Below are positions 1 through 36,071 of a stretch of DNA of 36,071 nucleotides, piece after piece. Location: positions 1-36,071 of the forward strand of contig CAYTVP010000002.1 of the NCBI GenBank assembly GCA_964441675.1. The letters run 5' to 3'. Numbering within the stretch: position 1 is the first letter of the stretch; each line of letters starts with the position of its first letter. The notes below the pieces were generated by a model, which saw only the letters and a program-made list of their open reading frames with translations, searched no databases and had not been told where the DNA came from. A program made the translations under genes and the position numbers. This DNA comes from an uncultured Solibacteraceae bacterium (GTDB lineage Bacteria > Acidobacteriota > Terriglobia > Bryobacterales > Bryobacteraceae).

Positions 1-230
1 GCTCGCTACATTCCTTACGTCACTTGTTTGGGAGCATTTTCAACAAGCTCCTAGCAGGCCATTGACGTTGGATAGTGTTGTTCCTTCTCTTTCGAGAGCC
101 GCTTGGCCATCTAGCTAGGAGTCGCCATAGAGACACTGGAGAAAAGTCAGGAAGCCAACTTAGACTGACTAAATCATGAATGCCTATATGATCTGTTCTA
201 GCTGAGACTTGATCTGACAGAGGTTAACGG

Positions 231-578
231 TTAAGCAGGAGCCGAACGGGCTTCTGCGGGATCTTCAAGCTTGCCACAGTATCCATTTCCAAGAGCTTTG
301 AAGCTTCGCCAAATGAAGCCCTTTGTTGGCGTGGCATTTCCCGCCCCGAAGGCCACAGCCAAATGAACTAGGACGTCGATGCGAAAACAGTTTGCTTGCA
401 ATTCTAGCCGAGTCAGAAGTGCACCAAAAGTCGCGGCAACTCTTATCCGATGCAGATTTTGAAGGTCAGCTATGACGTTGGCGTGGTTTTCGGCCATCTC
501 GCCGATTGAAGCCGCAGCAAAGGGCCATACGGCGGCGTCCTCAATTGGATCTTGCATGCGCTTTTGCAAAGCATTCAT
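231..578 (-). CDS. hypothetical protein (115 aa), no recognisable family
   Basis: ATG-started ORF in the lower-GC left flank. I can place no motif. The overlapping + strand ORF 472..687 is judged less likely. Confidence 0.3.
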   Translation of the reverse strand: MNALQKRMQDPIEDAAVWPFAAASIGEMAENHANVIADLQNLHRIRVAATFGALLTRLELQANCFRIDVLVHLAVAFGAGNATPTKGFIWRSFKALGNGYCGKLEDPAEARSAPA

Positions 579-741
579 TATCCCGAAAGCAGAGGGTCAG
601 GCAAGAGCAAGTGGTACGGGCGCTCTTACCACCTCCAGAGCCGCGTGTGTAATACGTGTGTCCGATGAGCTTTTCGTGGCTTTTTAGCCCCTTCTGGACA
701 ACGTAGAATCAATAAGTTGCAATACCTACAACAGCGACCCT

Positions 742-766
742 GGTTCGAGTCCCGCCCGGGTCACCA
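742..766 (+). other. isolated tRNA 3'-end fragment (T-loop, 3' T-stem strand, 3' acceptor strand, discriminator A, CCA); candidate integrase att core or island scar
   Basis: The sequence is GGTTCGAGTCCCGCCCGGGTCACCA: T-loop TTCGAGT, then CCCGC, then CCGGGTC, then A and CCA. The expected 5' T-stem strand GCGGG reads CCTGG. No GACCCGG acceptor 5' strand, D-arm or anticodon arm lies in the preceding ~80 nt. Confidence 0.45.
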
Positions 767-883
767 AAAATCCTCTGTTGTCCGGACCGGAGACATGGGT
801 AACAGATCGTTCCTAAGACATGGGTGACACTTTCGGTCCGAAGGGATTGTCGAGAGGTTGCAAAATTCTGGCCTGGCGGTCCG

Positions 884-2671
884 TCATGGCTTCAGGAAGA
901 AATCGAGCCATTCAAATGCGGCCGCTACTGCACCCGGTGCCGGCGTATGACCGGAGTGGTGGTTCAGGTAGCCAATATGATTGGGCTTACCGAACACCCT
1001 ATACACTTCTTTCGCTGCATTAATGTAATGCCAGCTGTCATTGCCGTCATATTCATCGCCTCCAATCAACAGAAACGGGCGAGGTGCTACGAGGCCGATG
1101 AGCTCATGCTGGTCCGTTCCTTTTGGCGCTTCGTGAATGCGATCTCCGAGATACCAATAGTCGTCGTAGTTCGACATTGAGAAGCCGATGCCTAGTTCTG
1201 ACGATACGACTGCAGCGATTCTCGGCTCAAAGGCAGCGGCATAAAGCGCCATCTTGCCGCCAAGGGAATGGCCGATGATTCCGATTCGAGACGCATCCGC
1301 TTGTGGAATATCCGCAATAAAATCACACAGCCGCCGAGCGTCCGAAATCCACTTTCCCATGCCGGTGGACTCTGGATGCCGCCGGGCGAGATTTGCGACA
1401 GCTTCGCTATACGACTCGCCATAACTTTCCCCGAACCAGCGGATTGCGACGGCGATGTATCCGTGCTGTGCGGCTGTATAGGCAAAAGCATTCACGCCGC
1501 GATCGGCGCTGTAGTTTCTGCCACCAAGGTCCGTAGCCGCGGGAGTATCTACGTCGTAGAAAGGCACAATCACCACAGGACGCGAGCCTTGGTACGCATC
1601 GCGCGGACGAAGAACGTACGCCTTCTCGAATAAACCAAGCTCCAATTCGACCTCGAGCAGCGTTCCGGAAAAATTGCGTTGGGCCACCTCGCGCAGCACA
1701 CGGCTTTTGACGGGACTATCGCCGGTCGCCGGTGGCCGCAAGAGCGTCTGCCACTTATCGCGGAGAGATCGGGAAAGTCCCTCCCACGCCGGCTGGTTGA
1801 CGCCTGGGCGGATCAGCGACGCCAACGATCCAATCGTATTGGCCACGGCGGCTGGGGCATCGTTGAAGCGCTCAAAGAAGTTTGCCGGCACAGCGCTCGG
1901 GGAATCCGGCGCACCACCCGCCCGCACAACGCGAAATCCCGTGAAGATGCTGGCGGAGTCGGGCGACATCGATGAGCGATACCCACGAGACCAGCCGGAC
2001 GTTGTCGATACAAACGACCCTCCCCGAATGACGCGCGCCAATCCGCTCGTGGGACCTCTCGGGTTTCGAATGGAATCCGGACTGATAACGACGTCGAAGT
2101 AGTCGTCGCACCATTCCCAAACGTTCCCATATAGATCGTAGAGGCCGTATTCATTCGGTGCGAGGGACCGCACGGGCAACGGTCCGGCTTCGAGCGCGTC
2201 TCTGAATATGGCCGTGCTCTTGGTGGAATGCGAGCCAAGCTTCGCTGCGGCTGGGATCGTATCTTGCGCTAGCGTGCCGGCGGCGCGCATCCATTCCGCC
2301 TCGGTCGGCAATCGGTACCCTGCGCAGCCAGAACTCCGCTGCCCCGTAGTTTCGTCATAGCAGGGCGGCAGTCCTTCGTTGCGGCTCCGCCGGTTGCAAT
2401 AACGGATCGCGTTCCACCAAGTGACGCCATGAACGGGTTTATCCGCTCCACGGTACTCAGATGGATTTTCCGAGACGACTTTCTCGTATTCTTCTTGGGT
2501 TATCTCAGATGCGCCAATCAGAAACGCGCTCACATGAACCCTTAGCGGCAGCGTGGTGACCTGATCCTGAACTTCATATGTGCCCGCGGGAACCTGAATC
2601 AGATCCTGCGCACCTACGCTGCTTATCGACATAAAACAGAAGATCCACGGAAGAGACGGCGCAGAACTCAT
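884..2671 (-). CDS. secreted fusion protein: N-terminal FGE-sulfatase (SUMF1/PvdO-fold) domain plus C-terminal alpha/beta serine hydrolase
   Basis: 595 aa with an ATG start and a hydrophobic N-terminus (MSSAPSLPWIFCFMSISSVGA). FGE-fold motifs: HGVTWWNAIRYC, YRLPTEAEW, YGNVWEWC, RVIRGGSF (approx nt 1922-2599). Hydrolase part: GIIGHSLGG nucleophile elbow, GGDEYD, HHSGH (approx nt 887-1669). Confidence 0.8.
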   Translation of the reverse strand: MSSAPSLPWIFCFMSISSVGAQDLIQVPAGTYEVQDQVTTLPLRVHVSAFLIGASEITQEEYEKVVSENPSEYRGADKPVHGVTWWNAIRYCNRRSRNEGLPPCYDETTGQRSSGCAGYRLPTEAEWMRAAGTLAQDTIPAAAKLGSHSTKSTAIFRDALEAGPLPVRSLAPNEYGLYDLYGNVWEWCDDYFDVVISPDSIRNPRGPTSGLARVIRGGSFVSTTSGWSRGYRSSMSPDSASIFTGFRVVRAGGAPDSPSAVPANFFERFNDAPAAVANTIGSLASLIRPGVNQPAWEGLSRSLRDKWQTLLRPPATGDSPVKSRVLREVAQRNFSGTLLEVELELGLFEKAYVLRPRDAYQGSRPVVIVPFYDVDTPAATDLGGRNYSADRGVNAFAYTAAQHGYIAVAIRWFGESYGESYSEAVANLARRHPESTGMGKWISDARRLCDFIADIPQADASRIGIIGHSLGGKMALYAAAFEPRIAAVVSSELGIGFSMSNYDDYWYLGDRIHEAPKGTDQHELIGLVAPRPFLLIGGDEYDGNDSWHYINAAKEVYRVFGKPNHIGYLNHHSGHTPAPGAVAAAFEWLDFFLKP

Positions 2672-2690
2672 AAGTCTAGCTATAGCTAAG

Positions 2691-3641
2691 CTACTTTCCC
2701 AGCCACGGCTTCAAATCCGGAAACAGGAATTGGCGCACTGATTCATCGGAAAGCTGCTCCCGAACAATTAGCCGGCTGCCGGAGTCGATCAAAGGCTCCG
2801 GCGTCTGGCCTTTCATCTTGAGGCCGATCGCCTTCGCCGATTCATATCCCATACGGAATGGATCCTGCACGACAAGCGCGTCGATCCAACCGTCACGTAG
2901 ATCATTCACCAACTGTTCCGACGCGTCAAACGCCACAAGCTTCACGTGCCGGGCATTCCGCGATTTCATTGCTTGCACTGCGCCCGCGGAGCTGGATTCA
3001 TTGTCCGCAAACAGTCCGCCCAGATCCCGGTGTGCGGCCAGTACGTTCTCCGTTACCGCCATCGCCTTGGCACGGTCTGCCATTCCGAATTGCAACGCCA
3101 CAATCTGGATTTTGGGGAACTTCGCGTGCATTTCTTCCGCGAAGCCGTCCTCGCGTTCCATCGTCGACGCACTTCCCGGCATAAAACCGATCACTGCCAC
3201 CTTGCCTGTTCCGTTCAGCACTTCCCCCAATCGCCGTGCAGCCATGCGGCCGCCTTCTTTGTTATCTGTCGCAACGTAGCTGACACGCTGGTCTGAATCG
3301 AGCGCAGAGTCGAAAATAGCAACCGGAATTCCCGCCTTTCCGGCGCGCTCTACCACTCCAACCAACGCACGGCGATCAACCGGAGCCAGGACGATTCCCG
3401 CTAACCGCCGGTTCACCATGGAATCCACAATTTCAATCTGACGGCTGGCATCCACTTCGAGTGTTGGGGCATTCCATTCCACATCGAAGCCAAACTCGCG
3501 AGACGCTTTCACCGCTCCAGCGTGTACAGTTTGCCAGAACAGATGGCTGGCGCCCTTTGGGACGACACCGACGACAGGCCTCGACGCATCCCGGCATGCC
3601 AACAGCATCAAGCACATGCCGATCACAAATTTTCGCATCAT
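2691..3641 (-). CDS. periplasmic sugar-binding lipoprotein (type I periplasmic-binding-protein fold, RbsB-like ABC substrate-binding family)
   Basis: VVGVVPKGASHLFWQTVHAGA..., IVLAPVD and VIGFMPGSAST are typical of ribose-type binding proteins. The start is placed at ATG-ATG (3641), giving MMRKFVIGMCLMLLAC with a lipobox LLAC. The track ORF runs up to GTG 3701, which would overlap mutM. Confidence 0.7.
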   Translation of the reverse strand: MMRKFVIGMCLMLLACRDASRPVVGVVPKGASHLFWQTVHAGAVKASREFGFDVEWNAPTLEVDASRQIEIVDSMVNRRLAGIVLAPVDRRALVGVVERAGKAGIPVAIFDSALDSDQRVSYVATDNKEGGRMAARRLGEVLNGTGKVAVIGFMPGSASTMEREDGFAEEMHAKFPKIQIVALQFGMADRAKAMAVTENVLAAHRDLGGLFADNESSSAGAVQAMKSRNARHVKLVAFDASEQLVNDLRDGWIDALVVQDPFRMGYESAKAIGLKMKGQTPEPLIDSGSRLIVREQLSDESVRQFLFPDLKPWLGK

Positions 3642-3650
3642 GGTCAGTGT

Positions 3651-4385
3651 ATGCCTGAGTTGCCGGAAGCCGAAACGATTGCCCGTGTGCTCGAAGGGCA
3701 CCTTGCCGGCCGTTCCCTAGCCGATGCGGGTGTTTTACTCCGGATGCGGAGGCATGGGAAGTGCGTCATTTTCGATTTTGGCGACAAAATACTGCTGGCC
3801 CGTTTGGGAATGACCGGCACATTCCGGCTGCACGGCACACCCGGGCGGTACACGCAGCAATCTTTCGACTTCAGCGGCGTGACGTTGCACTACGATGACA
3901 TCCGCAAGTTCGGCCGGCTGGAATGGCGCCGCGAGGCGCCTGTTTGGGCACCAGACGTGCTCAATATCACTGCCGGTGAGTTTCAATCGCGTCTCAAAGG
4001 TCGTGCCCGGGCGATCAAGCCGCTGCTGCTCGATCAATCAGTTGTGGCGGGGATCGGCAACATCTACGCGGATGAATGTCTCTTTGGAGCGCGAATTCAT
4101 CCCCTATCACCAGCCGCAACGGTAGACGCCGGCAGGCTGTTTCGGTCGATCCGGCGAATTCTCCGAGCGGCGATCGCGTATGGAGGATCGACAATCTCGG
4201 ACTTTCGCGATCCGCTCGGGATGGAGGGTAGGTATCAGAACCAGCACTGTGTATATGGTCGTGCGGGACTGCCCTGCCCCCGCTGTGGGACGCCGATCGT
4301 CCGGTGCGTCGTCACTCAGCGCGGGACGCACTACTGTCGGCAATGTCAGCCCGCCCCCAATAGTTCCCAGCTGACATCCGGATAA
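3651..4385 (+). CDS. mutM: formamidopyrimidine-DNA glycosylase (Fpg/MutM)
   Basis: Begins MPELPEAET (catalytic Pro2/Glu3). Also has RHGK, the H2TH region LLLDQSVVAGIGNIYADE and a C-terminal zinc finger CPRCG...HYCRQCQ. The track ORF start at 3522 is an upstream extension; the ATG is at 3651. The N-terminal domain looks about 20 aa shorter than E. coli Fpg (by eye, from memory). Confidence 0.85.
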   Translation: MPELPEAETIARVLEGHLAGRSLADAGVLLRMRRHGKCVIFDFGDKILLARLGMTGTFRLHGTPGRYTQQSFDFSGVTLHYDDIRKFGRLEWRREAPVWAPDVLNITAGEFQSRLKGRARAIKPLLLDQSVVAGIGNIYADECLFGARIHPLSPAATVDAGRLFRSIRRILRAAIAYGGSTISDFRDPLGMEGRYQNQHCVYGRAGLPCPRCGTPIVRCVVTQRGTHYCRQCQPAPNSSQLTSG

Positions 4386-4386
4386 G

Positions 4387-5274
4387 TTAGGACGCCGGGC
4401 GCCGCCGCTCCGGGCGGGCCGGACCGCTGTCCGGCGCACTAGCCCGCTCCATACGCTCGGTTCGCATCAGCGCGCTGAGGAACACGGCATCTGCCATATC
4501 GACGGCGGCGCGAACAGTGGAAACCTCGGGGGTCCTGATGACTCGCGCGCCATTCATAACAGCCACAGTAGCGGCAGGGCCCGCGGGAAGTTCCGGCGTA
4601 CTGACCGCCAACGGCACTTCCAGCTTTTCGAGAAGCTCCAGATGAGCCAAAATCTCGATGTTCTGCTCGCGGCGTTTTCCAAAGCCTAACGACGGATCCA
4701 CTACTATGCTTTGCGGCGGTACCCCAGCGCGACGCGCGCGCCCAAGACTGGCATCGAGATCTGCAAGCAGGCCCGGTATCGGTTCATTCCAAGGCGGCAT
4801 TTTCGGCCATGCTTCGGGATTTCCGCGCATGTGCCCGGCAATGAAGCCGCCATCGCGTTCCATCACGACCTTCGCGAGGCGCGGATCAAACGTCAGGCCC
4901 GAGGGGTCAAAGATTATTTCGGCCTCGAGATCAAAGGCACGCTCGGCAACGCCTGCCATACCCGTGGCTACACCTACCGGAACGGAGAGCTTGCCCCGCA
5001 GCCGTTTCAATGCCGGCGTGAGACGCCGGATCTCCTCGGCTTCGTCAATCCGCCGCGCCCCGGCAAGCCAAGCCTCAGCCGAAATCAGAATGAGATCCGC
5101 GCCGGATTCCTCCATCTCCACGGACTGCGCGAACGCCCGGTCGCCATCAAGGGCATCGCGGCCTTCCCGGTGGTGCTCCGGCGCAAGATTCAGCATTCCG
5201 GCCACCAGCGTCCGATCGCCGACCGATAACCGGCGCTGTCCAAATCGCCATTCGAACCGGCGGCGCGGTCTCAT
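4387..5274 (-). CDS. dihydropteroate synthase-like (pterin-binding TIM-barrel) protein with degenerate catalytic motifs
   Basis: The overall DHPS layout is recognisable: VAGMLNL..., [11 protein letters not shown]..., [23 protein letters not shown]. Several canonical motif residues appear substituted (see finding). The ATG start overlaps the tyrS stop (ATGA at 5271-5274). Confidence 0.6.
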
Positions 5275-6392
5275 TTGACGTTCACCGTTACCGGCGGCTT
5301 CTTCCCAACAACCAGCACATGACTGCTTGCTGGTAACTTTTGCGCGGGTATCTGGATCAGCTCGCCATTTACCCGTACGGCGCCACTCTTGATCAACTCG
5401 TCGGCACGCGATACCGACGGGGCATTGCCAGTGGCCACAAGAACTCGATTCAAGCGCGCGTCGGGAACATCGAACTGAGCCATAAAGTCGGCGTTGCGGC
5501 CGTGAAAGTCTTCGATGATTTTCTGAATCAAGGCTTCTTTGGCTTCGCGCGGACGCCCGGAAGATTTCATGGACTCAATCGACGCCAAAGGCTCGTCTGT
5601 CAGAAGTTCCCAGTAGCGCCACATCAACTCATCGGGGATGTTCAGCAGCTTCTGGCGCATGGCTGCCGGAGGCTCCGTGATGCCAACATAATTGCCTTTG
5701 GATTTCGACATCTTCTCAACCCCGTCCAACCCTTCTAAGAGTGGGACGGTCGCTACGATCTGCGGCGGCTGGCCGTAATCGCGCTGAATTTCGCGACCGA
5801 CCAGAAGATTAAACTTCTGATCGGTTCCGCCGAGCTCGACGTCACACTCCAAAGCTACGGAATCATATCCCTGCGCAAGCGGATATAACAACTCATGGAC
5901 GGAAATCGGCGTCCCGTTGCGGTACCGTTTCGAAAAATCATCCCGTTCCAGCAGCCGTGCCACCGTGTACTTTGATGCCAGGCGGACAATATCGGCGAAA
6001 AGCATGCGATCGAACCAGTCGCTATTGAAGCGAATTGTGGTTTTCTGCGGATCGAGAATTTTGAAAACTTGTGACTTGTACGTTTCGGCGTTCCGCACAA
6101 TCTCTTCGCGTGTGAGCGGCGGCCGCGTCAAGTTTCGACCGGTGGGATCGCCGATCATACCGGTCATGTCGCCAATCAGGAAGATGACGGTATGGCCGAG
6201 GTCCTGAAAGTGCTTCATTTTCCGCAGAAGCACGGTATGGCCCAAATGCAGATCCGGGGCTGTCGGGTCAAAGCCGGCTTTTACGCGCAGCGGACGGCCG
6301 AGTTCTAATCTCGCTCGGAGGTCTTCCTCGCGAATGATCTCAGTAACGCCTTTGCGTAGATAAGCCAGTTGCTCGTCAATCGAAATGGACAA
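5271..6392 (-). CDS. tyrS: tyrosine--tRNA ligase (TyrRS, short type with C-terminal S4-like domain)
   Basis: [13 protein letters not shown] (HIGH-class motif), KMSKSKGN (KMSKS) and a C-terminal [16 protein letters not shown]4-like segment. TTG start at 6392 with no in-frame ATG nearby. Confidence 0.9.
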
Positions 6393-6432
6393 ACTAACAG
6401 TTTACAGGTGGATGATTTCGGGCGATAACAAT

Positions 6433-6466
6433 GGAAGAAAAGCGGGGCGGTTTTTTGCCACCCCGC
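6433..6466 (-). terminator. rho-independent terminator after the GH114-like/NPCBM gene
   Basis: The minus strand reads GCGGGGTGGC-AAAAAA-CCGCCCCGC followed by TTTTCTTCC. The stem is about 8 bp with one mismatch. It lies 18 nt downstream of the stop at 6484 and upstream of tyrS. Confidence 0.7.
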
Positions 6467-6483
6467 AGTAGCGGACTAGAAGC

Positions 6484-8586
6484 TCAATTGCAAGCGAGCT
6501 TCGCATCAGCCCAATCGCCATGGTCTGATCCGATGCCGTCACCGCCATCTCGCACAAGCAGCCGTAGTTCGTTCTTTCCCGCCAGATTGACGCTGACCGA
6601 TTTGCCGGCATTTCCGCCAAACATCAGCCCGCTGTCGAACAACTTGGTTCCGTCAGCCCAAACCTCGAACACAATCGAGCCATACCGGCCAACCTCGTCA
6701 TCCACTCCCACTTCAGAAAGGAATGTGCTGCACTTGCCCGCCAGTGAATAGCGAAGCTCTGAAGGAGCGTGTACCCCCAATCCTTTCTCGTACCGTTTCC
6801 CGGCTATGGATATTTGACGGCCGTCGCCGGCTGCCGTTTCTCCGTTGCTACGATCAATTTCCGCCGGGCCCCAACCGTTGGTCGAGTACGTTGCGCCCCG
6901 GTCGCTGAGGTAACCTGTTGCGACCGTTTGCGGCGGCGCCGATGAACAGGTAAGACGCGCATTGGCCCAGTCAGCATGATCGGAGTTCTTGCCGTCGCCC
7001 GCGTCGGTGACCACCAAACGAAGCTCTCGCTTACCCGCGACGGTCACATTCACCGGACTGCCGCCTCCGGAGCCTCTCATGACCGGTGACTCGTAGATCT
7101 TCGCTCCATCCGCGTAGACCTGGAAGATCACTGACCCGTTTCCTCCTACCTCGTCATCTACTCCAACCGTGGCTGTGAAGCTCGTGCAACTCTGCCCCAG
7201 GTTGTAGCGAATGTCCGATGGCGCATGCACCCCGAGCCCCTTCGCATAGGTCACTCCTCCGATTGACATGGTTCTGCCATCGGCCGTCCCAGCTTCCCCC
7301 ACACTCATGTTCTTCTCTGCCGGTCCCCACCCATTGGTGGCGCTCATCCAATTCATATCTCCCAGACTCTGCCCTTCACCTTCATCCGGGGGAGGTGCCG
7401 GAACCGTCACTCCGCCCGATACCAGCCGCAATACTGCCGCCGATTTCCCTCTCAATGTCACTGAATTTACATGCGCGCCGGAGATCGTCTGGTACGTCCC
7501 AGGTAGCGTTACCGTTCTCGTCGCTCCTCCCGGTTCGTTCACCAGCACCATCCCTCCGGAAAAGTCTCTCCTCATCAGTCCAGACCAGTCATACCGGCTC
7601 CCACTCGGCGTCCCCAACTGGACGTCGTATCCCGCCCACCAGTTATCCGGTGTTGTCGCCAGGTCTCCGATCATGTCCCGGTCAGTTGAAATCAGAAAGT
7701 AATTCCCCAGCACATACTCCATGTCCGGCGGATAGTATTCGTCGAATACGACCGCTTTCCCGCGTGCATGCAAACGATCGATGAACGACAGCAACTCTCG
7801 CAGCGACCACGAGCCCGTTCCGCCCGTCAATCCTTCATCCGTTACTCCTCGCTCCACGTTGATGAAATCCGACGCCGCTATCTGTCTCTGCACATATGTG
7901 TCCCGGTCTCGCGTACTTGCCGGTCCTGCGTACCAGATCGAGTTATGGAGCATCTCATACGAGCTCAGCTCCCCCCTGATCTGCTCCACAAACTCAGCCA
8001 TATACCGCCGCCAGTTGTCATAACTCATCGTTCCGCCTGTTCGGGGATCAAACGGCGCCACTTCTGTTCCCGATCCGTTGGATACCCGGAACTGCAGGTT
8101 CACATCGTCCAGCCACAATCCCTTGTAGCCCTTCGACAGGGTTGCTTTCGCCCGGTCGATCCAATATCTCCGAAATGCCGGATTCCCCACGTCCGCCGCG
8201 TACTGCGGACAACTTCCTCCCGAACAACCCCACGGTATGTACAATCGCCGCCCCTGTGGATCCTTCAAAATCCAGTCCGGATTCTGACTCACCAGCGCCA
8301 GATTTGTATGAATTGCATACAGATCCAGGTACAGCCACGCATTCGGATACCAACCCAGCTTGTTATCGAAATATGGCGTATACGTTCCCAGCCGGAACAG
8401 CTTCTGCCTCAGAAAATTCTGGGTCGCCGTGCTTGGATAATCCGTATACCGGTTGAACTCCGGGTTGGCACGCTTCACATACCGCACCTTCCCCGCTTCC
8501 GCCGTCTGGCTCCATCCACTCTGGCTTGCCATCGCCAGGCACCCGATCAATGCCCCGGCTATCTTCATCCCGCGAAAAGTTCTCAT
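6484..8586 (-). CDS. secreted putative glycoside hydrolase (GH114-like / GHL TIM-barrel) with two C-terminal NPCBM carbohydrate-binding modules
   Basis: The start is placed at ATG 8586 (MRTFRGMKIAGALIGCLAMASQSGWS signal peptide; GGAG and AAGGG lie upstream); the track starts at GTG 8628. The N-terminal domain has KGYKGLWLDDVNL, reminiscent of the GH114 G-x-D-G-x-x-L-D motif. The two NPCBM repeats are at approx nt 6946-7371 and 6490-6915 (NGWGP...GDG...KGLGVHAPS...C..F...VGVDDEV...SDH.DWA.A.L.C). Confidence 0.75.
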   Translation of the reverse strand: MRTFRGMKIAGALIGCLAMASQSGWSQTAEAGKVRYVKRANPEFNRYTDYPSTATQNFLRQKLFRLGTYTPYFDNKLGWYPNAWLYLDLYAIHTNLALVSQNPDWILKDPQGRRLYIPWGCSGGSCPQYAADVGNPAFRRYWIDRAKATLSKGYKGLWLDDVNLQFRVSNGSGTEVAPFDPRTGGTMSYDNWRRYMAEFVEQIRGELSSYEMLHNSIWYAGPASTRDRDTYVQRQIAASDFINVERGVTDEGLTGGTGSWSLRELLSFIDRLHARGKAVVFDEYYPPDMEYVLGNYFLISTDRDMIGDLATTPDNWWAGYDVQLGTPSGSRYDWSGLMRRDFSGGMVLVNEPGGATRTVTLPGTYQTISGAHVNSVTLRGKSAAVLRLVSGGVTVPAPPPDEGEGQSLGDMNWMSATNGWGPAEKNMSVGEAGTADGRTMSIGGVTYAKGLGVHAPSDIRYNLGQSCTSFTATVGVDDEVGGNGSVIFQVYADGAKIYESPVMRGSGGGSPVNVTVAGKRELRLVVTDAGDGKNSDHADWANARLTCSSAPPQTVATGYLSDRGATYSTNGWGPAEIDRSNGETAAGDGRQISIAGKRYEKGLGVHAPSELRYSLAGKCSTFLSEVGVDDEVGRYGSIVFEVWADGTKLFDSGLMFGGNAGKSVSVNLAGKNELRLLVRDGGDGIGSDHGDWADAKLACN

Positions 8587-8826
8587 TTCTCGCCCTTTTT
8601 CTCCTATCCGTTTTTTGATTCGATACACTTCACCCTCCTTCGCGCTTGCGTTCCTTCGCTCGGCGAAAAATGGCTGACAGATGTACCTAACTAGGCAGAT
8701 CTATCGATCCGGAAGCATACAAATCATGCTTCTTCTTGTTGGCACTATGGGGCGGTCTTCAGAAAATGAACAACTTGGGCGGGGATACTACGCTGGAATT
8801 ACACTGAGCTACGACACAACTTGAGA

Positions 8827-9837
8827 CTAACAGAGGCTGAGTCGGAGAGCAAACTCAAAGCAATTCCAGTTATGTACACTGAAACGCGGAACCTCATACC
8901 GATTAAATCCCGGCCTTAAGCTTCCTGGCACGGTTGTGCAGGCCAATGAAAAGCCGGCAGTTTGAATGGCGCGAATACTATCCAAACTGTAACTGTCTCG
9001 CGATCCAAACGGGTATGCAAACTCTGTAACGGACCGACTGAGTCGAGCCTCAATCTCGCGCCGGCTCTCGTGGATCTCGCGCTGCTGGACATAAATGTCT
9101 TCCAGCCCCAGCTTTACATGATGAACAGTGTGCGCGCCAATTGAAAACAATCCGTCGGATAACAATTCTCTCACTTCGGTCCATGTCATCGCATGTCTAC
9201 TATCTCGGCAAATGTTACCCCAGTTAAACCTTTGGCGCAAGTCCTTCAAGCATGCTTTTCGATCATCCTCGTCTAGTGAGTGCAGAAAACGATACAGTCT
9301 GACGTACAACCGTTGCTGCTCAGCCCGCTGTCTTTTCCAGCAACGCCAGCTTGGGGAGGTTGACCTAATACGATGATTCACAGGGGTCCACGAGATTGTT
9401 GTACCCTGTCTACTTCGAAGCTCGAGAGAAATAGGCTCAAAATCTGTTTGAAGAACGCGCTCTATTTCATCCCACCAGAACTCGGCAGAACTCCCGATGA
9501 AAGATGTTGTCAGGAAAAATGTAGCTGGTGCACTGTGACGGACCAGAATGTCTCTCGCAGTGTGTCCATTATCCGCGTACCCATCATCGAACGTAATTGC
9601 AGCCCGCAGTTTGCCAGCCGCTGGCTTGTGGATGAGTTCCGTCAACGGAACGATCTCGTAGCCATACTGCCTGAGAGTAATCAACTGACCCTCGAAATAG
9701 TCCGGCCTTACGCTCAAGCCCCACGGATCTATGGAGTCTTCAAGAATGCGGTGGTAGCACAATATGACATTGGAGGTTCGTCCTCTGCAAAGTCGCTGCG
9801 CTGCCCGCACGATCGGTCCGGATACTCTCGTCGTCAC
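8827..9837 (-). CDS. polysaccharide deacetylase (CE4 / NodB homology domain)
   Basis: ITFDDGYADN (TFDDG motif), GAHTVHH (H-x-x-x-H metal motif) and FAYPFG. Confidence 0.8.
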   Translation of the reverse strand: MTTRVSGPIVRAAQRLCRGRTSNVILCYHRILEDSIDPWGLSVRPDYFEGQLITLRQYGYEIVPLTELIHKPAAGKLRAAITFDDGYADNGHTARDILVRHSAPATFFLTTSFIGSSAEFWWDEIERVLQTDFEPISLELRSRQGTTISWTPVNHRIRSTSPSWRCWKRQRAEQQRLYVRLYRFLHSLDEDDRKACLKDLRQRFNWGNICRDSRHAMTWTEVRELLSDGLFSIGAHTVHHVKLGLEDIYVQQREIHESRREIEARLSRSVTEFAYPFGSRDSYSLDSIRAIQTAGFSLACTTVPGSLRPGFNRYEVPRFSVHNWNCFEFALRLSLC

Positions 9838-9843
9838 TTACCG

Positions 9844-10599
9844 TCAGATGGCCTTCGTTCCTTTAATGTGTACGATTAGCTCGTACTGTGGATCCACATA
9901 ATCCAGGTCCTGCTCAGACAGTTCTCTTCGCGATATCCCGTGCAATTGCGCTACCGACGCCAAAACGTTTCCATCAGATCCTATATCAAGTCTGTCGTGG
10001 AACAATGGCTCGAACATCCGGCGAGCGGCAAGTGAGCTGAAACTCCAGTACCAGGTATCCTTCCATTCATCTGTACTAATCTGCGAAACCCCCGGCACTG
10101 TGGCCAACAAAACCCCGTTGGGCCGCAGGATACGATGAAGTGTCCGTACAGCTGCATGAAAGTCGTAGATCAAGTGAAGAGTTTGCGTGCAAATCACGCA
10201 GTCAAACGTGTTGGACGGAATATTGCTGCCGTCGCTCAAATCACCGATGATCGTAGCTTCTTTATTCTCCGGATCAACATGCAAAACATCGCTGTGTTCA
10301 AGTGCACTCGCAAACTGCAATGTGTAACTGCGATCGCCGATCTCCAGAACACGGCCTGCGATGGATGATGTGTTCCGCTGAAGGAACCGCTCGATATAGT
10401 AGCGGTCCACAGGGCCTCCGCGCCGATAACCAAAATCGCGGCTTACGGGCTCAAGCCTACGGAGCGAGCCGTACGGAAATGCAATCGGCAGTACGCGAGA
10501 AATGGCATGGCGCATGCGAGAGTTACCCAGCCGCCGCTTCGTCTTTGTAATGAAATCTGTAAAACCTCTTCGCTCCGTTCCGACCATCGACGGGTTCAT
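9844..10599 (-). CDS. class I SAM-dependent methyltransferase
   Basis: RVLEIGDRS (motif I-like) and FDCVICTQTLHLIYDFHAAVRTLHRILRPNGVLLATVPG (post-I/II/III pattern of the Methyltransf_11/23 type). ATGA overlap with the upstream gene. Confidence 0.65.
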   Translation of the reverse strand: MNPSMVGTERRGFTDFITKTKRRLGNSRMRHAISRVLPIAFPYGSLRRLEPVSRDFGYRRGGPVDRYYIERFLQRNTSSIAGRVLEIGDRSYTLQFASALEHSDVLHVDPENKEATIIGDLSDGSNIPSNTFDCVICTQTLHLIYDFHAAVRTLHRILRPNGVLLATVPGVSQISTDEWKDTWYWSFSSLAARRMFEPLFHDRLDIGSDGNVLASVAQLHGISRRELSEQDLDYVDPQYELIVHIKGTKAI

Positions 10600-11597
10600 A
10601 CCACCACGCCCGCCTTTACTGGAGCTGTGGGTGTGTTGTAGTAGCGTGGATCCGAAAGATTGCCGAATACTCCCAGCTCCACCGCAGCTGCTATTTCCAG
10701 GATTCCCGCTCGTACCGTTTTGGTCGTCGTAAACCCTAGCTCGTTGTGGATGCGTTCAAACGATACCCGATAATCCCGCGGATCTTCCGTCTTGTGAACA
10801 TTCACTACTTCGAGCGACGGTACGCGCTGACAAATCATTTCCACGAGATCGCGCTTCCGAAAGTTTTCGCCCGTGTTCCCGACGTTGAACACCCGCTGCG
10901 AAACGGCATCCTCGGGTGAATCCAACACTTTGAGGATTGCGCGTGCTGCGTCATAAACGTGGACATAGGGTCGCCAGAACTGATCGCCGTAAACAATGAG
11001 CGTCCTTTCGGCAACTGCGCGCATAGTAAACTCATTCACCGTCAGATCGAAGCGCATGCGCGGTGCTGATCCGTAAAGTGTGGCAAACCTGAGAACCGTT
11101 GACGCCATTGTCGATGATTCTGATGTCAGAATGTGCTCTTCAACAGCAACCTTTGTTTCGGCATAGAGAGACACCGGCTTCAGTTCATGATTCTCAGTGG
11201 CGAGCACTGTCGGATCGGCCATTCGCCCGTAATTACTGCACGTCGACGCAAAGACAAACCTTGATACACCGGCCGCTCTTGCCTGGCCCATCACGCGTAG
11301 CGTCGCCGTATAGTTCAGCGCACGGGCTAGCTCCGGGTCCTTAGAACAGGCAGGGTCCCCGACGATCGCGGCCAAGTGTACCAGCGCATCCGCGCCTCTC
11401 AGCGCCTTCTCGACGTCACCCTCGTTACAGACGTCTCCATGTATAAATTCAAACCGCTCCTGCCCAATAAGACTGGGCAGCGACTGACCGCCGTGTAATA
11501 AATTATCAATGACTCTGACTTCATGTCCGGCCGCAAGCGCCTTCAGCGACAGAATGGATCCTAAGTATCCAGCACCACCCGTAATTAAAAGTTTCAT
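10596..11597 (-). CDS. NAD-dependent epimerase/dehydratase (extended SDR)
   Basis: MKLLITGGAGYLGS Rossmann motif and YAETK (YxxxK). ATG 11597 is chosen. The track start GTG 11609 would overlap the Wza stop (GTGA) and remains possible. Confidence 0.8.
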   Translation of the reverse strand: MKLLITGGAGYLGSILSLKALAAGHEVRVIDNLLHGGQSLPSLIGQERFEFIHGDVCNEGDVEKALRGADALVHLAAIVGDPACSKDPELARALNYTATLRVMGQARAAGVSRFVFASTCSNYGRMADPTVLATENHELKPVSLYAETKVAVEEHILTSESSTMASTVLRFATLYGSAPRMRFDLTVNEFTMRAVAERTLIVYGDQFWRPYVHVYDAARAILKVLDSPEDAVSQRVFNVGNTGENFRKRDLVEMICQRVPSLEVVNVHKTEDPRDYRVSFERIHNELGFTTTKTVRAGILEIAAAVELGVFGNLSDPRYYNTPTAPVKAGVVV

Positions 11598-11605
11598 GAT
11601 TTTTT

Positions 11606-12538
11606 TCACCGCCAGATCAAAACACCAACGCCTAGTTGAATTGCGGCCTCGGCCGCGCGAATGCTCACCTTCTTTGCTGTATTGGAAGGAATAATAAGGA
11701 TGTCATCGGCAGTCAGAAATATTTCCGATGACTTCCCATTAAGAATACTTGACAGATTTAAAGCGATCTCCTTTCGCTCGATGCTATTTTCCTGTCGCCT
11801 AAACAATCTCGTTTTACTTGCCAATGCGAAACCGGTCGTACCTTCTGCCAGCGAGACAGCTTCAATAATCGAAATCTGATCACGATCCCCCAGCACAAAT
11901 CCACCAGGCTTCCTTACTTCACCCATTACATAGAACAACTCAGCCTTCGGCACGGAAATCACATCGTGCGGTCTGATTCGAATATTCAGCGCCGGCTCAC
12001 GAACTTCAATTAACTCTCTAACCGATATTTCGGCGGTGTAATGTTGAGCTTCTTCGGAAATTGCAGAAGCCCGCAACGGAAACGGCCCTTCGTCCTTCCG
12101 TCGCAGAACCTTCAAGATATGACCCGCCTCCGGCTTTAATCCACCGGCCATTGAGATCACTTCAAGTAGATTCTTCTCTCCCTGCAGCTGAAGCGTTCCC
12201 GGTGTGTTGAACTGGCCCAGTACAGACACAGGCTGACTCCGAAATTCGACAACCGTAACCGTCAGCGACACATTCTTCACGTATACCTTTAAACGTTCAG
12301 CAAGTAACTCCCTTACCTCTTCCAACGTTCGCCCCTTTATATCCATTCGTCCAATCAGCGGAGCGTCGAGAAAACCGTCGGTGTCAACTCGCAATGGCTT
12401 TTCCGAAATCTCCTCTGCGCCCAGGCACCACACGCTCAGAACGTCGCCGGGTCCGACGCGATAATTGGATTCTTCGCCAGCGCGCGCGTTTCCTATCAGC
12501 AGTAGAAACGCGAGGGTAACTAGTGATGCGCGACTCAT
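11606..12538 (-). CDS. polysaccharide export outer-membrane protein (Wza family: Poly_export plus SLBB)
   Basis: Signal peptide MSRASLVTLAFLLLIGNARA, then YRVGPGDVLSV...VDTDGFLDAPLIGRMDIKGRTLEEVRELLAERL, typical of Poly_export. Confidence 0.8.
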   Translation of the reverse strand: MSRASLVTLAFLLLIGNARAGEESNYRVGPGDVLSVWCLGAEEISEKPLRVDTDGFLDAPLIGRMDIKGRTLEEVRELLAERLKVYVKNVSLTVTVVEFRSQPVSVLGQFNTPGTLQLQGEKNLLEVISMAGGLKPEAGHILKVLRRKDEGPFPLRASAISEEAQHYTAEISVRELIEVREPALNIRIRPHDVISVPKAELFYVMGEVRKPGGFVLGDRDQISIIEAVSLAEGTTGFALASKTRLFRRQENSIERKEIALNLSSILNGKSSEIFLTADDILIIPSNTAKKVSIRAAEAAIQLGVGVLIWR

Positions 12539-13704
12539 ACGGTTCTTTCCTCCATCACTGCATCATTGTGCAGCCCGTCCAGCTTCTGCCCGATAAGGTC
12601 CGCAATCTCATCTACGTCGTGTTTCGTCATTGAAGGTCCCAGCGGAAGTGTAATGATCTTGTCGCTGTCAACAACGGATCGGAACGGCGGAGTATCAGCG
12701 TAGGCTTTAAATCGCGGAATCAGATCGTAATGTCGACTGGTCTGAATACCGGCCTGTGCTAAATGACTTCTGAGGCCCTGAGGATCATCGTTTACGAGGA
12801 CTGGAAAAATGTGACAGGCCGAATCTGCCAGTTCCCGGTCGGCAAACGGAACAGTTACTCCTGAAGTATTGCGCAGCGCATCCCGATACCAACTGGTCAC
12901 CTGACGGCGCAAGGAATTGAGCTCATCGACCTTTTGCAGCTGACAGATACCTATCGCACTACGAATTTCATCGATTCGATAGTTATAACCAAGTCCGATT
13001 ACGTCATATCCGTTTGCGTGGCCGCGGTGGCGGTCAGCCGTAAGAGACGTCATACCATGCGACCGGAGCAAGCGGCACTCGGCAGCCACTTCGGCACGAT
13101 TAGTAGTGATCATGCCGCCTTCACCGGTGGTCATGTTCTTGTTACTAAAGAAGCTGAAGCAACCCACGTCTCCTAACGTGCCCAGATGCGATTGGGATCC
13201 CGAGGAACTGTGATACGAGGCAAACGGAGCGTGAGCGCAATCCTCAATCACCAGCAAGCCGTACTCTCGCGCCGTCGCGAGAATATCATCCATATGACAC
13301 GCAAATCCCCCATAGTGGACCACTGCAATAGCTTTTGTGCGTGCGCTGATCGCGGCGCGAATCGCAACCGGTGAAATAGTCCAGTCTGAAGGCGACACTA
13401 CGTCCGCGAAGATTGGCGTTGCACCACAATAGCGAACTGCATTGGCCGTTGCGACAAACGTCAATGCGGGGCAGATCACTTCATCACCTGGCCCGATACC
13501 AAGCGCCGCCATGCTGATGTGAAGCGCCGCGGTACAACTTGATACTGCAAGTGAGTGGTTGACGCCGAGCTTTGCACCAAACTGTCGTTCGAAAGTTTCC
13601 GTCTCCGGGCCCATAGTGAGCCACTTACTCCGAATTACTCTTGCTGCAGCTTCCACTTCCTGTTCGCCCAAGGATGGTTCAGACAACGGAATGCGCCATT
13701 TCAT
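12535..13704 (-). CDS. DegT/DnrJ/EryC1/StrS-family PLP-dependent sugar aminotransferase
   Basis: PSLGEQEVEAAARVIRSKWLTMGPETETFE and FSFFSNKNMTTGEGGMITT (PLP-lysine region). Confidence 0.85.
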   Translation of the reverse strand: MKWRIPLSEPSLGEQEVEAAARVIRSKWLTMGPETETFERQFGAKLGVNHSLAVSSCTAALHISMAALGIGPGDEVICPALTFVATANAVRYCGATPIFADVVSPSDWTISPVAIRAAISARTKAIAVVHYGGFACHMDDILATAREYGLLVIEDCAHAPFASYHSSSGSQSHLGTLGDVGCFSFFSNKNMTTGEGGMITTNRAEVAAECRLLRSHGMTSLTADRHRGHANGYDVIGLGYNYRIDEIRSAIGICQLQKVDELNSLRRQVTSWYRDALRNTSGVTVPFADRELADSACHIFPVLVNDDPQGLRSHLAQAGIQTSRHYDLIPRFKAYADTPPFRSVVDSDKIITLPLGPSMTKHDVDEIADLIGQKLDGLHNDAVMEERTV

Positions 13705-14441
13705 GCGGTCGCCCCCAATCGCAACGTGTCCATCTTCTGATAATCATCATTGGCCTTGTCGTAATCCTCCGGGCGTCCCAGATCAAGCCAATAACCGTTA
13801 TGCCGAAATGTCTGAACTTCGTGTCCGGTTTCCAGCATTTTCAGCATCAAATTATCAAAGCCGAACGGGCGGCCGGCGGGAACCAGTTCGAGAACATTGC
13901 GGCTAAAGACATAAACACCAGTACTCACCAAGTATTCGTATGTGGGTTTTTCAGAAAACTGTTTCAATCGCCCATTCGCGGAAAGCGTGAGAACGCCGAA
14001 ATCCACCATCATCTTTCGTGAGTAAGTTCCTACAGTCAATAGTTTGTTCGACCGCCGATGTTGGTCAAACAACGCTCGATAATTCAGGTCTGACAAGACA
14101 TCGCCGTTCATTACCAGAAAATGCTCCGGCAGGTTCGTCAGTAACTTGAGAGGAGCGACAGTTCCCAGCGGTTGATCCTCAACCGAATACTCGATCTGAA
14201 TGCCCATTTTCCGGCCGTCGCCAAAAAAGCTCATGATCAGGTCCGCCATGTGATTGACAGCCAGCGTAACCTTGCGACAGCCCGCGCGCCGGAGTTGCTC
14301 CAAGACGATCGAAAGGATTGGCTGCTCCCCGACCGGAACAAGCGGCTTTGGAAGCGTAGTCGTATAGGGTCGAAGCCTGGTTCCTTTCCCACCGGCAAGG
14401 ATTACAGCCTCCATGTCGCTTTTCGCGCCTGGTTTTTTCAT
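13701..14441 (-). CDS. sugar-1-phosphate nucleotidyltransferase
   Basis: AVILAGGKGTRLRPYTTTLPKPLVPV (G-x-G-T-R-L signature). ATG 14441 is chosen, 2 nt after the upstream stop; the track ORF extends to 14498, inside the upstream gene. Confidence 0.8.
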   Translation of the reverse strand: MKKPGAKSDMEAVILAGGKGTRLRPYTTTLPKPLVPVGEQPILSIVLEQLRRAGCRKVTLAVNHMADLIMSFFGDGRKMGIQIEYSVEDQPLGTVAPLKLLTNLPEHFLVMNGDVLSDLNYRALFDQHRRSNKLLTVGTYSRKMMVDFGVLTLSANGRLKQFSEKPTYEYLVSTGVYVFSRNVLELVPAGRPFGFDNLMLKMLETGHEVQTFRHNGYWLDLGRPEDYDKANDDYQKMDTLRLGATA

Positions 14442-14443
14442 TT

Positions 14444-15895
14444 CTAATACGCTCCTTTTCGGAAAAGAACAACCGAGATCGTTCGGAACAGGATGCACAG
14501 GTCGAGCCAGACCGACCAGTTACGCGCGTAGAAGATATCAAGCTGCACCCGCTCCTCGTAACTTGTATCGCTACGTCCTGACACTTGCCATAGTCCGGTG
14601 ACGCCGCCTAACACTCGTGTATACAGCGGATAGTAAGGACCATACCGAACAATCTCCTCTTCGACGATAGGCCGAGGACCCACGAGACTCATATCGCCGC
14701 GTAGAACATTCCATAGCTGCGGTAACTCGTCCAGGCTCGTGCGCCTTAAGAATCTGCCGATTCTTGTGACGCGAGGGTCATTGCGAAGCTTGTGATCGCG
14801 CTCCCATTCCTGACGTAGTTCGGGATGCTGATTCAGGTATTGCTCCAGCACAGCGGGTGCATCCTTCACCATCGACCGGAATTTCCACGCAAAGAACCGT
14901 TTTCCATTGCGGCCAATGCGACGCTGAGCGTAGAACACAGGCCCGGGAGAGTCCAGCTTAATCATCAGGGCAATCAACGCTGCAAACGGCAAAACAAAGA
15001 TACTTGCCGAGACAACAAGGAAGAGATCTACGAACCGCTTCAACCGTACTCGTGTCGACGACAGCGGAAGATGGTCAATCTCCAGACCTACCATTCCGGC
15101 AAGGATGCGGGGATTACCGCTAAGGCATGATGCCTCGTCGATCCGTGGAATCAGCAGAACCCGTTCAAAGCATCCAACACACTTTTCCACAAGCCCGAGA
15201 AAGTAACCTTGTTGGTCATAGTCCGTGGCAACTACCGCATAGTAGGGACCACCGAGCGCAGCCAACGTATTAGCGGCGTTTGAAGCGGCAATGACTGGCA
15301 GGCCGAGTGTGTTTCCTTCGATTAGCTCGTCACGCTCGACGATAAGAATCGGCTTAAGTCCCGCCTCGGGATGCCTGCGCATCGCGTCTATGGCAGCGCT
15401 GCTTGCTAGCCCACCTCCAAAGATGACTGTCGGATGCCCCCAGCAATTTAGAGAAGCCAGCATACTCTTGGCGGCAGCGCGCGTCAGGGGAACAAACACC
15501 ACCGACAGAGCAATGGCAACCCCCAAAGTCCAGGTAAAGGAAGTTTCCGCGCCGCGAAAAGTGGTTGTCAGGGCGGCCAGCGTCATGAACACCATCGTCG
15601 AAGCGATGGCCGTTCGCTGCAGCTCTTCAGGCGCACTCAACGCCATATCGGAGTATAGGCCCATCAACTTATAAACAGCCGGAAATACAAATAAGAGTGG
15701 CCAAAGCCGCAGATACATCGCGATCTCAATTGGGCCTTCTACTATCGCTTTGGTCGCCACGCCCAGAGCTACGGCGAGTATTAACGCCAGCAGATCTGCA
15801 AGTATAAGCGCCGGAACCATGAACATCGCACCTGTAGCCCGATTACTTTCAGGCCGGAATACTGCATTAGTGATCGAAGTAGCCATCGTCATCAT
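14444..15895 (-). CDS. polyprenyl-phosphate glycosyl-phosphotransferase (priming bacterial sugar transferase, WbaP/EpsB-like)
   Basis: Several N-terminal TM helices. The C-terminal sugar-transferase domain has [38 protein letters not shown] and [11 protein letters not shown]. Confidence 0.85.
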
Positions 15896-15930
15896 CCTTC
15901 GGCGTCACAACCAACGCCTGGGTCTTTCAT

Positions 15931-17190
15931 TCACAACTCCACGCTCAGCCCTGCACGATGTCCGCACGATCCGGACATCCAGATTGTTCCCCACTCCACG
16001 GAGAACCCGCGGCTTCCGCCGCCGCTCCCCGTTTCTTCAAAACCGCGGTTTATGACGCGGTTTTGAAGAAACGGGGAGCGGCGGCGGAAGCCGCGGGTTC
16101 TCCGTTTCTTCAAAACCGCGTCATAAACCGCGCAGAGCGATTTCAACATGCCCTGCCGAGTAAACAACTCCTCGTAGCGCGCGCGTCCGGCAGCCCCCAT
16201 CTGGCGTCGTAACTCTGCACTGGAGAGAAGTGTTTCCAGCTTTTGCGCCATGTCCGCTTCGTCCCCGACGTTGGTAAGAAATCCCGTATGACTGTGTTGA
16301 ACAGCCTCGCGAACACCGCCAACATCGGTTGCAATCACTGGAAGGCCTGCGCGCATTGCTTCGAGGATCGTCAAAGGAAATCCCTCCCACCTACTGGGAA
16401 GGACAAATAGTTGAGCAGCGGCAAATAGCTCACTGATGTCCCGCCGCTCGCCGAGAAACTGAACTCGATCAGAGAGCCTCAATGTGGCCGCCAGCGCTTC
16501 TATCTCGCCACGGGTGGGTCCATCGCCGACGAACATCAACATCGCGTCGCTTGCGATGCGATGTAGAGCGCGCAGTAGCAACGCTTGATCCTTTTGCGGA
16601 ACAAATCGCGCCACACAGATGATCCCGGCCTTTGTAGAAACGCCCGGATCCGCGCGTAAGTTGGTATCGGCGACGCCATTGTGGATCGTTATCTGCTGTG
16701 GCTCACGCCCGACGCCATTCCGGAGCGCTAGGCGACGATTCTCTTCGGAAACGTTCACGATGCAATCCGTGAATCGACTAATCGCCCGTTCTACGGGAAG
16801 GCCAATGGTGCGCCATTTCCAAGACGTACCTTCCGCGAAACACCAGGTGTGTGCCGTGAATATGCTTGGCACGCGTAACGACGCGGCTGCAACCCGGCCC
16901 ACAACGCCAGCCTTTGATGTATGCAGGTGAACGAGGTCCGGCTTCCGCCGCGCGATGATTGATCGGATTGCGAATACCGCGCGGATATCATTGATCGGAT
17001 CAATCGGCTGTACCAGGGAAGGAACTACTTCGCAGTAGATTCCCATGTCCTCCAGATGCTTCGTCAGAAAACCGTGCTCTCCGACTATCACCTCAGGAGT
17101 AACCCGGCCTTGGAGACCTTCCAGTAAATCGATTAAGTGAGTTTGCGCGCCACCTAAATCGGCTCGCGTAATAACATACAGAATCTTCAT
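15931..17190 (-). CDS. GT4-family glycosyltransferase; its 3' end reads through the palindrome
   Basis: MKILYVITRADLGGAQTH... and FVLPSRWEGFPLTILEAMRAGLPVIATDVGG (GT4 E-x7-E region). ATGA overlap with the upstream polymerase gene. The last ~65 codons are encoded by the palindrome, so the functional C-terminus is uncertain. Confidence 0.75.
   Translation of the reverse strand: MKILYVITRADLGGAQTHLIDLLEGLQGRVTPEVIVGEHGFLTKHLEDMGIYCEVVPSLVQPIDPINDIRAVFAIRSIIARRKPDLVHLHTSKAGVVGRVAAASLRVPSIFTAHTWCFAEGTSWKWRTIGLPVERAISRFTDCIVNVSEENRRLALRNGVGREPQQITIHNGVADTNLRADPGVSTKAGIICVARFVPQKDQALLLRALHRIASDAMLMFVGDGPTRGEIEALAATLRLSDRVQFLGERRDISELFAAAQLFVLPSRWEGFPLTILEAMRAGLPVIATDVGGVREAVQHSHTGFLTNVGDEADMAQKLETLLSSAELRRQMGAAGRARYEELFTRQGMLKSLCAVYDAVLKKRRTRGFRRRSPFLQNRVINRGFEETGSGGGSRGFSVEWGTIWMSGSCGHRAGLSVEL
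15998..16132. repeat. perfect 50-bp-arm palindrome (8-nt loop) overlapping an alternative 31-bp inverted repeat
   Basis: Checked base by base. 15998-16047 is the reverse complement of 16056-16105. 16044-16074 is the reverse complement of 16102-16132. The unit CCGTTTCTTCAAAACCGCG is present three times. Confidence 0.9.
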
Positions 17191-18449
17191 GCGTCCTCCC
17201 GTGCGGTCCAGGCCAAACCAAACAAGAACCAGAAATGACGCCAGTGAAGACTATCGATTACGACGCAGTTGGCTAGCTGACCTACAGTACATACACTCAC
17301 GACAATAAAGAATCGGCGCCAAAAGGGATCGCGAGCACGAATGGCCGCGCCGATGGATCGAAAGACGGTGATTGCAAACAATCCCAGAAGACTGATTCCG
17401 CCGAGGACCCCGTTCTCGCTAAACGCACGTAAATAGGTACTATGTGTCGCATAGCGAAATACAAACTCGGACTGCCCGGGACCGATACCCAGCGGTTCGT
17501 CCACCACACTCCTCATCGCGAGTGAATGCGTATGGAATCGCATCCGGTCGTATGTTTGAAGCCCGCGATGACCGAGCCGGATCTGAAGCATGGCATCCAC
17601 GACGGGAATCTTGGCAATCAAATAGACCGCGGCGGCGGCCATCGCGCATAAGCCGGCAAACATTACCAGCTTGCGGACAATCTGCCGAATATCACGATTC
17701 TCAATCAGCTGAAAGAGAGCCATTCCGGCCATCGAGATTGTCAAGTTCATCCAGCAGGCGCGGGAAAAGCTGAGAAAGATTCCTGGAACGCAAACTAAGA
17801 GGACACTGCCCCAGATCCACCAGCGGCGGCGATGGTGCTCCGGCATCAGCAGGTTCGCGGCCGCATACACAGCGACTGGGACAACAAACGGTCCAAAGAC
17901 GTTGGGGTCTTTGAATAGTCCCTTGGGCCGGCCGTAAAGCAGTAAATACTGCTGTCCGCCGATCAAATGAAGGTAGGACCCAGCGGCCAGAACGACAGTT
18001 ACAATCGCAGCGGCCGTGTAGCCGGCAAAGATTGACTCTACAGCTGCCTTACCGAGCGCCGTAGTCACCGCGAAAAAGAACGCAGTAGAGGCCAGTAGAT
18101 AAAGCGTTACTGCGATGTACCAGACGCCGCGCATAGGATCCACTGAGTTCCACAGTGAGATCACATTGAACAGTGCAAACAACAAAAGAAACAGCACCGG
18201 GATGGCATGTACTTTGTCGATGCGATACAGGTTGAATATGAACCCAATCGGGATAAGGAGGCAGATCAGCAGATCGACTGGAGCCGGCTCAAACAACACC
18301 AACGCACTGATAGCCATCGCCAGCCCAACTGCGATCAGAAAGAGCCGCGTTCGGGCATCTACATCGCCGGCCCATCGAGGCCGCGGTTCGTCCAACAGTC
18401 CAAAAGACGGAACCGCGTGCGTCACCGCCAGTGCAGGTAATCTGGTCAT
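17187..18449 (-). CDS. O-antigen ligase/polymerase-family membrane protein (Wzy-like)
   Basis: About 10 or more predicted TM helices. The central FSRACWMNL... loop region is typical of the Wzy_C/O-antigen ligase family. ATGA overlaps at both ends. Confidence 0.65.
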   Translation of the reverse strand: MTRLPALAVTHAVPSFGLLDEPRPRWAGDVDARTRLFLIAVGLAMAISALVLFEPAPVDLLICLLIPIGFIFNLYRIDKVHAIPVLFLLLFALFNVISLWNSVDPMRGVWYIAVTLYLLASTAFFFAVTTALGKAAVESIFAGYTAAAIVTVVLAAGSYLHLIGGQQYLLLYGRPKGLFKDPNVFGPFVVPVAVYAAANLLMPEHHRRRWWIWGSVLLVCVPGIFLSFSRACWMNLTISMAGMALFQLIENRDIRQIVRKLVMFAGLCAMAAAAVYLIAKIPVVDAMLQIRLGHRGLQTYDRMRFHTHSLAMRSVVDEPLGIGPGQSEFVFRYATHSTYLRAFSENGVLGGISLLGLFAITVFRSIGAAIRARDPFWRRFFIVVSVCTVGQLANCVVIDSLHWRHFWFLFGLAWTAREDA

Positions 18450-20617
18450 GCCTTTGCCGGATAATAGGCGTGGATATTCTCTTCAGGCTGGCAATCGTTC
18501 AAGATCGTTCCAAACACGTTGCTGCCATCCTGCTGCAACCGCTGCCGGCACAGGGAAGCCGTTTCGAATGACGTCTTGCCAGCTCGAAGAACGAGGATGA
18601 TGCCATCGGCATTCCGTCCCAACAGCCGTGCCGCCGGAGCGAGCATCATGGGAGGCGTATCAATGATGGTGGTGTCATAATCCAGCCGCACCATTTCGTA
18701 CAAAGCCTTCAGGCCTGCCTGATCGAATAGAGTCCGGGACGAAGTCGGCCATTCGCCGCTGCTCATCACGTAGAGCCCAGGCGTACTGGTGGGATGGGTG
18801 TAGTCGCTGAGATCTACCATTGGTTTGGCCGAGGTGAGCAACTCAGCAAGTCCATTTTCTTTCGGGATGTCATGAATCGTATGAATCCGTGGCAATCGAA
18901 AGTCGGCATCTATGAGCAGCACTTTTCGTCCTGTTTCCGCAAGAGTCTTTGCCAGCTGGCTAGCGATCGTCGTCTTGCCGTCTTTGGGGTGAGGGCTAGT
19001 TACGACAATGACGCTGTGCTCGCTGCCTGTTGTCAACAGTAGGGATGTAACGATTGCCTGATAGGAATCACCGGCAAAAGCCGCAGTCGCGCTAAAGGGC
19101 TCGCTATTACTTGCATCGCCGCGTCCACGAGTGCTGTCCAGGCCAAGCGCCAGCCGGTTGCCAACCTTTCTGTGATGTACCCATGGCACTGTGCCGAGTT
19201 CTTGAACCTGAAGAATCTGAGAGATTTGTCCGGGCCGCTGTAGGCTACTCTTGCTGAGTGCACGGAAAATAACCACGCCCGACGTGAACAACAAACCTCC
19301 CAACCCGCCGAGTGTTGCTCCTAGAATCGGGATCGGCCTGTGAGGGTCTGCAGGAACTTCGGCTGGTTCGATAATTCTGAGGTTGGTCCCCCGGGTAGCA
19401 GAAGCGACATCCACCGTCTTCGTCTTCTGCAACATGTCCGCATAGAGAGCGCGATTGATCTCGACGTTATGCCGCAGCGTGTCATAACGAATGCGAAGTC
19501 TGCCCTGTGCGACGACAACCTGTGACTGGGCACGGTAGCCGTCGGCGAGCAGCTTCTCCCGGTGATTTGCTGTTTCAAAGTCACTTTCCAGCCGGTTGAT
19601 CACTCGCCTGCGTTCGGCAGAAATCTCGGAAAGGATCTGTGCAATCTGCGCATCCACACGTTGCACCTTGTAGTTTGTCGGCATCAGCAGCGTGCTTAGC
19701 TCCGCGTGTTGCCGGCGAAGCTCGGACAGCCTGGCCTGAAGATCTCGCAGCGGCGGGTGATCGATCGTAGCGGCGAGTGATTCAGGATCCGTCTTCTCGG
19801 CGTTGCGCATCAGCGATTCCTTTGCGATGCGGTCCGCCTGTGCAGCAGACAGTTCCTGTTGCAGCCGCTGCAGCTTTTGCTCGGCCAGGATCACCTTGTC
19901 ATCCACCAGCAGGAGGCCTGCTCCTGCTGCGTAACGTTGGAGCTCGCGCTCCGACGACTCCATGTCGCTCTTGAGATCCTCGAGCTTGCTTTTCAGCCAC
20001 CCGGCGGTTTTCTCCACACCCTCCCAACGCGACTGAAGGTTGTCTTCAATGTAGAGTTCCGCCATTGTTCCTACAAAGCGGGAGGCATAAGCAGGGTCCG
20101 GTGACTCGAAGTAGAGTTCGAGAATATTTCCCTGCGGCGCGATGCCGATATTCAGATTTGCCCGTGCCGCCTCAAGCGCAGCGGATTGCCTCTGCTGGCC
20201 GTTCGGTTGTCTCCCGAACAATCGGTCAACGAGCGGGCGTGGTTTGCGGGGATCTGTGTTGGGGGGGTCACCGATTTTAGCCAATACTTTTCTTGCCAGC
20301 GCGTCAGTTTTCAGAATCTCAACCTGAGTTTCCAGGTAGCTGGTCATTGCTCCCGCTTCATGGCTCTGATTCAGTGGGTTGATGTTACGCGTATTCAGGA
20401 AATCTGGATTGACATCGAGTACCTCGAGCTTCACCACCGCGCGATAGATCGGGGTCCGTTGTAGAGTAATCCACAATCCCGCAGCGGCCGAGCACAGAGT
20501 TACAAATCCAATGAGTAGAAGCGATCGTCCCAATTTCCGCCAATGTGACAATAAGCTTTCATCGGTGGTAAGTCCTCGAAAGCCAGCTATCTCGTTATCA
20601 CTGGTAAGAAGTTTCAT
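18446..20617 (-). CDS. polysaccharide co-polymerase / tyrosine autokinase (Wzc-like BY-kinase)
   Basis: N-terminal Wzz-type region with a TM helix, a long coiled coil (LQQELSAAQADR..., LSELRRQHAEL), then a second TM helix. The C-terminal P-loop domain has VTSPHPKDGKTT and TTIIDTPP. The C-terminus ends ...HAYYPAKA. Confidence 0.8.
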   Translation of the reverse strand: MKLLTSDNEIAGFRGLTTDESLLSHWRKLGRSLLLIGFVTLCSAAAGLWITLQRTPIYRAVVKLEVLDVNPDFLNTRNINPLNQSHEAGAMTSYLETQVEILKTDALARKVLAKIGDPPNTDPRKPRPLVDRLFGRQPNGQQRQSAALEAARANLNIGIAPQGNILELYFESPDPAYASRFVGTMAELYIEDNLQSRWEGVEKTAGWLKSKLEDLKSDMESSERELQRYAAGAGLLLVDDKVILAEQKLQRLQQELSAAQADRIAKESLMRNAEKTDPESLAATIDHPPLRDLQARLSELRRQHAELSTLLMPTNYKVQRVDAQIAQILSEISAERRRVINRLESDFETANHREKLLADGYRAQSQVVVAQGRLRIRYDTLRHNVEINRALYADMLQKTKTVDVASATRGTNLRIIEPAEVPADPHRPIPILGATLGGLGGLLFTSGVVIFRALSKSSLQRPGQISQILQVQELGTVPWVHHRKVGNRLALGLDSTRGRGDASNSEPFSATAAFAGDSYQAIVTSLLLTTGSEHSVIVVTSPHPKDGKTTIASQLAKTLAETGRKVLLIDADFRLPRIHTIHDIPKENGLAELLTSAKPMVDLSDYTHPTSTPGLYVMSSGEWPTSSRTLFDQAGLKALYEMVRLDYDTTIIDTPPMMLAPAARLLGRNADGIILVLRAGKTSFETASLCRQRLQQDGSNVFGTILNDCQPEENIHAYYPAKA

Positions 20618-20632
20618 TGACTCTCCAGGGAA

Positions 20633-21976
20633 CTAATGTTCCGGTACACTTTCTTTCCAGTTGGCCGCTCCCAAAGTGTCGGTGGACGGATTGCTGATTC
20701 CTCTTCGTCCGTAGTTCCCAATCCAGAACGGAGCCAACTTCGCGGCGGCGCGAAATAGCTGCGCCACCATATATGCTTCAGCAAGTACGGCCCCCCAGGC
20801 CGCACCAAGATGAGCGAATTTCACCGCCAACCCAGCGGTGAGAAAAATATTGAGGAGACCACTCCCAATCACAATGCGACTCACAACTGCCTGATATCCC
20901 AGTGGCATCAACCACTGCATAGCCGATATATTTGCCAGTGACCCGAAAAGGACGATCAGTGACATGATTCGTAGCGCCGGGACCGCCATTTCGAATCCCG
21001 GACCCATGACAGTGGCGATGATCGGCTGAGCCAGAATCGCCAGAGAGGCGGACAGAATGAATCCTCCCGCGAGCAGGACAACCGCGCCGATCCTTGCCAA
21101 CCGCGCAGCTTCGTCGAGAGCGTTCGCCGCCAGGTGGCTGATTCGGGGATAGAACGCCTCATGTATCGGATTTAAGAGACCGAGCGTCGCGGAGCTGATT
21201 TTTTCCGCCGCCGCGAAATACCCAACGACGTGCAGCGGCTCAAACGTACCCAGGATGAAGACAGTCGCCGTGCCGCTGAGACCCGTGGACAGCCGATAAA
21301 TAAACGGGGACCACGCAGCTTGAAATGCCGCCTTCAGGTCGTTGATCACGGGCCACTGTACTGCACCGGAACGGACGATCAGAAAGTATCCTGCGCCCGT
21401 CGTTACCAAGGGACCCATTCCCTGTAGAACAAGCGCTTTCCAATCATCGTCAGGGCTGCGAACCAACAGCAGGATTCCCGCCATCCCGATCAGCTTTCCT
21501 ACCATGTCGAGAACTGCGGCGGTCTTTAGGCGCTCCATGCCCTGAAAGAACCAGAACGGCGTTAAACCTTGGGCAACACCGAAGAATACGGCCCCCGCCA
21601 GCAATGGCAAGCGATCGGATAAGTTCGGAATAATCGGCGAGAGCAGAAACACAGCGACGCTACCGGCGAGCGCGAGGAGAAGCTGCGAGCAGATAACTCC
21701 GCTAACAACCTTCCTGCTGGTATCTTTGTTGTCCCGCGTTCTCGCTACTTCGCGCGCGGCCGAAAGTGGAAATCCGAACTCCACCACAACCATCAGAAAC
21801 ATGCCCACCGATAGTGAGAACGCAACGCCACCCCACCCGGCGACGCCCAGTACACGAGCTAGATAAGGTATGACAACAATAGGCGCTAGCTTTCGGCAGA
21901 GTTGTATCCCATAAAGGGCAACCGTGTTCTGAAAGAGCGGGTTTCTGACAAACTGCCCCTGTCTGAAGATCTTCAT
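20633..21976 (-). CDS. polysaccharide flippase (Wzx / MOP superfamily)
   Basis: 447 aa and multi-TM. The N-terminal LFQNTVALYGIQLCRKLAPIVVIPYLARVLG is typical of Polysacc_synt proteins. Confidence 0.75.
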   Translation of the reverse strand: MKIFRQGQFVRNPLFQNTVALYGIQLCRKLAPIVVIPYLARVLGVAGWGGVAFSLSVGMFLMVVVEFGFPLSAAREVARTRDNKDTSRKVVSGVICSQLLLALAGSVAVFLLSPIIPNLSDRLPLLAGAVFFGVAQGLTPFWFFQGMERLKTAAVLDMVGKLIGMAGILLLVRSPDDDWKALVLQGMGPLVTTGAGYFLIVRSGAVQWPVINDLKAAFQAAWSPFIYRLSTGLSGTATVFILGTFEPLHVVGYFAAAEKISSATLGLLNPIHEAFYPRISHLAANALDEAARLARIGAVVLLAGGFILSASLAILAQPIIATVMGPGFEMAVPALRIMSLIVLFGSLANISAMQWLMPLGYQAVVSRIVIGSGLLNIFLTAGLAVKFAHLGAAWGAVLAEAYMVAQLFRAAAKLAPFWIGNYGRRGISNPSTDTLGAANWKESVPEH

Positions 21977-23253
21977 TCGACGCTCCGTGCCGGGGACGTA
22001 GGCGCCGGCGGCAGCGTCGACACCGGGTGCTTGTCATGGTTGTGCTGTTTGGCGCACGCTGTTTCGTAAACGGAAAGAAGTTGATTAACGACCCGGTCCC
22101 ACGTATAACGGCTTTCGACCAGAGCCCGGCCGCGCTCCCCGCAAGCCTTCAGTTCCTCCGGGCGGGCGGAAAGTTCCTGTAACGCTTTGGTCAGCGACGA
22201 CGGCGACGAATCGACAACAAATCCTGCCTGCGCAGTTTCAACATCGGGAAAGTGACATTGCGGCGAGATCAGGACCGGCGTGCGTGATGCCAGCGCCTCG
22301 AGGATCGCCATCGAAAACCCTTCGCCATCCGAAGGAAGGCAGAAAAGATTTGCGCGGCTCAATAAGTGCCTCTTGATATCCCCATTCACCATGCCCGCAA
22401 ATACGACACGACTCTCCGCGCCGCGTTCGCGCACCTGATCCCGGAACTGCGTTTCAAATCCATACTCATCCGGGCCGGCCAATACCAGCACCGGGTTCGG
22501 CAACTGGTGATGACAACTCAGAAAGGCTTCGAGCAGGCGAGATGCTCCCTTTTGCGGGTGCATTCGACTCATGAACAACACGACAAAACTCGACGACGTA
22601 ATCTGCTTCGGTAAGAAACCTGGCTCGGGATGATCTACCCCATACTGATTCGCGTCCACACCATTTGGAACCACTCGACAATCAGTTTTGACGCCGAGCG
22701 CGCGATAGCTGGCAACCTCAGCTTCAGTCAACGCGAGCAACACCGACGCCCGGTCCATAATTGGCTTTTCGATCATCCGGATGTAGAGGCGTTTCTTGGC
22801 GCCGCGATACTGCAACCGGCCCGGATCAAAAACACCGTGCTGTTGATAGACAAGCGGCCGCTCGAAACGAAATGCGACTCTCGAGGCGGCGATCATTGGA
22901 TAGGTGAACGGCGCGTGCGCGTGCACAAGATCCACCGAAGGCATGATCTTTTCGAGAGCCCGCTTCATCTCCGGCGTATAAAGGAATCCGGATGACCGGG
23001 AGAGGTAGGGAATAAACGGAAGATACTCCCGCACTAACTCCCGCCGCGCGAAATACCACACCGATACACCCGAGACATCATGGGCAACGTTTGGTTCTAT
23101 TGCCAAGTCCTCATCCAGGTTGCTGTTCGACGCAAATACGGTGACCCGATGTCCAAGCCGAACTTGTCGTTCGGCGATCTCAAAGCCGGTAAACACGGTA
23201 CCGCCCAGCCGATAGGCTGGCTTGTAGCCGTTCAGGATGTGGAGAATATGCAT
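21973..23253 (-). CDS. GT4-family glycosyltransferase
   Basis: MHILHILNGY..., LFCLPSDGEGFSMAILEALASRTPVLIS. ATG 23253 is chosen; the track starts at TTG 23286. Confidence 0.8.
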   Translation of the reverse strand: MHILHILNGYKPAYRLGGTVFTGFEIAERQVRLGHRVTVFASNSNLDEDLAIEPNVAHDVSGVSVWYFARRELVREYLPFIPYLSRSSGFLYTPEMKRALEKIMPSVDLVHAHAPFTYPMIAASRVAFRFERPLVYQQHGVFDPGRLQYRGAKKRLYIRMIEKPIMDRASVLLALTEAEVASYRALGVKTDCRVVPNGVDANQYGVDHPEPGFLPKQITSSSFVVLFMSRMHPQKGASRLLEAFLSCHHQLPNPVLVLAGPDEYGFETQFRDQVRERGAESRVVFAGMVNGDIKRHLLSRANLFCLPSDGEGFSMAILEALASRTPVLISPQCHFPDVETAQAGFVVDSSPSSLTKALQELSARPEELKACGERGRALVESRYTWDRVVNQLLSVYETACAKQHNHDKHPVSTLPPAPTSPARSVE

Positions 23254-23315
23254 GTAGCCCGAGATTTCACGGTGATGAACCGGCAACTCACTGAAGAGCG
23301 CCCGTGTTCTGGTTG

Positions 23316-24230
23316 CTAAACAGCCCGATCCGGGGACGATGCGCGAGACGGCTCAATGGCCATAACCTTCGCTGGCTCGGCAGTCTGATTGTCGTAGGAG
23401 CGGAGCCACCCGGCCGTCCTGCCGGAGAACACCGCGAAGTGGTAACCAGCCTTTCGGAAGCGAAGCAGTGCCATATTCAGGCAGGTACCGCCAAGCGGGC
23501 GAACTAAGTGCGGGGCAACAAGGCCTAATGGAAATCGATGCTTGCGAAGAACGCGGCCGAAGCCGCGGCCATACGCGCGCGCCTTTTGGCGCACTGCTTG
23601 CGACGCCGGACCCGCCGTCCACTCCGGATGGTGCACAATCAGGTCTGGCTCGTAGTGAGCGAGCCGGCCGGACTCGATAAGACGCAAGATGAAGTCGGGA
23701 TCCTCACCGCCTCCCCACGGAGTTCCCGCTCCGACGCCGAGCGTTTCGTCAAAGCCCAGCGCTCTCGCGCATTCAATTCTGGCAAAGATACTGATACTGC
23801 AGGATCGTGTCCAAACGTTGGACCGCTTAATTCTTCCGGGAGTCAGATCCCATCGTCCACTCGACGGCAAACCTTCTGCGGTGAGCGATCGGCCGCAAAC
23901 GGCGCTTAGCGACGAATTCTGGACCAGATAATCCCGAACGCTCTGCAGAAGCGAATCCGGGTACCAGCAATCATCGTCTGGAAACGCCACAACGTCGCCC
24001 GACGCACGCTCCAACCCAACATTCAGCGCTCTGGAATGTCCCCGTACCGGACCCGCGTAGATCAGATTATCGACCGAACAATCCCGAAGGTACTCGCGTA
24101 CTCCGGTGTCATCCGGCGGGCCCACAACAATAACTTCGAAGTTGCGGTATACCTGTCTAGCCGTGCCCTCAAAAAATCGGTCCAGGTCGCTTCGACGACC
24201 TACCGTACTCAAAATCAAAGAGAATTTCAT
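23316..24230 (-). CDS. GT2-family glycosyltransferase (first gene of the EPS operon)
   Basis: MKFSLILSTVGR..., FEVIVVGPPDD, VVAFPDDDCWY (DxD region). An AGAAGGA Shine-Dalgarno lies about 9 nt upstream of the ATG. Confidence 0.8.
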   Translation of the reverse strand: MKFSLILSTVGRRSDLDRFFEGTARQVYRNFEVIVVGPPDDTGVREYLRDCSVDNLIYAGPVRGHSRALNVGLERASGDVVAFPDDDCWYPDSLLQSVRDYLVQNSSLSAVCGRSLTAEGLPSSGRWDLTPGRIKRSNVWTRSCSISIFARIECARALGFDETLGVGAGTPWGGGEDPDFILRLIESGRLAHYEPDLIVHHPEWTAGPASQAVRQKARAYGRGFGRVLRKHRFPLGLVAPHLVRPLGGTCLNMALLRFRKAGYHFAVFSGRTAGWLRSYDNQTAEPAKVMAIEPSRASSPDRAV

Positions 24231-24527
24231 GGCGGAAAATCCTTCTTAGGTGACCGTGCACAGCAACCGACACACCAATGTTTTTACTAGACGAGCAATA
24301 GCGAAGACACGACGCCCCTCTACCCGTACTCATTCAATTCGTTGTTCTTATTGGGAGGCTTCTATCTCAGCGTAACAGCTAGCTTTGAGTTGAGAATACA
24401 GCAACGAATACAAAAAATAAAGCCTTTATGAAGTAATACCAATCTTGCTAGTCCTAGTCCGCTTAGTACTTTCATGACATTTCCTCATTCGCGCATTTAT
24501 CCTCTAGCCAGCTACGCTCGCCCGTTT

Positions 24528-27500
24528 TCAGTTTGTACATGTTAACCGCGCGGATGCCCAATCCGCATGATCGTAGTCGATCCAGTCACTTCCTCCTGTT
24601 ACTCGAAGAAGTAACTCCGCTCGCCCAGTTACATCCACATCTACTGTTTGCGTTACACTGGATCCGGTCATTGTCCCGCTCGAGAATAGCTGAACGCCAT
24701 CCGCGAAGACCAGGAAAACGACCGATCCCATCGCACCTACCTCGTCATCCACCCCAACGCTCGCCTGAAACGAGGTACAACTCCCGCCAAGGTTATAGCG
24801 AATCTCGGATACAGCATGCACCCCGAGACCTTTAGCATGAGTAACTCCATTCAGAACAATTGGCCCACCGTCGCCCGCGGCATTCTCCCCGTTGCTGCGA
24901 TCCTTCTCTACCGGACCATATCCATTAATTGGCGTTCCAATCCATGTCATGTCACTGAGAAAGCGGGTGGTAAGTGCAGCTGACACGGTTTGAAATGTCC
25001 AGGTATGATCACTCGCCAGCCGATTTCCTGCAACATCTGATACACCGGAAGGTCCTCCGGCCACTTTGGCCAAGTACGTCGTGCTGTTTTTCAACGAAGC
25101 CGCCGGCTGAAGAGTTACCGTGCGTGTAGCCGCCGCATAGCTTACCGTTGCCGCTAGTACTTCGGTTGTTCCCTGTTCCACCAAAGTAACCGTACTGGTA
25201 TTGATGGTAGAGGTCAGCATATTTTCTGAGAACACGGCTGATACGGCAGCAGTCGTGGCGATCCCTGTAGCACCAGAAGATGGAGTGGTGCCGGATACAG
25301 TCGGTGGAGTAGTGTCCACCGGAGGCGAGGCTACCGTACGGAACGTCCACGTCTGATCGGCTGCCAGGTGATTTCCTGCGATATCGGCGACCCCGCCAGC
25401 GCCGCCTTTCACAGAGGCGGCATAGACGGTATCCTGTTTCAACGCGGTAGTTGGCTGAAATAAACCTGTTCTTGTCGCCGCCACATAGTTTACCGTTCCG
25501 GCAACAGGTGTTGCTGTCCCCTGCTCCATCAAAAACAGCGTACTGGCGTTGACCGACGAGGCATTCATTGCTTCGGAGAACACAACGGAGACAGATGTGG
25601 ATACGGGTACGGCCGTGGCTCCATTGACAGGAGCGGTGCTGACGATCGTCGGAGGTGTCGTTTCGGAGCTGAATGTCGCTGTGAATGTTATGCCCGTTTC
25701 ACCTACCGTTACATTGTGCTGCTGAGCGCCTCCGTTCGACCATGATAGAAACGTCCGACCTCCTTGCGGAGACGGCGCGAAAATCGTATGAGCTGAACCT
25801 GCCGTCGTCTGCCTGGTTAGAGGACTGGTTCCCGCAATACCGCCATAGACCACCTGCAACCCAGTCGGGACGGTCGCAAGAGTAATCGGTATCAGCTTTG
25901 GTTGAATTACGACTGTCTTAGTTTCGCTAAGGCCACCGCTATCGGTAGCAGTGAGATCCAACTCAAAATGACTTTCATCACCATGGTCGGGAATGACGAA
26001 GCTTCCGGACGCTCCTGTTACTGTCGTAAGAATATGTATGTGACATACCCCGCTCGGGCAGTGTTGGATGCGGATTACCCATGACAGATTCGAACTCGGG
26101 ATTGTGCCATCCTCCGCATCGGTGGCTGATCCCGAAAAGTTGATGACATCTCCCACCTTATACGTCAGGGTCGGGGATGGAGATGCAATAGTGACAACAG
26201 GCTTTGCGTTCGTGGCAGTGCAGGTAATCCTGGCGTCTGCCCAATCGGCATGGTCGGAATCAATCCAGTCGCCACCGTCCAGCACACGAAGCCTCAACTC
26301 ATTCTTTCCGCTGATGTTTACCGATATAGGAAGTGGTCCGTCGGTCCCGCGGCGAACCGGACTCGCAAACAATCTAGTTCCATCCGCCCAAACTTCGAAT
26401 ACCACCGACCCGAAATTTCCGACCTCGTCATCCACGCCAACGTCGGCAGCGAAGGACGTACACGCACCGCCCAGCGCATACCGCACATCGGAAACCGCAT
26501 GTGTACCCAGCCCCTTCGCATAAACGGTTCCGCCAATGGTTAAGGGTCTGCCATCTCCTGCTGCGTTCTCACCGTTGCTGAGATCCTTCTCGACGGGTCC
26601 ATAGCCGTTGGTCATCGACGTCCACGTTAGATCGCTTAGATACGTTGCCACGGAGCCGCCGCCGCTTCCAGTCGTAAAAGTCCAGGTGTCGTCGGCAACC
26701 AATGGATTACCTGCCACATCCTTTACTCCCGACTCACCGCCCTTTACCGTTACAAGATAGGCTGTGGACGGCGTGAGTGGGGCGTATGGTTGCAGAGTGG
26801 CGCGCCGGTTCGGCGCATCATAGTTAAGCGACGCAGATACCGGATTGCCGCCGGTTTGAAGATAAAAAGTGCTGGTTGTAACGGTGGCAGCATTCATCGG
26901 CTCAGAGAACGTAATCACAACGCCCGTTGAGATCGGTACACCAGTGGCATTGCTTGCCGGGTTCCGGGTGGCAATAGTCGGTGGAGTCGTATCCGCCGCA
27001 GCGGTGCAAGTAATCTTTGCATCCGCCCAGTCCCCATGATCGGATCCAATTCCGTCACCTCCATCAAGTACCGCGAGCACAAGCTCTTGCTTGCCTTGTA
27101 TATTCACGTTCACCGATCTCGTCGCGGTCGAGCCCGTCATTAATCCGCTGTCATACAGCGTTGTGCCGTCAGCTTGAACCCGAAAGACGATACTTCCAAA
27201 CGGACCCACTTCGTCGTCCACGCCAACTTGAGCCGTAAACGCAGAACATTGACCTAATATCGGATAGCGAAGTTGTGATTGCGCGTGAGTTCCGAGACCT
27301 TTCTGAAAGGTAACTCCCGCGAGAGTGATTACTTTTCCGTCGCCGTCTTCAAGCTCTCCATTACTGCGGTCTTTCTCAAAAGGTCCCCAGCCATTGGTGG
27401 CGCTAATCGGTAGCAGATCGCTAACAAACGATGTACCTGGTGGTGGAGGTGTCACTGTTGTAAATGTCCAGACGCGGTCCCCCACTAAGGTATTACCGGC

Positions 27501-29642
27501 CAAATCGCGCGCGCCGCTAGCGCCGCCCCGTATAGTAACCACGTAGGTCCCGCCTTGATCGAGATTGGCAACAGGATCGAGAACCGTTGTATTCGTTGCG
27601 GCTGTATGGACGATTGTTGCGGAAACTGGCGATCCACTACCTTGCTTCCGCAGTTCGAACGTCGAAGCATTCAGCGACGACACATCCATGGCTTCCGTCC
27701 ACGTCACGCTGACTGATGTGCTTAACGCGCCTATGCTCCCATTGGCCGGCGTTGAGCTGAGTATGTTCGGCGGATCCGCATCAGGGCCGTCAATATGACG
27801 GACGCGCTTTAGTTGACCGGTAACAATGGCCAGGTAGTACAAATTGCCGTCCGGACCCATGTTGAACGCTACAGGACCTTCCGCGTTCGTCGCGAAGTTA
27901 ACCGGTGTTCCGACAAGATTATTGTTGGCGTCTACCTTCAGGTATGTGATGGTGCTGTCGGCATAGTCCCCGTAAAAAAATGCCCCCTGATACTCTGCCG
28001 GGTAATTCGTTCCGGTATAGAACACACCACCTACGGCAGCGGCGCTTCGTCCGGCTCTATCGATCTCAACCAGCGGTCCCTTAGCTGCAGCCGGTCCCTG
28101 CTGATAGAGAGCCTGGCAGACCGGTAAAGGCTCAAACCCGCTCTGGCGGGCATTTCCCTCAAAGCATGGCCAGCCGAGATTTGCACCAGCAGTCGCCACA
28201 TTGATCTCTTCGAAAGATCCCCAGCCCACTTCGCCCATGAAGGGAACATTGGACCCTGGCTTTAGCCCGAAACGGAATGAGTTCCGCATTCCATAGGCAA
28301 AAATCTTGGATTGGTTTGCGGCCGCATCGCCCGTCCAAAAGGGGTTCGACGGCAATCCTGCACCAGTAGGGGTAATTCTCAACAGCTTGCCGGCCAGGGA
28401 ATGCAGATACTGTGACCGCAACGCGTCGTCGGTTACGATGTTGAAATTGGCGCCCTCACCCAGACTGACAAATAGATTCCCGTCGGATGCGAATCGAATC
28501 CCTCCGACACTGTGAGACCAATAGTCAGACGGAATACAATCGGCGCCTTGCGGGAAGTCGTTACAGGAACCGGTACCACCGACAACAGTTCCCACCAACA
28601 CTAACTCCGAACTGAGAGATGCTGTGTCTCCCTGTGCAGTAACTCGAATAACTTGAGCAGTTTTTGGTCCGGAGGCGTCTAACGGATCATGTTCGTACGT
28701 ATAGGACAGGTAAACGTAACCGTTCGTCGCAAAGTTTGGATCCACGGCCAGCCCGAGAAGTCCCCGGTCCCATATGCTGTTCACCCGGCTTCGCATATCC
28801 AGAAACGGCGTCGGGAGGATCGCACCATTTTTGAAGATTCGAATCAATCCGGTCTGTTCGGTGAATAGAATCCGCCCATCGGGAAGAAACGCAAAATTGG
28901 TGGGCTGTTGCAAACCCGATGCCACAACGTCCACAAGAAATCCGAGATTGATGTTGATCGCGTTACCCATGGGCGCCGCAGCTAATCTCGGTTCGATCTT
29001 TACTGCGCGCGCGGCGCCGGCGCCCGTGGTTGAATTCTCTTCAGGGCTTACCAGCGTTTCATCAACAAGGAACTCCATGGGTTGGTTATCGGCGGGAGAC
29101 AGTGCCTCGCTTCGAACCGGGTCACCCAACTTGAAAGCCCCCGCCTGCCAGACGCATCCTCGCCGGAAGGTTCGCGCATGCTGTTCTGCGGCTCGAAACT
29201 CAGTTCGATAGCGCCCCACTCCGACGGTTCGCACTAATCCGGCCCTCAGTAAGTCGAGCGCTACAATGTTGCCAAGCTTCCGGAAGTGATATGCACGGCG
29301 CCGGCGCTGATCGAAAGCCTCAAGGGGATCGTCTTCAAGGTCGACGCCGCCCGCCAGTAACAACTGTAAACCCCTCGCTGCCAACTGTCCACAAGCCGTC
29401 CGCAGCGGTGGAGCTTCAATACCAGCCAGACGGATCGCGCTGCGCAGGCCGTTTACATATACGTCGATGCTTTCACCGTCGATGACCCGTACGAAACCTC
29501 TCACTGTCCGATTCCCAGTACCTGCAGCGGGGGCTCCGCCAGGAGGGACACGAATGATACGTGGCTGTGCAAGAGCAGCTACACTCATTACCGCGATCAG
29601 TCCCCACCGGATCACCGATGCATATTTGTTACTCGAACGCAA
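24528..29642 (-). CDS. giant secreted multidomain protein: SNase-like, PQQ-dependent sugar dehydrogenase beta-propeller, 4x Big_5-like Ig, PKD-like region, 3x NPCBM
   Basis: The start is placed at TTG 29642 (GGAGGAGGA 9-10 nt upstream; gives MRSSNKYASVIRWGLIAVMSVAALA signal peptide); the track starts at TTG 29732. Approximate domain coordinates in nt: SNase-like 29148-29501; propeller 27798-28949 (GLLGLAVDPNF, HSVGGIRF, GKLLRITP, YGMRNSFRF); Big_5 at 27453-27776, 26670-26993, 25335-25664 and 24987-25319; NPCBM at 27006-27431, 26220-26645 and 24537-24965; PKD-like 25668-26207. Confidence 0.8.
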   Translation of the reverse strand: MRSSNKYASVIRWGLIAVMSVAALAQPRIIRVPPGGAPAAGTGNRTVRGFVRVIDGESIDVYVNGLRSAIRLAGIEAPPLRTACGQLAARGLQLLLAGGVDLEDDPLEAFDQRRRRAYHFRKLGNIVALDLLRAGLVRTVGVGRYRTEFRAAEQHARTFRRGCVWQAGAFKLGDPVRSEALSPADNQPMEFLVDETLVSPEENSTTGAGAARAVKIEPRLAAAPMGNAININLGFLVDVVASGLQQPTNFAFLPDGRILFTEQTGLIRIFKNGAILPTPFLDMRSRVNSIWDRGLLGLAVDPNFATNGYVYLSYTYEHDPLDASGPKTAQVIRVTAQGDTASLSSELVLVGTVVGGTGSCNDFPQGADCIPSDYWSHSVGGIRFASDGNLFVSLGEGANFNIVTDDALRSQYLHSLAGKLLRITPTGAGLPSNPFWTGDAAANQSKIFAYGMRNSFRFGLKPGSNVPFMGEVGWGSFEEINVATAGANLGWPCFEGNARQSGFEPLPVCQALYQQGPAAAKGPLVEIDRAGRSAAAVGGVFYTGTNYPAEYQGAFFYGDYADSTITYLKVDANNNLVGTPVNFATNAEGPVAFNMGPDGNLYYLAIVTGQLKRVRHIDGPDADPPNILSSTPANGSIGALSTSVSVTWTEAMDVSSLNASTFELRKQGSGSPVSATIVHTAATNTTVLDPVANLDQGGTYVVTIRGGASGARDLAGNTLVGDRVWTFTTVTPPPPGTSFVSDLLPISATNGWGPFEKDRSNGELEDGDGKVITLAGVTFQKGLGTHAQSQLRYPILGQCSAFTAQVGVDDEVGPFGSIVFRVQADGTTLYDSGLMTGSTATRSVNVNIQGKQELVLAVLDGGDGIGSDHGDWADAKITCTAAADTTPPTIATRNPASNATGVPISTGVVITFSEPMNAATVTTSTFYLQTGGNPVSASLNYDAPNRRATLQPYAPLTPSTAYLVTVKGGESGVKDVAGNPLVADDTWTFTTGSGGGSVATYLSDLTWTSMTNGYGPVEKDLSNGENAAGDGRPLTIGGTVYAKGLGTHAVSDVRYALGGACTSFAADVGVDDEVGNFGSVVFEVWADGTRLFASPVRRGTDGPLPISVNISGKNELRLRVLDGGDWIDSDHADWADARITCTATNAKPVVTIASPSPTLTYKVGDVINFSGSATDAEDGTIPSSNLSWVIRIQHCPSGVCHIHILTTVTGASGSFVIPDHGDESHFELDLTATDSGGLSETKTVVIQPKLIPITLATVPTGLQVVYGGIAGTSPLTRQTTAGSAHTIFAPSPQGGRTFLSWSNGGAQQHNVTVGETGITFTATFSSETTPPTIVSTAPVNGATAVPVSTSVSVVFSEAMNASSVNASTLFLMEQGTATPVAGTVNYVAATRTGLFQPTTALKQDTVYAASVKGGAGGVADIAGNHLAADQTWTFRTVASPPVDTTPPTVSGTTPSSGATGIATTAAVSAVFSENMLTSTINTSTVTLVEQGTTEVLAATVSYAAATRTVTLQPAASLKNSTTYLAKVAGGPSGVSDVAGNRLASDHTWTFQTVSAALTTRFLSDMTWIGTPINGYGPVEKDRSNGENAAGDGGPIVLNGVTHAKGLGVHAVSEIRYNLGGSCTSFQASVGVDDEVGAMGSVVFLVFADGVQLFSSGTMTGSSVTQTVDVDVTGRAELLLRVTGGSDWIDYDHADWASARLTCTN

Positions 29643-29765
29643 AGACGGGCTTCCTCCTCCCAACACGTACCGCCCGAGTAGTCTGTAAAACACAAGTGCT
29701 CGCAATGTCGGTTCGGGCGGGCCAACAAGCAAGGAATAGGAAATCTAAACTTCCGAGAAGTTTTG

Positions 29766-29793
29766 ATTATAGGGCCGGCTATAACAAAGTCAA
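29766..29793 (-). promoter_or_regulatory. sigma70-type promoter candidate for the giant gene
   Basis: The minus strand reads TTGACT, a 16-nt spacer, then TATAAT. This is a near-consensus match in the AT-rich intergenic region, about 120 nt upstream of the TTG 29642 start. Confidence 0.45.
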
Positions 29794-30284
29794 TTGGAGA
29801 TATCCCCACTTTGCAGGAGGAATATTAAACGTTACAGAAGTGTCTAGGAGCTTCCAGAAATGCAAGTCACTGAGAGGAATGATTATAGATTTGCGACCCG
29901 CACTAAATGTCACCTGTTTTGCATCTAATCCGCTATTGATCATTTAAGTACTATCAAGTTCTACTGTTACTATCAGTACCGATCATCGCGCTGTCTGCGC
30001 GAGCAATGCTGTTTCCAACGATCTCCCCACGCATACGTCTCGCCCGTTTCAAGCTGTTCGCGGTGTCAGCGGATTTTTTTTTGGCCGACCCCAAGCGTCT
30101 CCGCCATGGCATGCATTGAAAGCGGTGGGTGACGAAGCTTTATATACAATAATTAAATGTTGTCCGCGGTGGTCTCAGAGAGGACAGAGTACCCGGTCGT
30201 CGTCTCCGGCAATGCCGGTTCGAAGGAGATTTGGACGATCTCTAAAATACGCCTTCCCGTTGTCCGCCGACGGTTTTAAATACT

Positions 30285-31562
30285 ATGCCTGAACTCAAAC
30301 AAAACACCTCCCGCCGGGATGTCCTGAAGACGGGGGTTGTGCTTGCCGGCGCGCCGGCGCTGCTCCGATCGCAATCCGCGGCCAAGGCAATCAAGGTCGG
30401 TCTTGTCGGTTGCGGGGGAAGAGGTACGGGCGCCGCCGCACAAGCTCTGAAGGCCGACGACTACTCAGAATTAACAGCTGTTGCAGATGTCGATCTGGAG
30501 CGGGTCAACGCGTCGCTTGAGACCCTGAAGAAAGTAGCCGGCCCGAAAGTAAAAGTGGAATCGGCCAACATCTTTACCGGCTTAGATTCATACCAGAAGT
30601 TGATTAATAGTGGCGTGGATGTCGTCCTGCTGGCTACCCCGCCGGGTTTCCGCCCACAGCACCTGCGGGCGGCGGTTCAGGCTGGTAAACATGTCTTCTG
30701 CGAAAAACCCGTTGCGGTCGACGCGCCCGGCGTTCGTGACGTTCTGGAAACTGCCAAGATGGCCAAAGAGAAGAATCTCTCTCTGGTTTCCGGCTTCTGC
30801 TGGCGCTATAGCCCCTATATCCGAGCCACATTCGAACAGGTCCACGGTGGAAAGATCGGCAACATTGTTGCGTATTACGGCACCTACTACACCAGCCCGG
30901 TAAAGCCTATGCCTGCCGCCGACACGCGGCCGTCCGGCATGAGCGATGTCGAGTGGCAGATTCGCAACTGGTACAACTTCGGGTGGCTTTGCGGAGACAG
31001 CCTTGTGGAACAGGCGATCCATACAGTCGACAAGGTGGCATGGGCCTTTCAGGACAAAGCTCCCCTCAGTTGCGTCGCTGTTGGCGGACGCCAGATTCCC
31101 GCCCAAGGCGGCAATATTTATGACCACTTTGAAGTGAACTACCTATATCCCAATAATGTCCGCGCATTTGTCGCAAGCCGCCAGATAGAAGGCTGCTATA
31201 ACGAAACGGCCGACTACATAATGGGAACCAAGGGAGTTTGCACCATTGGCCGCGGCCCGATCCCTCGGATCGAGGGGGAGGAGAGCTGGCAATTCGAGGG
31301 CGAAAAAGGCGATATGTACCAGGCGGAGCACGACGCGTTGTTCGCATCAATTCGCAGTGGGAAGGCGATCAACGATGGAGAACGTCAGGCAACCAGCACG
31401 ATGTTGGGCATCATGGGGCGAATGGCGGCCTACACGGGACAGTCGCTCACATGGGACCAGGCGTTCAATTCCCAGGAACGCCTTTTTCCGGAAAACCTCG
31501 AATGGAGTATGAGTCTGCCGGTTAAGCCAATGGCCATGCCGGGAGTAACACCATTTGTCTAG
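30285..31562 (+). CDS. Tat-exported Gfo/Idh/MocA-family NAD(P)-dependent oxidoreductase
   Basis: Twin-arginine signal TSRRDVLKTGVVLAGAPALL. Rossmann motif KVGLVGCGGRGTG. CEKPVA is typical of the Gfo/Idh/MocA family. Confidence 0.85.
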   Translation: MPELKQNTSRRDVLKTGVVLAGAPALLRSQSAAKAIKVGLVGCGGRGTGAAAQALKADDYSELTAVADVDLERVNASLETLKKVAGPKVKVESANIFTGLDSYQKLINSGVDVVLLATPPGFRPQHLRAAVQAGKHVFCEKPVAVDAPGVRDVLETAKMAKEKNLSLVSGFCWRYSPYIRATFEQVHGGKIGNIVAYYGTYYTSPVKPMPAADTRPSGMSDVEWQIRNWYNFGWLCGDSLVEQAIHTVDKVAWAFQDKAPLSCVAVGGRQIPAQGGNIYDHFEVNYLYPNNVRAFVASRQIEGCYNETADYIMGTKGVCTIGRGPIPRIEGEESWQFEGEKGDMYQAEHDALFASIRSGKAINDGERQATSTMLGIMGRMAAYTGQSLTWDQAFNSQERLFPENLEWSMSLPVKPMAMPGVTPFV

Positions 31563-32574
31563 AATTCTCATTGCCTTACTGCTTTTGAGCAAGTGGACTC
31601 TTGCGGCTGATGAGCGGGCTACTGTCGAAAAGTTGCACTCCAGGATCGCCGGCCAGACGAAAGAAAAGCAGGAGGCGGATATGCAGCCCTACAAGGCAGC
31701 TATCCCCAACTCAACCGTCAGCTTCGAAATGGTGCCTATAAAGGGAGGCGAATTCCTGATGGGTACTCCCGATACGGAAAGGAACCGCCGCAAAGGCGAA
31801 GGGCCTCAACATACCGTAAAAGTCGACCCTTTCTGGATGGGGAAATTTGAAGTGACCTGGGATGAGTATCGACTCTTTATGTTCTCGAAAATGGCGAACG
31901 AAGCTGAGAACAAAGATGAAGTCGTCGATGCCGTCAGCCGTCCGACGCGACCCTACGTGGAAATGAGCTTCGGCATGGGGCTTGATGGCTTTCCCGCGAT
32001 CAGCATGACTCAGCACGCGGCCAACAAATACGCCGAGTGGCTGAGCGCAAAAACCGGCCAATTCTACCGGCTTCCGACCGAAGCTGAATGGGAATACGCG
32101 TGCCGCGCCGGAACCACCACCGCTTACTCCTTCGGAGACGACGTGGCCCAGCTTGGCGATTATGCCTGGTATGCCGTGAATAGTCCGGAAAAGTATCAAA
32201 AGATCGGTACCCGGAAGCCGAATCCCTGGGGTCTTTTTGACATGCACGGAAACGTTATGGAGTGGACTCTCGACCAATACGATCCGAATGGATACCCCGA
32301 GGGAAACGCGGTGAATCCATGGAATAAGTCCACCAAGCCCTATCCGCAGGCTGTACGTGGAGGATCCTGGCAGGATGGAGCGGCACAGCTTCGCTGCGGG
32401 GCGCGCGTAGGATCCGATCCGTCGTGGAAGCAACAGGACCCCCAACTCCCAAAGAGCATTTGGTATCACACCGACGCACAGGGATTGGGATTCCGCCTCG
32501 TCCGCCCGCTGGCGGTCCCCACCGCAGAGCAGATGTTCAACTACTGGAACAGCGGAGTTGAGGGCGAGCAGTAA
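31555..32574 (+). CDS. Sec-exported FGE-sulfatase-fold (SUMF1/EgtB/PvdO family) protein, not a canonical FGE
   Basis: TTG start with GGGAG 9 nt upstream, overlapping the upstream stop by 8 nt. Signal peptide MSRILIALLLLSKWTLAA. Motifs: YRLPTEAEWEYACRAG, GLFDMHGNVMEWT, AVRGGSW, GFRLVRP. No Cys pair follows GGSW. Confidence 0.8.
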   Translation: MSRILIALLLLSKWTLAADERATVEKLHSRIAGQTKEKQEADMQPYKAAIPNSTVSFEMVPIKGGEFLMGTPDTERNRRKGEGPQHTVKVDPFWMGKFEVTWDEYRLFMFSKMANEAENKDEVVDAVSRPTRPYVEMSFGMGLDGFPAISMTQHAANKYAEWLSAKTGQFYRLPTEAEWEYACRAGTTTAYSFGDDVAQLGDYAWYAVNSPEKYQKIGTRKPNPWGLFDMHGNVMEWTLDQYDPNGYPEGNAVNPWNKSTKPYPQAVRGGSWQDGAAQLRCGARVGSDPSWKQQDPQLPKSIWYHTDAQGLGFRLVRPLAVPTAEQMFNYWNSGVEGEQ

Positions 32575-33445
32575 AGTAACTGCCCTTTTGCTGGCAGCCT
32601 TACCCGTTGCCGCTGCGCATCGCTATGAGGCTTCCGAGCCCCATATGGGTACACTCGTGTCCATTACCCTCTATGCCGAACATCCCGAACAGGCGCAGCG
32701 GGCATTCAGCGCGGGATTCTTACGGATCGCGCAGTTGAATCGAATTCTTTCCGACTACGACCCGGCAAGCGAACTTTCCCGCGTATGCAAACTGAACGAA
32801 CCATTGAGCGATGAATTACTGACGGTCGTACAGCATGCACAGAAGCTCGCCTCGGAAACGGATGGCGCTTTCGATATCACCGTAGGGCTTCTCAGCCGCT
32901 TGTGGCGAGACGCCCGCCGCGATAATCGCCTGCCGGAGCAGGGCGAAATTGAAAAGGCCCTGCGCAGTTCCGGTTATCGAAAGCTCCGATTGGAGGGCCG
33001 CCGGGCGATTTGCGCCGCACCTGAGATGCAACTAGACGCCGGCGGAATCGGTAAGGGCTATGCGGCGGATGAAGCTCTGGCCGCGATGGCCAAGACCGGT
33101 GTAACACGGGCGCTTGTCGCGGTTGGAGGAGATATTGCGGCCGGCGACGCGCCTCCCGACCGGAAGGAATGGAGGGTGAAGGTACTCGACAAGACAATCG
33201 GTCTTGTTCACGCCGCCGTTTCCACTTCCGGCGACGAGTTTCAATATCTCGAAGTCGACGGCGTTCGTTATTCCCATGTCTTTGATCCGCGGACGGGAAT
33301 AGCGTTGAAGAATTCCCGTACTGTAACCGTCATTGCAAAATCCGGAATTCAAGCAGATTCCTTGACGAAGGCAATTGCGGTGGGCGGCGAAAGTCTGGCC
33401 AATCGGATTTCCCGAACACAACCATTTCGATTTATCATTCACTAG
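32558..33445 (+). CDS. apbE: FAD:protein FMN transferase (ApbE family), exported
   Basis: PHMGTLVSITLY, SELSRVCKLN, GAFDITVGLLSRLW, LDAGGIGKGYAADEA, VSTSGDEFQY...YSHVFDPRTG, TVTVIAKSGIQADSLTKA. TTG start overlapping the upstream gene by 17 nt. Signal peptide MRASSKVTALLLAALPVAAA. Confidence 0.8.
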   Translation: MRASSKVTALLLAALPVAAAHRYEASEPHMGTLVSITLYAEHPEQAQRAFSAGFLRIAQLNRILSDYDPASELSRVCKLNEPLSDELLTVVQHAQKLASETDGAFDITVGLLSRLWRDARRDNRLPEQGEIEKALRSSGYRKLRLEGRRAICAAPEMQLDAGGIGKGYAADEALAAMAKTGVTRALVAVGGDIAAGDAPPDRKEWRVKVLDKTIGLVHAAVSTSGDEFQYLEVDGVRYSHVFDPRTGIALKNSRTVTVIAKSGIQADSLTKAIAVGGESLANRISRTQPFRFIIH

Positions 33446-33499
33446 GGTTTGTCCGTGAATGCCACCAACCGTCATTTTTTCAACATTTTAGAGAGAGCA

Positions 33500-34882
33500 A
33501 TGCTTCGACGGAACCTCCTGAAGACAGCGGGTGCTAGCGTCGTCGCCTCCCGTGCGCGCGGCCAAGGATCCGCCGCCACGCGCAGACCCAACTGCATCGT
33601 CATCGTGCTCGATGACCTGGGCTCGACGGATCTGGGTTGTTACGGCGCTCGCGATCTGAAAACGCCGCACATCGATGCGCTGGCAGGAACCGGCGTCCGG
33701 TTCACCAACTGGTACTCGAACGCGAGTGTCTGCGCGCCGGCACGCGCCTCGTTGATGACCGGGCGCTATCCGGTACATGCCGGCGTCCCTACGAATGGCC
33801 CCGAGCTGCCGCAAGATCGAATTACGATCGCACGGCTGCTGAAGACCCACGGCTATACCACTGGACTTATGGGTAAGTGGCATCTTGGCACGCCCGGGAG
33901 CAACGCACCGAACGACCACGGCTTCGATGAGTTTTACGGCTTTCATACCGGGTGTGTCGATTTTTACTCGCACCGCTTCTATTGGGGCGAGCCGAGACGG
34001 CCCAATTTCCACGACCTGTGGCGCAATCGAACGGAGATCTTTGAAGACGGTGAGTATCTCACCGAGCGCATCACCTCGAACGCGGTGGAATTTATCCGGT
34101 CTCGCGGGAGCCACCCATTCTTCCTTTACCTGGCATACAACGCGCCTCACTATCCCATGCACGCACCCAGCAAGTACTTGAAGCGCTTTGCGGAGTTACC
34201 TTTGGAGCGTCGTATCTATGCCGCAATGATCGCCGCTGTCGATGACGGCGTAGGCGCGGTTGTGGGTGAGCTCGACCGGCTCGGGCTGGCGGAAGACACC
34301 CTGATTTTCTTCGTTGGGGACAACGGCGCGACAACTGAGCCAAGAGCCGGCCTGGGCGGCAAAGCAGCAACCGCGGGTAGCAACCGGCCGTACCGCGGTT
34401 ACAAATTCAGTCTCTTCGATGGTGGCATGCACGTACCCGCGCTGATGCGTTGGAAAGGACGATTGCCGGCCGGTGTCGTAAATGCCGAGGTATGCATGTC
34501 CATGGACATTCTGCCGACCATTGCCGCGATCGCCACAGCGCCACTTCCCTCCGGTTACCGAATCGACGGCAAGGACATTCTTCCGGTTGCCGCCGGAAAA
34601 GCGCCTTCGCCCCACGAAGCGATCTTTTGGACGCAGGGTGACCAGTTGGCAGTGCGCCGCGGTAAATACAAGCTGGTGATCAATGGATTCACTGCCGAAA
34701 ACTGGCCTGAAGGACGTGAGCCCTTGACGGGCGATGATGCAACGTTCCTATCGGATCTCGAGACGGACCCGGGCGAGACGAAAAACCTTCGCGGTCTACA
34801 CCCGAATGTCGCTGACGAACTGGCTACGCTTGCACACCACTGGAAGCAATCAATGGCTCATCAGGCGGCGAGTGGCAACTAA
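33500..34882 (+). CDS. Tat-exported Cys-type arylsulfatase-family sulfatase
   Basis: MLRRNLLKTAGA twin-arginine motif. IVIVLDDLG. Sulfatase signature SVCAPARASLMTGRYP (C-x-P-x-R). GKWHLG, NAPHYPMH, FVGDNG. ATG 33500 is chosen; TTG 33449 is also possible. Confidence 0.85.
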   Translation: MLRRNLLKTAGASVVASRARGQGSAATRRPNCIVIVLDDLGSTDLGCYGARDLKTPHIDALAGTGVRFTNWYSNASVCAPARASLMTGRYPVHAGVPTNGPELPQDRITIARLLKTHGYTTGLMGKWHLGTPGSNAPNDHGFDEFYGFHTGCVDFYSHRFYWGEPRRPNFHDLWRNRTEIFEDGEYLTERITSNAVEFIRSRGSHPFFLYLAYNAPHYPMHAPSKYLKRFAELPLERRIYAAMIAAVDDGVGAVVGELDRLGLAEDTLIFFVGDNGATTEPRAGLGGKAATAGSNRPYRGYKFSLFDGGMHVPALMRWKGRLPAGVVNAEVCMSMDILPTIAAIATAPLPSGYRIDGKDILPVAAGKAPSPHEAIFWTQGDQLAVRRGKYKLVINGFTAENWPEGREPLTGDDATFLSDLETDPGETKNLRGLHPNVADELATLAHHWKQSMAHQAASGN

Positions 34883-34921
34883 TCGATCGCCAAGGGCTCC
34901 GGACTGCGATACAACGTAGCC

Positions 34922-36071
34922 ATGACGCGAAGATCCTTGCTAGCGGCCGGGGCCGCCTCCGCAATGTCGCGAATGGCGGCCGCCGAAGCTCCGTATCGGC
35001 CATTGCCGGCAAACATCGCGGCCCGCAGATGGTTTCAGGAAGCGCGCTTCGGGATGTTTATTCATTGGGGCGTGTATAGCGTGATTGGTAACGGCGAGTG
35101 GGTGATGAACAACACGCGCATGTCCGTCGCCGACTACGAGAAGCTTCCCCCGAGGTTCAACCCTACCGGCTACGATGCAGCTGCCTGGGTGACCCTGGCC
35201 AAGGCAGCCGGCATGCGCTACATCACGATCACCAGCAAGCATCACGACGGTTTTGCCATGTGGGCTACGAAGCAGAACAAGTGGAACATCGTCGATGCAA
35301 CGCCCTACGGCAAGGACGTTCTGAAACCGCTCGCCGAGGAATGCCGCCGTCAGGGATTGAAGTTATTTTTCTACCATTCGCATCTCGACTGGCATCACAC
35401 GGATTATTTCCCGCTGGGGCGCACCGGCCATTATTCGAAACGCCCGGCGGCTGGAGATTTCAACCGGTATCTCGACTTCATGGATGCCCAGTTGACGGAG
35501 TTGCTCACGAACTATGGTGAAGTGGCCGGCATCTGGTTCGACGGTATCTGGGATAAAAAGGACGCGGACTGGCGGCTCCGCCGCACCTATGACATGATCC
35601 ACCGCCTGCAGCCGGCCGCGATGATCGGCAACAATCACCATCTTCCGCCGTTTGAGGGCGAGGACTTCCAGATGTTTGAAAAGGATTTGCCCGGTCAAAA
35701 CAAATCCGGCTTCAGTGAAGGGGCTACTATCGGCAGGCTTCCTCTTGAAACCTGCGACACGATTAACGGCGCCTGGGGATACAACGAATCCGACAAGAGA
35801 TTCAAAAGCGCTCGGGATTTGATCCACTATCTAATCCGTGCGGCAGGAAACAACGCAAATTTCCTGTTGAACATCGGCCCGAAACCTGACGGCACCATTC
35901 AGGATGAATTTATCGGCCGTTTGCGTGAGATCGGAGCATGGACCAATAAGTACGGCGAAACAATCTACGGTACCGAAGGCGGTCCGATTACACCGAGGCC
36001 TTGGGGGGTGACCACCACCAAAGGCGGCAAGGTTTATGTCCACCTTCTCGATTGGCCGGATGATTTGCTGG
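34922..36071 (+). CDS. alpha-L-fucosidase (GH29), 3' partial at the window edge
   Basis: My own translation from ATG 34922 stays open to the end of the window: MTRRSLLAAGAAS (Tat-like RR), ARFGMFIHWGVYS, ITSKHHDGFAMW, GIWFDGIWD, NFLLNIGPKPDGTI. It is absent from the ORF track because no stop is reached. Confidence 0.8.
   Translation, partial: MTRRSLLAAGAASAMSRMAAAEAPYRPLPANIAARRWFQEARFGMFIHWGVYSVIGNGEWVMNNTRMSVADYEKLPPRFNPTGYDAAAWVTLAKAAGMRYITITSKHHDGFAMWATKQNKWNIVDATPYGKDVLKPLAEECRRQGLKLFFYHSHLDWHHTDYFPLGRTGHYSKRPAAGDFNRYLDFMDAQLTELLTNYGEVAGIWFDGIWDKKDADWRLRRTYDMIHRLQPAAMIGNNHHLPPFEGEDFQMFEKDLPGQNKSGFSEGATIGRLPLETCDTINGAWGYNESDKRFKSARDLIHYLIRAAGNNANFLLNIGPKPDGTIQDEFIGRLREIGAWTNKYGETIYGTEGGPITPRPWGVTTTKGGKVYVHLLDWPDDLL

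Follow-up and report, generated by a model that had tools for sequence, protein, structure and literature searches.

We identified a perfect palindrome with 50-nt arms inside the 3′ end of a GT4 glycosyltransferase gene, which is probably the scar of one recent error of replication in the cell, in which two template switches primed by microhomology left behind a mini inverted triplication. The gene belongs to an EPS operon of an uncultivated bacterium whose nearest relatives are Bryobacterales (Acidobacteriota), and it was analysed within a stretch of 36,071 nt (hereafter the window). The locus would thus provide a clean natural example of how one replication error turns ordinary coding sequence into a 50-bp perfect stem and an attenuator-like pair of hairpins.

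Direct and inverted copies of one 62-nt sequence

Two perfect inverted pairings overlap in the element. Positions 15998-16047 are the exact reverse complement of 16056-16105, separated by the 8-nt spacer GTTTATGA (16048-16055), and positions 16044-16074 are the exact reverse complement of 16102-16132; this second pairing reaches 34 nt at 97% identity (16044-16077 with 16099-16132). A 19-nt core, CCGTTTCTTCAAAACCGCG, occurs at 16029-16047 on the plus strand, at 16056-16074 on the minus strand and at 16102-16120 on the plus strand. Both pairings and the three positions of the core had been reported in an earlier note on this DNA, and every coordinate proved exact on re-check.

In mRNA sense, the 135 nt of the element equal N[1-31] + revcomp(N[5-58]) + N[13-62], where N is one 62-nt sequence. 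No base is left over, although the fit of the template-switch model is internal, since the reference N was rebuilt from the element itself. The putative ancestral allele would contain TCTGCGCGGTTTATGACGCGGTTTTGAAGAAACGGGGAGCGG without interruption. Any piece of N too short to run from the upstream flank into N32+ (a span of about 39 nt or more) is also present in the derived allele. The components of the element are the following:

16102-16132, minus strand: copy 1 (direct), N[1-31], in mRNA sense CGCGGTTTATGACGCGGTTTTGAAGAAACGG; native GT4 coding sequence, AVYDAVLKKR
16102-16105, CCGT on the plus strand: microhomology of switch 1, the final 4 nt of copy 1 (ACGG in mRNA sense)
16048-16101, plus strand: copy 2 (inverted), 54 nt, the reverse complement of N[5-58] in mRNA sense; the plus strand reads N[5-58]
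16044-16047, plus strand: microhomology of switch 2, the opening 4 nt of copy 3 (CGCG in mRNA sense)
15998-16047, minus strand: copy 3 (direct), N[13-62] in mRNA sense, running on into the native tail
16044-16132, no strand: junction palindrome 1, 31-nt perfect arms and a 27-nt spacer, that of the pre-existing ACGG-27-CCGT in N
15998-16105, no strand: junction palindrome 2, 50-nt perfect arms and an 8-nt spacer, that of the pre-existing CGCG-8-CGCG in N
16029-16047, plus strand: direct repeat copy A, 19 nt exact, or 22 nt with one mismatch from 16026
16102-16120, plus strand: direct repeat copy B, partner of 16029-16047 at a spacing of 73

The breakpoints can be placed in 25 equivalent ways, and the microhomology is therefore exactly 4 nt at each junction (ACGG and CGCG). 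The novel junctions, in mRNA sense, join GAAGAAACGG to AGAACCCGCGG and CCGCGTCATAAAC to CGCGGTTTTG, the second being also given as AAAACCGCGTCATAAAC joined to CGCGGTTTTGAAG. The 19-nt core is triplicated and the flanks N5-12 and N32-58 are duplicated, which adds 73 nt overall; removing the 73 nt between the 19-nt copies at 16029-16047 and 16102-16120 restores N exactly. Each junction coincides with a short interrupted inverted repeat already present in N (CGCG-8-CGCG or ACGG-27-CCGT). The spacers of these repeats become the two hairpin loops, and copy 2 (16048..16101) contains the 8-nt spacer GTTTATGA of the larger palindrome. The two hairpins had been described as mutually exclusive alternatives. 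They are physically real, but they are a by-product, because the geometry of any direct-inverted-direct triplication yields them automatically.

Origin from the GT4 coding sequence

The genes around the element are arranged as follows:

15931-17190, minus strand: GT4 glycosyltransferase ORF in its present form, 419 aa, Glycos_transf_1 / Glyco_transf_4
15945-15947, minus strand: predicted TGA stop of the putative ancestral 390-aa GT4 (...KKRGAAAEAAGSPWSGEQSGCPDRADIVQG*), from translation of the reconstructed allele
14444-15895, minus strand: WbaP-type undecaprenyl-phosphate sugar phosphotransferase (Bac_transf), downstream of GT4

The element had been placed at the junction between GT4 and the priming transferase, a position that needs correction: the element is contained in the 3′ end of GT4, whose ORF reads through it, and the WbaP ORF begins about 100 nt downstream, at 15895. 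The WbaP start is itself ambiguous: counted from 15895 the protein has 483 aa, but the gene call of the collection gives 460 aa. Copy 1 encodes AVYxxVL, the conserved end motif of the GT4 family, in which Y356 is invariant; the repeat therefore derives from the gene's own coding sequence. Residues 1-363 of GT4 are native, and the final 56 aa, RTRGFRRRSPFLQNRVINRGFEETGSGGGSRGFSVEWGTIWMSGSCGHRAGLSVEL, come from the inverted copy and from the frame-shifted copy 3 and beyond.

The length of the tail agrees with this reconstruction. In 22 homologues, 15-39 aa (median 27) follow the invariant Tyr; the reconstructed allele has 34 aa there and the present protein 63. A single homologue in 119 reaches at least 419 aa (a 681-aa protein). 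The reconstructed 390-aa GT4 fits the tail length of the homologues; the present 419-aa form does not. Codon usage and GC3 of the tail place both frames between the true-frame and off-frame distributions, and for codon usage the log-likelihood ratio is 4.3 +/- 2.5 in true frames, whereas the ancestral frame scores 0.42 and the current one 0.77.

A full-length search with the reconstructed 390-aa GT4 retrieved a closest homologue at 58% identity, and the closest WbaP homologue shares 55%, with the nearest genomes at about 50%. No protein identical to GT4, to WbaP (with either start) or to the neighbouring 420-aa protein is on record. A 92-aa query from the GT4 C-terminus gave no match, the window's own protein included, and that search was thus without power.

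A proposed double template switch

Template switching is an established one-step route to long perfect stems (PMC8794818; PMC5453318). According to the proposed mechanism, the nascent strand would have copied N as far as ...AAACGG (N31), where its 3′ ACGG would have annealed to CCGT (N59-62) on the complementary-strand template, 27 nt ahead. Exactly 54 nt would then have been copied backwards, from N58 to N5, until the new 3′ CGCG re-annealed on the original template at N13-16 rather than ahead of N31, and normal synthesis would have resumed 19 nt behind the departure point. The outcome would be a direct-inverted-direct arrangement with two overlapping perfect palindromes as by-products. Since the 2->3 fragment extends past point 1, an inter-strand switch would be required. 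This fragment measures 54-62 nt, above the chance threshold of at least 14 nt used in PMC5453318. The event should be recent, because the 50-nt and 31-nt arms contain zero mismatches. A recent inverted duplication by template switching had already been suggested in the earlier note, and it gains weight from the three pieces of one 62-nt N without remainder, the 4-nt microhomologies and the repeated conserved coding end.

The switch points run in the order 3-4-1-2 in 25/25 equivalent solutions, point 4 thus preceding point 1. A two-step history avoiding this order, in which a first switch returned at N32 and a second event inserted exactly 19 nt at the new junction, was rejected as less parsimonious.

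The same double switch may instead have taken place in vitro, during whole-genome amplification or library construction, or the assembler may have mis-threaded a repeat, in which case the organism would carry the 62-nt N only. Polymerases do switch templates in vitro at microhomologies, and the chimeras made by phi29 in MDA are mostly inverted with short microhomology; moreover, the element is known from one metagenomic contig of 36,071 nt, with no independent second observation. We nevertheless regard such an artefact as unlikely. Both novel junctions would have to exist in the sequenced molecules, as mis-threading of the graph alone could not make them because 4-nt microhomologies are far below any assembly k-mer. 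Random chimeric reads are usually of low coverage and are dropped in favour of the majority path, and the contig is collinear for 16 kb and 20 kb to either side of the element, with intact operon genes. A double template switch in the cell is the reading that we prefer.

Uniqueness, folding and regulatory readings

No structure of comparable size was found elsewhere in the material searched, and the palindrome greatly exceeds what chance would produce. The next-best hairpin in the 36,071-nt window has a perfect stem of less than 11 bp, and 514 kb of related loci yield perfect stems of at most 21 bp, with 14 bp the next longest. The earlier report of no second copy in the window holds, the core CCGTTTCTTCAAAACCGCG having no further match there at up to three mismatches; the chance expectation, from shuffles, is likewise 0 matches. 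Searches for copies covered the 36-kb window of the host genome, 95 related loci, and metagenome and viral contigs. In these, blastn-short found no second copy of the element in the masked window and the 95 loci (514 kb), the core and the GC-rich arm segment had 0 matches in viral contigs, and the 15 matches of the core 19-mer in JGI metagenome contigs all had random flanks, which marks them as chance matches.

As RNA, the 108-nt hairpin folds at -114.2 kcal/mol (z = -19.9) and the alternative 31-bp hairpin at -67.6 kcal/mol. The 200 nt around the GT4 stop reach -0.70 kcal/mol/nt here, against a mean of -0.32 and a most stable value of -0.48 in relatives. An intrinsic (Rho-independent) terminator is ruled out, as there is no U-tract and the transcript is flanked on the 3′ side of the element by GGAGUGGGGAAC; the terminator scan, which returned no site at 15998-16132, bears out what the earlier note had said on this point.

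These two stable pairings could be taken for a maintained cis-regulatory RNA or DNA element, that is, a selected switch, processing site, stabiliser or protein-binding palindrome. A switch of this kind would set how strongly the upstream genes (GT4, Wzc, Wzx) are expressed relative to the downstream ones (WbaP, sugar-nucleotide genes). A site between GT4 and the priming transferase would suit such differential control, and the 5′ hairpin would be the first to form in transcription. A 50-bp RNA duplex is also a plausible RNase III substrate, and the predicted 50-bp fold has the length of duplex that the enzyme needs (about two helical turns or more). However, no comparable hairpin is present at the GT4 3′ end in 67 related loci. 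Rfam gave 0 matches at the gathering score across the whole window, and a permissive scan gave only hairpin models of eukaryotic miRNA precursors, all far below their thresholds. The element furthermore lies within an ORF, shifts the frame of GT4 and is made of its coding sequence, and its bulge-free, fully identical arms resemble a new mutation rather than an evolved RNA. The 50-bp stem is favoured by about 47 kcal/mol, and therefore no balanced switch would exist at equilibrium. With neither a relative that has the structure nor an Rfam family, the processing element, expression switch or protein site envisaged earlier is very unlikely.

Mobile DNA and invertible promoters often target polysaccharide (EPS) loci, and the palindromic form and size of the element (~100-135 nt) recall such units, but a mobile or dispersed palindrome (a REP/BIME-like unit, a MITE, an integron attC-like site or an inverton flanked by inverted repeats) is extremely improbable here: the element is single-copy wherever searched, its only direct repeat is the 19-nt core with no target-site duplication, the flanking coding sequence accounts for all of it, no transposase, integrase or recombinase is encoded in the 36-kb window, and an 8-nt spacer cannot hold an invertible promoter. 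Stems of attC and REP are short or bulged, unlike the perfect 50-bp pairing. Inverton, attC and REP/MITE identities were accordingly rejected, and with them the REP/MITE-like insertion proposed in the earlier note, the sequence being not foreign.

Probable consequences for the gene and the operon

The double template switch would have frame-shifted the non-conserved C-terminal tail of GT4 and lengthened it, the part beyond the invariant Tyr growing from 34 to 63 aa, and would have left the catalytic domain intact. In the polycistronic mRNA, a 50-bp duplex would now form about 100 nt before the start of the WbaP ORF, where it might be cut by RNase III or impede ribosomes. The DNA palindrome is expected to be unstable, and slippage between the 19-nt direct repeats could delete it and return the exact ancestral allele. 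These consequences for the tail, the mRNA and the stability of the DNA appear likely and imply no selection for them. As the change is limited to a non-conserved protein tail, the effect on the organism is probably small.

A more far-reaching view is that the element may be a natural mini tandem-inversion-duplication with point 4 before point 1, still symmetrical and caught before remodelling, and that precise deletion through its 19-nt direct repeats might make it a high-frequency reversible toggle (on/off or dosage) of the GT4 tail and WbaP expression, a palindrome-driven phase variation in the EPS operon of an uncultivated Acidobacterium. We consider this distinctly improbable. For genome scans, the case carries a caution: perfect, unique palindromes that consist of direct-inverted-direct copies of their own flank are to be read as mutational scars, not as regulatory devices.

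Comparison with known systems

REP/BIME and MITE elements resemble the palindrome in their length of about 100 nt and in strong hairpin potential within an operon, but the present element is single-copy, lies inside an ORF, has perfect arms made of local coding sequence and has no RAYT or transposase nearby. Intercistronic mRNA hairpins and RNase III sites likewise place a long RNA duplex between the functional parts of two cistrons, with cleavage of the duplex or stabilisation of the upstream mRNA as possible effects. In contrast to them, the present element lacks conservation, translation runs through it, and its pairing is much longer and more nearly perfect than in characterised sites.

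The closest architecture is that of inverted triplications, which also comprise three copies with the central one inverted, and a triplicated core with duplicated flanks, as found here. For the tandem-inversion-duplications (TID) of Salmonella, Kugelberg et al., writing in 2010 (Genetics 185:65), reportedly treated symmetrical junctions as an unstable precursor expected to be remodelled by deletion; both junctions of the present element are still fully symmetrical. Related structures are yeast ODIRA (PMC10766183) and human DUP-TRP/INV-DUP (PMC11293582, PMC4352052). The signature of inverted-triplication junctions is a short interrupted inverted repeat of 2-14 bp within 100 bp (PMC10766183), and both junctions here lie at such repeats of N. 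The differences concern scale and consequence: units of 19-54 nt stand against kilobases to megabases, dosage selection does not apply because the event amplifies no gene, and the event lies inside coding sequence, where it acts as a frameshift. ODIRA in addition needs a replication origin in the unit and an extrachromosomal intermediate, and a coding unit of 19-54 nt cannot hold an origin. The locus thus displays the inverted-triplication architecture of TID, ODIRA and DUP-TRP/INV-DUP at small scale, with both junctions intact.

Short template-switch mutations (PMC5453318, PMC8794818) offer the nearest mechanism. The four-point model, in which the quasipalindrome mechanism of Ripley 1982 was generalised by Löytynoja & Goldman 2017 (PMC5453318; see also Mönttinen & Löytynoja 2022, PMC8794818), describes a fragment F1, the reverse complement of a nearby fragment and a fragment F3, all drawn from one local reference, and such events create long perfect hairpins in one step at a scale of tens of bases, as proposed here. 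They differ in that the order in the present element is 3-4-1-2, with a return 19 nt behind the departure that leaves an extra direct repeat, and in that the ancestor is a reconstruction rather than a sequence seen in a sister genome. The order found here falls outside the classes observed under the model: "4 precedes 1", although possible in theory, was seen neither among 794 human-chimp events nor in human-human data, and Löytynoja & Goldman 2017 (PMC5453318) judged that the new duplex would have to open for it to arise. Inverted triplication by template switching is a kind of event already known, and as an instance of it the present case is of modest interest; if confirmed by reads, it would indicate that the return-before-departure class, unobserved in primate data, does occur.

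Structure of the element

The element at 15998-16132 has the geometry that the earlier note had read from the sequence. On the plus strand, 15998-16047 and 16056-16105 are exact reverse complements, forming 50-nt arms around an 8-nt spacer (GTTTATGA), and so are 16044-16074 and 16102-16132, a second pairing extendable to 34 nt at 97%. Three copies of the 19-mer CCGTTTCTTCAAAACCGCG are present, at 16029-16047 (+), 16056-16074 (−) and 16102-16120 (+); with as many as 3 mismatches allowed, the window showed no further site, against 0 expected from 100 shuffles. Since the window holds no other hairpin with a perfect stem of at least 11 bp beyond the element's own 50- and 31-bp pairings, and the longest perfect stems in 514 kb of related loci measure 21 bp and then 14 bp, this structure is not due to chance. 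The longest perfect palindrome of those related loci lies at 1750-1791 of L056 (Gemmatimonadales MAG contig DATLZT010000188.1), with 21-nt arms and no spacer (CGCCCCCCGGGAGCGGACCCG directly followed by CGGGTCCGCTCCCGGGGGGCG). In RNA folding, the 108-nt hairpin reaches −114.2 kcal/mol (z = −19.9), compared with −67.6 kcal/mol for the alternative 31-bp hairpin; when the whole 135 nt is folded, the 50-bp stem prevails.

The entire 135 nt can be written, exactly and with zero leftover bases, as three pieces of a single 62-nt sequence, N (CGCGGTTTATGACGCGGTTTTGAAGAAACGGGGAGCGGCGGCGGAAGCCGCGGGTTCTCCGT, mRNA sense), the inferred ancestral form: N[1-31], the reverse complement of N[5-58], and N[13-62]. 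An exhaustive breakpoint search returned 5 × 5 = 25 equivalent placements, therefore exactly 4 nt of microhomology at each junction, ACGG at the first switch and CGCG at the second. The 19-nt core, N13-31, is present in three copies (direct, inverted, direct), N5-12 and N32-58 in two each, and the other parts of N in one; the net gain of 73 nt equals the direct-repeat spacing. This direct-inverted-direct architecture is an inverted triplication, and it therefore contains two overlapping inverted repeats with the middle copy in common. Both pairings behind the "two mutually exclusive hairpins" proposed earlier thus exist, as the overlapping repeats that any inverted triplication gives automatically. 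In N, each junction coincides with a short interrupted inverted repeat (CGCG-8 nt-CGCG or ACGG-27 nt-CCGT), and the 8-nt and 27-nt spacers of these repeats are exactly the loops of the two palindromes.

Origin from the GT4 coding sequence

Copy 1 (16102-16132), the first direct piece of N, codes for AVYDAVLKKR. Alignments of the closest homologues show that the conserved region of the GT4 family closes with AVYxxVL, in which the Tyr is invariant (Y356), and is followed by an unconserved tail. As read from these codons, the repeated material is GT4's own coding sequence.

Removal of the 73 nt and translation of this reconstructed allele, the presumed ancestral form, yields a 390-aa GT4 ending in ...KKRGAAAEAAGSPWSGEQSGCPDRADIVQG*, with its stop at 15945-15947. 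The tail past the invariant Tyr compares as follows.

Length of the GT4 tail past the invariant Tyr
22 homologues: 15-39 aa (median 27)
Reconstructed allele: 34 aa
Present ORF: 63 aa

Only 1 of 119 homologues (a 681-aa protein) reaches at least 419 aa, the median being 382 aa. The codon-usage log-likelihood ratios of the tail frames (ancestral 0.42, current 0.77, against 4.3 ± 2.5 for true frames) do not separate the frames, a result in keeping with a weakly constrained tail and neutral as evidence. Residues 1-363 are unaltered and both GT-B domains are intact (Pfam), and relative to the ancestral allele the last 27 aa would have been swapped for 56 new Arg-rich residues. Since members of the family do not conserve this tail, the change is probably tolerated.

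Operon and window setting

Pfam assignments place the element within a Wzx/Wzy-type polysaccharide operon on the minus strand of the window.

Genes of the operon around the element
23316-24230, minus strand: GT2
21973-23286, minus strand: a second GT4, other than the element-bearing one
20633-21976, minus strand: Wzx-like flippase
18446-20617, minus strand: Wzc-like chain-length regulator/kinase
17187-18449, minus strand: 420-aa protein between the Wzc-like gene and GT4, no Pfam match at E ≤ 0.001
15931-17190, minus strand: GT4 carrying the element
14444-15895, minus strand: WbaP-type priming transferase
Remaining genes, minus strand: nucleotidyl transferase, DegT aminotransferase, Wza-like exporter, epimerase, methyltransferase, deacetylase

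The element had been placed at the junction of two genes; the GT4 ORF in fact runs on through it to a stop at 15931, and no U-tract or terminator-like site was found there. The start of WbaP is ambiguous (15826-15895, minus strand): the longest ORF, from the ATG at 15895, encodes 483 aa, further ATGs lie at 15892 and 15886, and the protein collection's gene call gives 460 aa, against ~480 aa in homologues. The 420-aa ORF occupies the position expected of a Wzy polymerase or O-antigen ligase in an operon of this type.

The window is one complete 36,071-nt contig, with nearest relatives among Bryobacterales/Bryobacteraceae and other Acidobacteriota MAGs at ~50% protein identity. The collections contain no close relative: none of their sequences exceeds 58% identity to GT4 or 55% to WbaP, and identical-protein look-ups gave no match. 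Judged by its housekeeping genes (TyrRS, Fpg and a pterin-binding enzyme), it is chromosomal. Two FGE-sulfatase (sulfatase-modifying factor) domain proteins and one sulfatase flank the operon, at 884-2671 (−), 31555-32574 (+) and 33449-34882 (+). A 1734-aa protein (24528-29732, −; GSDH, four Big_5 and three NPCBM domains) and a 714-aa protein (6484-8628, −; GHL15 and two NPCBM domains) have NPCBM/NEW2 repeats in common, with coding repeats at 60-80% DNA identity within and between both genes. Together, the FGE-sulfatase, sulfatase and NPCBM proteins suggest a wider glycan-processing neighbourhood. Plus-strand GC skew is negative in nearly all 2-kb bins up to ~30 kb (cumulative −1.1) and about 0 beyond, a change that coincides with the shift of genes from the minus to the plus strand.

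Proposed template switching and its alternatives

Template switching is an established one-step route to long perfect stems (PMC8794818). Among the explanations offered earlier, the template-switch inverted duplication is the one supported, in that the element consists of three exact pieces of the gene's own coding sequence, and we regard an in vivo template-switch mutation as its probable origin. The mechanism proposed is a single replication error with two template switches. The nascent strand, in mRNA sense, would arrive at N31, where its 3′ ACGG would anneal to CCGT (N59-62), 27 nt ahead on the other strand's template, and backward synthesis would run for 54 nt, as far as N5. The new 3′ CGCG, a self-complementary tetramer found at N1-4 as well as at N13-16, would then re-anneal to the original template at N13-16, after which normal synthesis would resume. 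By the breakpoint search, the first switch must have been inter-strand and must have crossed the fork; folding back of the nascent strand on itself would not supply N32-58, which is part of the backward copy but had still to be synthesized on that strand. The argument applies equally to the opposite direction of replication. The point of return is behind the point of departure; the template could plausibly have been freed for a second round of copying if the nascent strand folded into the 31-bp hairpin and so peeled away from it. Negative plus-strand GC skew, together with the location of nearly all genes on the minus strand, is a weak hint that the leading nascent strand is the one in mRNA sense, an orientation that would suit a leading-to-lagging-template switch. 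The absence of any arm mismatch argues for a recent event.

An in vitro origin, through amplification chimeras or library artefacts, is unlikely but is the most probable of the alternatives. Mis-threading by the assembler alone is unlikely as well: any k-mer is far longer than the 4-nt microhomologies, so both novel junctions would need real supporting molecules.

That the element is maintained by selection as a regulatory switch is very doubtful. Around it, 211 nt fold at −0.70 kcal/mol/nt, against a mean of −0.32 (most stable −0.48) for the 200 nt around the stop in 67 related loci with a locatable GT4 3′ end; a WbaP-like gene lies 3′ of GT4 in 22 of these 67, none with a comparable hairpin. 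No Rfam family was matched at gathering score, and a permissive scan returned only sub-threshold eukaryotic miRNA-precursor models, which amount to generic long hairpins.

Searches for other copies found none in the masked window or 95 fetched loci, and viral contigs gave zero matches to either of the two element parts searched. The 19-mer scan of metagenome contigs returned 15 loci, chance matches since their flanks agree no better than random sequence (6-16 of 40 positions identical). A mobile or dispersed element, the REP/MITE option, is the least probable of these readings, as there is no second copy in the sequences searched, the window has no recombinase, integrase or transposase, and an incoming element would not be expected to consist of conserved codons from the gene that hosts it. 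The small remainder falls to other explanations.

Likely consequences of the proposed template-switch product

As RNA, the element places a 50-bp perfect duplex in the translated GT4 3′ end, upstream of the WbaP ORF and ~100 nt from its start. Ribosomes could be slowed by such a duplex, or RNase III could cut it, so that the operon's upstream half would be uncoupled from its downstream half; there is no sign of selection for such an effect. As DNA, a perfect palindrome of 108 bp whose spacer measures 8 nt would be expected to be unstable, and if the 19-nt direct repeats at 16029-16047 and 16102-16120 slipped against each other, exactly 73 nt would be lost and N regained. The element is a neat, textbook-quality footprint of the proposed template switches.

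Comparison with known systems

The same architecture is well known at larger scale. The tandem inversion duplication (TID) of Salmonella reportedly has it (Kugelberg et al. 2010), as do yeast ODIRA inverted triplications, in which interrupted inverted repeats of 2-14 bp, already present and <100 bp apart, mark the junctions (PMC10766183), and human DUP-TRP/INV-DUP (PMC11293582, PMC4352052). The element has the same copy pattern and junction signature as these known inverted triplications; unlike them, it spans 19-54 nt, is without an origin, amplifies no gene and brings a frameshift in a coding tail. [quoted passage not shown] The element fits this formalism, but its order, 3-4-1-2, falls in the class that those authors did not find. 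In primate data, that class has been reported as absent.

Follow-up and report, generated by a model that had tools for sequence, protein, structure and literature searches.

A predicted secreted protein combining a sugar-dehydrogenase-type propeller with glycan-binding modules beside an acidobacterial exopolysaccharide cluster

A giant gene adjoining an exopolysaccharide (EPS) cluster of an uncultured Solibacteraceae bacterium was analysed together with its window, the whole stretch of 36,071 nucleotides examined here. A placement in Bryobacterales/Bryobacteraceae also follows from its TyrRS, which is 65-77% identical to proteins of MAGs from that group. We lean, at about even confidence, towards a product that is a secreted carbohydrate-active enzyme, namely an EPS-targeted sugar oxidoreductase held on the exopolysaccharide of the adjacent operon. 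Its architecture is recurrent yet uncharacterised, and related to that of PQQ-type dehydrogenases with appended carbohydrate-binding modules (CBMs). The design recurs next to EPS gene clusters in other phyla, which makes the cell's own slime polymer the probable target of the protein.

Gene, domain layout and adjacent EPS cluster

The coding sequence occupies positions 24528..29642 of the minus strand (1,704 aa plus stop codon; ORF list and translation), and the Pfam domain parse bore out the preliminary description of one ORF of about 1700 aa with several domains. The TTG start at 29642 is preceded by GGGAGGAGG, a strong ribosome-binding site. About 124 nt 5' of this start codon a consensus scan found a sigma-70-like promoter, TTGACT-16-TATAAT (29766..29793, minus strand), with 11 of 12 matches, as a pattern match only. 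A longer ORF beginning at the upstream-most start (TTG 29732) was rejected: that codon has no ribosome-binding site and lies only 34 nt past the promoter-like -10 element, and the 30 extra residues are not signal-peptide-like. Reading of the translation indicated a Sec signal peptide at residues 1-25 (29568..29642, minus strand), with a basic N-region, a WGLIAVMSVAALA core, cleavage at ALA|QP and no lipobox Cys, from which we infer that the protein is secreted via Sec.

An SNase-like OB-fold domain was assigned to residues ~41-168 (29139..29522, minus strand) using a family profile, the AF2 model and a residue table. The earlier call of such a domain held at the level of the family and failed for the window copy taken singly, which gave zero matches to the Pfam SNase model even at E<=10. 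A profile built from 28 homologous N-domains matched PDB staphylococcal thermonuclease over the full domain (6e-16), and 25 of the 28 matched PF00565 individually. AF2 block pLDDT values were 84-96 across the folded part, and the order of elements in model residues 45-165 (b-b-b-b-a-b-b-a-a) agrees with SNase topology, which is an OB-fold barrel plus three helices. The domain has an invariant Cys pair. In the catalytic set the window copy carries D21E, D40E and E43P and keeps R35 and R87. Glu43, the general base, is retained in just 5 of the 28 family members, and the phosphate-binding Arg87 equivalent in 23, within an Arg-rich stretch (RRRR); the full set of D21, R35, D40, E43 and R87 is kept in P0010 and P0016 and nearly so in P0011. 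An active nuclease was rejected for the window copy from this table. Since the general base is absent, the domain is probably a degenerate, non-nucleolytic binding module, as judged from its residues. It is followed by a flexible linker at residues 169-222 (28977..29138, minus strand; AF2 pLDDT <50 at model residues 142-195).

The four Big_5 and three NPCBM domains of the preliminary description were upheld in both counts by Pfam (Big_5 x4, 9e-90; NPCBM x3, 1.6e-148 and 488.5 bits in total), and all are encoded on the minus strand. Big_5 Ig-like domains 1 (residues 621-732; 27447..27782), 3 (1327-1438; 25329..25664) and 4 (1441-1553; 24984..25322) were placed by Pfam and mutual alignment, and domain 2 (883-992; 26667..26996) has its best Pfam stretch at 884-991; the four copies are 41-54% identical to each other. 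NPCBM (CBM51-like) module 1 spans residues 736-880 (27003..27437; Pfam and the PDB CBM51 entry 2vmg) and module 2 residues 997-1143 (26214..26654; best Pfam stretch 1000-1140). Module 3 forms the C-terminus at residues 1557-1704 (24531..24974; Pfam, translation and alignment), and no sorting signal follows it in the translation. The three NPCBMs are 56-62% identical among themselves and match the PDB sequences 2vmg/2vmh (1.4e-24) and 7js4 (1.7e-31). Of these, 2vmg is a galactose-binding CBM51 module of C. perfringens, and the NPCBMs may bind Gal/GalNAc-type ligands.

A tandem Ig-like module was delimited at residues 1144-1328 (25659..26213, minus strand) from AF2, invariant columns and weak Pfam matches. 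Its first domain has an invariant hairpin, H1194-C1195...C1200-H1201-x-H1203, plus D1219-H1220, and its second is InlB-B-repeat/PEGA-like. AF2 returned an all-beta tandem beta-sandwich with pLDDT 96.8 and pTM 0.86. Sub-threshold Pfam matches were obtained to Big_7 (19.3 bits, cut-off 24.1) and PKD_4 (14.8 bits, cut-off 27), with Flg_new_2 as a further weak match. What had been described as a PKD-like segment with IQHCPSGVCHIH therefore has that motif, at residues 1192-1203 (26034..26069, minus strand; translation), and an Ig/PKD-like fold, with no PKD or Big family model above its cut-off. The HC..CH.H pattern recurs in 90% or more of the 70 homologous modules that were compared, and some modules are without the His/Cys motif. 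When the PDB was searched with the module by profile and by fold, all matches were to generic Ig, pilin and PKD structures, and no metal-site homologue emerged; the His/Cys cluster probably constitutes a metal or disulfide site. At E<=1e-30 the Ig module is matched by 2,760 cluster representatives. GSDH accompanies the module in 34 of the 46 proteins with a full module, and these 34 take in a second clade at 31-37% identity. The assumption of a strict coupling between module and GSDH was relaxed, since P0244 combines two modules with FG-GAP and NPCBM but lacks GSDH.

A complete Wzx/Wzy-type EPS biosynthesis and export cluster lies at 8827..24230 on the minus strand (Pfam, NCBIfam and hydropathy). 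The position reported for the giant gene, on the same strand 297 nt upstream of the EPS operon, was confirmed: the first gene of the cluster starts at 24230, and neither a terminator nor a minus-strand promoter was detected when the 297-nt gap was scanned. The cluster runs in the order GT2, GT4, Wzx, Wzc-like kinase, a ~10-TM Wzy candidate (a 420-aa protein called from hydropathy), GT4 and WbaP-type Gal-1-P transferase, then NTP-transferase, DegT aminotransferase, Wza-like exporter, epimerase/dehydratase, methyltransferase and polysaccharide deacetylase. The initiating transferase scored 485 bits against NCBIfam TIGR03022 (WbaP, Gal-1-P; cut-off 403). A gene encoding a GHL15 (GH114-like) glycosidase domain with two NPCBMs closes the cluster (6484..8628, minus strand; Pfam), and its product has weak PDB matches to GH114/alpha-galactosidase. 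Its NPCBMs are 52-62% identical to the three of the giant protein, about as close as these are to one another, and its second copy shares 62.5% identity with NPCBM module 1. The WbaP-type transferase and the GH114-like hydrolase of this cluster lend indirect support to Gal/GalNAc-type binding by the NPCBMs. Sulfatase/FGE genes and a glucuronyl-esterase-like gene are also present in the window, and no LPMO or cytochrome partner was found near the giant gene (Pfam, window genes).

Propeller fold and active site

A six-bladed GSDH/Asd-type beta-propeller was located at residues ~235-616 (27795..28940, minus strand) from Pfam, PDB, Foldseek and conservation data. The GSDH-type assignment made earlier was sustained by Pfam and by fold: PF07995 (GSDH) matched residues 244-604 at 8e-40 (137.5 bits, cut-off 25), and Foldseek searches with the AF2 propeller model gave target-normalised TM values of 0.79-0.85 to 3a9g, 2ism, 7cdy, 2g8s and 3das (E 1e-21 to 1e-23; 17-26% identity). 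HHIP structures, heparin complexes included, also matched the model at E~1e-20. The score against NCBIfam TIGR03606 (glucose/sorbosone family PQQ-dependent dehydrogenase) was 74.5 bits, for a cut-off of 434.55.

H377 aligns with His144 of sGDH, and R453-N454 with the Arg228/Asn229 pair. His144 is the catalytic base of sGDH and Arg228/Asn229 contact the quinone oxygens of PQQ; Lys377, Arg406 and Arg408 of sGDH/Asd hold the PQQ carboxylates (PMC6881789). Conservation was assessed in 85 related loci (37-60% identity, at least 8 phylum-level groups). The catalytic His and Arg were found in 85/85 and the Asn in 79/85, and the Ca-loop Glu-Glu (E478-E479) in 85/85 and 84/85. Because these residues are kept across so many distant loci, the catalytic centre appears to be maintained and not decayed. 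The canonical R-x-R is replaced by G589-P590-V591, and no Arg or Lys occurs at these Arg406/Arg408-equivalent positions (589-591) in any of the 85 loci. The Lys377 equivalent, a position assessed from profile alignments only, aligns to Ala/x (GDY-A). With the canonical carboxylate ligands absent, PQQ is no more than a plausible cofactor. Traits specific to the subfamily are R457, two extra Cys pairs and a GWPC(Y/F)EG motif, and R457, which is invariant in the subfamily, might substitute for the lost ligands. Oxidation of sugars by the propeller is likewise plausible, as it fits the conserved His, Arg-Asn pair and Ca-loop Glu, but the three PQQ-carboxylate ligands are missing. The subfamily is also present in MAGs of Patescibacteria, which are unlikely to make PQQ; its carriers among complete genomes include OY969567.1, OZ243888.1 and CP102578.1. 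No pqq biosynthesis genes, cytochrome or other obvious electron acceptor were found within the window.

Homologues and comparable systems

An intact collinear homologue of 1,713 aa (52% identity) was found at locus L085, and two more collinear copies, both frameshifted, were found elsewhere. NPCBM was present in 18 of the best 120 homologues (query: SNase-like plus propeller region). The architecture that had been described as unusual is thus not a one-off, and NPCBM on an oxidoreductase fold is not exceptional. The Big_5-NPCBM-Big_5-NPCBM insertion is not peculiar either: NPCBM, with or without Big_5, also separates the propeller from the His/Cys module in P0010, P0011, P0104, P0321, L001 and L004. 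The His/Cys segment, which was said to follow the propeller directly in actinobacterial homologues, does so in P0003, a short natural homologue, and in Myxococcus-type homologues PKD intervenes. Across the propeller clade the appended modules vary (PA14, PKD, F5/8-C, LamG, SLH); the catalytic residues are kept whichever of them is appended, which points to an unchanging catalytic core whose targeting varies.

Collinear or near-collinear homologues lie in or adjoin EPS clusters at L001, L004, L085, L009, L014, L015 and L047. The L001 homologue sits inside such a cluster. At L004 a GH26+NPCBM gene lies upstream of the homologue, and genes for Wzz, Bac_transf, GT4, Wzx and GT2 lie downstream of it; at L085 DegT, methyltransferase, GT2 and beta-helix genes follow immediately downstream. 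When 60 loci were scored by crude tblastn detection, EPS markers were found near 6 of 10 multi-NPCBM loci versus 4 of 50 NPCBM-less loci (Fisher p=7e-4). This enrichment, the EPS-adjacent homologues and the NPCBM type common to the GHL15 hydrolase strengthened the earlier suggestion of a matrix-associated, polymer-binding protein. No description of the subfamily was found in literature on NPCBM with PQQ or exopolysaccharide, or on Myxococcus/Acidobacteria sorbosone dehydrogenases.

Secreted proteins that are encoded in EPS clusters and bind or modify the polymer include PelA, PgaB, PslG and RbmC/Bap1 of V. cholerae, the last being a beta-propeller with lectin domains. To our knowledge, the processing enzymes encoded in such clusters are hydrolases, deacetylases, lyases and epimerases, and no characterised oxidoreductase-type propeller in an EPS-processing role was found in the literature searched. 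The six-bladed propeller of the giant protein is that of the GSDH/Asd enzymes, among them E. coli Asd/YliI (2G8S), Thermus TTHA0570 (2ISM) and Pyrobaculum 3A9G, with Streptomyces 3DAS and Acinetobacter sGDH (1C9U) as further relatives in the GSDH family. The giant protein and these enzymes share a catalytic His, an Arg-Asn pair and acidic residues in the Ca loop. The GSDH/Asd enzymes are single-domain, periplasmic proteins of ~350-450 aa with Lys/Arg/Arg PQQ-carboxylate ligands, whereas the giant protein is multidomain, by prediction secreted, 1,704 aa long and without these ligands.

CAZy family AA12 offers a parallel in design. Coprinopsis cinerea CcPDH has the layout AA8 cytochrome b - AA12 - CBM1, and in AA12 the Arg residues that hold PQQ can occupy different sequence positions (PMC6881789). 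CcPDH and Trichoderma reesei AA12 resemble the predicted layout of the giant protein, an extracellular PQQ-type six-bladed propeller tethered to polysaccharide by CBMs, with the catalytic His and Arg-Asn pair in common, but the likeness of the propellers is one of remote fold only (TM ~0.6, 13-14% identity). No cytochrome or haem-binding domain was found by Pfam in the giant protein, in contrast to the AA8 cytochrome of CcPDH. It further differs in being bacterial, in its NPCBM/CBM51, SNase-like and Ig modules, and in its target, probably the cell's own EPS. By analogy, it may work like AA12 without being a member of that family. TERTU_2567 and TERTU_3803 of Teredinibacter turnerae combine GSDH with CBM5/CBM10 and cytochrome c and were found in secretomes during growth on sucrose and cellulose (PMC12055684). 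These are likewise bacterial secreted proteins with a GSDH domain and CBMs, but they carry cytochrome c and cellulose/chitin-type CBMs, belong with plant-cell-wall degradation and have no link to an EPS locus. Together with fungal AA12 they provide a precedent for CBMs on PQQ-type dehydrogenases.

Proposed function and alternatives

For the substrate, the PQQ cofactor, the electron acceptor and the biological effect we infer a working scheme as follows. The protein would be exported by its signal peptide, and its three CBM51-type NPCBM lectins, of the type found in the GHL15 hydrolase, would dock it multivalently onto the polymer. This polymer is probably Gal/GalNAc-rich, with galactose as the probable reducing end. 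Stiff spacers would be provided by the four Big_5 domains together with the tandem Ig-like module, and the flexibly tethered SNase-like domain would be a binding module without nuclease activity. The propeller would oxidise a sugar hydroxyl, the likeliest target being the anomeric C1-OH of chain reducing ends or of oligosaccharides freed by the GHL15 enzyme, and the product would be a lactone and then an aldonate. His377 would serve as base, and Arg453/Asn454 with Ca2+ would polarise the quinone cofactor. Reducing ends are scarce in a polymer, and the actual substrate may therefore be another.

A non-catalytic matrix scaffold or adhesin, in which a multivalent lectin cross-links EPS through its three NPCBMs, is conceivable but rather doubtful. 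Its SNase-like domain might bind eDNA or anionic polymer, and its propeller would be a binding platform like HHIP or RbmC/Bap1. Such a role agrees with the predominance of lectin and Ig repeats in the architecture, with the loss of the canonical PQQ-carboxylate ligands, with the match of HHIP and its heparin complexes to the propeller model, and with the occurrence of the subfamily in Patescibacteria. It agrees also with an N-domain that has lost the nuclease base and kept its Arg87 equivalent and RRRR stretch. A propeller that only binds would, however, be expected to drift at its active site, as the SNase site has done, and His377, Arg453, Asn454 and Glu478/479 vary little or not at all in the 85 distant loci, irrespective of the binding modules appended (PA14, PKD, F5/8-C, LamG, SLH). 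We consider it very improbable that the protein is a bifunctional nuclease-dehydrogenase with an active extracellular SNase for eDNA remodelling. In its favour, the domain shares its fold family with staphylococcal thermonuclease, and no catalytic residue is missing from P0010 and P0016 (P0011 comes close). The window copy, however, with its E43P, D21E and D40E changes, escapes the Pfam SNase model outright, and Glu43 survives in only 5 of the 28 family members.

It is unlikely that the redox enzyme is aimed at foreign glycans (plant, fungal or neighbour-cell galactans) for nutrition or competition, or feeds electrons to LPMOs in the manner of AA12, with the EPS adjacency incidental. Most NPCBM-less loci (46 of 50) have no EPS neighbours, the subfamily carries assorted CBM-like modules (PA14, CBM32-like, CBM4_9, LamG), and the window includes the sulfatase/FGE and glucuronyl-esterase-like genes; the Teredinibacter analogues were secreted on sucrose and cellulose (PMC12055684). 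Against these points, the multi-NPCBM members are specifically enriched beside EPS genes, the closest relatives lie within or abut EPS clusters, the cluster's own hydrolase has the same NPCBM type, and no LPMO or cytochrome partner is encoded nearby. An extension of the EPS-targeted oxidoreductase, in which the propeller and the His/Cys Ig module form an unrecognised extracellular redox class tailoring the cell's own EPS, is quite unlikely in our estimate. The His4/Asp/Cys2 cluster would there be a metal centre or electron relay replacing the AA12 cytochrome, and R457 would be the core of a remodelled cofactor site in place of the canonical Lys/Arg/Arg. If true, reducing-end or ring oxidation could alter EPS charge, cross-linking or chain release.

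If the protein is a working polymer-tethered oxidoreductase, oxidation would be an additional, unstudied step of matrix maturation. Such a step would occur in Acidobacteriota and Chloroflexota, which are abundant soil phyla, and their EPS matters for soil aggregation. If it is a scaffold instead, it would still be a new type of matrix protein. Species-representative genomes contain at least 594 loci of the subfamily. As it is this large and none of its members is characterised, a single biochemical study would bring an annotation to thousands of genes.

The giant protein and its propeller

On the minus strand of the window one long ORF ends at 24528, with TTG 29732 as its most upstream possible start. 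The start proposed in the preliminary description, TTG 29642, is borne out by GGGAGGAGG just 5' of it, at the right spacing for ribosome binding, and by an N-terminus (MRSSNKYASVIRWGLIAVMSVAALA|QP) with a typical Sec signal peptide and no lipobox; the product is 1,704 aa long (24528-29642). A near-consensus sigma-70-type promoter (TTGACT-16-TATAAT, 29793-29766, minus strand) was predicted by consensus scan.

Pfam models assigned GSDH to residues 244-604 (8e-40), together with four Big_5 and three NPCBM domains, and a PDB sequence search matched CBM51 modules (2vmg at 1.4e-24) and the PQQ sugar dehydrogenases 2ism, 7cdy, 2g8s, 3a9g and 1c9u. Domain borders were set using internal alignments and an AF2 model. 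The signal peptide is followed by an SNase-like domain (residues about 41-168), a disordered linker (169-222), the propeller (about 235-616), Big_5, NPCBM, Big_5, NPCBM, a tandem Ig module (1144-1328) and, C-terminal to this, Big_5, Big_5 and NPCBM.

The AF2 model (mean pLDDT 86, most propeller blocks >90) gave TM 0.79-0.85 when superposed on solved structures of aldose sugar dehydrogenases, and about 0.6 on fungal AA12. In sequence and profile alignments H377 corresponds to sGDH catalytic His144; R453-N454 align to Arg228-Asn229, and E478-E479 fall in the Ca2+ loop. In a set of 85 loci from genomes and metagenomes (37-60% identity), H377, R453 and E478 are invariant (85/85), E479 is kept in 84 and N454 in 79. 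PQQ carboxylate is bound in bacterial enzymes by Lys377, Arg406 and Arg408 (PMC6881789); the residues aligned to these in the giant protein are non-basic, the R-x-R before the GPDG motif being G-P-V and basic in none of the 85 loci. A subfamily-specific Arg, R457 (RNxxR, 82/85 loci), might compensate, and in AA12 ligands of this kind can shift in sequence position (PMC6881789). The score against the NCBIfam PQQ-dehydrogenase model was far under cut-off. Given the retained catalytic residues, the missing carboxylate ligands and this low score, the propeller is, judged from sequence, a conserved GSDH-type catalytic centre with PQQ as a putative cofactor only.

Species-representative genomes contain at least 594 loci of the propeller subfamily, spread over Chloroflexota, Acidobacteriota, Myxococcota, Actinomycetota, Patescibacteria and other groups. 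Seven loci from Patescibacteria (CPR) MAGs (L029, L032, L039, L041, L042, L044 and L053; 40-48% identity) encode it with all catalytic residues intact (His, Arg, Asn and Glu-Glu), and six of the seven have the His/Cys module described below. Its presence is odd in organisms that are not known to make quinone cofactors or to respire.

The SNase-like domain and the tandem Ig module

The N-domain, searched alone, had no Pfam match even at E<=10. N-domains of this type occur in 32 of the 120 best homologues; a profile of 28 matched staphylococcal thermonuclease over its full length (6e-16), and 25 of the 28 matched PF00565 singly. The SNase fold proposed earlier is therefore right at the level of the family, although the window copy alone does not reveal it. 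Aligned to nuclease A, this copy has D21E, D40E and E43P and retains R35 and R87. Among the 28 domains, Glu43 is retained in five and the full catalytic set only in the homologues P0010 and P0016; one Cys pair and a basic stretch around Arg87 are conserved. We read the domain, which the AF2 model places on a 54-residue low-confidence tether, as a probable binding or structural OB-fold and not a nuclease.

Residues 1144-1328 are predicted with very high confidence to form two beta-sandwich domains (pLDDT 96.8, pTM 0.86), with weak sequence matches to Big_7, PKD_4 and Flg_new_2 and structure matches to generic Ig tandems. The invariant columns H-C...C-H-x-H (H1194, C1195, C1200, H1201 and H1203) and a nearly invariant D-H pair (1219-1220) suggest a candidate disulfide-stapled hairpin and metal site. 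Searched as a profile against 1.84 billion representatives, the module had 2,760 matches at E<=1e-30. A GSDH propeller was found in 34 of 46 complete-module proteins, and these 34 include a second clade that is just 31-37% identical; those without GSDH are mostly truncated. One protein without GSDH, P0244 (1,498 aa), combines two His/Cys modules with FG-GAP repeats, FN3 and three NPCBMs, so module and NPCBM travel together with another propeller type.

Among the 120 homologues, 79 have the module. It directly follows the propeller in P0003, and is preceded by PKD in Myxococcus-type proteins and P0012, by PA14 in P0004 and P0006, by NPCBM in P0010, P0011 and P0016, and by NPCBM-Big_5 in P0104. 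The order given in the preliminary description, with this segment directly after the propeller, was thus broadly right, but the Big_5-NPCBM "insertion" represents just one arrangement among several that recur. Nor is the whole mosaic unique: P0321 (1,713 aa, intact ORF, locus L085) is collinear, with 52% identity across 1,417 residues, in the order SNase-like, GSDH, Big_5, NPCBM, Big_5, NPCBM, module, Big_5, NPCBM, Big_5; the domain series recurs, frameshift-broken, at L001 (closest match, P0001) and L004 (a Dehalococcoidia MAG), and NPCBM occurs in 18 of the 120 best homologues. By sequence the architecture is that of a family and not a one-off. Several frameshifts split the homologues at L001 (10001-15860) and L004 (9348-14375) into 3-5 called genes, so the full architecture is under-reported in databases; these could be assembly error or pseudogenisation.

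The EPS cluster and the proposed function

The EPS cluster begins 3' of the giant gene, on the same strand, with GT2, GT4 and Wzx, followed by a Wzc-like chain-length/tyrosine kinase. A mid-operon 420-aa protein (17187-18449, minus strand) had no match in Pfam or NCBIfam; since it has about 10 hydrophobic (TM) segments, it is likely a divergent Wzy polymerase or O-antigen-ligase-like protein. Next come GT4, a WbaP-type galactose-1-P transferase (485 bits, cut-off 403), an NTP-transferase, a DegT aminotransferase, a Wza-like exporter, an epimerase/dehydratase, a methyltransferase, a polysaccharide deacetylase (8827-9837) and, adjoining it as the last gene, a GHL15 (GH114-like TIM-barrel) glycosidase of 714 aa with two NPCBMs (6484-8628, minus strand). 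The last two resemble the pairing of a hydrolase with a deacetylase in the Pel, PNAG and galactosaminogalactan systems. The exporter fits a diderm; the window TyrRS is 65-77% identical to proteins of named Bryobacterales/Bryobacteraceae MAGs, which makes the organism an acidobacterium, as yet uncultivated. The five NPCBMs of the giant and GHL15 proteins are 52-62% identical, giant NPCBM 1 being nearest to NPCBM 2 of the hydrolase. Neither a terminator nor a minus-strand promoter was predicted in the 297-nt gap that separates the giant gene from the GT2 gene. The gap is AT-rich and holds a 37-codon ORF (24362-24475, minus strand; MKVLSGLGLARLVLLHKGFIFCIRCCILNSKLAVTLR) with a Shine-Dalgarno-like GAGGAA 5 nt upstream, which could be a chance occurrence.

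The closest relatives are placed similarly. An EPS cluster surrounds P0001. At L004, a GH26+NPCBM gene is found upstream of the homologue, and Wzz, Bac_transf, GT4, Wzx and GT2 genes lie downstream of it. P0019 is near Wzy_C and Bac_transf, and the genes after P0321 encode DegT, a methyltransferase, GT2 and beta-helix proteins. Among loci of >=9 kb, scored by crude tblastn, EPS markers were detected at 6/10 with >=2 NPCBM hits vs 4/50 with none (Fisher p=7e-4). Counterparts of the operon's NTP-transferase, epimerase/dehydratase and DegT (42-64% identical) lie beside homologues at L001 and L014, and L085 has a methyltransferase and a DegT gene of the same length as the window's (389 aa); this hints that these clusters make a related amino-deoxy sugar.

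The most economical reading, held at roughly even confidence, is that the giant protein is an EPS-tethered sugar oxidoreductase. Its NPCBM lectins would dock it on a Gal/GalNAc-containing polymer, its Ig domains would space its parts, and its propeller would oxidise polymer reducing ends or released oligosaccharides. Galactose is suggested by the WbaP match, by the cluster's deacetylase and GH114-like hydrolase, and by the similarity of the NPCBMs to 2vmg, a galactose-binding CBM51. The main rival, a non-catalytic multivalent scaffold, would suit the absent PQQ ligands and dead nuclease, but the propeller's catalytic residues are invariant, and we consider it rather unlikely. Less likely still is action on foreign glycans, which suits the wider propeller subfamily but not its NPCBM-rich members. 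An active nuclease fused to a dehydrogenase is contradicted by the N-domain catalytic residues and is highly improbable.

In principle there is precedent for PQQ-type dehydrogenases tethered by a CBM, in fungal AA12 CcPDH (PMC6881789) and in the uncharacterised Teredinibacter GSDH-CBM-cytochrome proteins (PMC12055684), so the preliminary description overstated a CBM on an oxidoreductase as an anomaly. Unlike these, the giant protein has another CBM type, no cytochrome, a rebuilt cofactor pocket, the His/Cys Ig module and a degenerate SNase-like domain, and its family recurs beside Wzx/Wzy EPS clusters. A literature search found no description of this family; the protein is a solid lead, not an anomaly.

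Two further regions of the window were noted. At 884-2671 (minus strand), a 595-aa protein has an unusual fusion of an FGE-sulfatase (formylglycine-generating-enzyme-like) domain to an alpha/beta-hydrolase whose best models are glucuronyl esterase and acetyl xylan esterase. Divergent from the giant gene, at 30285-34882 (plus strand), four successive genes form a possible sulfated-glycan utilisation set; they encode a GFO/IDH/MocA oxidoreductase, another FGE-sulfatase protein, the flavin transferase ApbE and a sulfatase.

Follow-up and report, generated by a model that had tools for sequence, protein, structure and literature searches.

Five genes for exported proteins

The window (the whole 36,071-nucleotide stretch that was analysed) carries five open reading frames between positions 30,285 and 36,071, all of them on the + strand. 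The first (30285..31562, 425 aa) encodes a Gfo/Idh/MocA dehydrogenase with a Tat-type RR signal, the second (31555..32574, 339 aa, TTG start) a protein of the FGE fold and the third (32558..33445, 295 aa, TTG start) an ApbE-family FAD:protein FMN transferase, the latter two with hydrophobic, Sec-type N-termini. These are followed by a Cys-type S1 sulfatase (33500..34882; the frame opens at 33449, with a likely ATG at 33500) and a GH29 alpha-L-fucosidase that is incomplete at the window end (34922..36071), both with RR signals. The first two genes overlap by 8 nt and the second and third by 17 nt, while 54 nt separate the ApbE stop at 33445 from the sulfatase ATG and 39 nt separate the sulfatase from the fucosidase gene; no terminator-like site was found in either gap. 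A previous sequence-only reading of this DNA had described the same strand, overlaps and gaps, and the re-read frames agree with it, as do profile searches, which recovered all five Pfam domains it had assigned, and the motifs in the translations, which are consistent with its three RR and two Sec-type export signals.

The dehydrogenase matches PF01408 with E 4e-17 (63.5 bits, cut-off 24), whereas the C-terminal Pfam models stay slightly under their cut-offs (22.1 vs 22.9). Its translation contains the twin-arginine motif SRRDVLK (aa 9-15, RR at aa 10-11; nt 30309-30329), the Rossmann motif GCGGRG (nt 30408-30425), an EKP motif (nt 30702-30710) and the motif EQAIH (nt 31008-31022), all on the + strand. 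The RR pair, EKP and E242/H246 are invariant across its homologs (alignment A1), and the Pfam TAT_signal match is weak (E 0.0046, below cut-off). Foldseek matched the AF2 model over the whole fold, with a probability of 1.0, to GFOR and to a range of sugar dehydrogenases that includes those for inositol and levoglucosan; the identity to these solved structures is 17–21%. Together with PF01408 this places the protein in the Gfo/Idh/MocA family, with its GxGxxG Rossmann motif, EKP motif and alpha/beta C-terminal domain. More than 8000 homologs exist, the best 120 of which share 70–85% identity. No characterised subfamily in NCBIfam was matched above its cut-off: the score for the IolG equivalog TIGR04380 was 60.8, with 355 needed and the match limited to the N-terminal half, and that for the BT_2158-family glycoside 3-dehydrogenase NF058561 was 32.2, with 750 needed. 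The resemblance to BT_2158 is one of context and Tat export and not of family membership.

The ApbE protein matches PF02424 with E 6e-65 (219.8 bits, gathering cut-off 25.6) and scores 118.6 against the NCBIfam equivalog PRK10461, where 498 is needed, so that it is a member of the family and not a PRK10461 equivalog. Three motifs were read from its translation on the + strand, TSGD (nt 33224-33235), YSHVFD (nt 33269-33286) and ADSLT (nt 33353-33367), and RYSH, TSGD and ADSLT line up with those of the solved FMN transferases 5mgy and 7esa; TSGD and AD..[ST] we take to be the metal/FAD-binding motifs. The corresponding ApbE proteins at other loci keep the His of YSH, as do six of seven ApbE-FGE-fold fusions (P0396 gave no match). 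Judged by these motifs, the enzyme looks catalytically intact.

The sulfatase (PF00884, E 3e-63, 214.2 bits) carries the export motif MLRRNLLK and a CAPAR motif (aa 95-99 of the long frame; nt 33731-33745, + strand), which agrees with the C/S-x-P-x-R signature of the formylglycine-dependent S1 enzymes. The fucosidase, with the export motif TRRSLL, belongs to GH29 by its match to PF01120 (E 3e-103, 346.2 bits over profile positions 5-345).

The FGE-fold protein matches PF03781 (E 1e-43, 150.3 bits), and its best family match is PvdO (NCBIfam E 1e-34; PDB 5hha E 4e-25). True FGE/SUMF1 enzymes possess a copper-binding catalytic Cys pair, five residues apart, after an RGGS motif. The protein of the window contains only C183 and C281, which lie 98 residues apart, and its alignment to the Streptomyces FGE 2q17 ends before the segment of the pair. 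Because this pair is missing, the protein cannot be a formylglycine generator, just as the sequence-only reading had maintained. A metal-binding triad is not evident either (alignment A2). A family-specific loop, DPQLPKSIWY (32437..32466, + strand), is kept down to 32–40% identity and possibly contacts a cofactor or a partner; the AF2 model is moderate (pLDDT 74.9), with the conserved loops poorly modelled and values below 50 in the region of DPQLPKSIWY. Of the 120 closest homologs, 80 have a PSCyt1 cytochrome c domain at the N-terminus, and dihaem forms exist. In a distant branch the FGE fold is joined to a NapC/NirT tetrahaem domain, and two Tat-Gfo genes and ThuA come after the gene for this fusion. 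The window encodes a short form which lacks the cytochrome domain.

Conservation of the first three genes

The sequence-only reading had suggested a neighbourhood survey of the Gfo, FGE-fold and ApbE genes. Such a survey of 82 genome loci and 80 metagenome loci (162 in total, with counts that are not phylogenetically independent) found the three together, in several arrangements, in Acidobacteriota, Verrucomicrobiota, Planctomycetota and Bacteroidota, and the association occurs in at least four separate Gfo clades. Of the 11 genome loci whose dehydrogenase has an identity of 60% or more and which extend for 2 kb or more downstream, 9 contain both partners. The order of the triad is conserved in L001, L002 and L165, in which the flanks are wholly different, and the last of these, the nearest relative, even has the identical 17-nt overlap between the FGE-fold and ApbE genes. 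Rearranged versions in other phyla combine a divergent ApbE with FGE-Gfo or show the order FGE-Gfo-ApbE. Among genome loci with a flank of at least 2.5 kb, ApbE is adjacent in 16/17 of those that contain the FGE-fold gene vs 0/34 of the others, and in three loci (L103, L108 and L111) the FGE-fold and ApbE genes form a pair without Gfo. Among FGE-anchored metagenome loci with enough flank, Gfo is adjacent in 23/32 and ApbE in 13/32.

In addition, ApbE and the FGE-fold protein are fused in seven distinct proteins from four data sources, and at L168 and L170, the two fusion loci that were examined, the next gene is a Tat-Gfo gene which runs towards the fusion from the other strand. The FGE-fold protein thereby shows the genomic coupling and the fusion with ApbE that are expected of a substrate of this enzyme. 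The Gfo/Idh/MocA, FGE-fold and ApbE genes are a real functional unit, and no description of it was found in the literature searched. The sequence-only reading had proposed an undescribed unit of five genes, of which the first three stand and the sulfatase and fucosidase, not being conserved, do not.

That reading had seen in the five genes a single operon for the degradation of a sulfated fucose-containing glycan, with the first three possibly performing an oxidative, keto-intermediate cleavage or desulfation before or after the action of the sulfatase and fucosidase. The common strand, the short gaps devoid of terminator-like sites and the apparent export of every product would fit such an operon; a sulfatase gene also lies immediately downstream of the Gfo homolog in L019 and L064, and two ApbE-GH29 fusion proteins, one of them beside two Gfo genes (L171), exist elsewhere and leave a small residual hint of a link to fucosidases. 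However, GH29 genes were found near the triad in none of the surveyed loci (0/82 genome, 0/80 metagenome, 0/162 together) and sulfatase genes within about 5–6 kb in 5/82 and 3/80, respectively (8/162). In L165, the nearest relative with enough sequence (Gfo 85% identical), neither a sulfatase nor a GH29 gene is present and the triad is followed by a small ORF and by unrelated genes for a PIN protein and a methyltransferase, and the wholly different flanks in L001 and L002 point the same way; another close relative, L167 (83%), ends just inside the gene after the FGE-fold gene. We therefore regard the five-gene operon as unlikely. The sulfatase and the fucosidase are local neighbours outside the conserved unit, which may nevertheless be co-transcribed with it at this locus.

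Candidate flavinylation site and proposed electron transfer

The canonical flavinylation motif is D-x-x-[S/T]-G-A-[S/T], in which a G-to-A or A-to-V change leaves about 50% of the flavinylation (PMC12052999). This motif occurs neither in the FGE-fold protein of the window nor in the two other triad proteins. The candidate site is D125-A-V-S-R-P-T131 (31927..31947, + strand; DAVSRPT in the translation), where FMN would be attached to T131, and which differs from the canonical motif at both central positions, R-P vs G-A. P130 and T131 are invariant among the FGE-fold homologs (alignment A2), the terminal S/T is retained in every family member examined, and divergent members show DAISGAT, DAVSGAT or DGLSAAT aligned with the DAVSRPT of the window. 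An adjacent ApbE was found at 0/8 loci with GA-like motifs vs 13/24 with x-P motifs (Fisher p 0.01, uncorrected for phylogeny).

Sister clades of the dehydrogenase and some of the triad loci adjoin genes for PF06439 3-keto-disaccharide hydrolases, PF01261 xylose-isomerase-like TIM barrels and ThuA, which points to sugar 3-oxidation; L008 and L172 have such a context, the latter with an ApbE-DUF1080 fusion. These neighbours lend indirect support to the keto-sugar chemistry in the keto-intermediate mechanism of the sequence-only reading, while for its oxidative desulfation no support was found.

It is most likely that the FGE-fold protein is both the client of ApbE and the electron acceptor of the dehydrogenase, and we consider it probable that the first three genes form a self-contained periplasmic redox module, in which electrons pass from Gfo to FMN on the FGE-fold protein and on to haem c. 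In detail, the dehydrogenase would be exported folded by the Tat system with NAD(P) tightly bound and would oxidise a hydroxyl group on a sugar, a glycoside or a cyclitol, a 3-keto product being most plausible. The Sec-exported ApbE would transfer the FMN moiety from FAD to Thr131 in the likewise Sec-exported FGE-fold protein, and the covalent FMN would accept hydride from the Gfo-bound NAD(P)H and give single electrons to a c-type haem. In most relatives this haem would come from a domain within the FGE-fold protein itself, either PSCyt1 in one or two copies or the NapC/NirT tetrahaem domain, whose membrane-anchored form would connect to the quinone pool, whereas the short form of the window has no haem, so that its acceptor must be a separate protein. 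The net result would be that periplasmic substrate oxidation feeds the respiratory chain without nucleotide exchange. Against this module speak the R-P of the candidate site in place of G-A and the lack of a haem domain in the copy of the window, near whose gene no cytochrome gene lies. Of the FGE-anchored loci with enough flank, moreover, about 60% lack an adjacent ApbE and about a quarter an adjacent Gfo, and in L063 and L171 ApbE adjoins Gfo where there is no FGE-fold gene.

The FGE-fold protein might itself be catalytic, for instance as an oxidase or lyase that acts on the Gfo product or on some other molecule of the periplasm and whose flavin and haem serve its own active site, with Gfo as a reductase or pathway neighbour. 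PvdO, its best family match, is an oxidative enzyme like FGE and EgtB, the family-specific loops are strongly conserved, and the FGE-fold gene adjoins Gfo where sister clades carry the 3-keto-disaccharide hydrolase or TIM-barrel enzyme. In L008, L172 and L059, however, it occurs together with DUF1080 and/or TIM-barrel genes instead of replacing them, the NapC/NirT fusion suggests exchange with the quinone pool, and neither a metal-binding triad nor a Cys pair is evident; a catalytic role is hence rather unlikely, if somewhat less so than the five-gene operon. The idea that the FGE-fold protein matures the neighbouring sulfatase, for which its PF03781 domain and the CAPAR enzyme two genes downstream might speak, is effectively refuted by the missing catalytic Cys pair. 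The FGE-fold gene is also conserved at loci with no sulfatase nearby, and the RR signal of the sulfatase implies export after folding, which makes this role extremely improbable.

The client of ApbE may also lie elsewhere, or ApbE may act in flavin trafficking or as a FAD pyrophosphatase, an activity reported for the Treponema Ftp/ApbE (PMC4767422), while the FGE-fold protein would serve the dehydrogenase as an adaptor or lectin-like subunit with no redox role. The lack of a canonical motif in the three proteins would agree with this, and this ApbE subfamily also occurs in fusions with DUF1080, GH29 and PQQ dehydrogenases, where no obvious motif is seen. Against it stand the divergent FGE-fold members that show the canonical motif at the corresponding position, the seven fusions that specifically join ApbE to the FGE fold and the cytochrome fusions, which favour a redox role; we judge it about as improbable as the five-gene operon.

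The re-oxidation of tightly bound NAD in Tat-exported Gfo-type glycoside 3-dehydrogenases is an acknowledged open point, for which 'specialized proteins, such as cytochromes' have been suggested (10.1101/2024.03.25.586180; PMC8121099), and the redox module formed by Gfo, the FGE-fold protein and ApbE offers a testable answer. In its broadest form, which is perhaps slightly less likely than not to be correct and which we put forward tentatively, the FGE fold would be a new covalent flavoprotein, represented by a large family of exported proteins in several phyla that dedicated ApbE enzymes modify at a non-canonical [S/T]-R-P-[S/T] site. Its members would convert hydride into single electrons, re-oxidise the non-exchangeable NAD(P) of Tat-Gfo sugar dehydrogenases and hand the electrons to haem c, to NapC/NirT and to the quinone pool. 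If true, glycoside or sugar 3-oxidation in the periplasm would give electrons a way into respiration in Acidobacteriota, Planctomycetota, Verrucomicrobiota and Bacteroidota.

Comparison with known systems

Like PvdO, the FGE-fold protein is periplasmic, has the FGE fold and lacks the catalytic Cys pair. Among the differences, PvdO (286 aa) has no cytochrome domain and carries a Gly at the position of T131, no link between PvdO and ApbE was found in the literature searched, and the protein of the window scores 119.8 against the PvdO equivalog, whose cut-off is 500.

Extracytosolic electron-transfer proteins known to be flavinylated by ApbE comprise NqrC/RnfG FMN_bind, PplA, DUF2271, DUF3570, FMN_red and Flavodoxin_4 (Méheust et al. 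2021, PMC8238504; PMC11334425). The present system shares with them an exported ApbE beside or fused to the presumed client, a D-x-x-[S/T]-x-x-[S/T] site in this client, with the canonical SGAT in some members, and its ties to cytochromes and extracytosolic redox enzymes. It differs in the client fold, which is FGE/C-type-lectin-like (PF03781) and is absent as an ApbE substrate from the main texts of PMC8238504 and PMC11334425 and from the examined supplements to Méheust et al., in the S/T-R-P-T instead of S/T-G-A-T of most members including that of the window, and in the partner, an NAD-type Gfo/Idh/MocA dehydrogenase.

Tat-exported Gfo enzymes with non-exchangeable NAD(P) are represented by the Zymomonas GFOR and the Bacteroides glycoside 3-dehydrogenase BT2158/AL3 (PMC8121099; 10.1101/2024.03.25.586180). 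The dehydrogenase of the window resembles them in its twin-arginine signal, its Rossmann and EKP motifs and its overall fold, and its relatives likewise adjoin 3-keto-disaccharide hydrolases and TIM-barrel enzymes. Whereas GFOR and BT2158/AL3 are thought to recycle NAD(P) through the reduction of a second sugar, the dehydrogenase of the window would rely on a flavo(cyto)chrome partner dedicated to this task.

Periplasmic sugar oxidation that is wired to the respiratory chain via a cytochrome would also be a common feature with LacABC, ThuAB and the FAD-dependent fructose and gluconate dehydrogenases, and ThuA is indeed present in one related locus. The catalytic subunit of the LacABC-type glucoside 3-dehydrogenases is, however, a FAD-binding GMC protein, whereas that of the present system is of the NAD-type Rossmann class and the flavin would reside on a separate FGE-fold subunit, to which it would be attached by ApbE.

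Gene order in the window and conservation of the linkage

The five plus-strand genes lie where the sequence-only reading had located them, and ORF reading and Pfam, with strong scores for all five domain assignments, agree on this. They encode a Gfo/Idh/MocA dehydrogenase (Gfo; 30285-31562), an FGE-fold protein (PF03781; 31555-32574, with a TTG start and an 8-nt overlap with the Gfo gene), the FMN transferase ApbE (32558-33445, also with a TTG start and overlapping the FGE-fold gene by 17 nt), a sulfatase whose most plausible ATG is at 33500, 54 nt past the ApbE stop, and a GH29 alpha-L-fucosidase (34922 to the window end, preceded by a 39-nt gap). The export signals claimed for all five products are visible by eye as RR motifs in Gfo (SRRDVLK), the sulfatase (MLRRNLLK) and GH29 (TRRSLL) and as Sec-type N-termini in the other two. 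Since neither intergenic gap (ApbE/sulfatase, sulfatase/GH29) contains a terminator-like site, one shared transcript of the five genes is possible. The intergenic stretch upstream of the Gfo gene is long (29733-30284, 550 nt); it carries a plus-strand hairpin with nine consecutive T behind it (30056-30083), though no plus-strand gene lies upstream, and a scan for the sigma-70 consensus gave no plus-strand promoter-like site in it.

The Gfo family is very large and highly conserved, with more than 8000 matches, the top 120 of which show 70-85% identity and, if they are named at all, bear the names Acidobacteriota or Bryobacteraceae. The order Gfo-FGE-ApbE is repeated on a complete-genome-scale contig and on a 445-kb contig, where the flanks are entirely different and neither a sulfatase nor a fucosidase flanks the three genes. 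The nearest relative, with a Gfo protein 85% identical, keeps the triad including the 17-nt FGE/ApbE overlap, followed downstream by a small ORF, a PIN gene and a methyltransferase; in an 83% relative, the contig stops within the gene after the FGE-fold gene.

For the genome scan, a Gfo alignment was run against one genome per species, and presence or absence was counted from tblastn matches, not from greedy ORF calls with their antisense shadow ORFs and over-extended starts. The scan gave 80 loci from Acidobacteriota, Verrucomicrobiota, Planctomycetota and Bacteroidota, a number that, like the following counts, includes related genomes and is not phylogenetically independent. An FGE-fold gene is adjacent to Gfo in 23 of them, ApbE in 19, a sulfatase lies within 5 kb in five, and GH29 was found by tblastn in none. 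When only loci flanked by 2.5 kb or more in each direction are counted (51 in all), ApbE accompanies the FGE-fold gene in 16 of 17 and occurs in none of the 34 that lack that gene. Outside Acidobacteriota the linkage is kept with altered order, ApbE being divergent from FGE-Gfo or following it (FGE-Gfo-ApbE), and neighbour-joining of the Gfo proteins places the loci with the FGE/ApbE association in no fewer than four distinct clades. Metagenome contigs were scanned independently with the FGE-fold protein as anchor. Of the 32 loci with sufficient flank, 23 have Gfo alongside, 13 ApbE and 10 both; two have a sulfatase and none GH29. Where FGE-fold genes lack an adjacent Gfo gene, the neighbours are unrelated and include no alternative dehydrogenase.

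The conserved unit is thus the three genes Gfo, FGE-fold and ApbE, whose linkage, proposed for a neighbourhood survey by the sequence-only reading, persists across four phyla. The five-gene functional unit suggested there did not hold, as neither the sulfatase nor GH29 follows the triad in the nearest relative, and in the surveyed loci a sulfatase is rarely nearby and GH29 never.

The dehydrogenase and its probable chemistry

The Rossmann GxGxxG, EKP and E/H catalytic motifs of the Gfo protein and its RR signal are invariant in the family. Searches for a substrate with NCBIfam, PDB sequences and AF2 with Foldseek returned only generic sugar or inositol dehydrogenase matches. In detail, the AF2 model, of moderate quality (pLDDT 74), resembles GFOR, inositol, levoglucosan and other sugar dehydrogenases to much the same degree (17-21% identity), and the NCBIfam scores lie below every equivalog cut-off (IolG 61 versus 355; BT_2158 32 versus 750). 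Judged by these cut-offs it is neither an inositol dehydrogenase nor a member of the BT2158 family, and the protein is not placed firmly in any characterised family.

The best clue to its chemistry comes from gene context. Gfo homologs with 40-60% identity that lack FGE and ApbE are flanked by Tat-signal, xylose-isomerase-like TIM barrels (PF01261) or by proteins of the 3-keto-disaccharide hydrolase family (PF06439). One Bryobacterales locus (L008) contains the triad together with PF06439 and PF01261, and in locus L172 (543-6065) the TIM barrel, Gfo and FGE-fold genes are divergent from an ApbE-PF06439 fusion, bringing all five families together. By their domain assignments, the PF01261 and PF06439 neighbours are hallmarks of the periplasmic 3-keto-glycoside route, so that Gfo most likely oxidises a sugar or glycoside hydroxyl, probably at C3. 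The keto-intermediate sugar chemistry put forward earlier gains indirect support from this context, but not its placement in a fucoside or sulfated-glycan operon.

Other carbohydrate-related genes occur in the window. A secreted protein of 1734 aa (24528-29732, minus strand) with a propeller of the PQQ-type glucose/sorbosone dehydrogenase kind (GSDH), three NPCBM and four Big_5 domains is transcribed divergently from the triad across the 550-nt intergenic region. Outside the window ApbE is also fused to a PQQ dehydrogenase (P0502), and it might have ties to other periplasmic sugar dehydrogenases. The region 8827-24230 (minus strand) is a Wzx/Wzy-type exopolysaccharide biosynthesis and export cluster with GT2, GT4, Polysacc_synt flippase, GNVR/AAA tyrosine-kinase-like, Bac_transf and Poly_export members, adjoined by an NPCBM and GHL15 protein (6484-8628, minus strand).

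The FGE-fold protein, haem and a candidate flavinylation site

The window FGE-fold protein contains two cysteines in all, spaced 98 residues apart, in line with the earlier remark that it has no Cys pair. Judged by this cysteine count, the catalytic pair found in true formylglycine-generating enzymes is missing, so the protein is not formylglycine-generating and was excluded as a sulfatase maturase. A second FGE-sulfatase-domain protein (884-2671, minus strand, 595 aa), with an alpha/beta-hydrolase esterase-like C-terminal half giving weak glucuronyl-esterase, DLH and AXE1 matches, also has no Cys pair after RGGS (VIRGGSFVSTTSGW). The window thus holds a Cys-type sulfatase but, both proteins lacking the pair, no evident true FGE.

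Of the 120 closest homologs of the FGE-fold protein (66-80% identity), 80 carry an N-terminal CxxCH domain, with Pfam PSCyt1 above threshold, and dihaem forms are present in the family. The window protein, like roughly one in four of its close homologs, is a short form without the cytochrome domain. A branch sharing about 40% identity with it has four CxxCH motifs, which in locus L160 belong to a NapC/NirT tetrahaem domain (E 1e-25) anchored in the membrane at its N-terminus. NapC/NirT proteins link periplasmic redox enzymes to the quinone pool. Downstream of the L160 NapC/NirT-FGE-fold fusion, and on its strand, the locus (5419-10896) has two Gfo genes with Tat signals and ThuA; ThuAB is a dehydrogenase producing 3-keto-disaccharides (summary in PMC8121099). 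Such membrane-anchored fusions also occur in L155, L156, L158, L161 and L163, and in these loci and L160 ApbE is absent from the available flank (about 3-6 kb).

The AF2 model of the FGE-fold protein, moderate in overall quality, is poorly resolved (pLDDT below 50) in its two most conserved family-specific segments, the loop VEMSFGMG..G.P (aa 135-147; 31957-31995) and the loop with DPQLPKSIWY.TDA (aa 289-309; 32419-32481), which would fit loops that may order only upon contact with a cofactor or partner. Some family variants (P0255, P0264, P0266, P0346, P0345, P0369) are extended at the N-terminus by about 390-470 aa, and the added part shows FG-GAP-like repeats, an F5/8 type C (galactose-binding-like) domain or no recognisable domain.

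Among 1.8 billion representative proteins, a 730-aa ApbE-FGE-fold fusion was found, and a search with it identified seven distinct fusions of this kind (59-64% identity; JGI, Logan, NCBI and ENA data), one of them on two contigs from different samples. In both fusion loci inspected, the next gene on the opposite strand encodes a Tat-Gfo homolog (37% identity, E 1e-90). The same type of fusion led to the proposal of DUF2271 as an ApbE substrate (Méheust et al., PMC8238504). ApbE is in addition fused to GH29 in two proteins, P0495 (full length, 748 aa) and P0475 (partial GH29 domain; L171, 7001-8821), the latter preceded by two Gfo/Idh/MocA genes and lacking an FGE-fold gene within 7 kb, and to one or two DUF1080 domains (PF06439, 3-keto-disaccharide hydrolase) in P0499, P0504 and P0507. 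The non-ApbE parts of these GH29 and DUF1080 fusions contain no flavinylation motif.

The canonical motif D-x-x-[S/T]-G-A-[S/T] is absent from the window Gfo, FGE-fold and ApbE proteins. Since a scan of the five window proteins gave a single match, in the signal region of the sulfatase and attributed to chance, a variant site was sought by alignment. The FGE-fold family conserves a segment D-[AG]-x-[S/T]-x-P-[S/T], which in the window is DAVSRPT (aa 125-131), with T131 as the candidate FMN site (covering peptide AVSRPTRPYVEMSFGMG). P130 and T131 are invariant among close homologs and the terminal S/T is retained throughout; the aligned position reads DAISGAT in L160, L161, L163 and P0336, DAVSGAT in L116, YAVSGAT in L128, DGLSAAT in L153 and D-x-x-T-G-P-T in L155, L156 and L158. 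In PvdO, the closest relative of known structure, Gly occupies the final position. A single G-to-A or A-to-V change in the canonical motif reportedly leaves about half of flavinylation (PMC12052999). We infer that the R-P site is a candidate variant of this motif. An adjacent ApbE is found in none of 8 loci with a GA-like motif versus 13 of 24 x-P loci (Fisher p 0.01, relatedness ignored), a suggestive pattern, as expected if the variant site had a co-evolved transferase of its own. The window ApbE keeps the RYSH, TSGD and AD..T motifs of solved FMN transferases.

Taken together, four independent lines, namely the cytochrome fusions, the quinone-pool link, the ApbE fusions and the site alignment, point to the FGE-fold protein as a putative redox protein and client of ApbE. 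It might instead be a catalytic oxidase or lyase with redox cofactors of its own, still as ApbE's client, which we consider unlikely. That ApbE serves another client, or flavin trafficking only, is distinctly improbable, being weakened by the site alignment and the seven ApbE-FGE-fold fusions. We give similarly little credence to a sulfated-fucan operon of five genes as the functional unit: the genes are locally co-oriented, and the two ApbE-GH29 fusions are the sole hint that the adjacency of the fucosidase is not pure chance, but sulfatase and GH29 do not travel with the triad, which should not be annotated as fucoidan degradation from their adjacency here. Maturation of the neighbouring sulfatase by the FGE-fold protein is hardly conceivable without the Cys pair.

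Proposed electron route and known systems

For the favoured reading, in which the FGE-fold protein is a redox client of ApbE, we infer the following route. The Gfo enzyme would be exported by Tat with NAD(P) already bound, and ApbE would place FMN on T131 of the FGE-fold protein in the periplasm. Hydride would then pass from Gfo-bound NAD(P)H to this FMN and on as single electrons to haem c, which is fused in most relatives and would have to be a separate protein for the window form, and from there to the respiratory chain.

Periplasmic Gfo/Idh/MocA dehydrogenases, including the non-Koshland 3-keto glycan enzymes of gut Bacteroides, hold NAD(P) permanently. BT2158 was proposed to regenerate by reducing some second sugar (Liu et al., PMC8121099); the FMN/haem route would bear on the re-oxidation gap. 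Cytochromes had been suggested earlier for re-oxidation in vivo with no candidate named (10.1101/2024.03.25.586180), and the triad offers a concrete, clonable one. If true, the ApbE substrates would gain a fold and a motif variant that are both new, which would affect motif-based genome mining and flavin-tag engineering, and a role would be found for many exported genes of soil and aquatic bacteria labelled 'formylglycine-generating enzyme' or 'SUMF1/EgtB/PvdO', many carriers of which have no adjoining sulfatase gene.

The substrates named in two genome-wide flavinylation surveys (Méheust et al., PMC8238504; PMC11334425) are FMN_bind, DUF2271, DUF3570, FMN_red and Flavodoxin_4; PF03781 and a Gfo/Idh/MocA partner go unmentioned in the main text of both. 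The portion of the supplementary files of Méheust et al. that was available holds no PF03781 entry and one incidental PF01408 gene row. Genomes with an orphan apbE remain (Méheust et al., PMC8238504). The literature searched, whose coverage is incomplete, contains no paper linking ApbE to FGE/SUMF1/PvdO, MocA, PSCyt1 or the host phyla. Extracytosolic electron transfer based on ApbE is known; what we propose as new here is the client fold, the motif variant and the partner enzyme.
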